64,000 nucleotides of DNA, taken from positions 62,001-126,000 of the forward strand of contig MCFE01000141.1 of assembly GCA_002104905.1 (NCBI GenBank), read 5' to 3'. This stretch comes from Basidiobolus meristosporus CBS 931.73. Lineage: Eukaryota; Fungi; Basidiobolomycota. The notes below the pieces were generated by a model, which was given only the letters and a program-made list of their open reading frames with translations, was not told where the DNA came from and searched no databases. The position numbers and the translations under genes are program-made. Positions within the stretch are counted from its first letter, which is position 1. Each line of letters opens with the position of its first letter. Positions 1 to 64,000 of this stretch are shown piece after piece.

Positions 1-1720
1 TCTAATGATTAGCAGAAATCAGTGATGTTACATTCTTCAGCTCAGAAAGGCATGTGGCAACTAAGTCAAGGCAGCAGAATCAGAGAAAGTGTGTTGCTCT
101 AAATACTGTAAGAGGCCAGAAACTGATCAATGGTATGCAAAGAGAACCAAGCAGATGTACAACAGAAACCAGAATATGCTAAATATACAATTAGAGTAGA
201 ACAGCTGTTAGTAACAGTACAAATGAGTACAAACAACTGCAGTGATGAGCAGCATATTGACTCTTGAGCATTGCAGCATATAAGTGGTATAGAGGGGTAG
301 CTTGGCTAATTAAGGACTATTCTTGCAACAAAAGCTTACTTGGGAAACAGCTCTGACCTGGAAGATGCTGCTAGCAGTACTGTACAGCTAAACATTAGAG
401 ATATCTTAGTGGCTAACAGAGTAAACTGACTGACATAGTTGATGCACCAGAAATATGTAACAACCTACTCACAGTGTGTAAAGCAATACTGAGCAACTGC
501 AGTTTGTATTTCCCAAGCCCATTTGCTCAGTTTTGAGCCAAAATGGGCAAAATTTGCTTTGGAACTCAGAGATCACAATATATATTATCTACAATTAAAG
601 ATCATTGTACCTGAGTATATTGACACAGTTGAAGCTTATGAAGCTGACTGGTAGGTGGGGCATTGGATGCTGGTATATACAGGGTAGTAGTAAATGTGCA
701 ATTAATGCAAACATCTTGCTTTGCACCTAAATTATTCAAATCTGACTAAGTTGAGTGTCTGTCAGGATGCTCATACAGCCATCAAGCTAGGTAGCATTTC
801 AGGAGCTGTCAATACCACCAATATAATGGCTACTGTGCACTCATGCACATGTGGTCCTATGAGACCATTGTCTTTTGGAACTAAGGAATACTTTTATGGC
901 ATCTGTTGATGACAAGAATTGATATGCCTAGCTGTACTTCCAAAAGTCAAAGAATAAGGCTCTGGAGATATATAAGCACTTCACACACATGAAGATGACA
1001 TTTAAGGGATATACTGTTGTAAGTAGCTGGAAGGTACTGCTCATCTACTGGAATACTGCAACAGACCACTTTTACACATACTCCACAGCAAACAAGTAGT
1101 AGAGTGGGCAAAAAGCATAATTATAGCAATAGGGAGATTTAAACAATATGACAAGGAAACTGAACACATATTCAGGGGTAAGTCTGTTGATACCACATTA
1201 TACATTGAAAATAGATGACAAATAACAGAGCTTTGTAACTCTATCAATGTTGCGGTCAAAACAGGCAAGAAGCCAGAGGTGTAGTACCTCCTGATTATTG
1301 GCAGTGATGTGTTCTGTCACATCCAGGACAAAAAACGCTCAAGATTGGAGCCAAAGTACAGAAAAGGAGTCTTTTATGGTATTGCAAGGATACTCAAGGC
1401 TTAGAGTGTAAGAAGGTAAAATGCTCCAGCTGATAAGGAGCAAGGACATTACATTTGAGGATAATCTGATCTGAAAGTCACCAAGACCATTGGTCAGCTG
1501 CCTACATATGCAATTGCCACTGCTGAAGAGTATATATACCTACTATAGCTAGATATGGACGATAATTCTCTCAGTTCCAGTTCATAATAGAATATCTTAG
1601 TTGGGGGTCCCATCACAATAAGCAATGCTCTTGGATCTTGGTGGTGCACTTTCACTTACTATGAAGAAGCTTATCTGGCCCTGCATGCCCAATCACAAAA
1701 TTCACAACAGGCAATGCAAA
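1..1720 (+). mobile_element. Degenerate Ty1/Copia pol relic (protease, GAG-pre-integrase, integrase, retroviral SH3-like region); not Copia-A
   Basis: Broken motifs: ATT GAC TCT TGA GCA (IDS*A, DSGA-like) near 255; HSCTCGPMRPLSFGTKEYF in ORF 721-909 (HSDICGP-like integrase start); GSDVFCHIQDKKRSRLEPK near 1300. Many stops. Ends approximate. Confidence 0.75.
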
Positions 1721-1989
1721 GTCTGGATGCTACAATGTTGCCATAGTCTGCTGCTTGAATAATTAAACTAGATCAGTTTAAAGGTGAATCAATCCATTTG
1801 TGGACCCTATCCATATTCTAGTGTAGACTATCAAATCCGTAGTATTAATCAGCATATGAATCAGCAAATCATTGTCACACAGAAATGGGTATATTAAATA
1901 GGTTTTAATTTGGTGATAAAGATGCTATCAAATAAATCTTCAGCCTTGCCTACATGAGGAACAACAATTAGTCAGCACTTGATCAGGCA

Positions 1990-4150
1990 AAATGTATATA
2001 AGGAACTATATCTATTAGTATAAAGGTCAGCTTGGATAAGTTGCAAGAATGGACCCCTTTGTTCAAGTTGAATACCTTGTTGTTAGGTTGAACAAAAGAG
2101 CTTGCAAGAGAGTGAATTATTGGGGACCTCAGACAATTAGAGAAGCCACCAATGTTGCTGCTGACTAAAACTTGATTATTTTTGGGGTTGCAAAGCCTAC
2201 AGTAACTAATCAGAAAGGCTGCAATCACTATGAAAGAAGACAATGAGAGACATAGCCAATGGAAATAGATGCTATGCAAAAGCATCCTGTCTGGGAATAA
2301 TACAAGAAGATAGGACTTTATTATGATTGCCACCAGTAAGGGCATAACCCACATTGCTGCTCTTTAATAACAAATAGTCAGCAGTTAACAAGAATTTTCA
2401 GCCATGTCAAACACCTTGAGCATAGTAATATGAAGTAATAACTTGAAGATAACTTTAAACTCACCTCCCATATGACAGAAGAATACTTATTGCAAATGTC
2501 CTTAAGCTCAGGAATGCTTTTATACTGGAAGAGAGTACTCAATGGAATACAAGCAAAGTTCATGATTGACTTAGGAGCAACACATCAGTACATGTCAGAG
2601 TTGTTTTGCTTGAATACTCCTATTAACTTGGAGCCTATAAAATTTGCTTTGGTCACAACAGCTCATAGGAACTGTCATATAATCAACTGTTTTACTCTGC
2701 ATGTAAAAATGAAGATCAGTGGCTATGAAGAGGACCTACATGCCCATATAGTTTGGAACTGCAAGTTTGACCTGGTACTTGGAAAGACCTGGCTATTTTG
2801 CTGCAATTCATCATCAACTGGAGAGCCTATTAGACTGGAATCCAAAAGGACAACAAGACCATTGAGTCATAACCTGCAGACTGAATTGCAGCTTGGTCAA
2901 TTCCAGTATGCTTCATGCAAGTAAACTTAGCAAGAAACAGTTTGATAGAGCACTAAGGAACCTGGATGAACAAGCCATTCCTGATCAGGTGGCTAGATTT
3001 ATCTAGCAGATAATTCAAGATGAAGCCAACAGGTTTGTAGTGCAGGATGAAACACTGCTAAAACACTGATGAAAGCCCTATTAGTTATTGCTCCTACATT
3101 ATTTGCCTGGGATTAGTACATTAGCCTTTCAATGAATCTGGACATCTTGGAATTGAAGGAACCTATGGCCTTGTGAAACAAGGAGCATGGTTGACCAGAA
3201 TGCAACAAGCTAGTGAAAAGCCAGTGAAACATGCTTTGACTGCAAAGTTAACCAAGACCAACAACTAATTATTGCCAAACTTGTTCTCTCAGAACTTGTG
3301 AGTCCCAAAGTGATATCAAGAATTGGCTTTGTTGGAAGACTGCCCACCACTGAGTATGCAATGGGTGGACCCTGGTAGCAGATGACCATTCCATTAAATA
3401 GCTAGTTGCAAAAGCTCCACCAGTAGCCAGTGAGCAAGAAGCTGCAAGTTCTATCCACTATGGTATCCTGATGAAGGTTGGATGCCCTGAGTAAGTTCTA
3501 TATGACAGAGGAGCAAATGATGTGGCAAAGACATTGAAACTTACCCAGAAATACAGTAGATCATACACTTGAAGACTTTGGCATCTCACCCAGCAAGCAA
3601 TAGAGCCACCAAGCATATTAATTGTTTATTAAGAGAAGTGCTAACTGAGTATGCATATGGAGCTTGTAATAGATGGGATCAGTAAACAGATCAAGAGCCA
3701 TTGGCCTGCCAAATTAAAGTGCACATCACCACTCAAACAATGGCTATTATACTTAGTGGATAGATGTGGGCCTAGTGTTGCTGGAGATCTTAAATAGCCA
3801 AGGATTACAGAAGCTTTGTACTACAAACTCAGATAACCAAGTAGATGCCAACAACTGGAACACATTTTTCATAAGGCACAGATTCAAGTGTCCAAAGTTG
3901 CAGTAAAGATAAAAACAAGACTTGATATGACTATAATTTCATAAATATTGACAGCTGGAAGTTTGTACTGCTGACATGCAACACCTAAGGAAACTTGAGT
4001 AATAATTGACAGGACCACTTAAGAACATCAGATAATGACCATTTGAGACTTATCATCCAGTGGATAAATTAGGGAACATAAAGTAAGATTTTGTCTATAG
4101 TGACAAACTTGAGTTTGGATTACCTGCCAGTAATTCTTAACAGTACAAAT
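1990..4150 (+). mobile_element. Degenerate Ty3/Gypsy relic (aspartic protease, integrase, possible chromodomain remnant)
   Basis: ORF 2472-2924 has FMIDLGATHQYMS and DLVLGKTWL (gypsy protease LIDSGAT / DLILGMPWL pattern). GCPE-VLYDRG near 3480 matches the integrase GxPxxIxSDRG motif. A weak VDK-IREHKV remnant lies near 4060. Ends approximate. Confidence 0.7.
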
Positions 4151-4339
4151 GCTGCTATTACAAGAAAGGGATCTAGGAGAACTCTCTCAGCTCTAGCACA
4201 GGAGAATGCTATGAGTTGCCACTTGAATGTTTAAATTCAATTTTTTTAGTAAAATCAACTAGTTGTTTGGTGGGCCAGTGAGAGTATCAAGTTATTTATC
4301 AAGTCAGTAGTATTAGTTGGCAGATGTATCAGCAATCCC

Positions 4340-6640
4340 TTATCAGTCAGAGTTGGATATACTAAGTAGGCTCCAATTGGGTAATGACAAGGCAATCAAA
4401 TGTGTCATCAAGCAAAACCTACATTAGAAAATGCAGTTAGTCAGCATTTGATCTAACAAAATATTTACAAGGAGCTGCTACAACATCAGTCACTATCAGT
4501 TGAAATCTTGGTAAGCACAATAGTTGCTATATCCCTATTCCTTTACAGCTCTTACACCAGGTCTTGTAAAAGTGGTGTGGCAAATATTTCTGCAATCATT
4601 TTATCCGGTGAACAGTAAGCTGAGTTATTTTTCTGTAGTATCAAATATGATATATTGTCAAATATCTATGTGTTTAGTTCCAGCATAAAAAGTTGCATTT
4701 CTATCTGATTGTTTACTTCACAGCTTATCTCAGAATAGCATAACAGGGGGATTTTGACTTAAGCCAAACTCACCAAAGTACTTTGTTAGCCATGTTGCAT
4801 CTTGTGTATTTTTGCAGCCTGCCATAAACTCTTCTTTGGTGAAAGAAAGTGCTACAGTATATTGCTTTCTTGAGCTCCATGATATTGTGTCTTTGCAGTC
4901 AAGAAAGAAAGGTGGGTCCTGTGGTCCCCACTCAGCATTTGGGCACCTTACAAGAACCTGTTCTGAGTCTTCATTGATCTATCTTTGGCAGATATAAGCA
5001 GCTCCTCTGGGTATCCCATGCTCTGCTCAAGTACTGCAAAATAAATAGATCCATAGTTCTGGTTGTGCTGACTGAAAATCCCACTGAATAAAAGAAACCT
5101 GCACATGTTCCAAGCATGATATGCACCAGAATCCTGATTGCAGATCAGTATGGGAACACTGGGCTTTCAGATAACACCAAGCTCTCTTGATATGGTTAAA
5201 GCTTCAACAAGCTGAGATTAGTATCCATCAAAGTAGCTGCCAGTTTGAAGCCATCCATTTGGTACTCCTTGGGTATATGTGGTATATGTTTAGACAGGCT
5301 TAGGGTGATAATCTGGGTACTCTTTTCCATGACAAGCTTAATCCCCAAATATCTATTATGCTCTCCAAGATTTTATATTTTGGACTCCTAAGATAGGTAG
5401 GATTTAATAACTTCTATTGTGACTTCATTATTGATGTGTAAGATAAGATCATCCACATATAGAGCAAGTAGAGCTGGGTTTTCTTTGGTTGGGCTTACAG
5501 TAGATTCAATAGTTGGCAATACATCTCTGGAGGCTCAGCAATTCCCAATCAGAGTTTATCTTTCAATTCAGGGCACTCAATGATTGCTTAGACTATATAG
5601 AAGTTTGTTAAGCTTTCAGACCAGCTGGGTGGCTATCTTGGTCAACAGGCCTATCAGGCTGATGAGTGTACACAACCTCATCAAGTTCTCAACTCAAGAT
5701 GACATTTATACATCCATCTGATAATTAAACTTTTATTGGGCTGCAGGAGCCAACCATAGTCTGGAGGAATTAAGCTTAGCTACCAATACAAAAACTTCAG
5801 CGTAGTCCAGTCCTTTGATCTAAGTGTATCCTCTGGACACAAGTCTTGCCCTACATCTTTCAACTGTACCAACAGTGTAATATCATCTCTTGAAGACCCA
5901 TCTGAATCCAATCCATCATTGGTTAATTGGCCATTTGATCAATCCCCAGGATAGATTTCCAACAGAGCCTGATACCCCTCCAAAATTGCAGATCTCCAAA
6001 GCTTTGTCTGAGAGCTACAGATGGCCTATTCTACAGTCTGAGGCTAATTGAATTGGACTGAATAGGCACAAGCTCAGTTTGTCCTCTCATTGATATAATG
6101 ATTTGGGCTATTTATAGTGAGTTTAGATCTCCTGCCATTCAATAGGGATATGATCCCTTCTGGGATGCTCAAGGGCACTAAATTAGGCTGAATTATGATT
6201 GCAGAGTCCTCCAGAATAGAAATGGTTTTATTATCTTGCTCTGAATCAAGTTTCACTATATTTGGACTTCAGATGCACCTTTTCATCCACAAATATCACT
6301 TTTGTGGATATCTTAAGCCTTAGGCAATAAGCACATCCCAGGACCTGAGTGCTTCTTGCGTTGGGATTACCAAGTCTGTATGCCTTACTCATACTGCAAT
6401 TGTACAGAATGTGGATTTAAATTCTTCTGCTCAAATATTATCTGTTTTTCAGGTAGTTTCTATGCATATGCTGTGCAATCAAATATTTTTATGTGCACTG
6501 CACATGGTTTGCATTTTGTGCCATACTCAAAAAGGAGTAGAATTACAAAGCTTCCTGCTATAAACCTTGTTTCAAGATATACAGCTGAAGCAAATGACTC
6601 TGTCCATAAGTCATAGAATAATTTTTGCTCATCACCTATG
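4340..6640 (-). mobile_element. Degenerate Copia pol relic (integrase C-terminus, RT, RNase H), an old relative of Copia-A
   Basis: Minus strand SWSSRKQYTVALSFTKE (RNase H) near 4830-4880. ORF 6074-6256 resembles the Copia-A INT-RT linker (DSEQDNK...SPNHYINE). SKAYRL-type SH3 motif near 6380. Confidence 0.8.
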
Positions 6641-7053
6641 TACCTTCCTGTTGTAATTATTAAGTTATCACCTGAATATTCTTGCTAACTTACTCACATA
6701 GATCTTATTATTTGATTAGCATTCTGTCCTGACCAGATTCTATTGTGTTGTATTATGATTAGTTTGGGGCTTGTTCTACAATGTAGAGGCTAATCAACAA
6801 TATACAACAACTTCCAGTATGCTAATACTAAAATAGTTTATTGGTAGTTAGATATACCGATAGAAGATATAACTTTCACTAATTTCCTCAATCTTGGGCT
6901 CAAAATATACTGTAGGCCGTGTTTATCACTTCTACAACAGTGTTCTGACCTTCTGTTGACTAATGGGCTTATTTACTTTTATAGTAACTTTTCCTTATTT
7001 GGAAGTCACTTTCCTTTCTGAGAAAATATTTCCTAATATGGAAATTCTGAACT

Positions 7054-7305
7054 CCCCTTTAACCTAAAGGGGTGTGTTGTAGAAGTCTCTAAAGGGGTCT
7101 TTAGACCTAAAGGGGTGTCTAAAGGGGTGTCTAAAGGGGTGTCTTTAGAGTAAAGGGGCTTCTTGTAGTGGTCTCTAAAGTGGACTTTACACTAAAGGGG
7201 TGCCTAAAGGGGCTTCTTTAGAGTAAAGGGGTTTCTTAAAGGGGTCTCTAAAGGGGTCTTTAGACTAAAGGGGTGTCTTTAGAGTAAAGGGGTTTCTTAG
7301 AGGGT
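7054..7305. repeat. G-rich degenerate minisatellite with core TAAAGGGG (13 GGGG tracts), headed by a perfect hairpin CCCCTTTA-ACC-TAAAGGGG
   Basis: Direct count of AAAGGGG units; stem arms at 7054-7061 and 7065-7072. Confidence 0.9.
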
Positions 7306-7517
7306 ACTTTTCCGACAGAAAAGTGGTAGTTTCTTGTAGAACTTAGATTGGATTCTTGCGAGCTTTGCAGTCTCTTTACTGATGTAGTACTGATCAAAGT
7401 CAGAATACTCAACAGTGCAAGTGATGCAGGGGAAGTCTTATAACCTTTAAACTTGTAATTGTAGTGTGGAGATTCTGGAAAGAGAGGCTCTCTCTTTATT
7501 TTTCAGCTGGGGAAGTC

Positions 7518-7673
7518 ATATATATGAAAATCTTGAAGGATCAAAGTTTTTGGGCGATTGCGCAAGCAATACATGTGATACAAAGCCAAAATTTGCAGTG
7601 GCGCAGATCGGATATAGGCGCAGCACCTGTGAAAATTTCACGTGATTTGATTGGCTGGTTCAAAAGTTACACG
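7518..7673 (-). promoter_or_regulatory. Promoter-like patch that retains CpG (CCAAT, CACGTG, TATA-like ATATATAT)
   Basis: 7 CpG in 7555-7673 against near-absence around it; ATTGG at 7650-7654, CACGTG at 7639-7644, ATATATAT at 7518-7525. Confidence 0.35.
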
Positions 7674-8461
7674 CAATTAAAGTCACCATAGTAATCCTAG
7701 CAATAAGGCATAGTATATATAATAGTTGGACTCTTTTGGTCATAACTCCTTAAGTACTGCTTCAAATGAGCTGTAATTTGCAACATGTGTTGGCTACTAA
7801 GTGTTCTGTATGACATAATATTCTTGGGCGGATTGCTTGTCAGGGTCTGGAGCATTTGTTCATCAAGGTTGGAAATTCTTGATCTTTCACTTGTGTGTTA
7901 CAATAGCAAAAAAAACAAAATAAAGAAATGAGTGCAATATTGGTTTAGAGATATTGTAGTAATGGAATACTTTCCATTACCACAATTCCTTGTCAGGATT
8001 GACTTGGAATATTTTCACCAAATTATCAGGTATCCAGATTATGATCTTTCTCAAAGTTGTCCAAAAGCCTGCAAACTTTACACACATATTCTTGGGACCT
8101 TGCTTAACAGACTCTACATATTTGTTTGCTCTGCTTTATCAAAATTATAAATACTATACTTTTGATCAATAAATCTACAAGTAAATAACATATAAATCCT
8201 CTAGTTCTCCACATCACCCAATACTCTTCAAAAATTGCAACAGGCTATGAGCCCCCAGCTTGCTGCTCTTTTGGTCTCTACTTTGCCTTGGATCCTTTTT
8301 TGCCAGTCTGGAGAACAGCTTTCCGCACCATTGCTCTGCTAAAGTTAGAGAAGGCTACAGCTGCTTATAGGACTTTGTCCATGAGGATGTTGCTGTGGAG
8401 AAGAAGGCCTTTTCCATAAAAAGACTCATTCATTAACTACTCAAGCTAGTTATGAAGGAGC

Positions 8462-8830
8462 TGTTGCAATTTAAGAAGTGATTTGGATATAAGGAAATTA
8501 TCAAGGAATAGTGCTAATGCTTGAACTGTTGTTTATTAATAAAGAAGCTCAGTATTTATACCCTTGTAGAAGTAATACAGCTGTAACACCAAGTAAGGAG
8601 GGTTTCTCAATATTCAGGAGCTTTCTGTAAAAGTTTCAGGGTTAGTACATAATAGTTAGTATAAATGCTAATTTGATCCTGACTGTAGGGGAATAATCAT
8701 AGGATCATAGATCTGAAGAAAGTGGCAAAGTTAGAACTGTAAACTAGTCCCACAGTGACCAAGACTAGTCCAGAATTGTTAAGTAAATTTTTAGCTGCAG
8801 AATGATACCAAATAGCTCAATATTTCAACA
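8462..8830. mobile_element. Solo LTR, family B (369 bp)
   Basis: TGTTGC...TTCAACA ends; flanks GGAGC/GGAGA; reverse-complement homologue at 9925-10293. Confidence 0.7.
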
Positions 8831-9292
8831 GGAGAGTCTTACAAGCTGCATGTAAATATGCCAATAAATAGAGTACATTGGTTCTCTACCACTACCAAAG
8901 AAAATTGCATAATTCCAGCAACTGAGGGTCCAGATCTACAATTAAATATAATGCTAAATGTATTTGCATAGCCTCAATTGACTGTTGGATGAACCTTTGC
9001 ATAGGATACTATCCTGAATTGCAAAAAAAATGGATCATTAATAAATGATTACTGGAGGAAGATCTTACCCAATATGTTGCCACTCAGAGTAAAACTGAGA
9101 TTGCATATACTGGAGCTGCTAGATGCTACTTTGGGCTACCTATTAATAGAAAGATATCTCAGAAGCCAGCTCCCTCAACTGTAAGGATCACTCTGTTTAA
9201 GTCCCAAAACAGTGGGAGAAATTATTAGACAAATTTAGCAAAGTAAACTCAGGAATACTATACAACCAGCCTGAAAGAGTGAAGCAAATGAT

Positions 9293-9402
9293 TGCAAGCC
9301 TGATAGGTGTAAACAGCCAAGCAACAGTTGGCCAGTATACCACTGCAAGCCTGATAGGAGTAAACAACCAAGCAACAGTTGGCCAGTATACAACTACAAG
9401 CC
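9293..9402 (+). repeat. 51-bp tandem duplication (2 copies plus a partial)
   Basis: TGCAAGCCTGATAGG...GGCCAGTATACCAC starts at 9293 and again at 9344; gives ASLIGVNxQATVGQYTT twice in ORF 9279-9554. Confidence 0.9.
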
Positions 9403-9924
9403 ACTCAGAGGATAACCTTGTACTTTTTACTTGTTATATATATGTCACTTATTACAATGGGAGAAAACGCTTGGTGACATGTGATTCTCTGGATCAGATC
9501 AAAAGAAGTGTGATTGACCAAGTTATTGCCAAGCTCTGCAACTCAAAAAGCTGATGTATCAGAGTCTGTTGCCAAAGCACTAATGAAATTAGCTTTCAGA
9601 TGTAGTTTACTTGATCAAATTGGGACAAATCTATCAATCGTTATGATTGATCTTCATGGATGCTGATCTTGATTATATCACTCTCAAATAGTCAAATATT
9701 CTAAATAAATGATGTCATGAGGGGTACTATGCTCAAACATACCATGGTCCCACCTGTAAGGAAGTTCAGAACCATCCCACAAAAGGAACTTCCCTTGGAT
9801 CATCAGCAGAAAAAGTAAAAGATGAAAAAATGGGAAAATACTACCACCACAAATCAGAGTACTTCCCAAATGGAGCCAAATCCTATCTAGGCTATGTTTG
9901 GACTATCTGACTATGCAGATATAT

Positions 9925-10293
9925 TGCTGAAACATAGGACTATTTGGTATCATTCAGCAGCTGAACATTTACTTAGCAATTCTATCCTAATCTTGGTCAC
10001 TCTAGGACTTATTTGCAGCCCCAGCTTAGCCAGTTTCTTGACATCTATGATCATATGATTATTCCCATATAGTGAATATCAAATTAACACTTTTTACCAA
10101 ACTTTATATACTAACCCTGAAACTGTAACAGAATGCTCTTGAATGTGAAGAAGCCCTCCTTACCTAGTTTTACAGCTGTATTGCTTCTACAAAGGTATAA
10201 ATACTGATCCTCTTTATGAATAAACAATAGTTCAACTATTAGCACTATATCTTGATAAATCCCTATATCCAAATTACTTCTTAAATTCCAACA
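9925..10293. mobile_element. Solo LTR, family B (369 bp), inverted relative to 8462-8830
   Basis: Its reverse complement aligns end to end with 8462-8830; ends TGCTG...CCAACA. Confidence 0.7.
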
Positions 10294-11485
10294 TATGCTT
10301 CATGAACCCTCTTGTACAAATTTCCCAAGCCAGAAACCCCAGAAGAGCCTTGAAACTTCAGCAGGATCTGTCAGATATTGTAGCATATATTGCAGCTGAT
10401 TATTAAATACAAAAGTCTTGATGTCTACTGTCTATGGAGCTGAAAGAAAAAGATGTAATGGTCAACTGGATGGTTTTTGTGGATTCTGAAGACACTGAGA
10501 AGCTCAGCTAGTGTTGCATAGCAAGCTCAAGGTTGAAAATAACTATCAGGAGAATAAGAACAATCATAGCTTCTGTCAAGGTGAATCTCACTTCTGGAAA
10601 AGCCCCAATCTCTAATCTACAAGTATATGCTTATAAGACAAAAGCAGCTACATCAGTCCATATCAGTAGTAGCACCATAAAGAGAGCTGTTAAATAACCA
10701 ATGGTACTTTCTGATACCAAACTAGGAGAAGTCAAGGAGCAAATGGACATTGAATCTACTGTAGATGAAGTAATCTATTAAAAGAAAGTTATTGCTACTA
10801 AAGGAAGACAAAGATGACTACTCTTGATCATATTTGTAGGCCTTAATCACTAAACAGACGTTGTTCAAGTGGGAGCTGGCCATCTCTGCCCAGAGTTGAG
10901 CAAAAACCTTTTTTTTAGCCATGTTGTATGTGCCATGACGTCAAGAAATGCGGATAATCTGCATCAGGTGTAAACAAAAAAATCTTAACTTGGCCCAATA
11001 TAGTTCATCTCTTTTACCTTGTATAGAGTCTATATGATGGAAGTGACTATCTCTGAGTCTAATATGGCCATACAGTGAAGTTGACTTTTGCCTGGAAATA
11101 AGGAAGCTCCAGATCAGCTGTAAATGACAAAACCTTTACTTCAACAAGTGTCAGCCAATTTTGCTCAAATAAGAAGCATTGAATTGCCCAGAGGCTGTAA
11201 TTTTTGATTGCAATCTGACAGTTAGACTCAGATTACTGTTCAAGCCTGTTCAACTGATGAAAGCAATGATTAGTATTTTGATCAGATCATTCCAATTCTG
11301 TGGAGTACTATCAATTAGATAAGCACATTGCGTTACAAGTTTCTTATTCAATTAAGTTGAACACAAATGCACACACTGTTGAATAATATATCAGTCCTGT
11401 ATGCAACACAGTTAAATCTTATACTCTTATTACAGAGTGCACATTTTGGGTATTTTTTACTCATGAATACTTTGTTGAGAGCAAG

Positions 11486-11834
11486 TGTTCTAATTATTAA
11501 GTTGTCACCTAAATATTCATACTGGCATAGTCACATAGATCTTATTCATTGATTAGCATTCTGTCCTGACCAAACTTCTTATTTGGATTTACCTAAAATA
11601 TTTTCACCAAATTAGCAGGTACTCAGAGTATGATCTTTCTGAAAGTTGTCCAAAAGCCCCCTTACTTTGCTCACATATTCTTGGGACCTTCCTTAACAAA
11701 CTCCACATATTTGTTTTCTCTGCTTCATCAAGATTATAAGTACCATGCTATTGATCAATAAATCTGCAAGTCAATAATATGTAAATCCTATAGTATTCCA
11801 CATCACTTTCAATACTCCTCAGAATATTGCAACA
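11486..11834 (+). mobile_element. Old Copia-A-like solo LTR (349 bp)
   Basis: TGTTCTAA...ATTGCAACA; colinear with the Copia-A LTR (AAAGTTGTCCAAA, CTTGGGACCTT); no PBS and no matching TSD. Confidence 0.75.
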
Positions 11835-13149
11835 CTTTCGATATCAGCTATTTTTCTATGCACACATTCACACAGCTCATTTTGCTGTGGGGAGTATTGT
11901 TTACTATTTTTTGCTCTATTTGTTAATTTTGCATAAATGAGTGAGAGTTCCAAACTCTATCCATTACAATAGTTGGATGTAATTTCCTGATTTTTCCCTA
12001 GTTTCTGTCTTTGTTGTTATTTGAACCCCTTGAGCTAAGACTGTGTCTTACTTTTCTTTCCATTAAGTGGACCTGCTAGAGATGATCAAATACTTTAACC
12101 TGCTTAAGGATTACTTTAGCATAGGCTAACACAGAATGGGGTGATTTGGATCTAGTTTTGTCTTTGTTTTGATTGACCCAGAGCTCTTCTGCAGTGGTCT
12201 GACTTGTTTCCTATATAGGTGGTCCTCACAGTACTCCAAATTTGTGGGGATGAATTTTTACTCCAGAATATAGCTGATCTTTGGTCATTTTGCGGAAATA
12301 ACCAGAATGATATGTCCAGATCATATGTGTCAAGCAGTTGTGTTTCATCACCCACGTCATTTATTTTGACTTCTAAATATAATGGAGTATTTTTCAGGCC
12401 ATATTTGACTTGTTCCATTGTACTGTGCCAGCATGCATGGTGCAATCCATGGTCTCTAAGAGCAATTGGGTGCAATATTATAGCAACCAGTAGTCAGGAT
12501 TGCTCTTGGACAATTTTGCACCATGTTGGACAATCTTGCACACTATGGCGCAATCAGACACAATGAGGTTGGCATGGATGATTGTGCCAACATGTAAAGT
12601 TTACATCATGTGCGCAATCCAATACCACTATAATGGTAGGTGAAATCCAGTATTTGGATGTGTTTCTTTAATGTAAATAGAAATAAATGCATACCACACT
12701 GTAGACTTCACTGATACTTACCATTTTGGTTACCATCACTCCAATTGGGTGGTATCTCAGTGGTTAATTGGTCCAAAAGTATCTTGAGGCTGTCAGCCCC
12801 CAATTGGCTCTTTGAACAATACACAAGCTACCTGATTTGCCATCAATATCCAATTTTTCCATCAAGCAAGAAAATCCTTGATGCCAGTGATTTGACAAGA
12901 TGTCAAAGCTAACACACAACCAATTGAATAGGTGCAAAATGGATTAAATGGCTGCACTGGTGTAACAAATGATGTATATATATGCAGGGTGTTTATTTGT
13001 AGGGGTTTGGTCCCAAATGTGAGAAGTCCATCATATTATTTATATCGGATATTTGAAGCAATTGGTAGTGATTCATTTAGCGCACCTAAATTACTTCCTT
13101 GTTAACTATCCTCTTAGCTTCTTGTGTATTTGTAGTCAGTATTTTGCCT

Positions 13150-14070
13150 CCTAGTTGATGAGTGCAATGCTGCAGCTTGGCCATGCTTAATTGCTGGAGG
13201 ATGCTACTGAACCAGCCTGCAGTGCTACTTGCTGATGCATTCTTTTACTTGCCATATGCTGTGGTGGGGGAGGCACTTCATGTGGGTCATCATCAGACAG
13301 TTCACCAGAAGAGACTTGCTGATGGTCAGGTGTTATGGCATGTGCAAGCGCAAGTTGCTGCGCTGGAGTGGCCCTTGGCTGAGTTTGATGTGATGCCACT
13401 TGTTGATGCAATTTGGCCCGCTCCAATGGACTTGTGACTATATGAGCAGCTTGGCAAGTTCTGGTGGTTTTGCTCTGAAGCATTCAGATTGACCCAACAC
13501 ACATTGACTCACTGCGGGGTGCTCTTGTGAAGGGTGTTGGCGTAGTTTGGACTGATATGTGCTGGCATGCTGAAGTTGCAAGGGATGGTAAGAAATCCAG
13601 CAAAGAGTGCTGGCACAATATAGATGCTGTTGCCATCAGTTTGCATTCTTCCTCCTGAAGCTCACCTTCTGATTCCTCAAGGTATTCACTTACCCTCTGT
13701 TTGATACTTTGGAACTGTTGCCTGGATGAGTCCTATGTGTGTTGCTCTTGGAAGCCACTTAGCTCTACTAATATATCACGAAATAGATTAGTCATTTGAG
13801 GCAATAACTCATTCAAAATCTCTTTGTTTCCCAGAGTTGAGGCACAAACAAATATGTCTGGCCCATACTGTGCAAATTGAGAGCAAAATTGTTCACATGT
13901 GGCTTCCTCACCAAATCCCGTCACTCTCAGCTCATTCTTGATTTCAATATTTGTCTAGTTATATATCTTCTTACATACATCTGCTGACATCTTGATGTAG
14001 AACTCATGCCACAGCTTTCTACTCAGGTTCCTCCATCTCTGTCAGCTTTCTGAGGTATCCAGTTCTGCTA
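13150..14070 (-). pseudogene. Decayed ORF of unknown origin (probably TE-encoded)
   Basis: Long, mostly open reading RWRNLSRKLWHEFYIK...NELRVTGFGEEATCEQFCSQFAQYGPD... leads into low-complexity Q/A/P/S sequence (ORFs 13733-13924 and 13187-13483) with scattered stops; CpG-depleted. Confidence 0.35.
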
Positions 14071-14099
14071 GATTAATGGGTTGTGCCCAAATATTTGTA

Positions 14100-15210
14100 T
14101 GAAGGCTCAATGTAACAGCAGAGCAACACCAGAGAGTCTTTGAAGCACAACAACAGAGGCAAAAGATGATGCCCACAGAAAAACCTATCACAACAAGGGA
14201 GGGAGAGACTGTGGTGTCTGTGCCCAAGCCCAAAAATCAAAAGACATTGATGATCTGTGAAGCTGTTGAGTGCAATAATGAAGAATGGGCTAATATATGA
14301 GGGGCTATTAGTGGTCTGACATAGCACCACTTTAAAGCTATCATACCATGGGACCATCTGAATCTCAAGGCCAAGAAGAATGTGCTTGACCTGGCCCATA
14401 AGCATTATCCTGGACTCAAGCAAGCAATGATATCTTGGGCCATCATTGGAATGCTAAGAAAGTATCTCAAGTATATAATGTGCATAAACAAAGGAACAAG
14501 GGTGCCATAGCTAATACCAGTGGTTTCCTTAGATGCTTGTCATAAGCAGGGCAGGAAGCTCCAAACAAGTGGCAAAGAAGCATCAGGTTGCCAGAAGAGT
14601 GTCAGTTGGGGACAGGCAGGCAGAAACAGATGTATCAACGCAGCATTTATCAAGGAGAAAATACAGTTCAATATATGAAGCACTCAGTCACAGTAGCAGT
14701 GAAGACTTGACAGTGATAATCCCCCAAGGCTTTCTCAAGAGACTGTTACAAGCTGGGCTGGAAGTTCTGAACAAGTGAAAAAGAAACATCAGGTTGCTGT
14801 GTGAGTGTTGGCAATCAAAAAGCAGGCAATAATGGATACATCAGTGCAGCATTCATCATGGAGAAGGTAAAGTACAATTCATGAGGCACTTGGTCATAGT
14901 AGCAGTGAAGGACCTGACTTTGATAACAACACAAGGTTTTCATGGGAGCCTGGTACAAGCAGGGCTGATAATTCCAAGCAAGCAGCAAAGAGCTGTCAGA
15001 CTGCAAGGAGAGTGCCTGCAAGGGACAGGCAAGCAAAATAGTTGCACCAGTGCAGCATTCATTAAGTAAAAACAGAGTACAATACAAAAAGCACCCAGTC
15101 AAAGTAGCAGTGAAAGACCTGGCAGTAATAAAGGTAATGCTAAAGAGAAAAAGGGCTTCCCAAGCCGGAGTTAGGAAAGCATGAGAAAAAGTTGCAGTGC
15201 TTACCAACTA
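14100..15210 (+). mobile_element. Decayed accessory ORF of a DNA transposon with three ~207-bp internal repeats; homologous to 59500-60140 (-)
   Basis: Shared strings TTTGAAGCACAACAACAG...TGCCCACAGAAAAACCTATCAC and CAAAGTAGCAGTG-AAGACCTGGCAGT-ATAAAGG occur in both places. Confidence 0.6.
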
Positions 15211-15304
15211 ATGCCATCAGCCCAGAGCAGGCTGAATCCTATCATAGCCTAGAGGCATTACCAACAAGAAAGCAGCTGTTTTGTCAAGAGTAAGAAGAAC
15301 AGCC

Positions 15305-18300
15305 AGTTTTCAAACTTCTCTTTAGCTATTGATTTGGTATATATGTCTGTAATCATTTCATCTGAAGGACAGTAAACTAAGCTAACTGAGTTATTCTCCA
15401 TAGCTTCACATATGAAATGATGTCTAATATCTATGTGCTTAGTTCAAGCATGAAAAGTGGATTTCTACCTGATTGTATACATCCTTGATTATCATGAAGT
15501 ACATTAATAGGCATTTTTTGACATAGGGCTTAATCTGTAAAAAGCTTTCATGGCCACATTGCTTTTTTTGTAGCGTCACAGGCTGCCATAAACTCTGCCT
15601 CTGTGGTGGAAAGTGTTACAGTTGGTGGCTTTCTTGAATTCTATGGAATTGCTCCCTGACAGTAAAAAAAGCTGGACCCTGAGGTGGATTTTCTGTCTTT
15701 TAAGTGTTGTCCCCAGTCAGCATCAGAGTATTCCTCAAGAACCTGTTTGGAAGCCTTATAAGTGTGCCTCAGGCAGATATCTGCAGTTCCTTTTAGGTAT
15801 CTATAAGTCACTTAACTGCTGCAACATGATCAGATTTATTGTTCTAACTGTGCTGACTGACAACTCCCACCAAATATGAGATTACTAGACAGATCCAAGC
15901 ATAATATATATCAGACTGCTGACCATAGATTGATAAGGAAAGTCAGGGCTTTTAGATGGCACCAAGCTCTCCTGATTTAGTTGAGCTTTGACCAAGTTGA
16001 TGTTGGTCTCCATTGAGGTAGCTGCCAGTTTACAGTCCTTCATTTGGTACTTCTTAAGTATATCTTAAAAATACTTTGATTGGCTTAGGGTGATAGTCTG
16101 GGTACTTCTGTCTATGGAGAACTTTATCCCTAGGTAGTAATTGAGTTCTTCTAGATTAGACTTCTTGTGCTCTTTAGATAGGCAGGATTTAGACTCTTCT
16201 ATGTTTCTAGGTTATTAGCAGCTATAATAAGATCATCCACATATAGAGCTAATAGAACTGGACTTACTGTATCAAGCATATAGCATAAACTAGAGTCAGC
16301 ATAACTCCTTTTGAAACTCAAAGATTCCAAATAAGAATCTATCTTGCAATTACAGGCTTATGGTGATTGTTTGAGACCATGTAAACACTTTTTGAGCTTG
16401 CAGACCAAATGGGGGTTATCTTAGTCAACAGGCCCATCAGTCAGGTCCATACATGCATCCTGCTCAAGTTCTCCACTCAAAAATGCAGTTTACATCCATT
16501 ATATGTATAAAAAACTTACAATAGGTTCAATGGCCAATAAAAATCTGGTTAAATTAGACTTGGCTAGCGGTGCAATGGTCTCTGTATAGTCAAGTCCTTT
16601 TGTTTGAGAGTATCCTTTGGCAACAAGTTGTGCATTGTATCTTTAAATTGTATGATCAGCCTTATACTTGAACTGCTATTATAGAGTCCTCTAGAGTGAA
16701 AAAGCTTTCATTATTTTGCTCTGATTCAATCCTGACTATTGGTAGACTTGAGATCAGATTTTTGTCATGATCTGAAGTCATCTTTTGTGAGAATTTTCAA
16801 TTCTCATCAGAGAACACATCCCTGGAACTGATCAGCTTCTTGGCTTTGGTATTGTAGAGTCATTATGTCTTACTCTCATTGCAGTAGTCCAGAAATATGG
16901 ATTTTACACTTTTTGGCTCAATTTTTGGCTGATTTCTGGGCAGATTTTGGCATATGCTGTACACCAAAATATTCTGGGATGTTCTGCACTTTGTTTGTAT
17001 TCATACCATAAGTCAAATGGAGTAGAATCTCAAAGTATTCTGATATAACTCCTATTTTTCAGATATACAGCTGTGGCAACCAATTCTACCCAAGAATCAT
17101 AGGTTAATTTGTGATTAAGGATCATTGATCTTACCCAATCAATTATGGATCTATTTGTATATTCTGCTTCTCCATTTTGTTGTGAGGAGTATGGTACAGT
17201 AGTTTCTTGCTTTATCCAGCAAGTTTTTTGAAGTAGATGATGAATTTTGAGGTATATTCTCCACCTTTGTCTGCGCATAGTTTCTTGATTTCTTCACCAG
17301 TATCTCTCTCCACCATTGCTTTAAACTCCTTAAACTTAAAAAGAGCTTCTTCCTTTCAATCAATGAGGTAGACCCTTGTGTATCCTGTATAATCATCAAT
17401 AAAAGTGATTAAATTCTTCATCTCACCTAAGGATAAATTTTGCATAGGTCAACACAGATCTGAGTGAGTTAGATCCATATTTTCTTAGTCTTGATTAACC
17501 CAGAGCTCTTGACCTGTTGTCTGATTTGTTTCCCATATATAAAGGCTTCACAGTGCTCCAAACCAACTGGGGGATCAATTTTTACATCAAAAATTAGCTG
17601 ATCTTTGACCATTTTGCGCAAATAATCAAAATTGATGTGCCCCAATCTTCTGTGCCAAAGCATTGGTGCTTCTTCATCAGGTTATTTATATTGGCTTCCA
17701 GATATGATGGACTATAAGTCAACTTGTATAGATTCTGATCTCTGATACCCAAAGCAATATGGGCACCATTGTGATCAGTGATCCTGCATCCAGAACTGTC
17801 AATGCCAAAACTGAGTCCTTCTGAAGTGGCCTTGCTCACAGAAAGTAGATTCTTGGCTATTTCTGGTACATAGGATACTTCTTTAATGGTTGGTGTATGG
17901 CTTCCTTCACTGCTTCTAAAGTATACTTGGATGGTTACTTCTCCTACTGCATCAAGTGCTCTCTGTCACCCATGAAAAGCTTCTTAGTTGGAATTCTTGT
18001 TATTGGGTAAAAGACTTGTTCCATTACATAGTGCCACATTGAGCCATGAGTGCCAAATGATGCCATAGTGTGCCAGAGAGGTCAGGTGAGCCTATACTTG
18101 GCCACAGAGTGTGAAACATAGCTCTGTATCTTCATGTAAAGCAGCCCCTGTGTTTCACCCATTGCGCAGGAGAAAATCCATTTTTTGACCTTTTTTTGTG
18201 GATCAATGTAGCTCAGGATGTGTGAGAGCACAGGAGAACTGAAGATATGCATCTGGTACTCAATACCCATGGCACTCTGAATCTAGCTCCTGTAGCTTGT

Positions 18301-20019
18301 ATCATGTCACAAAAATGAATGGCACTATCTTGGTCCACTGGTACTATCTGGCACTATAAGTGCTTTGTATAGATCTTACTTTAGGGCTAATATTTAAATA
18401 TAGTGCCAGATAGTACCAGTGGACCAAGATAGTGCCATTCATTTTTGTGACATGATACAAGCTACAGGAGCTAGATTTAGAGTGCCATGGGTATTGAGTA
18501 CCAGATGCATATCTTCAATCTGCTTGTGCTCTATCATATCCTGCACAACATTGATCCACAAAAAAAGGTCAAAAAATAGATTTTCTCCAACACAATGGGT
18601 GAAATACAGGGGCTGCTTTGTATGAAGATGCAGAGCTATGTTTCACACCCTGTGGCCATGTAGAGGCTCAATTGGCCTCTCCGGCACACTATGGCATCAT
18701 TTGGCACTCATGGCCCAATGTGGCACTATCCAACGGAACAAGTCTAAAGAGTTCACTTTAGTTTGTAAAGTGTTGAGATGCCTATTGTGTGATGATAGGC
18801 TCCAGAGTCAATATACTATGTCTGAGAATCCTTGTTTGTGGTCATATTTAGTGCAGATATGAGTAGTCTATCTTGTGTTGTTAAAGCATTTCCAGGCTTC
18901 TTTTGCTGATTATCTCTCTTTCCAAGACATTGGTCTGATGTGTATCCTTTCCTTTTGCAGTAATGCAAAACAGGTTGCTTTAGCCTTTATAGGGTCTGGG
19001 GTAACTCCTATGTTAGTTATCATGGCTTATTAAAGCATTTTCTACTTCCTTCTTATTGGTGCTTGATTAGCTTAATTCTTCATTCAGGAGCCTTCCATAT
19101 ACATAATTTATGGTCAAATCTTCATTTCTAGACTTGAGGGCTAATACAAAGCTTTGAAATATGTCTGTCAGGCTATTCAGGATAGTTACTTGCATATCCT
19201 CATCAGCAGTTGGTATGCCCACAGATTCTATCTCATCCACCAGCACATTAATTCTGTTATTTAGATTTTTCATTTCTACTCCTGGCAGCATCTTTGAAGT
19301 AAAGATTTTCTGTCTAAGATACACTTTCTTGGCAGCTGAACATGGCTGGTAGGTGTCTGCCAATGCCTTCCAGGCATTAATTGCTGTTTTTGCTCTTGGG
19401 CATTGAATTAGCAACTTGTCATTGATGCTAAGGCAAGTGCAGTCAAAGGCACTTTGCTCTTTTTTCTGGTACTCTAAGAATTCCTCTCCTGCACTTTTGG
19501 GGGGGATTCTTCTCCCATGACACTATCTCAGACACCTCTTTCTTGTAGCAGCATTTTCATCTTTGCCTTCACACTTGGTAGTTATATTCATCCCCCTTTT
19601 CAGCAGAGGGAAAGTTCCAGTAATAGCAGTAGTAGACATTGCAGAGAGTGACAGCTTGGGGCTCATAACCTGTTGTAAGAGTTTTACCCATATTGGAAGT
19701 GACTGGGAGGACAAATAGATTATGTGGTTTTCACATTATGATTTATTGAATGCAAAAGTATTTTTTATACTTTTACATGATCTTGGCATAACAAGCACAT
19801 AGAATAGTCTTAAGAAAGTCCCAAGAGCATGGGTGCAAAGTTTGGGGCTGCTTGGACAAGTTTGAGGATTTTCATGTTGTGGGTACCTGGTATTTTGATG
19901 AAAATAATCAAAGTAAATCCCAAGAAGGAACTTGGTCAGTATTCTCTAGGACTTGAAGGTAATGATTCAAGTGACAAAGTTAGGTGCATATTTAGAAGGA
20001 ATTGCAAATTTTTTCAACA
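15305..20019 (-). mobile_element. Copia-A element 1: 5' LTR 19671-20019, PBS 19659-19670, gag, PR, INT, RT, RNase H; 3' end truncated; foldback insert at 18012-18745
   Basis: ORFs 19067-19414 (gag), 17469-17663 (LWHRRLGHIN), 17030-17278 (integrase); reverse complement of GGTTATGAGCCC abuts the LTR; many stops and frameshifts. Confidence 0.9.
18012..18745. mobile_element. Non-autonomous foldback/TIR element, 734 bp (arms ~340 bp, spacer ~50 bp), TSD AAA
   Basis: Ends AGACTTGTTCC...GGAACAAGTCT; arms 18012-18358 and 18409-18745 are reverse complements; removing the element and one AAA restores Copia-A sequence. Confidence 0.92.
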
Positions 20020-20035
20020 ATCTCAACTAAGAAAC

Positions 20036-20382
20036 TGTTGTAAGAGTCTTAGTGATGTGGGAAGTGATGGGAGTGCCATTGGATTATGTGGTTTTCACTT
20101 GATGATTCATTGAATATGAAAGTGGTGCTTATAATTTTACATGATCTTTGCTTTACACACATGTAAAATAGACTTAGCAAGGTCTCAAGAACATGTGTGC
20201 AAAGCTTAGGGCTGCTTGTATAATTTTAAGAATTTTCATGTTCTGGGTACCTGATGTTTTGGTGAAATATTCTAGTTAAGTCCCATCAAGGAATGTGGTT
20301 AGTATCTTCTAGGAGCTGAAGATATTGATTTAAGTGGCCAAGTTAGGTGAATATTTTGGTGGAATTACAACTTATCACCACA
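20036..20382 (-). mobile_element. Copia-A solo LTR (347 bp), TSD GAAAC/GAAAT
   Basis: TGTTGTAAGAGTC...ACCACA; the flanks rejoin a plus-strand Copia-A pol sequence (EET-MLWHRRFGH region). Confidence 0.85.
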
Positions 20383-22236
20383 GAAATAACAATGTCCTGG
20401 GACAGGAGATTTGGACACTTTAATTTTAACTATATGTGCAAAATGATCAAAGATCAGCTAGTTTCTGGAGTGAAAATCAATCTCCCAGCATGTTTAGAGC
20501 ACTTTGAGGCCTGAAAATGTAAAAAACAAGTCAGACAGTCACTCATGAGCTAGGGTCAGTTGGAACTAAGAAAAAACTTGAAATATTTACTCATATCTGT
20601 GTAGGCCTATGCAGAAGTTTTGTGTAAGTGGAACATTTATAATTTTAATGATAATTGTACTATAAATATGTAGGTCTACTTCACAGAAAGGAAGGAAGAA
20701 GCTATGCCTAGGCTCAGGGAGATTAAAGCAGTGGTGATGAGAGAAACTGTTGAGAAAATCAAGAAAATACACTCTGATAATTGTGAGAATATGCCTCAGA
20801 ACTATTCATCCATGTATGCAAAGTTCTTGGAATAAAGCAGGTGGCTACTGTACTATACTCTTTACAGAAGAATAGAGTATTGTAACATGCAAGCATATTA
20901 CTAATTGATATGGCAAGCTATATACTACATGATCAAATCTATCTTATGATTTTTGGGCAGAACTGGTTGCTACAGCTTTATATCCCATAAATGGGGTTAT
21001 AGCTGTGTACACTGTAATTCTAGTCCATGTAAGGCATTGTCTTAATACCAAGTCCAGAATATATAGGAATATGAGGGTGCATTGCATATGCAAAGAAACT
21101 GCCCAGAATTTATTCAAATTTTAACTAAAAAGTGTAAAATGCATATTTTGAGGCTACTCAATGTGAGTAAGACATACAGACTTTACAATACCAAAGCATA
21201 GAAGCTGATCAAGTCTTGGGGAGTGTCTGCTGATAAAATTTCCAAATTTTTCCAAAAAATGACATTATTGGATGACAAAATACTATCTCAGGTCCACCAA
21301 TGGTTGGCATTAAAGCAGAGTAAACAATTAGAGTTTTTCCACTCCAGAGGACTCTAAAGTCATGGTTCAGCCAGAATCAGTGCCTAAAAATATTCTAGAA
21401 GTGATTATTACAGTATTACAAGCCAGGAGATCCAATGGGACCAGAAATAGCCCAAATTTAGCTAACTAAACTAAGCCTATTCCTATTCAATCCATATTGA
21501 TGAGGCCCAAACTGTAAAGAGGCCCTAAATAGCCTGTAGACAGAGCTTTGGAGATCTGCAATGACTGAGAAGTCCCAGGCCCTGATGGAAAATCAAACAT
21601 GTAACTTAGTCATATTACTAATCAACTAAACATTGACTGGATGAAGACTGGTCTTCACAACAAGATACAAGGCAGCTGGTGCAATTGAAAGGCACAAAGC
21701 AAAACTTATGGCCAAAAGATAATCTCAAGCAAAAGGACTGGACCACGCTGAAACCTTTGCGCTGGTAGCTGAGTTTAAATCTATTAGACTAATATTGGCT
21801 ATTGCAGCCAAATACAAGTTTTTTATACATCAAATGGATGTAAGAACTATATTTGTGAAAGAAGAGCTTGATGAGGGCATGTGCATAGACCGGCATGCCT
21901 AGTTTGCTGACCAAGATAACCTCCATTTGGTCTGCAAGCTTAAAAATCTCCACATGGTCCAAAGCAATCACCCTGAGCCAGGAATGGCAAGAGAGAATCT
22001 TATTGAGGTCTTTGAGTTTCCAAAGACTGTGGACTATTGTATCTACTATATGCCAGATAGTGCAAGCCCTTTTCTATTAGCGCAATATGTGATGATCTTA
22101 TTATAGCCACCAATAGCCAAGAAACATTGGAAGCAACTAAATCCAGCCCATCTGAGGAGCTCAAGAAGTCCAATCTAGGAGAGCACAGTTACTACTTATG
22201 GATATAGTTCTCCATACATATAAGTACCCATACTAT
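20383..22236 (+). mobile_element. Older Copia-A pol relic (INT-RT), host of the 22237-30854 insertion; resumes at 30855-31341
   Basis: Colinear with other Copia-A pol copies but more stop-ridden; sequence AAGTACCCA-ACTAT-TGCCCTATGCCAATCC is split by the insertion. Confidence 0.8.
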
Positions 22237-22756
22237 TGTTGTAAGAGTCCTGGAGAAGTCAAAAGTGATTGGGAGGACAAGTAGATTATGTGGTCTTTAC
22301 TTTATGACTTATTGAATGTAAAAGTAGTTTTATACTTTTACATGGTCTTGGCATTATAAGCATGTAGAATAGGTTAAGAAAGGTCCCAAGAACATGTGTG
22401 CAAAGTTTGGGGCTGTTTGGACAACCTTGAGATTTTTCATTTTCTGCGTACCTAATATTTTGGTGGAAGTATTCTAAGTAAATCCCAACAAGGAATTTGG
22501 TCAGTACTCTCTATGATTCTAAGGTAATAATCTAAGTGACTAAGTTGGGTGAATATTTAGGTGGAATTTTATACTTTTACAACACTTCCACTCAGCTAAA
22601 TGTTCCCACCAACTAGTCCTAATTTTACCTAAGATATTCAAGCTTGTCTCTAGCCAATGGCTTAGTATATGTGTCTGCAATCATTTCATCTGAAGGAGAG
22701 TAAACTAAGCTAACTAGGTTACTCCCTATAGCATCACATATAAAATGATGTCTAAT

Positions 22757-23491
22757 AGACTTGTTCTGTCGGATAGTGCCACATTGAGCCATGTGTGCCA
22801 AATGATGCCATAGTGTGCCAGGGAGGCCAAGTGAGCCTACACTTGGCCATAGGGTGTGAAACATATCTCTGCATCTTCATGCAAAGCAGCCCCTGTGTTT
22901 CACCCATTGTGTAGGAGAAAATCCTTTTTTTTTGACCTTTTTTTTTAGGTCAATGTTGTACAGGATGTGTAAGAGCACAGAAGAACTGTTGACATGCATC
23001 TGGTATTCAATGCCCATGGCACTCTGAATCTAGCTCCTGTGGCTTGTAACATGTCACAAAAATGCATGGCACTATCTTGGTCCACTGGTACTATCTGGCA
23101 CTACAAGTGCCTTCTACTGATCTTACTTTAGGGCTAATAATTAAATATAGTGCCAGATAGTACCAGTGGACCAAGATAGTGCCATGCATTTTTGTGACAT
23201 GTTACAAGCCACAGGAGCTAGATTCAGAGTGCCATGGGTATTGAGTATCAGATGCATATCTTCAATCCTTTTGTGCTCTTACACATCCTGCACAACATTG
23301 ATCCGCAAAAAACACCAAAAAATGGATTTTCTCCTGCATCATGGGTGAAACACAGGGGCAACTTTGCATGAAGATGCAGAGCAATGTTTTACACTCTGTG
23401 GCCAAGAATAGGCTCACTTGGCCTCTCTGGCACACTATGGCATCATTTGGCACTCATTGCTCAATGTGGCACTATCCAACAAAACAAGTCT
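22757..23491. mobile_element. Non-autonomous foldback/TIR element, 735 bp, second copy, TSD AAT
   Basis: AGACTTGTTC...AAACAAGTCT; colinear with 18012-18745; the empty site GATGTCT-AAT-ATCTATG matches other Copia-A RNase H copies. Confidence 0.92.
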
Positions 23492-26400
23492 AATATCTAT
23501 GTGCTTAGCTCCAGCATGAAAAGCTGGGTTTTCACCTAATTGTATACATCCTGGATTATCTTGAAGTAAAGTAATAGGCATTTTTTGACATAGGCCTAAA
23601 TCTGTAGAAAGCTTTCTTAACCACATTGCTTCTGTTGTAGCTTCACAGGTTGCCATATACTCTGTCTTTGTGGTAGAAAGTGCTATGGTGAGTTGCTTTC
23701 TTGAATTCCATGAAATTGCTTGTTGACAGGAAAGAAAGGAGTATCCTGTGGTGGATCCTCTGTCTTCCAAATATTGTCCCCAATCAGCATCAGAGTATCC
23801 CACAAGATCCTGTTCTGCATCCTTATAAGAGTATCTTAAGCAGATATCAGCAGTTCCTCTTAGGTATCTAAAAATCTGCTTAACTGCTGCAATTTGATCA
23901 GATCCATAGTTCTGAGTATGCTGGCTGACAACTCCAACTGAATAAGAGATATCTGGACATGTTCCAAGCATGATATACATCAGACTGCTGATCACAGATT
24001 GATGAGGAAAGTCAGGGCTTTCAGATCACACCAAGCTCTCTGTATTTGGTTGAGTTTTGACCAAGTTAAGGTTTGACTCCATATAGGTAGCTGCTGGTTT
24101 ACAGTCTTCCATTTGGTACTTGTTTAGTATATCTTGAATATACTTGGATTGGCTTAGGGTAATAATCTAGGTGCTTCTGTCTATGAAGAACTTAATCCCT
24201 AAGTAGTAACTGCTTTCTCTTAGATCTGACATCTTGAACTCCTTAGATAGGATAGATTTAATCTCTTCCAATGTTTCTAGGTTATTGGCAGCTATTATAA
24301 GACCATCCATATACAGAGCTAATAGAACTCAAACTTCTCTATCTCACATATAGTATGTTCTATAGTCAGCATTAATCCTTTTGAAACTCAAAGATTCCAA
24401 ATAGGTTTTTATCCTGCAATTCCAGGTTCTTGGTGATTGCTTAAGACCATATAGAGACTTTTTAAGCTTGCAGACTAAATGGGGGCTACCTTGGTCAACA
24501 AACCCATCAGGCTGGTCCATATATATGTCCTCATCAAGTTCTCCATTCAAATATGCAGTTTTACATCCATTTTAAAAATAAAAAATTCATATTTGGCTGC
24601 AATAGCAAATATAGATCTGATGGAATTAAACTTGGCTACTGGTGCAAAGGTCTCAGTATAGTCTAGTCTGTTTATTTGAGAGTATCCTTTGGCCACAAGT
24701 CTTGTTTTGTATCTTTCAACTGAACCATCAGCCTTGTATTTTGTCTTAAAGACCCATCTACTTCCAAATGATTTTTTGTTGATTGCTAATTTGACCAAGT
24801 CCCAAGTTTGATTTTCCATCAGGGCCAGATATTCCTCAGTCATTGTAGATCTCCAAAACTTTGTCTGAGGGCTATTTGGGGCCACCTTTACAGTCTGGGG
24901 CTCATCAATATGGACTGAATAGGCATAGGCTAAGTTTGTACCCTCATTGATAGAGTAACTTGGGCTATTTCTGTTGTAAGAGTCTTGGAGATATTGGAAG
25001 TGATTGGGAAGACAAGTAGATTTTATGGTTTTCACTTTATGACTTATTGAATGTGAAAGTAGTATTTACTTTTACCTGGTCTTGGCATTACAAACATATA
25101 GAATAGGTTAAGGAAGGTCCCAAGAACATGTATGCAAAGTTTGGGGCTGTTTGGACAACTTTGAGAATTTTCATGTTCTGGGTACCTGGTATTTTGGTGA
25201 AAATATTCCAAGCAAATCCCAACAAGGAATTTGGTCAGTATTCTCTAGGATTTGCGGGTAATGATCTAAGTGACTAAGGTAGGTGAATATTTAGGTGGAA
25301 ATACAAATTTTTACAACACTCCCACTCAGCTAAATGTTCATACTGACTAGTCCTAATTTCAACCTAAGATATTCAAACTTGTCTCTCGCTAATGGTTTGG
25401 TAAATATGTCTGCAATCATTTCATCTGTCGGACAGTAAACTAAGCTAACTAAGTTATTCTCTATAGCTTCACATATGAGATGATGTCTAATATCTATGTG
25501 CTTGGTTCTAGCATGAAAAGTTGGATTTCTACCTAATTGTATACATCCTTGATTATCTTGAACTAAAGTAATAGGCATTTTTTGACATAGGCCTAAATCT
25601 GTAAAAAGCTTTCTTAACCACATTGCTTCTTTTGTACCTTCACAGGCTGCCATATACTCTTCCTCTGTGGTGGAAAGTGTTATGGTTGGTTGCTTTCTTG
25701 AATTCCATGAAATTGCTCCTTTACAGTAAAGTAAGGTGTATCCTGTGGTGGATCTTCTGTCTTCTAAATTTTTGCCCAATCAGCATCAGCGTATCCCACA
25801 GGATCCTGTTCTAAAGCCTTATAAGTGTATTTTAAGCAGATATCAGCACTTCCTTTTAGGTATCCAAAAATCCGCTTAACTGCTGCAATATGATCAGATC
25901 CATAGTTCTGATTATGTTGGCTGACTACTCCCACTGAATATGTGATATCTGGACATGTTCCAAGCATAATATACAGCAGATTGCCTACCATATATAAATA
26001 AGGAAAGTCAGGGCTTTCAGATGGCACCAAGCTCTCTTGATTTAGTTGAGTTTTGACCAAGTTAAGGTTTGTCTCCATTTAGGTAGCTGCTGGTTTACAG
26101 TCTTCCATTTGGTACTTCTTTAGTATATCTTGAATATACTTGGATTGGCTAAGGGTAATAGTCTGGGTACTTCTATCTATGGAGAACCTAATCCCTAAGT
26201 AGTAACTGAGTTATCCTAGATTGGACATCTTGAACTCCTTAGATAGGCTGGATTTAGTCTCTTCCAATGTTTCTAGGTTATTGGCAGCTATAATAAGAAC
26301 ATCCACATATAGGGCTAATAGAACTGGATTTGCTCTATCTGGATTATAGTATATACTATTGTCAGCATTACTCCTTTTGAAACTAAAAGATTCCAAATAA

Positions 26401-26638
26401 GAATCTATCTTGCAACTTCAGGCTCTTGGTGATTGTTTGAGACCATATAATGACTTTTAAGCTTGCAGACCAAATGGGGGCTATCTTGGTCAACAAACCC
26501 ATCATGCTGGTCCAAATACATGTCCTCATTAAGTTCTTCATCCAAAAATGCAGCTTTTACATCCATTTGATGAATAAAACGCTTAAATTTGGCTGCAATA
26601 GCCAATATTAATCTGATGGAATTAAACTTGGCTACCAG

Positions 26639-27716
26639 TGTAGTGGGGTCACAGTGACACCCACAGGCAGATGTGCTCATTCTTATGCGTTCACTTCCCT
26701 AAAAAGGATTACCCCGCCTATATTATTATCATCCCAAATTTGCAATATTTCCTATTTTTGTCTATGTGATTATTACTATGCAACCTGACAAACTATTTGT
26801 CACTATTAACCCATTGCACAAGCTATTCTTTTTCCTTGCCAAGATGCCAAGATGGGATATTTACCTTATAAGGCAAGTACCCCAACAGTGCCCATGTCAC
26901 ATGACCATCTTGGTTTCATAACCCCCCCTCTCACCACCATAAGAGGCAACCACATGACGCAGAGGTTTCATATTACCACTACCTGATTGGCTAGGTGCTA
27001 CTATGTCTCATGGAACAATCTGCCAAGAATTTGCGCTATTTTGAGTACACAAAGACATGATTGGTTGTCTACTACCTTCTGGAAACTTCCGGAAGTATTA
27101 TCTAGCAAGAACTTGAGCAACAAAAAAGTATATAAGGGAGGCTATCCCTTAAAATAAATCATCCCTCTTCCAATATTCCGACTTATTGATTAGTGAGATC
27201 ACCGCTACCTATTACCACTATTTTCTGACTCAGACCTGACGACACTCCCAGGAAACCGCGCTGACAGCCAACTGACCTTGGAGGCACTACTTGTGAGGAA
27301 TACTCAGAGTAGGTATATTTTATTATATTTGTTTGTTTTCCCAAGTTTGTTCTTGTACAGGCAAAGATACTTTTCAGTCTTTGTAACTATTGGTCAAAGC
27401 TGCATTCTTATCAAGTCCCTGTTGGTGGAGTTTACAGTTGTTTTGACTTTGGAAGCTTTAGTACATTGTCATCTCAAAGGACATCAAAGCCATTATAAAC
27501 TTTTGTTAAGACGCCAACTAAGTTGGTGATTGTAGTTCAATAGTTTTCCCTTGACAAGCTTGAGGCTTTATCCCCCATCACATTAGATTAGATAAAAGAC
27601 CCAGTATTCCTAGCAAGCTTTTGCCAGAGGTTATCGCACCCAGTGAACACCCCACACACATTCACACTTGAGAAGTGTTGGCCGTATTTTGCCCTTTGGA
27701 CTTATACACCACCACA
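26639..27716 (+). mobile_element. Solo LTR, family C (~1.08 kb, probably Ty3/Gypsy), inserted in Copia-A RT
   Basis: TGTAGTGG...CCACCACA ends; TATA-like AAGTATATAAGG near 27127; homologous to 34922-35991; flanks CCAG/CGGG. Confidence 0.8.
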
Positions 27717-30504
27717 CGGGTGCAAAGGTCTCAGTATAGTCAAGTCCTTTTGTTTGAGAGTATCCTTTGGCTACAAGTCCTGCTTTGTATCTTTCAATTG
27801 TACCATCAGCCTTGTATTTTGTCTTGAAGACCCATCTGCATCCAATTGATTTTTGGTTGATTGGTAATTTGACTAAGTCCCAAGTTTGATTTTCCATCAG
27901 GGCCTGATATTCCTCAGTCATTACAGATCCCCAAACTTTGTCTGAGGGCTATTTAGGACCTCTTTTACACTCTAGGGCTCACCAATATGGACTGAATAGG
28001 CATAGGCTAAGTTTGTACCCTTGTGATATAGTAATTTGGGCTATTTCTTGTTTGATTGGATCTCTGGGCATTTGATACTATAATGATCACTTCTGAGATA
28101 TTCCTGGGCACTGATCTTGGCTGAACCATGGTTGTAGAGTTCTCTGGAGTGAAAAAATATTCATTGTTTTGCTCTGACTCAATCCTGACAATTGGTGGAC
28201 TTGGGATCAAATTTTTGTCATCATCTGATGTCATTTTTTGTTAAAATTTTGAATTTTCATCAAGCAACACATCCCTGAACTTGATCAGCTTCTTTGCTTT
28301 GGTATTGTAGAGTCTGTATGCCTTACTCTCATTGCAGTAGCCCAAAAATATGCATTTTGCACTTTTTGGCTCAAATTTTGACTGATTTCCAGCCAGTTTT
28401 TTGGCATATGCTGTACACCCAAATATTCTTAGATGTTCTGCACTTGCTCTGTATCCATGCCATGCTTCAAATAGAGTAGAATCACAAAGTATTCTGTTAT
28501 AACTCCTATTGTTAAGGTATACAGCAGTGGCAACTGATTCCGCCCAAAAATCATAGGATAATTTTTGATCATGAATCATGGATCTTGCCATATCAATTGT
28601 TGAGATGTTAGCAAGTTCTGCTACTCCATTTTGCTGTTGGGTGTATGGTACAGTAGTCTCTTGCTTTATCCTATGAATTTTGCAGAAGTGGATGAAGAGT
28701 TTTGAGGTATATTCTCCACCATTGTCAGAGCATATTTTCTTGATTTTCTCACCAGTTTCTCTCTCCACCATGGCTTTAAATTCCCTGAGCTTAGACAGAG
28801 CTTCTTCCTTTCTCTCCATGAAGTAGACCCATGTGCATCTTGTATAATCATCAATAAAAGTGATTAAATACTTTATCCCATCCGAGGATAAACCTAGCAT
28901 AAGACTACACAGGTCTGAGTGAATTAGATCTACGTTTTTCTTAGTTTTGATTAACCTGGAGCTCTTGAACAGCTGTCTGGCTTATTTCCCACATATGCAT
29001 GCTTCTCAGTGTCCCAAATCAGCTGGGGGATCAATTCTAACTCTGGATATTAGCAGATCTTTGATCATTTTGTGCAAATAATCAAAATTGATATGCCCAA
29101 ATCTCCTGTGCCAACGCATTTGTGTTTCTTCATTTAAATTACTTATATTGGCTTCCAAATATGATGGAATATAAGTCAGCTTGTATAGATTCTGATCTTT
29201 GATACACAAAGCAATATGGGTACCACTTTGATCAGTGATCTTGCATCCAGAATTGTCAAAGCAGAAATGGAGTCCTTCTGCCGTGGCCTTGCTTACAGAT
29301 AGTAGGTTCTTGGCTATTACTGGTACATATAGTACTTCTTTAAAAGTCAATGTATGGCTTCCTTCACTGCTTCTAAGGTTTACTTGGATAGTTCCTTCTC
29401 CCACTGCATCAAGTGTTCTATTGTCACCCATGCAAACCTTCTTAATTGGAATTTCTTGATATTAGGTAAAAAGTTCTTTTTGGTGTGTAAAGTGTTGAGA
29501 TGCTCCAGAGTCAATATACCATGTCGGAGAATTTTTGATTGTGGTCATAGTTAGTGCAGATAAGAATAGTTTATCTTCAGTTGTTGCAGCATTCTCATAC
29601 TCAGGCTTTTCTGCTGGCTATCTCTCTTTTTGAAGCACCTGTCTGATGTGTGTCCTTTCCTTTTGCAGTAGTTGCAAAATAGGTTGCTGTTGCCTTTGTA
29701 GGGTCTTGGGTACCTCCTTTGTTGGTTATCATTGTTTATTAAAGCATTTTTCTCCTCATATTGGCACTTAATTTACCTAATTCTACATCCAGGAGCCTTT
29801 CATATACGCAATTTACAGTCAAATCTTTGGTTCTGGACTCTAGGGCTGATACAAGGCCCTGAAACCCATCTGTCAGACTATTCAGGATGGTAACTATCAC
29901 ATTCTCATCAGTATTTGGCACGCTCACAGATTTCATTTCATCCACCAGCAGGGTAATTCTGTTAATTAGATTTTTCATTTCTTCTCCTGGCTGCATCTTT
30001 GTAGTAAAGAATTTTTGTCTCAGATACATTTTCTCAGCAGCTGAGCATTACTGGTAGGTGTCTTCTAATGCCTTCCAGGCTTTCTTTGCGGTTTTTGCTC
30101 TTGAGCATTGAATTAGCATTTGTCTTTAAGGCATATGCAGTTCAAGGCACTTTGTTCTTTCTTCTAGTACTTTAAGGCTTCCTCTCCCATGTTTTTAGGG
30201 GGCATTCTTCTCCAACAACAATATCCCAAAGGCCTCTTTCTTGTACCAGCATCTTCATCTTCACCTTCCACTCCTGGTAGTCAGATCTATCCAACTTTTC
30301 AGCAGAGGAGAAAGCTCCAGTAATAGCAGTAGTATACCTTGCAGAGAGTGACAGCTTAGGGCTCATAACCTGTTGTAAGAGTCTTGGAGATACTGGAAGT
30401 AATTAGGAGGACAAGTAGATTATGTGGTTTTCACTTAATGATTTATTGTATGTAAAAGTAGTATTTATACTTTTACTTTGTCTTGGCATTATAAATCCGC
30501 AGAA

Positions 30505-30774
30505 TAGGTTAAGAAAGGTCCCAAGAACATGTGTGCAAAGATTGGGGCTGTTTGGACAACTTTGAGAATTCTCATGTTGTGGGTACCTGGTATTTTGGTG
30601 TAAATATTCCAAGTAAATGCCAACAAGGAATTTGGTCAGTAGGCTAAGAAAGGTCCCAAGAACATGTGTGCAAAGATTGGGGCTGTTTGGACAACTTTGA
30701 GAATTCTCATGTTGTGGGTACCTGGTATTTTGGTGTAAATATTCCAAGTAAATCCCAACAAGGAATTTGGTCAG
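30505..30774. repeat. 135-bp tandem duplication inside the 5' LTR of the compound element
   Basis: Units 30505-30639 and 30640-30774 differ at only two positions that I could see. Confidence 0.95.
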
Positions 30775-33415
30775 TATCCTCTAGGATTTGAAGGTAATGA
30801 TCTAAGTGACTAAGCTAGGTGAATATTTAGGTGGAATTATAAATTCTTACAACCACTATTGCCCTATGCCAATCCAAGCATATTTAAGATAAACTAAGGA
30901 AGTTTCAATGGAACATTGTAACCAGCAGCTACTCCATTGGAGATTAGCCTTAACTTAGTCAAAACTCAACTAAATCAAGAGAGCTTGGTGCCACCTGCAA
31001 GCCCTGACTTTCCTTATTTATTGATGGCCAACCATCTGGGTATATTATGCCTAGAACATGCTCAGATTTCCTATATTTGGTGGGTGTTGTCAGCCCTCAG
31101 AATTACAACTATGGATATAATCATATTGCAGTTGTTAGGCAGATTTTTAGAAACCTGAAAGGAGCTGTTGATATCTGCTTAAGGTACACCTATGAGGATT
31201 CCTATCAGGTTCTTTGGGACTCTCTGATGCTGATTGGTTACAAAGCTTAGAAGTCAAAAGATTCACCACAGGTTACGCCTTTCTATACTGTAAAGGAGAA
31301 TTTTTGTTTGAATCAGGAAAGCAGCCAACTGTAGCACTTTCTGTTGCAAAAATTTGTATTTCTACCTAAATATTCACCTAGCTTAGTCACTTAGATTGTC
31401 ATCTTCAAATCCTAGAGAATACTGACCAAAATTCCTTGTCAGGATTTACTTGGAATATTTTCACCAAAATACCAGGTACCCAGAACATGAAAATTCTCAA
31501 AGTTGTCCAAACAGCCCCAAACTTTGCACACATGTTCTTGGGACCTTCCTTAGCCTATTCTACATGCTTATTATGCCAAGACGAGGTAAAAGTATAAATA
31601 CTACTTTTACATTCAAAAAATCATTAAGTGAAAACCACATAATCTACTTGCCCTCCCAATCACATCCAATATCTCCAAGACTATTACAGAAGGTTAAGAG
31701 CCCCAAGCTGTCACTCTCTGCAATGTCTACTACTGCTATTACTGCAATTCCTCTCTCTGCTGAAAATTTGGATGGATCTAACTACCAAGTGTGGAACGTG
31801 AAGATGAAGATGCTGCTACAAGAAAGAGGCCTTTGGGATATTGTTATGGAAGAAGAATACCCTCCTAAAAGTGTGGGAGAGGAAGCCTTAAAGTACCAGA
31901 AGAAAGAACAAAGTGCCTTTAACTGCATTTGCCTTAATGTCAAGGACAAATTGCTGATTCAATGCTCAAGAGCAAAAACAGCAAAGAATGCCTGGAAAGC
32001 ATTAGAAGACACCTACCAGTCATGTTCAGCTGCCAAGAAAATGTATCAGAGACAAAAATTCTTTACTACAAAGATGCTGCCAGGAGAAGAAATGAAAAAT
32101 CCAATTAACAGAATTACCCAGCTGGTAGATGAGATGGAATCTGTGGGCGTACCAACTATTGATGAGAATGTGAAAGCTATCATTGTGAATAGCCTGACAG
32201 ACAAGTTTCAGGGCCTTGTATCAGCCCTAGAGTCCAGAACTGAAGATTTGACCTTAAATTATGTATATGAAAGGCTCCTGGATGAAGAATTAATAAAATC
32301 AAGTGCCATTAAGAAGTAAGAAGAAAATGCTCTAATAAGCAATGATAACCAACAAAGGAGGTACCCAAGACCCTACAAAGGTAACAGCAACCTGTTTTGC
32401 AACTACTGCAAAAGGAAAGGACACACATCAGACCACAGTCTCAAAAAGAAAGATAATCAGCAAAAGAAGTCTAAATATGAAAATGCTGCAACAACTGAAG
32501 ATAGACTATTCATATCTGCACTAACTATGACCACAAACAAGGATTCTCAGATGTGGTATATTGACCCTGGAGCATCTCAATGCTTTCCACACCAAAAGGA
32601 CTTTTTACCCAATATCAAGAAATTCCAATTAAGAAGGTTTTCATGGGTTACAATAGAACAGTTGATGCAGTGGGAGAAGGAACTATCCAAGTAAACATAA
32701 GAAGCAGAGAAGGAAGCCATACACCGACTTTTGAAGAAGTTCTATATGTACCAGAAATAGCCAAGAACCTACTATCTGTAAGCAAGGCCACTGCAGAAGG
32801 ACTCAGTTTCATCTTTGACAATTCTGGATGCAAGATCACTGATCAAAATGGTGCCCATATTGCTTTGGGTATCAGAGATCAGAATCTATACAAGCTGACT
32901 TATATTCCATCATATTTGGAAGCCAATATAAGTAACTTAAATGAAGAAACACCAATGCTTTGGCACAGAATATTTGGGCACATGAATTTTGATTATTTGT
33001 GCAAAATGATCAAAGATCAGCTAATTACTGGAGTAAAAATTGATCCCCCAGCCAATTTGGAGCACTGTGAAGCCTGCCTATATGGGAAATAAGCCAGACA
33101 ATTGCTCAAGAGCTCTGGGTTAATCAAAACTAAGAAAAAATTAGATCTAATTCACTCAGATTTGTGTGGACCTATGCAAAATTTACCCTTAGGCAGGATG
33201 AAGTATTTGATCACTTTTATTGATGATTAAACAAGATACACATGGGTTTACTTCATGGAGAGAAATGAAGAAGCTCTGTCTTAGTTCAGGGAGTTTAAAG
33301 CTATGGTGGAGAGAGAAACTGGTGAAAAAATCAAGAAAATACGCTTTGACTATGGGGGAGAATATACCTCAAAACTCTTCATCCAATTCTGCAAAATCCA
33401 TGGGATAAAGCAAGA

Positions 33416-33626
33416 AGACTTGTTCCATTGTGCCATTGATCATAGTGCCAGAATGTGCTGTATATTTTGTTATTAATTTGATATTTTAGGGTCATATGCA
33501 TGTCAATTTTGATCCCAAATAGGCACTGTATGGCACCATCTGGCACTCTGTGACATGATCAGGCACCATCTGGCATGCTATGGCACTATTGGGCCCTATG
33601 ATCAGCTGGAATGATGGAACAAGTCC
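33416..33626. mobile_element. 211-bp MITE-like element with the same termini as the foldback elements, TSD AGA
   Basis: AGACTTGTTCCAT...ATGGAACAAGTCC; repeated GGCAC/GTGCC motifs; the empty site AAGCA-AGA-GACTACT restores the integrase reading (KQETTVP). Confidence 0.85.
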
Positions 33627-34921
33627 AGAGACTACTGTTCCATATTCCCCACAGAAAAATGGAGTAGCAGAATGTGCTAACAGATTAATAATTAGTACGG
33701 CAAGATCTATAATCCATGATCAAAAATTATCCTATAATTTTTGGGCGGAATCAGTTGCCACTGCTGTATACCTTAAAGATAGGAGTTATAACAGAATACC
33801 TTGTGATTCTACTCTATTTGAAGCATGGTATGGATACATACCAAGTGCAGAACATCTAAGAATATTTGGGTGTATAGCATATGCCAAAAACTGCCCAGAA
33901 ATCAGTCAAAATTTAAGCCAAAAAGTGTAAAATGCATATTTTTGGGCTGGTGCAATGAGAGTAAAGCCTACAGACTCTACAATATCAAAGCAAAGAAGCT
34001 AATCAAGTCCAGGAATGTGTTGTTTAATGAAAATTCAAAATTTTCACAAAAAATGACATCAAATGATGACAAAAATTTGATCTCAGTTCCACCAAAAGTC
34101 AGGTTTGAATCAGAGCAAAACAATGAATATTTTTTCACTCCAGAGGACTCTACAATGGTGGTTTTGCCAGAATTGGTGCCCAGGAATATCCCAGAAGTGA
34201 TCATTCCAGTATCAAATGCCTGGAGATCCAATCAGACAAGAAATAGCCCAAATTACTATATCAATGAGGGTAAACTTAGCCTATGCCAATTGAGTCCATA
34301 TCGATGAACCCCAGACTGTAAAAGAGGCCCCAAATAGCCCTCAGACAAGGTTTTGGAGATCTACAATGACTGAGGAATATCAGGCCCTGATGGAAAATCA
34401 AAAATGGGACTTAGTCAAATTACCAATCAATTGAAAATCAATTGGATGCAGATGGGTCTTCAAGACAAAATACAAGGCTGAAGATACAATTGAAAGATAC
34501 AAAGCAATACTTGTAGCCAAAGGATACTCTCAAAGAACAGGACTTGACTATACTGAGACATTTGCACTGGTGGCCAAGTTTAATCCCATCAGATCAATAT
34601 TGGCTATTGCAGCTAAATACAAGTTTTTTATTCATCAAATGGATGTAAAAGTTGCTTTTTGAATGGAGAGCCTGATGAGGACCTGCATATGGACCAGCCT
34701 GATGGGTTTGTTGACCAAGATAACCCCCATTTGGTCTGCAAGCTTAAGAAGTCATTATATGGTCCCAAACAATCACCAAGAGCCTGGAATTGCAGGATAG
34801 ATTCTTATTTGGAATCTTTGAGTTTCAAACAGAGTAATGCTGACTATAGTATATACTATGAGCCAGATAGAGCAAATCCGGTTCTATTAGCCCTATATGT
34901 GGATGTTCTTACTATAGCCGC

Positions 34922-35991
34922 TGTAGTGGGGTGACAGTGACACCCACTGACAGATGTGCTCATTCCCTTATTTTCTACTCCCCATATCTCCACTACACTT
35001 ATTTTAGTTTTATCCCATTTGTCTTACCCAATCAGTACTATCCCATAAGCCGGTTGACTATCACACCTGCTTAACTTATTGCATAAGTTACCCCTCACTT
35101 TATGTAAGATTACTAGCTATAAGTACTTCTATATTAGGCAAGTACCCGCGCCAGTACCCGTGACACATGATCAGCCCGTGTCACCATCCCTACCATTTCC
35201 ATACCATATATGGTATCCCCATGTTACACAGGTTTCAGAATACTGATTCCTGATTGGTTGGATGTGCTGTGCCTCTTAGAACCTTCCGGCACCTACTTAG
35301 AACATTCTTAGGTCATTCTGATGTCATTAAGATTTCTATTGATCTCTGGAACCTTCTGGAGCACCATGATTAGTAATCACTTAGCCAGTGAGAAAAGTAT
35401 ATAAAGGAGGCTATCCCTCAACAATAAATCATCATCCCTTTTATCAATATACCAACTTGTTGATTAGTGTGATCACTGCTACCTGCTGCTACCTGAACTT
35501 CCAACCCTAGACCACAGGACACTCCCAGGAGACCACGCTGACAGCCAACTGACCTTGGAGGCACTACTTGTGAGGAATACTCAGAGTAGGTATCTTTTAT
35601 TATATTTGATTCTTTCCCAAGTTTGTTCTTGTACAGGCAAAGATACTTTTCTGTCTTTGTAACTATTGACCACAGCTGCATTCTTATCAAGTCCCTGCTG
35701 GTGGAGTTTACAGTTGTTTTGACTTTGGAAGCTTTAGTACATTGTCATCTCAAAGGACGCTGAACCCAGCACATACTTTTGTTAAGACACCAACTAAGTT
35801 GGGGATTGTAGCTCAATAGTTTTCCCTTGACAAGCTTGTGGCTTTATTCCCCTTTACATTAGATTAGAAACAGAACCCAAGTATTCCTAGCAAGCGTTTG
35901 CCAGAGGTTATCGCACCCAGTGAACACCCCACACACAAAACACTTGAAAAGTGTTGGACCTATCTCTCCCTTGGACCTATACACCACCACA
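34922..35991 (+). mobile_element. Solo LTR, family C (1070 bp), perfect 4-bp TSD CCGC
   Basis: TGTAGTGG...CCACCACA; CCGC at 34918-34921 and 35992-35995. Confidence 0.88.
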
Positions 35992-36385
35992 CCGCCAATA
36001 CTCTAGAAACAGTATGAACATTTTGCTGAGTGGGAGTGTTGTAAAAGCTTGTAATTCCACCTAAATATGCACCTTACTTAATCACTTGGGTCATTATCTT
36101 CAAATCCAAGAGAATACAGACCAAATTCCTTGTTGGGATTTACTTAGTACATTTTCACCAAAATACCAGGTACCCAGAACATGAAAAGGCTTAAAGTTGT
36201 CCAAAGAGCCCCAAACTTTGCACATATGTTCTTGGGACCTTCCTCAGCTTATTCCTTGTGTTTGTAATGCCAAGACTATGTAAGAGTATAAATACTACTT
36301 TTACATTCAATAAATCATTAAGTGAAAACCACATAATCTACTTTTCCTCTCAATCACTTCCAATATCTCCAAGACTCTTACAACA

Positions 36386-36835
36386 CTTAGATTATTGCCT
36401 CTCAATCTTGTAGAATACCCACCAAATTCCTTGTTTAGATTAACTTTGAATATTTTCACCAAAACATTGGCTACCCAGAACATGAAAATTCTAAAAGCTA
36501 TCCAAACAGCCTCAAGCTTTGCACACATCCTCTTGGGACCTTGCTGAGCCTATTCTGCATGCTTGTTATGCCAAGATTATGTAAAAGTATAAATACTACT
36601 TCTGCATTCAATTAATCATTCAATGAAAACCACATAATCTACTTTTTCTTCAAATTTACTTCCAGTATCTGCAAGACTCTTACAGCACTTGGGACCTTCC
36701 AGAACACAATATATGTATTTGTAATGCCAAGATCATGTAAAAGTATAAATACTCCTTTTACACTCAATGAATGTTGAAGTGAAAGCCACATAATCTAATT
36801 ATTTTTGCAATCACTTCCAATACCTCCAAGACTTG
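36386..36835 (+). mobile_element. Two stacked 5'-truncated Copia-A LTR fragments (36386-36687 and 36688-~36835)
   Basis: Each begins mid-LTR directly after the terminal ACA/GCA of the preceding LTR. Confidence 0.75.
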
Positions 36836-36935
36836 AGCAGGAACAAAAAACTCTTGAAAAGAAAGCTAGGTAATAGATATTCTAAATATCTTTCCAATCA
36901 ATGCAGGTTCCTTTGGCATCTTACAATGTAAATGT

Positions 36936-39690
36936 TGTTGTAAAGATTTGTGATTCCACCTAAATATTCACCTAACTTAGTCACTTAGATCATCACCTTC
37001 AAATCCTAGAGAATACTGACCAAATTCCTTGTTGGGATTTACTTGGAATATTTTCACCAAAATACCAGGTACCCAGAACATGAAAATTCTCAAAGTTGTC
37101 CAAACAGCCCCAAACTTTGCACACATGTTCTTGGGACCTTCTTATACCTATTATACGTGATTGCTATGGCAAGACCAGTAAAAGTATAAATACTACTTTT
37201 ACTTTCAATTAATCATTAAGTGAAAACCACATAATCTACTTGTTCTCCCAATCACTTCCAATATCTCCAAGACTCTTACAACAGGTTATGAGCCCCAAGC
37301 TGTCACTCTCTGCAATGTCTACTACTGCTATTACTGAAATTTTTCCTCTACTGAAAAGTTGGATGGCTCTAACTACCAAGTGTGGAAGGTGAAGATGAAG
37401 ATGCTGCTACAAGAAAGAGGCCTTTGGGATATTGTCATGGGAGAAGAATGCCCTCCTAAAAACGTGGGAGAGGAAGCCTTAAAGTACCAGAAGAAAGAAC
37501 AAAGTGCCTTTAACTGCATTTGCCTTAATGTCAATGACAAATTGCTGATTCAATGCTCAAGAGCAAGAACGGCAAAGAATGCCTGGAAGGCATTAGAAGA
37601 CACCTACCAGTCATGTTCAGCTGCCAAGAAAATGTATCTGAGAAGAAAATTCTTTACTACAAAGATGCTGCCAGGAGAAGAAATGAAAAATCTAATTAAC
37701 AGAATTACCCTGCTGGTAGATGAGATGGAATCTGTGGGCGTACCAACTACTGATGAGGATATGATAGTTACCATCCTGAATAGCCTGACAGACAAGTTTC
37801 AGGGCCTTGTGTCAGCCTTAGAGTCCAGAACTGAAGATTTGACCTTAAATTACGTATATGGAAGGCTCCTGGATGACGAATTAAGAAAATCAAGCGCCAA
37901 TAAGAAGGAAGAAGAAAATGCTCTAATAAGCAATGATAACCAACAAAGGAGGTACCCAAGACCCTACAAAGGCAACAGCAACCTATTTTGCAACTACTGC
38001 AAAAGGAAAGGACACACATCAGACCGGTGTCTCAAAAAGAGAGATTATCAGCAAAAGAAGCCTGAATATGGAAATGCTGCAACAACTGAAGATAGACTAT
38101 TCATATCTGCACTAAATATGACCACAAACAAGGACTCTGAGATGTGGTATATTGACTCTGGAGCATCTCAACACTTTACACACCAAAAAGAACTTTTTAC
38201 CAAATACCAAGAAATTCCAATTGAAAAGCTTAAAAAGTCACTATATGGTCTCAAACAATCACCAAGAGCCTGGAATTGCAAGATAGACTCTTATTTGGAA
38301 TCTTTGAGTTTCAAAAGGAGTAATGCTGACTATAGTATATACTATAAGCCAGATAGAGCAATCCAGTTCTATTAGCTCTATATGTGGATGATCTTATTAT
38401 AGCCACCAATAACCTAGAAACATTGGAAGAGACTAAATCCAGCCTATCTAAGGAGTTCAAGATGTCTGATCTAGGAGAACTTAGTTACTACTTAGGGATT
38501 AAGTTCTCCATAGACAGAAGTACCCAGACTATTACCCTAAGCCAATCCAAGTATATTCAAGATATACTAAAGAAGTACAAAATGGAAGACTGTAAACCGG
38601 CAGCTACCCCAATGGAGACAAACCTTAACTTGGTCAAAACTCAACCAAATCAAGAGAGCTTGGTGCCATCTGAAATCCCTGACTTTCCTTATCAATCTAT
38701 GGTTGGCAGTCTGATGTATATCATGCTTGGAACACGTCCAGATATCTCATATTCAGTGGGAGTTGTCAGCCAACATAATCAGAACTATGGATCTGATCAT
38801 ATTGCAGCAGTTAAGCAAATTTTTAGATACCTAAAAGGAACTGCTGATATCTGCTTAAGATACACATATAAGGACTCAGAACAGGACCTTGTGGGATACT
38901 CTGATGCTGATTGGGGACAAAATTTGGAAGACAGAAGATCCACCACAGGATATACCTTTCTTCACTGTAAAGGAGCAATTTCATGGAATTCAAGAAAGCA
39001 ACCAACCGTAGCACTTACTACTACAGAGGCAGAGTATATGGCAGCCTGTGAAGCTACAAAAGAAGCAATGTGGTTAAGAAAACTCTTTACAGATTTAGGC
39101 CTATGTCAAAAAACGCCTATTACTTTATTTCAAGATAATCAAGGATGTATACAATTAGGTAGAAATCCAACTTTTCATGCTAGAACCAAGCACATAGATA
39201 TTAGACATCATTTCATACGTGAAGCTATAGAGAATGACTTAGTTAGCTTAGTTTACTGTCCTACAGATGAAGTGATTGCAGACATATTTACCAAACCATT
39301 AGCTAGAGACAAGATTGAATATCTTAGGTCAAAATTAGGACTAGTCAGTGTGAACATTCAGCTGAGTGGGAGTGTTGTAAAAATTTGTAACTCCACCTAA
39401 ATATTCACCTAACTTAGTCACTTAGATCATCACTTTCAAATCCTAGAGAATACTGACCAAATTCCTTGTCGGGATCTACTTGGAATATTTTCACCAAAAT
39501 ACCAAGAACCCAGAACATGAAAATTCTCAAAGTTGTCCAAACAGCCCCAAACTTTGCACACATGTTCTTGGGACCTTCCTTAACCTATTTTACGTGTTTG
39601 TAATGCCAAGACCAGGTAGAAGTATAAATACTACTTTTACATTCAATAAATCATTAAGTGAAAACCACATAATCTACTTGTTCTCCCAAT
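36936..39690 (+). mobile_element. Copia-A element 5, the least decayed copy: internally deleted and non-autonomous (gag plus PR N-part fused in frame to the RT C-half, then RNase H; no integrase); 5' LTR 36936-37283, PBS 37284-37295, 3' LTR 39373-39690 truncated
   Basis: ORF 37359-38375: gag, CNYCKRKGHTSDRC zinc knuckle, WYIDSGAS, then directly KLKKSLYGLKQSPRAW. ORF 38384-39400: (V)DD, YSDADW, TEAEY, TKHIDIR, ADIFTK. Retains several CpG. Confidence 0.95.
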
Positions 39691-39946
39691 AAGGAATTTG
39701 ATTGCAATTCTCCAAGATCTGTAGGTAACAAGTGAAGTGCTTAAGTTATATGAGTATTTAGGTGTGATTGCTAAATTTGCAATACAAAAGTGGCACTGAA
39801 GACCCTGTAATGAGCAAACCAAACTTTCTTGTTGCTACTGCCAAAGTATTGGACACTCTTCACCCTGGTGCTTCAGAAAGAGCAATAGCAAGCAAAAAAG
39901 GCAAGGGCTTAAAATGCCCAATCATTGAAGATGTATCACTCATATC

Positions 39947-40294
39947 TGTTGTAAGAGTCTTGGAGATTTTGGAAGTGATTTGGAGAACAAGTAGATTATG
40001 TGGTCTTCACTTAATGATTAATTGAAAGTAAAAGTAGTATTTATACTTTTACTGGTCTTGCCATAGCAATCACGTATAATAGGTATAAGAAGGTCCCAAG
40101 AACATGTGTGCAAAGTTTGGGGCTGTTTGGACAGCTTTGAGAATTTTCATGTTTTGGGTACATGATATTTTGGTGAGAATATTCTAAGTAAATCCCGACA
40201 AGGAATTTGGTCAGTATTCTCTAAGATTTGTAGGTAATGATCTAAGTGACTAAGCTAGGTGAATATTTAGGTGGAATTCCGAATTTATACAACA
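39947..40294 (-). mobile_element. Copia-A solo LTR (348 bp), TSD ATATC/ACATC
   Basis: TGTTGTAAGAG...TACAACA; the flanks rejoin an older Copia-A gag-PR junction (CATATC...AATATGACCACAA). Confidence 0.9.
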
Positions 40295-41414
40295 ACATCT
40301 ACAATCAATATGACCACAAGCAAGGATTCTCAGACATAGTATCACCACACAATAGGCATGTCCTTTGGACAACTTTGATATACTTTCATGTTCTGAGTAC
40401 CAGATACTTTAGTAAAGTATTCACTGTGCATACTAACAAAGAATGAGGTCCCAGTATTTTATGGTTTAAAAGCTATGACCTAAGTGACAACAATAATGAA
40501 GCATCTACATGTAGTGACAACAGCTAGGAATAGTTTATATTAGTACCAGGAAGTAGTGAACGAAGATTGAGTTTTTGAACTGGTGGCTCCAGTATTACGA
40601 ACTAAATCTCAGGTTAATATTCTATAAACCAGCCAGAAGCTTATAGAACCCCAAGATATACGGATAATTTCGGTGTAAACTAAATAGTTACTGCCGACTC
40701 TGGTGTCCGAACCTGACTATTTTCGGATCAAGTTCACTGCTGGGATTCACTTGAATTATTCTTGCTCCGAGAGAGTTCGAAATATCACAACTCTTCGCCA
40801 TTTAGATCAAGGGTCCAAGTGGTTTATGATCGATAAGTCTATACCACTCTTCCTTCCAAAAATCCCAAATAGTTCCATGTTGGGGGAAGTTTGAAGATGG
40901 GCATGATATGCACCTGCCGATTTCCAACACCTCTAGAAGAGCTTCAAGCTGACGCCACATATCTTTCAAGAATGGGCCTAGGATAGGGATGGCTTGGCGA
41001 CCACCAAGTCTTGGCCAATTCTTTCAATTAGCCAATATTCTAGGAACCAAGTCTTCTATCGACAATCCACAATCTAGCAATCAGTCGAGCGGAAACTTCG
41101 AGCATACGAATAGCGCAAACTGAATAATCTCAACCATTTCAATCCATAGCTTCCTTGGGGGGGGGGTCCGTATACTCTGCCTCAGTTATGGAAGGTGACA
41201 CAACATAGGTTGATTCATTGATTGTCAGGAAATCGTCGCACCATAATAAAGGATGACCATCCAGCTCTTGAGCCAATTGGTGGTTACCCAGAACACTCCA
41301 CCCACCGCCACCACTAGTCCCAAGTCTGTTCTCTGGCTGGGGCCCAAATCCGCAGGAATAGGGATAAGAAACCTGGCTGGCTTGGGATCGAAACGGATGG
41401 CGCCATCGTCACTG

Positions 41415-41555
41415 CTACAAGCACAATAGCCAGGTGGGATTTTTGGCCAGCCACTGGAACGGTTCAAATTCAGGCTCAGGCTCAGGCTCAGACTCGGCAG
41501 GGGGCACAGCCGCAGCACTGGGTGTTAGGATCGAGATCAGGATCCGGGATATCAT
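41415..41555 (-). CDS. Possible 46-aa small secreted peptide precursor (MISRILISILTPSAAAVPPAESEPEPEPEFEPFQWLAKNPTWLLCL)
   Basis: ATG at 41555, TAG at 41415-41417; hydrophobic N-terminus and X-Pro/X-Ala spacer. Below the ORF-track cut-off; may be chance. Confidence 0.25.
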   Translation of the reverse strand: MISRILISILTPSAAAVPPAESEPEPEPEFEPFQWLAKNPTWLLCL

Positions 41556-42364
41556 GAGAGGGATATACTCCGAAGGGATCCATCAACCCCAACTTACTAC
41601 AGTCAAATGGGCTCGAACCGGATAGGACTCAATCAAGCACCCACCTCCTTCGAAGGGCCAGCTAGGTGGACCAGATGGGAACCATACGAAACCGATGGTG
41701 TGGGTCACCTGGTGGCAACCCCACCACCCACACCAATCGACATCTGCAGAGTGAGCTTGGCGCATTTGCCCAAGCATCCTACCCGATCCCAATGATATCA
41801 TGTCCAAGGACACCAAGTGTGGTCACAAGCCAACATGGATATGGGTTTGCTCGACCTAGTCCGCTGGCCAAGCTAGCCAAATGGCGAATTTCTCGACGAA
41901 CCGATGGATCCGTCCAAATCGTGACTACGGGGTGTTTCGAATCCCCAGGTGAGCTCCGGGAAGCTCCGTCTTCGCCATCCCAGCGAACCCACCTCACGGT
42001 GTGCCGGTGCGAAGGATTCGGATTAGTCAGCAGTGGATGGTGTGAGGAATCGGATTGGTGGGGTCAACCACGGGATTTTATTAGGTTCTTTGGACATCTC
42101 CACTGAGAAATTTTATGCAAAGTAGTGGCAGAACGAATAGAAAAAAATATACAAAAGAAACAGGCCCCTCGCGGACGAAGCGGACTGATTACTGATATGA
42201 GCCGGGGATTTTGGTGGGCGTGGGGTGCTACGGGCATCCCCAGTTGATAAAAAAGCGATCGCCAGGATTATTCGGATTTCGTTTGCGTGGAGTCGGCATC
42301 TTTCTGGGTGAAGTTAGGAAGATGCTCGCCTTTCGACAGGAACAGGCTTCTTAACCAAACGATC

Positions 42365-43060
42365 TTAAGTAGGGGAAGGAAGGATCGGATGAGTACGCTG
42401 TGATAGGTGTAGATAGGCAGACGCCATCGGGTTAGTACTTACTTCATTCTCCAGCATTTTCACCTTATCCAGGGAGTTCTGCTTTTCCAGACGCACCTGA
42501 TGGAGCTCGTTTTGAAGGGCGGACATTTGTTGTGCGAATGGGTTCTCCTGCTCCAACTCCTTAACCCTCTGCTCCAACAACTGGCACTTCTCCAACGCCT
42601 CCTTCTCCCGCTGCTTTCTACGGTCGCGGAATCTGGCCGAAGCTGTAGCGTTTCTACGTCTCTTCTCGTCCAGGATTTTCCCAGCATGTTCCTCGTACGA
42701 CGAAAGCCCGCTGGAGGCAGGATATGGCTGATACCGTGTGGTGGTGGTTGTGGGAGGAGTGGTGCTTTCGGGGGAGTATGGGTGTACACCTCTTGACGGG
42801 ACGACGGCGGTGGAAACCACAGGGGCGGGAATGGCTTTTGGCAGTATCGAGACGTGCTTTCCATTGATCTCGGGGGAGTTTTTGGTGAATGGGTGGGGAA
42901 TGGAAGCAGTGGTGACCAGTGGGTTGGTGGTTTCCGGTATGGTGGAGTATGTCACAGGCACATGAGGGTTGCTGGTGTATGTGTAGGCGGGAGTGGGCTC
43001 CTCGGGGGAGCCAGAGATAAGCGAAGTAAGCGGAGGGAGTTTGAGGTGAGTCGAGTACAT
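42365..43060 (-). CDS. bZIP transcription factor, Cys-3/MetR/Met28-like basic region; probable 45-nt intron at 42398-42442
   Basis: DEKRRRNATASARFRDRRKQREKEALEKCQLLEQRVKELEQ followed by heptad leucines; Pro/Ser/Thr-rich N-terminus; GTAAGT...CACAG near the 3' end. Confidence 0.92.
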   Translation of the reverse strand: MYSTHLKLPPLTSLISGSPEEPTPAYTYTSNPHVPVTYSTIPETTNPLVTTASIPHPFTKNSPEINGKHVSILPKAIPAPVVSTAVVPSRGVHPYSPESTTPPTTTTTRYQPYPASSGLSSYEEHAGKILDEKRRRNATASARFRDRRKQREKEALEKCQLLEQRVKELEQENPFAQQMSALQNELHQVRLEKQNSLDKVKMLENEVSTNPMASAYLHLSQRTHPILPSPT

Positions 43061-44842
43061 CGTTAGTGTATCTAGGTGGAGTGGACGACTACGAGGTACT
43101 CTGGGATCAAGAAATCAGCTAAATTAGATGAATGTTGAAAAATACAGAAAAAATTGATCTCTGACTCTCTCGCATTGGGGGGAACCTTGAATCATTTATA
43201 GATGCTGGTGTGAAGGGTGATATTGGCGCAAAATGGCGCGATTTCCATGAGCTTTGTTCATTGGATGTCAGCTATATATGTGACACAGACCCAACGAGAT
43301 CTTGCTAAAAGAGGATGCTCAAGCCTATGCAATCGAGATCATACTCTCAAGTGGATATCGGCAAAAGATGGGATTTCGGCGCTGGGGTGGTGTTCACCAC
43401 GGTGATTGGCGGTGCTTCCTGGCTTCCCATCGGCCTGAGCAGCGAGCAGATGAACGGCTCAGCCAATGGGCGGCTAAGGAGGGCAAATCCATTGCTTGGT
43501 AATTTTTAGATAAGCCGAAGGCCTCGCAAGCAGAGTAAGTGATATGCAGCAGCACCCGGTTTTGCAAAACTCGTCAAAAGGTATAATAATCACCCAAAAT
43601 GGAGCAATCGCAGTGCTGTAGTCCATGCAAAGATTGGTGTTTCACTCGCGGATGATTAGTAATTGTGGATCTTGCTCCGTGGCATTTCCATTGGGATCCG
43701 CTCTCCTTGATTTATCATGGCATCTGTATTGTTCCTTCTGATGCAAGAGAAGGACGTCACGCACTTGATTGAATGTTACTCCGTATTGACGCTTTTGCAA
43801 GAGAAATTGCGCAATCGGGGATTTGGATCTCATTGGCTGTCGATGCTGGGTGTACTACGGACACTTCTTCCATTGTTGGTCACAGAAATGACCAATTTGT
43901 TGATATCATTTCGATGGCATTTCCGACCAATCAGTGACCTTCCAGGAAATGACGCACAAAGTTAGCTTTTAGGCTATTGATTTTCCGTGAGTAAAATCTC
44001 CAAGATCCAACCATAGCTTCGGATCCGATTGCAGGAGCACTTGCACGTGTCAAGTCTATAAACCGACTAGGCCATGGCTGGGATGGTTCACAAAGCAACC
44101 GTGAGGTGTGCGGTGGGAGTGAAGGCTGGTATGGCCAGTGGGCCGTAAGCAAGTTGGGGGGGGGAGCGAATCGTGCCGAGAGCAATGAGTGGTACGGTGC
44201 GTATGGGCGCCGTCAGTACTGAATCGTACCAGGCGTAGGCTCACGCCACGCCCGAGGCATATGAAATTGCATCGAAGGTTTGCAAAAGACAGGAGAAGAT
44301 TTCTCATCATGATGCACCATGATGTGCAATAATCAGTGAACTCATCAACGCCAATGGCCCATAGAGAAGGCCCCCATCGGGTTTGTTTTGAGGCTATGTT
44401 AGATATGTGAACCCCTGCCTCGCATAAACCTTGGCCTGTCTTCCACCGACACAGGGTGATGGCAACAATCAGCACAAGCTGAGACTCGTTGCTAGCCACT
44501 CCACTTGTATATACTGTTTGGATCGGCCTTCAGATACATGTGCAGAAACAGTTCAGCCCTTTGATAAGATGCAACATCAGCTAGAAAGGCCCCAGTCCAA
44601 TTGAGTGCAGTAGTTACCAAACAATCCAGATGGATGAATGGCAGGGCCTGTTTGTTCGTGATTGGGCATGGAATTCGGAACTTACTCATTCTTTTATGCT
44701 GGTTGAATCTTCCTGCCACTATTCATTATTTACTCACCTACAATTGGTTACTCCATTGTGAGTGGCTCCTTCACCCATTCATTGTCAAGTCACACGCCAT
44801 TACACCAGACACGTTGTCTATGCCTTTTCCCTGAGGCACGCC

Positions 44843-44974
44843 TATTAAATATCGCAGCGGTCCCCAAAATCCCCATCTCCAATTCACTGCTGTGGATTAA
44901 TTTCGCGCCCTTGTCAGCCCTCTGTCGACTCATTCCCTCCCCTCCTCTCTCTCTCTCTCCTCTCCTTCCCTCCT
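44843..44974 (+). promoter_or_regulatory. Core promoter of the FAM72-like gene (TATA-like TATTAAATA plus CT-rich tract)
   Basis: TATTAAATA at 44843-44851; pure pyrimidine run at 44933-44974; ATG 85 nt downstream. Confidence 0.55.
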
Positions 44975-45058
44975 GCTGTGCCACACGTAGATCGATATCG
45001 ATTGGTCGCATAGTCATCCAAAGTCAAATTCTCGTCGAGCGTCCAAAGAGCTGCCAGC

Positions 45059-45704
45059 ATGGTTTCCATATTGGTCCCGGAACGGTTTTCCACGCGTGTG
45101 CTACGTCTCCGATGCCGTCATTGCCATTCGATGTTTACCGAGCGTGGTATGAAGGTAAGCGTTTCTGTTCCAATCCTTGGGAGCCCACACTCACCGGACT
45201 CCACCCATACCATGGAAGGCTAAGCTTGTCGCCCAACCGGGCACTTTTCGTTACTCCACTGACGTGCAGCCGTATAACTGCGCATTGATCTCCTCCGGCC
45301 ACAACGAGAGCACATCCAACATACTGAACAAGGCGTGTGCATGCTTTGCCCAAGAGGTCGGATGCTTAGGATGGTAGGGCTAGCGCGTGCTTGATCTATG
45401 TCGAGAGATGGGGGCCCTAACTATCACCCAGTGGAAATGTTGTAGGCTATTACGTGGTTCATCCTTGCTCCACGTGCAATACGCGAAATACCAATGGCCA
45501 CCTATGGGTCTTCTATTTGGAGAATATCCACGAGATGTTTCGGTTGCGAGCAGATGGTAACTTGCTCAGAACCAGTCGACAACCCTCACCTTCACCTCCA
45601 CTCATCCATTTGTTTGTTTTCAAGGCAAGGATTACATACACTGGCACCAATTGGGGGACGAAACCGCTTCTGAGGGCCTTAATTCCGAAGACGCCATCCG
45701 CTGA
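45059..45704 (+). CDS. FAM72: FAM72 family protein, 151 aa, 4 exons (45059-45154, 45219-45373, 45432-45556, 45625-45704)
   Basis: Spliced product MVSILVPERFSTRVLRLRCRHCHSMFTERGMK-AKLVAQPGTFRYSTDVQP...ACACFAQEVGCLGCGNVVGYYVVHPCSTCNTRNTNGHLWVF...RLRADGKDYIHWHQL...SEDAIR follows the FAM72 pattern throughout (CxxC...RGMKA, FSTD, CxC, CLxCGNxVGYxVxxPCxxC, NNGHxWxF, terminal IR). Three GT-AG introns of 64, 58 and 68 nt with compatible phases. Confidence 0.92.
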
Positions 45705-46454
45705 CTCCGATCGGCCTATCCCGCACCTGATCTGACCAATCGGCCGTATGGAAGCCAGATCTGTACTTCAAATATGTAGAATACTTATCCCCCTCCTGCC
45801 CATAAATCCTAACCTGCCAACTGTCACTCTTTGTGGTGTTCTGGTCCACCTAGCTGTTGGCCAACCCTCATATCTAGATAAGCCTCCATCAAAGATGTAC
45901 TTGGGTAAATGTAAAATAGAAGCTCTCTTCATAGCCACCAGGACTTGACACACGATTTGTTGTTTGACCAAAGCCATCATTTGGACTCGGCCTTGAGCAG
46001 TGAGCACCACAAGTCCCACATACATATCAAGTCCAGCCTCACAGAGCATTCACTTCTCTATTGGATTAGGGAATTTGCCACTTGCCACTTGCACCCTAGG
46101 ACACTATCCAGAGATGAGATTGAGGCTGGTCTGTTTCATGGGGCTCAGCTCATGATTTCCATCCCAATTGAAGAATCCAGAATAATCATGTTTGTGGGAG
46201 AATTGTCAATGTGCCATTGGGTTTTTTCCTTGTGCTGTATAGAGTGGGGATGATCCAGGTGGAGTGACAGCAATACAGTATAAGTGGGTTGGCACGGGTG
46301 ATGGTGTGGATCTCCACATGCATGGGGACTCACAACAGCACACTGCCATCAGCAGAAACCACCAAAAATTCAACTCGAAGAAAATGACAACTAGGATGGA
46401 GGATCCATACAATATGTGCTGAATCCGATTAGTATGGGCATGGTTCCCTAAATA

Positions 46455-47078
46455 TTGCTCCAATCCCACCACACGTCCACCCCACCCACCGAGGTCGTTC
46501 TAGATGCTGCAGCATCGACCACCGCTTTTACCACGACCAAACCATTGCCCATACACGAGCAAGTGCAAATCCATGGTGACAAATTTCCTAAACTGCATCC
46601 ATTTTCACCGATTTGCTCGTGGTGGGTGCCGCGAGGCCTAGGATGCCCCTTGGCATTGCCAATCCCCGTCGATCGATCCTCCAGGTGGGATGATCCCTCA
46701 TGTTGGGAGTTGACGCAGTACAATCGGATCCTCCTCCTTCCATCCTTTCACCCATCTGCGCGAACGCCGCTCCCTGGGTATCTCAAGGTTGACCAAGCCT
46801 ACCGCGCACCCATTGGTATGCCATCCGTATTGCCTCATCCTCTCCCATCATCCAGATACCAGGCACGCCCAGCTCATCGGATCACCAAGGTCACTTCCAA
46901 CAGCCATGTGATTCTTCGTGGGACAGCGCTGGTTTCCGGAAAACCCTGGGAGAATGTTCATGGTTGTTTAGTAGCGGTGCCAGATTCAACCACAAAAATC
47001 CCCCAGGAAAAGGCCGCTGATTGGCCCATACGAGATGCAGTACCACCAGGGATCGTAGCGCCAGTGCTTGATCGGTAG
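46455..47078 (+). CDS. Hypothetical 207-codon ORF (TTG start), unrecognised
   Basis: Only its length and its position in the CpG-normal island support it; no motif, no upstream ATG. Confidence 0.2.
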   Translation: MLQSHHTSTPPTEVVLDAAASTTAFTTTKPLPIHEQVQIHGDKFPKLHPFSPICSWWVPRGLGCPLALPIPVDRSSRWDDPSCWELTQYNRILLLPSFHPSARTPLPGYLKVDQAYRAPIGMPSVLPHPLPSSRYQARPAHRITKVTSNSHVILRGTALVSGKPWENVHGCLVAVPDSTTKIPQEKAADWPIRDAVPPGIVAPVLDR

Positions 47079-48361
47079 AATAGATGGGTTGTCGAGATAA
47101 AGGCCAACATTTCGATGTCCAAAAGCGGGATTCTGCCTACTCTGCCACTGGAAAAAGAAGCCCCCTAAGCACGAGTCATGCGATGGATTCATTTGACTGC
47201 TGCGCTCTGGTTACACCTCACCAATCGAGGGCGGCCATGAGTATGAGGAGCCGTATATGGGAATCCACTGTGGGATACCATGATGGCAGCTGATTCAGTG
47301 CAATTAGCCGCCGCGCCCGATACGTCTTTGTGGCAGGTGAGGGTGATTTGTTTTCTGGTATTCAGGTGGGCGCATTCTTCCAGGGAATGTAAGGCAAACT
47401 TGGTTGAGGGGGGGTGCGCGGATTACCCAGAAAGTAGGTCCGCTGATCACAGGAGCTGGCCCCTCTTCATCAAGCCCCTGATCTCCATCCACTGGATCAA
47501 AGACGCTGGGTAACAGAGGGTATATTCCGTGCAGAGCAAAAGCATCTGTTTCAGCGAACTGGTGGTGACCTTGCCAAATATGACTCAGCGGGCAGTGAGA
47601 TCGGGAATGGGAATGTAATGCTTGGGGGGATGCCATGGTCCTGATTTTGCAGGATGGTTGATTGTGTCCACCCACTCATGCTCTCACACATAGCAAGAGC
47701 CTTGGTTTCAAGAACCGGATATACTGCCAGACATCTAGCTGGAGGTTGCTACGCTGTAGAGCTCGCCGCGTAGGGGAAGCCCGTAGCAGGAGGTCCCTGC
47801 CCTTGAATACCACTAGAGCATGCAGTATGACCTAGCGATGCAGCATACATCAGCACCTCATGTGAGTCCCTTGTTTCGCCCCCTGGGATGAAAAAACAAA
47901 TTGGTTTCCCAATTGCCCTGCCGCCCAGTACTCACGCGGGCCATTTTCTGGATATGGGTGCCCCCATGCCATCCCGCAGCTGGATTTGGCCGAGCCGAAG
48001 TTCCATTTGTCTTTGTGTCTCCTCGCGCCATGATCCCCCGGTTGGCAATCAATCGACAGGGCGTGATTTCCAGGGTTTCTAGGATTCAACATCGGTTGTT
48101 TATTTACAAACATGCTTATTCAACGAGGCAATGATTGTTCTTACTAAATGGTCAACATCATTGTGATGTAAGATATCGCAAATGAGAGTGGGGATCAACC
48201 TTGTCACTTGGCTGGCAAATCATCTCTCGCGCATGCGATTGATCAGTAGGCTCAGTCCCGTTTGGCCGAGATGGATTAGAATTATCGGGGTGGTCACTCT
48301 GGACATCAGGTAGAAATACAGTTATTTTACATCAGGCTTGGCAAGCCCTCGGAGGATACCG

Positions 48362-49198
48362 CTAATTCGCAGTATCCCAGGTACTAAAGTGGTGGGAGAG
48401 TAGGGAGGGTCTGTTGGCAGTGTAGAAATCGTCGCGTCGCGGGAGGTAGTAACGCTGCTTTAACGGGCGTAGAATCTTGTTGGCCTTGATCATACTGGAC
48501 TCGGCGAGGCTGATTCGCAGATATTCCTGGTTAGAGCGGATGTTCCGTGGCCCCGATAGGCGAGGTGGAAGGAGCTCCTCAAAATCGTACTTCCGCTCCT
48601 TGATTCGGCTCGAGGGATCGGTGGATGGGCAGATGCCGTAGCTGTCCGGGGTTTCGTAGTTGCCCGCAAATCCCTGGCAGTGCGGGCCTTTCCCATGCCG
48701 ACATAACAGTTCGTTGGTGTATTTGATAAAGAGTGCTTTGGTGGGGTGAACCATCGCTACGAGCGTTTCCCGAGCTCGTTTCAATATCGTATCTGGTCGA
48801 GGCTCTCGTCGGTTGACCCCAGGGCATGCGTCAAGTGGGTTGGCGGACAGGGTTACACACAAGATGTTGGAGACGCCATCATCTTTGATGGGTAGCTCCG
48901 TGTAGGAGAATGGACATACGGAAACGGTTCCATGGAGGGCAGCCTCGTTCGAAAAGTCCGGGTGCTGTCCACCTAGGCTGGTCGAATTAGATATGTATAC
49001 AGGGGAGTTCAGCTTGCTCCAGCACTCGGAAGATACCGTCAGCACGGGTAGCACTGGGGAGGCTTTGGCGCTGATGGAGTCTCGAAATATGGTGGGTTGG
49101 GGGGTGACTTTGGGCGGGGTGGATCTACGCTGCTTTTTGGATTTACTAGCGCTACTACTTTGATTCTTCGACTTGAGGAACAAACGACCGCGGTCCAT
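48362..49198 (-). CDS. Hypothetical protein, 278 aa, intronless; basic Ser-rich N-terminus and a compact basic C-terminal motif
   Basis: ATG start, long open frame, TATAAATA 73 nt upstream, CT-rich leader; C-terminal RNIRSNQEYLRISLAESSMIKANKILRPLKQRYYLPRRDD. Confidence 0.85.
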   Translation of the reverse strand: MDRGRLFLKSKNQSSSASKSKKQRRSTPPKVTPQPTIFRDSISAKASPVLPVLTVSSECWSKLNSPVYISNSTSLGGQHPDFSNEAALHGTVSVCPFSYTELPIKDDGVSNILCVTLSANPLDACPGVNRREPRPDTILKRARETLVAMVHPTKALFIKYTNELLCRHGKGPHCQGFAGNYETPDSYGICPSTDPSSRIKERKYDFEELLPPRLSGPRNIRSNQEYLRISLAESSMIKANKILRPLKQRYYLPRRDDFYTANRPSLLSHHFSTWDTAN

Positions 49199-49270
49199 GA
49201 TGTACTAGGCGGAGAGGATAGGAGGTGGTGAGGTGTGGGAGAATTTCTGTCCATGGCAGGGCTGTGGCTA

Positions 49271-49278
49271 TATTTATA
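49271..49278 (-). promoter_or_regulatory. TATA box of the 48362-49198 gene
   Basis: Minus strand TATAAATA, followed by a CT-rich leader and the ATG at 49198. Confidence 0.6.
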
Positions 49279-51803
49279 TGCGCAGACCAGGCCTGATTTC
49301 GCTTCTCACGAACTATTATTTACCTATCTTGTAGGGACCCACTCATGCCTGGTGAGCCCATTGGCTGGCTTATATTACATTCAATTGAATCGTGATGGTT
49401 AATGTTGGGAGGATTGAATTGAATTCTTAAATAGGCGTACGATAAGGGTGTGCGTTTCGGGTCCGGCTTTTCTTCAGAGGGCAGCTTCGATCAGATATAT
49501 TAGTCGATGTGTACTCTATATGTGCCCATGGATGTCACCAACAGATTTGGTGAAGCTGCATGGTGGTGGTAACCACTTGAACCCTCGATAGCACAACATG
49601 AAGTGTCTGGCAACCCGTATCAGTGAGCGCTTGGAATCGCCGACAATAGGCTGGTGTATGGGCTGTGTACCGTCATGACCCATATGGCACCACTGCTCCA
49701 ACATCAACAGACATGCTCCAAATATCCAGGGTCCACAAGAATCCGATATCCCGTCTGGTGCTATGTGTATTTCCCGAACTGATAGGGTCTGAGGTGTTTC
49801 ATTGTGTTGCGCGTGTTTCCTGATTATGTGATCACAGATCCCGGGGATCGCTCAGCTTCTATCTGCTGTTTCAAAGCGGTGTTCAGCAACAGCCATTAGG
49901 AGCAGCTGACACGGTGGGTGCTGCCCACTGAAGATATATGTGAGATACATCCTGCATGAAGATGCTCATTCAATTTTCAGACCTTCGCTTCACACCACGG
50001 ATGCCGATGCGTGGTGTTCCAGATCAGTTTGAGCATAAGCTCGGAGCTCAAGCATCGATGAGTTTATCTCGCATCGACAGATCACAAAAGCTTATTCTGC
50101 ATGAGTCGTGTAGCCACCAAGCCAGCATACCTCACAAACACCTCTGACCTATCCTAGTGGAGTAGCTGAGCACCGCTGGTGTTGTCCGCCTTCCCTTGTG
50201 ATGCGTTACGTCATGGGAATCTCCCTCCAGCTAATCCTATTGCGTCGTGGCAAGTGAACAGCAACCAGGCATCGGTTGTTTGGCTAGTCAACTGGTATGT
50301 TGACTAAGAGTCACCACAGAGAACAATCCCATGGAGGTAGACCGACGCTGTGCTCCAGTCAGATCGGGTTCTCACACCTCCATTCCATTCTCAGGGTTGA
50401 TAAGCATTCAATTGCAACATTAACCAAGCATATTCGCACCCACAGCATATGGATTCCTGCTGCATACCCATCCAATTTGAAATCAAGCAGCCAGATGTCA
50501 GTCATTTGCGTAATATGTTCTCAGCATAGTCAGGTGCTCGTATCCAGATCCCGCATCCATTCCCTTCATGCCTTATCGTTAGCACGGGCAAACAGTGTGG
50601 ATGCTGCAGAAGCTGGGGGCAGATGTAAACCTCGCTTGTTGCCAAGTTTCAAGCCATGTCAGGTGATGCTCCGCTCTACTGAATGGGATGCATCGGAGAT
50701 TTCTTCCATGAGTTCTGAACGAACCCTGACTGACTTGAAACCGAGCCACATCGTAAGCCCGTCATCGATCCTCTGCGCTGCGCGACCTTCTGGTCTAGCC
50801 CGAGAACTAGCTCAACAGTAAGTTTGGGTTTGCACGCTATCTTGCATCCAGAACTCCGGAATATCTCGTAACCCTATTCCCAGGGTGACAATCGAGTGGT
50901 CATGTGGTCAACCAGATTCCCTATTCAAAACCCCAGTTTGAATCATTCAGTGGATCAATAAACAGAGAGAATAAAGGGTGTTCAGGATCGTTTTCTATCC
51001 ACAGTTGATAGAGGAATGTGAAACGGTGCCTACACCAATTGACACGAGTCTCTAGCTATCTGGGCTGCGATACCGTCTAACTCTTCGGGATCCTATTATC
51101 AGCGCGCTGCAAAGGCTTCATCTGTATCTGGTGTAGCACTTCCCGCCGCAAATGCTGGATAGGTTTCTAGTAGAGAAACAGAGGTTTCAGTCCGAATTCC
51201 CTCCTTCGTGTGCTGAACAACCATCTTTAGAATAGCTGAGCTTGTTTGTATGCAATATTGGCCCATTCGAGGGTTTCGTGGAGTTCTCCACTGGTCCAGA
51301 ACGAGGATGGCTTTAATGTCAACAGATGAGCTGGCTGTTGTGCCCCATCACATTGGCGAAGTCAGTGCTAACAGGATAAAGATAAACAGCTGTCCCTGGC
51401 AAAGCTTGATTTTCGTAAATATCTCAAACCAGCTCAAGGGAGTAAGGGGCGACTATATTTAACTGCAAATTCGGTTGGCTACTCTTGGATGCTGCTGACG
51501 TCCGACCCGGCATTTGATAGAGAACTGACGGCGAGACTCGGTTACGAAACAAGCATACCAGCCATCGCGTATCTAAACAACTTTATTGTATGGTTCTGTG
51601 AACACAGCTAGATCTGAGCAGCTGATAAATCGAGAGGCTGCTCAACAAGCACTTCTACGAACAGCACCGATCACCCAATTAACAATACATTAATGATTCC
51701 ATCTGTGAGTGTTTGCGGGAATTACTGGTCTGTAGAACTGCTAGAGCAAAACAGGCTGGCTCTGGGGAACTGCGGAGATTCTATCGGTGCGAGCTGAAGG
51801 ATA

Positions 51804-53031
51804 TCAGGGGGAAAGCCCTTCAGAGTTCAATTGCCTCATGTTGGCTTCTGTCACTGTCACCCCTTCCATTCTCGCCCAGTCCTGGCTGTTACTCCCTGGG
51901 ACTTCTACCTTCCTGGCTATCGGACGAGGTATTCTTGGTGAGAAAGGCTTGTGACACTCAGGTGAGCCTAGCTGAGGGTAATACTGTCTATAGGAGAAGT
52001 AGGCACAGCAGATTCCTGGCATGATGGGGTAAGTAGGGTCATGATGATGGCTAGGAGGTTTAGGAGTGCATACCAATAAGCGCACCTACTGTCACATCCT
52101 GCCAATGATGACGATAGTCGCATATTCTTGACACGCCTATCAAAGCCGCACCGACCATTGGCCCGATTGAAACGAAGCTTTTATATGTGTGACCTCTTTC
52201 GTCGAACAGGTGCAGTTTTCCGGCCAGGAAGCATGAGAGAAAAGTCAAACCTGCGAAGCTTACTGAAACAAGAGAATTAGATGAAGAGTTAGTTAGACAC
52301 CTGAAGTACGCACTCACAGGAGGTGTGGCCGCTTGGGAAGCTTTTCATCCCGTCGGTAAACACATACGCGTTCGTTTGAGTGCACACGTCGACAGAGGTT
52401 AATCCCAACGGCGGGTCTTTTGGCTCTTGCCCATTCTCCAGCATAGGCTGACAGCGCGAGATGAAATCAGGACGGTGTCTGCCGACGGTAACCTGAGAGG
52501 CGTATGAATAGTGAGCAAATGGAGCTATATGAGTGATAGTAACGCTTGCTAACCTTGAGCACATGTGTTATCATTAATGTTAGGGTCATGGCCAAGCACA
52601 ATCCTAAAATGACAGATTAACGGGGGTTCCATCACAATAAACGGGCTTTCCTCACCAAGCATTGAATTGTGGCAGTCGTAAGGACTTCTTCGAATCAGCA
52701 GCGAGACAAGTGCCATCAGAATGAGCGGGAGGACAAAGACTAGGACCTGTGGATGGGCCCTGGTTAGTAACCAGCTCGAAGCAAAATCAGGAGCAAAGGG
52801 AACCCTTCTTACAGCAGCCAAGCTCATCGGAATGGTGTCATACTGCTTGTGTGGAAAGCTTATTGACTTGTTGTCGAGAGAAAACAGGCGGTGGAACGGG
52901 GGGATTTTGTCCACCAAGAAAAACCCCAAGGCAAGAAGCCCGACGATCACCCAATCGACAAAGTATGACAAAATCAGGGTCTTCAGATGGCCCGGAGGAT
53001 AATCATTCTTGAAAATTGGATTTTTAGCCAT
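51804..53031 (-). CDS. PAP2 family lipid phosphate phosphatase (DPP1/LPP1-like), 311 aa, 6 exons (53031-52813, 52746-52656, 52603-52554, 52492-52318, 52262-52074, 52015-51804)
   Basis: All three PAP2 motifs assemble on splicing: KVTVGRHRPDF, SFPSGHTS, SRICDYRHHWQDV. Five GT-AG introns of 66, 52, 61, 55 and 58 nt with compatible phases; hydrophobic segments. Confidence 0.95.
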
Positions 53032-54133
53032 CGCAAGAAGGGTAAGGAGAGAGGCGACAAGAGCGCTTGTGCTGCATGGGACATATTTAAGTGGCGGCGT
53101 AGGGAGTGGCCAATGTGTAGATCTATTGATGAAGCAATTTGTCTCAGGCATCGGGCTGTTTAACTCCTTCATGAAATGGCCAAACAAATATGCCGAGTAG
53201 GACAGGCCACATCATAGCCTATTGATTACTGGAGACCATTCATAGTCGCCGGGAATGTGGATGGGATTTGTAGAGGCTCTCCTGCATCATGAAATCAGTT
53301 GTTTGAATCGTGCAGCACCTAATCAACTATAAGGCACCAGTGATGGCTTGAAGCCTAATGCTGAGATGACTAGCCAACCATTTTTGGCTTAAGCGGAGGT
53401 GGGGATGATTGGCCACTAAGCTGGATAGACGAATAAACACCATAGCCAATCATCTCCATCAATTTGCTTATCCAGGGCAGCTCCGCATTCATGGCAGCAA
53501 CCAGCCTTGCTTTCAACAGAAATATTGCCAACAATCCGCCGTTCAATGGATGGCCCTGCGTCTTGACAGGAGCGCATGATCGGACTAATGAGGCTACCCC
53601 CAGCACTATGCCCCAATGTTGCTATCCTGCGATCGTCTCCTTGCCACTGGCAGCTACAACCCACACCTTGAAACAGGAAGCAGCCTCCGCCCAAAGGTAC
53701 AGATGCCCGGTTGCCATACAGACATTGGCCCATGTCTATAGTTAGCCTGGCCCCACACAAGCGCCTATCAAATGATGAGACATCGGCCATCCCGACACTC
53801 AATCTGTTAAATTTACCCAGCAAGAGCCTAACTCAAGCCGCTTACTGCGGTGGATTTGGACTATGTCCTTATTTGGAAGCTATGGCTAAATACATCGATG
53901 GTTGATCAGAAGCTGGGCAGTTAAGGGAAAACGGTGCATGTAGTTTGATTGATCCTACCCAATGGAATTTGATTGGATATCATGGGGGTTGGTTAGGCTT
54001 GCTTTGTGGGCCCTTGTTGAGTGCAATGGCTACCGAACGATTGGCCATCTCTATCCTTGTTTATGCTGGTGTGCTCTCGGTGGCTCTTTAAATTGTGCAG
54101 GGTTACGAGAAACAATATTCACAGCCCGAAAGT

Positions 54134-55056
54134 ATGACAGTTATCCCCACTGTAGAGAGAAATCGGACCAAGAGAAAGGTGGTCTACGTCCCTCAAATGG
54201 ATGAGTTCTATAACCAGTGGTCAGAAGTGTGTTAACTATGCCTTCAGTTCGACTTACTCGATGCCATTTACTAACCAAAGCATCGCTTCTCCAGGTGTAT
54301 GATAATGATGGAAACGTCCTTCAACAGCTAGATGACTATCGCTTCAAATACACCTTGCCTAGGCTGATGGAAGAAATGGCTCTTAGTTCTTCTAAGAAAA
54401 AGATTCGCATTTTGGATTTTGGGTGTGGAACTGGTAGAAATCTTACAAGTTTCATGGGAATGCAGAAAGACATCCCCGGTTCAACATTTGCCAACCAAGG
54501 TGGACTCTGGACCGAGGTTGAGCTGGTGGCGATGGACATTTCTCAAGGCATGATGTCTAAAGCTCAAGCGAAAATAGCCGAGCTAAACTCACTTCCTAGC
54601 CGGCCTGACTGCAACTGTCACCTATCCTTTACCTGGCTGCTTTATGATATATTGTCGCAGCTTCCTGTTCCACCGATGGCCAAAAACATTGACATCATAT
54701 ATAGCACTCTTGTCCTGGAACATTTGCCCGAGCCTTGTCACTTTTTCAAATTCGCCAGACAATGCATCAACCCAGAGACCGGAAAGCTGTATATCTCCAA
54801 TATGCATCCAGATATGGGAGAAGGTACAAGTGCTGGCTACTACAATACTGATACGGGTGAGAAGGTCGTGGGATATTCTGCCAATCATCCGATTGAAAAC
54901 TTGATAGAGTTAGCCGAAGAGCACGGTTTCAAACTTTTAGAGAGGATTGAAGATGAGGTGAGAGATGCTGACCACGTGGGGCAATTGGGCCACAGAGCAC
55001 AGAAGTGGATTGGTGTTAGATTGTTGGTCATGCTGGTTTTCGGGATTGGTAAATAA
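54134..55056 (+). CDS. Class I SAM-dependent methyltransferase, 284 aa, 2 exons (54134-54226, 54295-55056)
   Basis: Motif I ILDFGCGTG, LVAMDISQGMM, DIIYSTLVLEH, GKLYISNMHP; 68-nt intron GTGTGT...TACTAAC...CCAG joins FYNQWSE to VYDNDGNVLQQLDD. Confidence 0.92.
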
Positions 55057-55769
55057 GCTGTCTTGATGCAAAGTTTACATATCAACTATCAATTAAAATA
55101 TTAAGCCCTAAATAATTTCCTAGTTGCTGGCCGCCGTTGATAGAATCCATGATTTAGTAATTGGTCTAGATATTCGCCAATTGTTTGAGTTAGCCCCGAA
55201 AATTAGCAATGCTTTCAAACTCGTCTAAATATGCTTGGGGTTTGCAACATTCTGTGATCTTTTTTGGCAGACTCCTGCTAAAAACTCAGTAAATCTCATC
55301 TAAAAAGAGTGCAATTTTTGCTGTCTACCTTGTAAATCCACAAAATCTAGCCCTACATGTTGTAAATTTTGTAGTTACATAACAAAATTTCTGTGAGAAA
55401 ATCCAAGCATGGATTTCATTTAGTATTTTACTGGTATCTCTCAGTCTATTCTTCATGTGTGAGTATCTCTGAGGCTGGTTACCATATTTGGCATGAGAAT
55501 TACTCAGGCACAATCCCTTTGAGGATATATGGCTACTTGTCCCCAAGGTGGTTAGGATGTCAGATAGTGAAGGCAGACACTTTAGAGAAAATTGGATTTC
55601 CAATGATACTGTGCTAGGTGTGGCAATTTTTCCATATGGTGTACAGTTAGAGCTTGTGCTTGGATAAAACACAATATGCTGTCAAAGTTTTGGAGATATT
55701 GGAAGTGATTGGGAGAACAAGTAGATTATGTGGTTTCCCTTAATGATTAATTGCATATTATAGTAATAT

Positions 55770-57262
55770 ATTATAAAAGTTTATATTTCCATCTAAATAT
55801 TCACTCTACTTAGTTACTTAGATCATTACCTACAAATCTTAGAGAATCCTCACCAAATTCCTTGCTGGGATTTACTTAGAATATTCTTGCCAAAATATCA
55901 TGTACCCAAAATATGAAAGTTCTCATAGTGGTCCAAACAGCCCCAAACCTTACCCACATGCTCTTGGGATGTTCCCAAGCCTATCTTACATGCTTTTATG
56001 CCAAGACCATGCAAAAGTACAAGTACCACTTTTACATTCAATCAGTCATTGAGTGAAACCCATATAATCTACTTGTTCTCACAATCACCTCTAGTATTTT
56101 CAAGACTATTACAACAGGTTATGAGTCCCAAGCTGTTACACCCTGCAATGTCAAATACCGCAATCACTGAATTTTCTCCCTCTGCAGTAAGTTGGATGGA
56201 TCTAACTACCAGGTATGGAAGGTGAAGATGAAGATACTGCTACAAGAAAGAGACCTTTGGGACATTATTATGGGAGATGAATGCCCTCCTAAAGATGTAG
56301 GTGAGGAAGCCTTCAAGTCTTGGAAGAGCAATCAAAGTGCCTTTAACTGCACTTGCCTTATTGTTAGAGACAAAATGTTAATTCAATGCTCATGAGCAAA
56401 AATGTCAAAGAATACCTGGAAGGTACCAGAAGAAGCCTACCAGCCATGTTCAGCTGCCAAGAAAATGTATTGTAGCCAAAGATGCTTTACTACAAAGATG
56501 CTGCCAGGAGAATAAAAGAAAAATCCAATTAATAGAATTGCCCTGCTTGTGGATGAGATGGAATCTGTGGGCACACCAACTACTGGCAAAGATGTGATAG
56601 TTACCATCCTGAATAGCCCAAGAGACAAGTTCCAGGGCATTGTATCAGCCCTAGAGTCCAGAATTGAAGATTTGACCTTAAATTACATATATGGAAGGCT
56701 CCTGGATGAATTGAGTATCACAGAATCTTTATAAGTTTATTGATTTTCATCATATCTGGAGGCCAACATAAGTCCCTATAAAATGTAATAGTAACCTATT
56801 TTGCAGCTATTCCAAAAGGAAAGGACACACATCAGACTGGTGCATCAAAAAGAGAGATAGTAAGCAGAAAAGGCCTGAATATTGAATTGCTGCAACAGCA
56901 GAAAATAGAATATTCATATCTGCACTGAATATGACCACAAACAAAGTTTCTTCAACATGGTATATTTACTCTGGAGCATTGCAACACTTTACATAACTAA
57001 AAGAATTTTTTACTCAATATCAAGAAATTTCATTCAAGAAGGTTTTCAATGGCGACAATGGAACACATGATACAGTGTGAGAAGGAACTATCCAAGTAAA
57101 CCTTACTAGCAGTGAAGGAAGCTGTATACTGACCTTCAAAGAAATACACTATATGCCAGAAATAGCCCAGAACCTCTATCTGTAAGCAAGGCCACAGCAG
57201 AAGGACTTGTTGTTAGCTTTGAAAATCTTGGATGCAGGATCACTGATCAAAATGGCTCCCAT
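55770..57262 (+). mobile_element. Decayed Copia-A element 6 (LTR to 56116, PBS 56117-56128, gag-PR relic); a minus-strand LTR fragment precedes it at ~55678-55760
   Basis: ORFs 55998-56225, 56192-56395, 56549-56734 match Copia-A gag; TTACAACA-GGTTATGAGTCC junction. Confidence 0.85.
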
Positions 57263-59070
57263 TGTTGTAAGAATTTGTAATTCCACCTAAATATTCACCT
57301 AAATTAGTCACTTAGATCATTACCTTCAAATCCTAGAGAATACGGACCAAACTCCCTATTGTAATATACTTAGAATATATTCACCAAAATACCAGGTGCC
57401 CAGATAATAAAAATTCTCAAAGTTGTCCAAACAGCCCCAAACTTTGCACACATGCTCTTGGTACCTTCCTTAGTCTATTCTATAAGCTAGTAGTGCCAAG
57501 ACCATGTAAAAGTAGAAATACTACTTTTACATTCAATAAATCATCAATTTATAGCTATATAATCTACCTGTTCTCCCAATCACTGCCAATATCTCCAAGA
57601 CTCTTACAGCATTCTACATGCATTCTATGCCAGGATCATATCAAAGTAGAATTATTTCTTATTCATTCATTGAATTATTAAGTGAAGACCTTATAAAATA
57701 CTTATTCTCCCAATCATGTTTAATACCTCCAAGTCTCTTACAACAGGTTATGACCCCCAAGCTGTCACTTGCTGCTATGTCTTCCACTGCTATTACTGTA
57801 ATTTTTCCCTTTGCTGAAAAGATGGACAGATCTAACTCCCAAGTGTGGAAGGTGAAGATGAAGATGCTGCTACAAAAAAGAGGCCTCTAAGATATTGTCA
57901 TGGGACAAGAATGCCCTCCTAAATATGTAGGATAGAAAGCCTCAAAGTAATAGTAGAGAGAACAAAGTGCCTAAAACTGCATATGCCTTAATGTTAAAGA
58001 CAAATTGCTAATTCAATGCTCAAGAGCAATAGCAGCAAAGAATGCCTGAAAGGCATTAGAAGAAGTATACTAGTCATGCCCAGCTACCAAGAAGATGTAT
58101 CTTAGACAAATATTTTCTACTACAAAGATGCTGCCAGGTTAGGAAATTAAAAATCTAATTAACAGAATCACACTGTTTGTCAATGAGATGAAATCTATGA
58201 GCATACCAACTACTGATGAGGATGAGATATTTACCATCCTGAATAGCCCAAGAGACAAGTTCCAGGGTATTGTATCCGCCCTAGAGTACAGAATTGAAGA
58301 TTTGACCTTATATTATGTATATGGAAGGCTCCTGGATGAATTGAGTATCACAGAATATTTACAAGTTTACTGATTTTTTATCATATCTGGAGGCCAACAT
58401 AAGTAGCTTAAGTGAAGAAACACCAATGCTTTGGTACTGGAGATTTGGACACACCAACTATGATTATCAGCGCAAGATGATCAAAGATCAGTTAATATCT
58501 GTAGTCAAAATTGATTCCCCAGCTAATTTGGAGCACTGTGAAGCCTATATATAAGGGAAGCAAGCCAGACAATTGCTTAAGAGCTCTGAGCTAATTGAAA
58601 CAAAGAAACAATAAGATATAATACATTTAGTTCTGTGTGGACCTTTAAAATAATTATCCTGAGGTGGGATGAGGTATGTAGTGAATTTATTGTTGATCAT
58701 ACAAGACACATGTGGGTCAACTTCCTGAAAAGAAACAAAGAAGCTCTGTCTAAGCTCAGGGAGCTTAAATCCTGGGTGGAAGAGAAACTAGTGAAAAATC
58801 AAGAAAATTTACACTGATAATGGTGGAGAATATACTTAAAGACACTTCATGCACTTCTGCAGAATTCATGGGATATAGCAAGAGACTACTGTACCAGACT
58901 CCTTACAGCAACATGGAGTATCAGAATGTACAAACAGATCAATAACTGACATGGCAAGACCTATTATCTTTAATCAGATAATAATCCTAAGATTCTGGGC
59001 AGAATCATTTGCTATAGCTATTTATCTCAAAGATAGGAGCTATAGCAGAGTACTTTGCTATTATATTTCA
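57263..59070 (+). mobile_element. Copia-A LTR 57263-57611, partial LTR 57612-57745, PBS 57746-57757, then gag joined by deletion to pre-integrase/integrase relic (element 7)
   Basis: TGTTGTAA...TTACAGCA; ORFs 57618-57890 and 58188-58373; integrase-like DNGGEY near 58815-58832. Confidence 0.85.
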
Positions 59071-59099
59071 TTTGAGAGATTTAAATCCACCACTCAATA

Positions 59100-60546
59100 A
59101 GCACTTCTGCTGCAACACTCTATATCCACAACTTTGGCAGGAACTCTAAGGCTCTATGCCATTGCTCATTCACTGGTTCCTATACATTCTAGTCTTCAGT
59201 CAGCACTGTAATGTCTAGCTCCTCATCTGCCAGTTTTTGCAACAAGTCCTTGTATTATTCAAGTGCATTTTCTTGAGTACTGCTCCTGAAGAAGTGCTGC
59301 AACCTCTTGGTGTGCCTATTAACGTTCCAAAATTTCACCAAAGGCATTGTGATAACCTTTTGAGTTCTTGACATTGTTACTTTGTCTGTCAGTGGGATCT
59401 CCACTTTGTTAACATTGGAGGATGTGGAGGCTGTGGTAGACAAATTGCCTTTCTCTGCAAACTCATCTACCTTGCTGGAGTGTAGCTCAACTGGCAGCAC
59501 TTCCAACTCTTGTGAAAACAGCTGTTTTTTTGTTGGTAATTCTTCTTGGCTATGATGCAATTCAGTCTGTTTGGGGCTTATGGTGTTCATTGGCAAGACC
59601 AGCAGCTTTTTCTCATACTTCCCTGTCTCTGGCTTGGGTAGATTTTTTCCCCTTTACTCTTTCCTTTATCACTGCCAGGTCTTCCACTGCTACTTTGTCA
59701 GAGTGCTTCTTGCATTGAACTGCATTTTCTGCGTGATATATACTGCTCTGATGCATCTGTTCTGGTTTACTTGTCCCTTGCTGGCACCCTGCTGGCAACC
59801 TACACTTCTTTCCTGCTTGTTTGAAGTTCTCAGTCCATGCTATGATGGGCTCCTGAGGTAGCTGCTTGTTTTTATCACTGCCAGGTCCATCACTACTACT
59901 TTGACTGAGTGCTTCCTGAGTAGAACTATCCTTTTTCTTTGGTAAATGCTGTGCTGGTGCATCCATGTCTGCCTGCTTTTCCCTTATTGGCACACACATA
60001 CCTATTGATCTTTGGCTTTAGTATATACACTGCATTTTCTCCCTCCAATGCTGTGATAGGTTTTTCTGTGGGCATTGTCTCTGGGCACTGTTGTTGTGCT
60101 TCAAAAACTGTGTAATGTTCCTTTGCTGTTACATTGGGAAGTGGCTCAATTCTTGGCTATGACATTCAGCTACTTGAGTTTCTTCTTTGCAGCAAAGACA
60201 CTGCTTTCTCTACCTGGGATATTGATTGCTCTACACCTTTTGTCTGCTCATCCTGTTTATGGACTATTTCTGGATTTCTTTGGGCCATTGCATCTATTGT
60301 ATCAGCCACTGCACCTAATTGCCTCATTAATGCTTTGGTATAAGCTGACAACATACTTGATAATACAGGTGGTGGTGATGTTAAGATGACCACTTGCCGG
60401 TCCTCAACTAAAGGCACTGCATTTGCTACATTCTCATCAGCCTCAACAATATGGTTAGCTAGCAGCTCTGCAGAGATTCTCAGTTGCCTTCTTGACTGAG
60501 AGCCTGAGGAGTCTGCATTATTACCATAAGTGGGCGCACTTTCCAC
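59100..60546 (-). pseudogene. Decayed accessory ORF divergent from the CACTA transposase (coiled-coil then low-complexity repeats)
   Basis: ORFs 60166-60546, 59613-59999 and 59255-59596 lie in series; homologous to 14100-15210. Confidence 0.5.
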
Positions 60547-60868
60547 AGGGCCTTTTTTTGGTGGTAGCCCTACTTATTGCACTGAATGCCAAAGCAAGCT
60601 GTTGTCCAGCTGCTCTTCTACTGCTGTCAATTGCAGGGTTTGGTTAGGAACTAGACAACTTTGCTTTATTTCTAGGAGGCATATATATGGAAGTGGGCCA
60701 AACCAAAGGGGAAATGGTGTTACATATTCATGTGTGTGTGGTGAAACAGCTTTTTTTATAATGCTTACTATGGCAGGTGATCACTGAATCTTACATTCAT
60801 GTATGTTCAATGTTGCAAATACAAGACTGTCTTAAACTCACATGAGTATTGACAAAAACATGGTATAA

Positions 60869-63560
60869 GTGCATTGCATTGTTGAGTGTCAAACTGTTTG
60901 CCCCATGGGCAAGACAACTTTGATTCAATGCTGTAAGAGGAGAGAAAAAAGACCATGTAGCTATTATAATAAGCCTGTCAGCCATGAAGTATGCAGACAG
61001 CATAGGAAGCACTACAATGATGATGGCCAGTGTTTTGCCACACAAGTCATATTTGACCATTGACCTGTCACTACCGTACCAGTAATATCTTGCCAGCTAC
61101 TTAATACTGCTTTAATGGCATCTGGCCATACTTGTCACTTTGTGCAAGCTGAGTCAGGAGAGTCTGTGATGCCTTTAGGCTCACCCCAGCTTTCTGAATA
61201 TGGCATGCAGAGTGATAGCTCTGAAGAAGCAGGCTCTCAGATGGATTTTGAGCCTATCTTCCCTAACAACAGTTCCCTGCATGAGTCCAGCAAAATCCTA
61301 TTATGCAATGAGACAACACCCATAGAAAAAAATGCCAAGGATACTTTATGGAGTCAAGTGAGCCCCATAATTCATCTACTGTTGAAAGATGTGATGCTGT
61401 GGCTAGAGAAGTGGCACATTCCCACTAATATCAGTAATGGGGGCTTTGAGGACTTACTTGTACTTCTTGCCAAACTCATACTGGCATGCAACTTACAATG
61501 TACATGGTATAAATGGAAAGCTATCATGCTGCTGGCAACATATGACCCAGAGACCATCCTGATACCAGCATATGTTAGCAGTTGCATGGTGTTCACATCC
61601 AAAAATGCCACCATTGCAAGGTGTCCAACTTGTCAGGAATCCACCACTACTGTAGGAAAGCATAGTTCACACTCCAGATATATTCTGGTAATACCCTATT
61701 TAAAGAAGCTCATGTAGTCCAACAAATATAGTGAAGCTACAAAGTACAGCACTCAGTATCAATCAGGCACAAAAATATCTGATATATTTGATGGCAAACA
61801 TTACAAATAGCTAAGAAGCAAGAGCTATCTTGAAAGTATGATGACCATGCCTTTGCCTTAGCACTTGACAAATTCTCATTAAACCAATACTTTACCAGCA
61901 GATCCTGCTGGCAACTGATTCTTGTTAACCTGAATCTGCCACCTATCTCTTAGTATCAGAGCAGAAGTTTGATGATAGTCTCACTGGTATCTGGGCCTAA
62001 GTCACCATCCAACCTGGATAGCTACCTGTATTCATTGCTGGATGAATTTTGTATGCTTTCCAGCAGGATAACAGTAAATGGCCATCATTTAAAAGTGCAT
62101 ATTATATTTGCCTTGGAGATACCCTAGCCTTCAGCAAGACAGCTGGCTTTTCTGGGCACAATGGAAGGTATTACTGTTGAATATGTGAGATCCATGGGGC
62201 TTACTCCATTACTCACACCCATTATTATTACCCAAGCACCAGCACAAAGAATGTCATCTTTCCACAGACAGAATGTACAGAAGTCAACATGCAATTGCAG
62301 CAAAGCTGGCAAGCTATTAGCCATTGGCTGGAATGTGGAATAAATTGGAAACTAGAGATACCTAAGATAGAGGGTATCTGTTGGAGCAAAAGCTTTCCAC
62401 TGGGAGCAAAGCATTTGCTTTTCAACAATATCCCTATACTGATGACCAAGTTGTACATGGGGCATTTCAAGCTAAATGAGCCATTTGAGATACTGGAGAG
62501 ATTTGAAAGAGTTGGCAAGATATTACAGAGTATCCACTACCTTAAGTACTTCTCACAGGCTCTAATCAAGATTTATACACATATGCAACAATACAAGTGC
62601 AAAGACTGGATGAACTGTTTATGTATTTAATCAAGTAGCCTTCTGAAGCCATTTCTACCAATAGTACATCAATAGCATTGGAAGTCATATGTGGACATTG
62701 TGGGAATATTAGTCCAGAAGCACATGACCAATGCCAACTTGATGCATCTGCAGCTTTTGTGCAAAGAGTTTGTGACAGGATTTGAGTGGCTATACTACAA
62801 ACATAAAGTTGAATGTGTGGATCTCTGCCACTACTTTATCCATTCTCTACTCCATCTTGCATGGTGTGTGGAGAATATTGGGCCTTGCTTCACCTTTTGG
62901 GAGCTTCCTATGGAGTAGATGTGTGGGGAGATAGGAAGACAAGTCAAGTTGCAGGTACTACCATATCTCAATCTCATCAAGAATATTACCTTTGAGTCTG
63001 TCATGGATGTGATGAGTTGGCACATGGAGGACAGCCAGGAAGAGTTGGAAAATACTGAGGATCAATGTGCACATGGAGAAACCTATGCCTATGGCATTGA
63101 GAAGCTAGGCAGCCCCAATGCATGGGTAATCAGTTGAGTAATGCAAAGTTGGGTTGTGTGCAACAAGCAACTAATTTTATCAGGAAAACTCTACCAAGGT
63201 ATGCCAGATTTCTCACAGCCACAAACCAATTTTGACACCATTCAGTATGGAGCTCAAACAAACAAAAGCCAGAGCATACCTATAAGGGGGACTACAATCC
63301 TGTAGGGAAAAGGAATATATTGGCTAAGTACCAAAAAGTTCTTTGTAGATATTCAGGAGGTATTCATGGCAGAAGTGGCGGCAACCAAGCATATGTTTGC
63401 AAGATGCACATGTTACCAGCAAAACAAGGTATATGGCAGCTTTGCAAGCATCTCACTGAAAAGCCATAAAGCTGAGGTTTATAGAAATATGTCAATTGCA
63501 GCAGGTGTGCATGTTTGTAGAGGTTAGTAAGCAAGAGGCCATAGTGTTTTTTGATTCAAG
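60869..63560 (+). mobile_element. Decayed CACTA/EnSpm (CMC) transposase, Transposase_21/DUF4218 type
   Basis: Cys motif CMVF...ARCPTCQE; ISDIFDGKHY near 61780; LVNLNLPP near 61925; VSGPKSPSNLDSYL near 61990; HSLLHLAWCVENIGPCFTFWELPME*MCGEI near 62840-62935 (HxLLHL...GP...WxFPMERxCG pattern). Confidence 0.88.
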
Positions 63561-63615
63561 TTATATGCAGAATACCCAAGGTAGTAGTGGGTGAGCAAAT
63601 ACAGAGGGGTGATTC

Positions 63616-64000
63616 TGTTGTAAAAATTTGTAGTTCCACCTAAATATTCACCTAACTTAGTCACTTGGATCATTATCTTCAAATCCTAGAGAATACTGAC
63701 CAAATTCCTTGTTGGGATTTACTTACAATATTTTCACCAAAATACCAGATGCCCAGAATATGAAAATTCTCAAAGTTGTCCAAACAGCCCTAAACTTTGC
63801 ACACATGCTCTTGGGACCTTCCTTGACCTATTCAATCTGTTTGTAATGCCAAGACCATGTAAAAGTACAAACACTACTTTTACATTCAATAAATCATTAA
63901 GTGAAAAACTACATAATCTACTTGTCCTCCCAATCACTTCCAATATCTCCAAGACTCTCACAACAGGTTATGAGCCCCAATTTGTCACTCTCTGAGATGT
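63616..64000 (+). mobile_element. 5' LTR (63616-63965) and PBS (63966-63977) of a further Copia-A element running off the window
   Basis: TGTTGTAAAA...CTCTCACAACA-GGTTATGAGCCC. Confidence 0.92.

Follow-up and report, generated by a model that had tools for sequence, protein, structure and literature searches.

The window, a 64,000-nucleotide stretch of Basidiobolus meristosporus DNA, contains a gene of the FAM72 family at positions 45059-45704 (+). Positions 44900-45800 are identical, base by base, to scaffold MCFE01000141.1 of strain CBS 931.73 (GCA_002104905.1). The gene was correctly spotted in a preliminary description of this DNA; it is an ordinary member of a known family and is already deposited. 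Our preferred reading, to which we give a probability of roughly 70%, is that the encoded protein is a substrate receptor of the CTLH-muskelin type, with an altered pocket, and that the repeats in the window decay independently of it. More telling than the tryptophan highlighted in the preliminary description are the eight zinc-ligand cysteines, the tyrosine that binds the acetyl group and the arginine at the C-terminus. By analogy with human FAM72A, all of these point to a receptor for the CTLH-muskelin ubiquitin ligase.

Structure of the gene and its counterparts in Basidiobolus

Read from the sequence, the gene has four exons, with a combined length of 456 nt, equivalent to 151 codons and a TGA stop. 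Its parts, together with two codons discussed below, are as follows.

45059-45154 (+): exon 1; 32 codons, with the first CxxC zinc-finger pair (C19, C22) and the RGMK motif
45155-45218 (+): intron 1; 64 nt, GTAAG...AG, with a junction matched by the public protein K493DRAFT_151732
45219-45373 (+): exon 2; 51 codons and 2 nt, encoding the YSTD motif, the CAC of the CxC zinc knuckle and one Cys, the first, of the second CxxC
45374-45431 (+): intron 2; 58 nt, GT...AG, interrupting the codon TG/T for the fourth zinc-finger cysteine
45432-45556 (+): exon 3; 1 nt, 41 codons and 1 nt, with GYYVVHPCSTC...NGHLW
45557-45624 (+): intron 3; 68 nt, GTAAC...AG, absent from the public gene model
45625-45704 (+): exon 4; 2 nt, 25 codons and TGA, with KDYIHWHQL, an acidic tail and the terminal -AIR
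45642-45644 (+): TGG codon of W132, the counterpart of human FAM72A W125
45699-45701 (+): CGC codon of the C-terminal residue, Arg151, the counterpart of the human FAM72A arginine that enters the muskelin Kelch channel

Downstream of an in-frame stop, the ATG of exon 1 (45059) is the earliest start codon, and all three introns are GT-AG. Exon 3 supplies the Tyr that binds the acetyl group, the zinc ligands of PCxxC and the NGH loop.

The gene had been described as hidden. This was mistaken, since the same B. meristosporus gene is already public, in GenBank, as 'hypothetical protein K493DRAFT_151732, partial' (120 aa, PF14976), and is only truncated there. The public protein corresponds to exons 1-3 from residue 7, is identical over this length, and includes both of the split junction codons. 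It is without residues 1-6 and without exon 4. Hence, the public model has neither the tryptophan nor the terminal arginine. We note that the reading frame of exon 3 continues through intron 3 (ORF 45454-45735, +), such that an unspliced transcript would yield a 93-codon alternative tail. The C-terminus resulting from retention of the intron is different, and has no Trp and no terminal Arg. This open frame may explain why the automated gene model ended there. The practical gain of our analysis is therefore a repaired gene model, in which the start, the last exon, the conserved Trp and the terminal Arg are restored.

An orthologue is present in Basidiobolus ranarum. This protein, K7432_013552, is 153 aa long, is named 'Protein FAM72A' in UniRef, shares 80% identity and has a precomputed PF14976 match. 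Exon 1 aligns with its residues 1-32, beginning MVCIMIPERF, with 24/32 identities (75%). Exon 4 matches its C-terminus (...NGRDYIHWDQL...VIR; BLASTP E=3e-7). Alignment of the two loci places all three introns at positions common to both species. At the DNA level, exons 1-3 are 70-75% identical with 0 gaps, and the introns are 46-53% identical with gaps (46% for intron 1). The acidic tail encoded by exon 4 is conserved poorly, with 50% DNA identity. Coding substitutions between the two species number 27, 26 and 94 at codon positions 1, 2 and 3, respectively. Because the intron positions are those of the orthologue, the exons are free of gaps and the substitutions are dominated by third positions, we regard 45059-45704 (+), on this comparison of sequences, as an intact gene under purifying selection. 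The four-exon, 151-codon model of the preliminary description thus stands, on the strength of its GT-AG introns, the public partial protein and the B. ranarum orthologue with the same introns.

The codon-position substitution pattern also led us to reject pseudogene status. We give almost no credence to the wider idea that this is a decaying or non-functional copy, in which the spliced reading is fortuitous. It could draw on the partial nature of the public model, and on the existence of a second paralogue, but conflicts with the intact 151-codon frame, the canonical splice sites and the intact orthologue with the same introns. Equally, it conflicts with the excess of third-position substitutions (94, versus 26-27 elsewhere) and with the lack of indels in the exons.

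B. meristosporus has at least two FAM72-family (PF14976, YPEH2ZP) genes. The second paralogue is K493DRAFT_310157, with K7432_011533 as its B. ranarum counterpart. These share the family, and the W-containing class, of the window copy and end in -INR. The public K493DRAFT_310157 model looks N-terminally truncated, being 120 aa long compared to 153 aa for K7432_011533.

Family membership and a putative muskelin-type receptor

The Pfam entry PF14976, formerly FAM72, is now called 'YPEH2ZP, Yippee homolog 2 zinc finger protein'. We searched the exons singly, and used the public proteins K493DRAFT_151732 and K7432_013552 as stand-ins for the joined protein. Exon 3 alone matched PF14976 with E=4.1e-10 and 40.4 bits, above the cut-off of 27, across profile positions 74-112 of 145. 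This bears out the FAM72 assignment made earlier. The match of exon 1 was weak (E=0.087) but collinear, at profile positions 8-27. Exons 2 and 4 had no Pfam match when searched singly, because they are too short or too low in information, and were instead assigned their places with the help of an in-house profile and the orthologue. The in-house profile, built from nine full-length members, was matched in order by exons 1, 2 and 3, at positions 4-31, 32-74 (E=1e-11 for exon 2) and 77-115.

An exhaustive phmmer search with K7432_013552 recovered 534 cluster representatives at E<=1e-3. The named members that we sampled come from birds, horseshoe crabs, chytrids (Spizellomyces, Batrachochytrium) and Neocallimastix. 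Others are from Mucoromycota (Cokeromyces, Cunninghamella, Mortierella), Kickxellomycotina (Smittium) and Basidiomycota (Phakopsora, Pterulicium). Several of the sampled animal and fungal members already carry the label 'Protein FAM72'. Our literature search returned no paper mentioning FAM72 together with fungi. Muskelin occurs in opisthokonts only, many fungi among them (PMC3797097). This limit is paralleled by the sampled named FAM72 members, which are from animals and fungi only.

Roughly half of the representatives of PF14976 are Dikarya-type proteins of greater length, which have an 'RFVFH..ERHY' motif and are without the W-containing last segment. In these longer proteins (P0009, P0020, P0022, P0024, P0026 and others) Arg or Thr occurs at F101, L93 and L69. 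Most of them still have Arg as the last residue, frequently preceded by Gly or Asp (-GR, -DR). The two with named members, P0009 and P0020, are from Basidiomycota.

The human mechanism was taken from four sources (PMC13676621, bioRxiv 2026.09.19.752822, PMC11364545 and bioRxiv 2026.01.14.698769). Note that the residue roles used here come from the text of the papers, and not from a comparison of structures. Human FAM72A is a Yippee/CULT beta-tent, with a zinc finger that sits on the discoidin domain of muskelin. Inside the protein runs a tunnel that receives the acetylated Met1-Ile2-Gly3 of UNG2 and has a second zinc knuckle (C65, C67) in its lining. Within the tunnel, Y83 hydrogen-bonds the acetyl group, while N97 and N98 organise the pocket (PMC13676621, bioRxiv 2026.09.19.752822). 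The C-terminal arginine enters the muskelin Kelch channel and drives affinity (PMC13676621). At the zinc tip, L75 and N79 contact muskelin. For alignments, the vertebrate reference was a bird FAM72A (P0120), offset by +2 from the human numbering of the papers; 22 of the 34 residues named in the papers match the bird protein at this offset.

All 8 of the 8 zinc-ligand cysteines are conserved in the window protein. The four cysteines of the zinc finger (human C18, C21, C74 and C77) are found as CRHC, in exon 1, and CLGC, across the junction of exons 2 and 3. Their columns hold Cys in 150-151 of 151 family representatives. The second zinc site is also kept, with CAC (human C65, C67) encoded by exon 2 and PCSTC by exon 3; its 4 columns are invariant (151/151). 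Also conserved are Y83, A32, S44, P88, N98 and W102, as well as the zinc-tip residues L75 and N79. The window protein ends in -AIR, and a terminal Arg is present in 123 of the 151 representatives (81%).

Among known proteins, vertebrate FAM72A, which serves the CTLH-MKLN1 E3 ligase as a substrate adaptor for UNG2, is one of the closest. Both proteins belong to PF14976, and are of similar length (151 aa here, 149-151 aa in vertebrates). Both have the CxxC...CxxC finger, the CxC plus PCxxC knuckle and the acetyl-bonding Tyr. They also have in common N98, W102, the W125 position and an -IR end (-CIR in human, -AIR here). Exons 1-3 each share 33-44% identity with the bird protein, and exon 4 shares 24%. 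The window protein differs by a 7-residue insertion before the zinc knuckle.

The fold was assessed using an AF2 model of K7432_013552, the 80%-identical orthologue, and not of the window protein itself. This model has a pLDDT of 83 and a pTM of 0.76. Its best Foldseek matches are Mis18 Yippee, YPEL5 bound to the CTLH receptor WDR26, and cereblon (probability 1.00, target-normalised TM 0.6-0.7). Hence, the Yippee/CULT-type beta-tent is shown as a predicted fold, for the orthologue. PDB sequence searches with exon 3, K7432_013552 and bird FAM72A returned no FAM72 chain.

Do the fold matches call for a different function? Mis18, YPEL5 and cereblon are structural neighbours of the orthologue model, and the window protein might, like them, be a Yippee-fold protein that works without muskelin, for example with a small ligand or another partner. 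A pocket that is atypical for its class, described below, would suit such a role. We consider this unlikely. While YPEL5, Mis18 and the cereblon CULT domain match the fold, their Pfam families differ, and the window protein matches PF14976. According to the FAM72A structure papers, YPEL5 is without the second zinc knuckle present in FAM72, and the aromatic cage that canonical CULT domains (cereblon, for one) possess is missing from FAM72A. Furthermore, the terminal Arg and the muskelin-contacting residues of the zinc tip, including L75 and N79, are kept. A terminal Arg in 81% of representatives is hard to explain without a reader of the C-terminus.

We infer the partner and the client of the window protein purely by homology. 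If the human structures are a guide, the C-terminal Arg of the receptor would plug the Kelch channel of a muskelin orthologue, and the tip of the zinc finger would rest on the discoidin domain of the same partner. A client would then be held in the internal tunnel by its N-terminus, and a CTLH/GID-type E3 ligase would ubiquitylate it. The CTLH-muskelin-FAM72 degron pathway has so far been studied in vertebrates only. Since the terminal Arg is kept across the family, in ~80% of representatives and including many fungal phyla, this conservation suggests that the pathway is much older than antibody diversification. This point rests on public data and is not special to the window locus. Fungi are not known to have an antibody-diversification context like that in which vertebrate FAM72A acts.

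The conserved tryptophan and an atypical pocket

The preliminary description drew attention to W132, as the equivalent of human W125, and took its retention as a sign of a link to UNG. The alignment itself is sound. The W132 segment, RLRADGKDYIHWHQL, aligns without gaps to the bird FAM72A segment RLDPSGVNVLLWGNL, and so W132 and W125 are confirmed as equivalents. The meaning attached to it is not supported. Trp is found in 76 of the 77 representatives whose segment aligns at this column, and the Dikarya-type half of the family is without the segment. Hence, the retained W132 carries nothing specific. Judged from the alignment, it is a class-wide invariant of the animal and early-fungal class, and does not discriminate. 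In human FAM72A, the W125R/A mutants are defective in UNG2 binding (bioRxiv 2020.12.22.424012). However, W125R also abolishes binding to MKLN1 and to all CTLH subunits (PMC11364545). The cryo-EM structure predicts no direct contact between W125 and MKLN1, and the authors of that work invoke a long-range conformational effect (PMC11364545).

Residues of the pocket for Ac-Met1, [ILV]2 and Gly3 that are kept in the window protein are Y83, A32, S44, P88, N98 and V85. F8 is probably kept too, being present in a MAFFT alignment and one residue off in hmmalign. The changes are V33K, L42R, L69A, L93N, N97T, F101L and M103V. The first five of these are rare in the W-containing class, as listed here.

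Human V33: K in the window protein; Ile or Val in 59/76 W-class representatives
Human L42: R in the window protein; Leu in 69/76 W-class representatives
Human L69: A in the window protein; Ile in 55/76 W-class representatives
Human L93: N in the window protein; Leu or Met in 70/76 W-class representatives
Human N97: T in the window protein; Asn in 58/76 W-class representatives

Within the W-containing class, the Basidiobolus orthologue pair is, so far as aligned sequences can tell, an outlier at these five pocket positions. The second paralogue has the class-typical Leu at the L42 position, and the window copy has the more divergent pocket of the two. Human L42 is part of the cavity wall around degron residue 2, and binding by human FAM72A is substantially impaired by the N97A change. 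Since five tunnel or cavity positions depart from the class norm, the human Ac-Met-[Ile/Leu/Val]-Gly degron is probably not read unchanged. The substitutions argue for a specificity that is altered or lost, rather than for a conserved UNG2-type degron. Note that they could mean peptide binding that is lost and not changed.

These observations bear on the idea that the window protein regulates the turnover of cellular UNG, and so tunes base excision repair in general, with no connection to repeats. UNG2 is the best-established client of FAM72A, and the window protein keeps the Tyr for the acetyl group as well as N98, A32 and S44. We nevertheless consider this decidedly improbable. Recognition needs the first three residues of an N-terminus that is specific to vertebrate UNG2, and human FAM72A has further clients with the same degron. 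In addition, L42R and V33K alter positions in the cavity wall around degron residue 2 or in contact with the peptide backbone. We found no evidence that UNG is a client of the window protein. UNG may be an ancestral client of the FAM72 family.

A more detailed scenario can be drawn, in which a FAM72-muskelin module, anchored by the terminal Arg and reading N-termini through its tunnel, was inherited from the opisthokont ancestor and duplicated in Basidiobolus. The window copy, with Arg and Lys in the cavity that in humans receives degron residue 2, would then read a different N-terminal degron, in which the second residue is perhaps acidic. Taken as a whole, we think this scenario quite unlikely.

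Decay of the flanking repeats at CpG

The gene lies in a repeat-free island, at ~41-54 kb of the window, with a GC content of ~50%. The repeat blocks on either side have 37-40% GC. The boundaries are sharp, with repeats at 1-40500 and 54500-64000 and the island at 41000-54000. In the preliminary description these were 'C-to-T-riddled repeats', in which FAM72, by lowering UNG, would allow deaminated cytosines to be fixed as C-to-T changes. Hence, the gene would be a FAM72-UNG arm of a RIP-like defence. Both the spectrum of changes in the repeats and the properties of the protein bear on this proposal.

The spectrum was derived from 45 pairwise alignments of repeats within the window, each 400 bp or more in length and with 75% identity or higher. 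These contain 3722 transitions and 2776 transversions, a Ts/Tv ratio of 1.34. C/T differences affect 88% of CpG sites, compared to 16-19% of CpA, CpC and CpT sites. Consistent with this, the observed/expected ratio for CpG is 0.07-0.09 in the repeats and 0.69 in the gene island. An excess of TpG and CpA complements the loss of CpG in the repeats, and TpA is not in excess (TA observed/expected 0.80-0.83). Two families, of six copies each, were polarised using their consensus. Outside CpG, the rate of C>T was 0.069-0.078 per site, against 0.036-0.061 for T>C. No dinucleotide preference was seen among the three non-CpG contexts in these two six-copy families.

The excess of C/T differences at CpG, together with the depletion of CpG, indicates decay of methylated CpG, of the 5mC type. 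The compositional boundaries similarly indicate long-standing CpG methylation that is confined to the repeats. From these patterns, the AT-rich repeats next to the gene look like the product of CpG-specific, 5mC-type deamination, independent of the FAM72 gene. The phrase 'C-to-T-riddled' was thus an overstatement. Depletion of CpG is evident, while the general GC-to-AT bias is only mild.

Repeat-induced point mutation was considered as a source of these changes. Repeats subject to Neurospora-type RIP are AT-rich, as are those in the window. However, RIP has a preference for CpA-to-TpA changes, which we did not find, and the Ts/Tv ratio here is only 1.3. We rejected RIP on the basis of the Ts/Tv of 1.34, the lack of a CpA preference, the lack of a TpA excess and the specificity of the loss for CpG.

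A role for FAM72 in fixing these C-to-T changes, through reduced UNG, is therefore very improbable. The proposal gains from membership of the family, from the kept W125 equivalent and from the slightly higher rate of C>T than of T>C that two repeat families show outside CpG. Against it, differences are concentrated at CpG (88%, versus 16-19% elsewhere) with no CpA preference and a Ts/Tv of 1.34. Moreover, deamination of 5mC generates a T:G mismatch, which is not a substrate for UNG. The Trp is class-wide, and the W125R mutant also fails to bind MKLN1, which W125 is predicted not to touch directly. In UNG2, human FAM72A recognises nothing beyond the acetylated Met-Ile-Gly start, a sequence specific to that protein, and five pocket positions differ here. 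The FAM72 family is, furthermore, spread across many fungal phyla. The preliminary description had itself set beforehand, as a reason to abandon the proposal, that repeat mutations be confined to CpG. Essentially, this is what we found, since CpG is the only context in the window repeats with a strong, specific C/T excess. We conclude that a link between the FAM72 gene and genome defence has no support in the window sequence, and that the preferred reading, of a muskelin-type receptor beside independently decaying repeats, accounts for the locus best.

Among neighbouring ORFs of the gene island, we found none with a DNA-repair function; the only matches were to a class I methyltransferase and, weakly, to bZIP. 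The former, at 54217-55056 (+), lies at the island edge. It is a 279-aa ORF for a class I SAM-dependent methyltransferase (Methyltransf_23, E=3e-12), with no match to a DNA-methyltransferase family. The latter, at 42365-43060 (-), is a 231-aa ORF that is a gene in the public annotation, and its bZIP_2 match is sub-threshold (E=0.0013, 19.2 bits versus 22.3).
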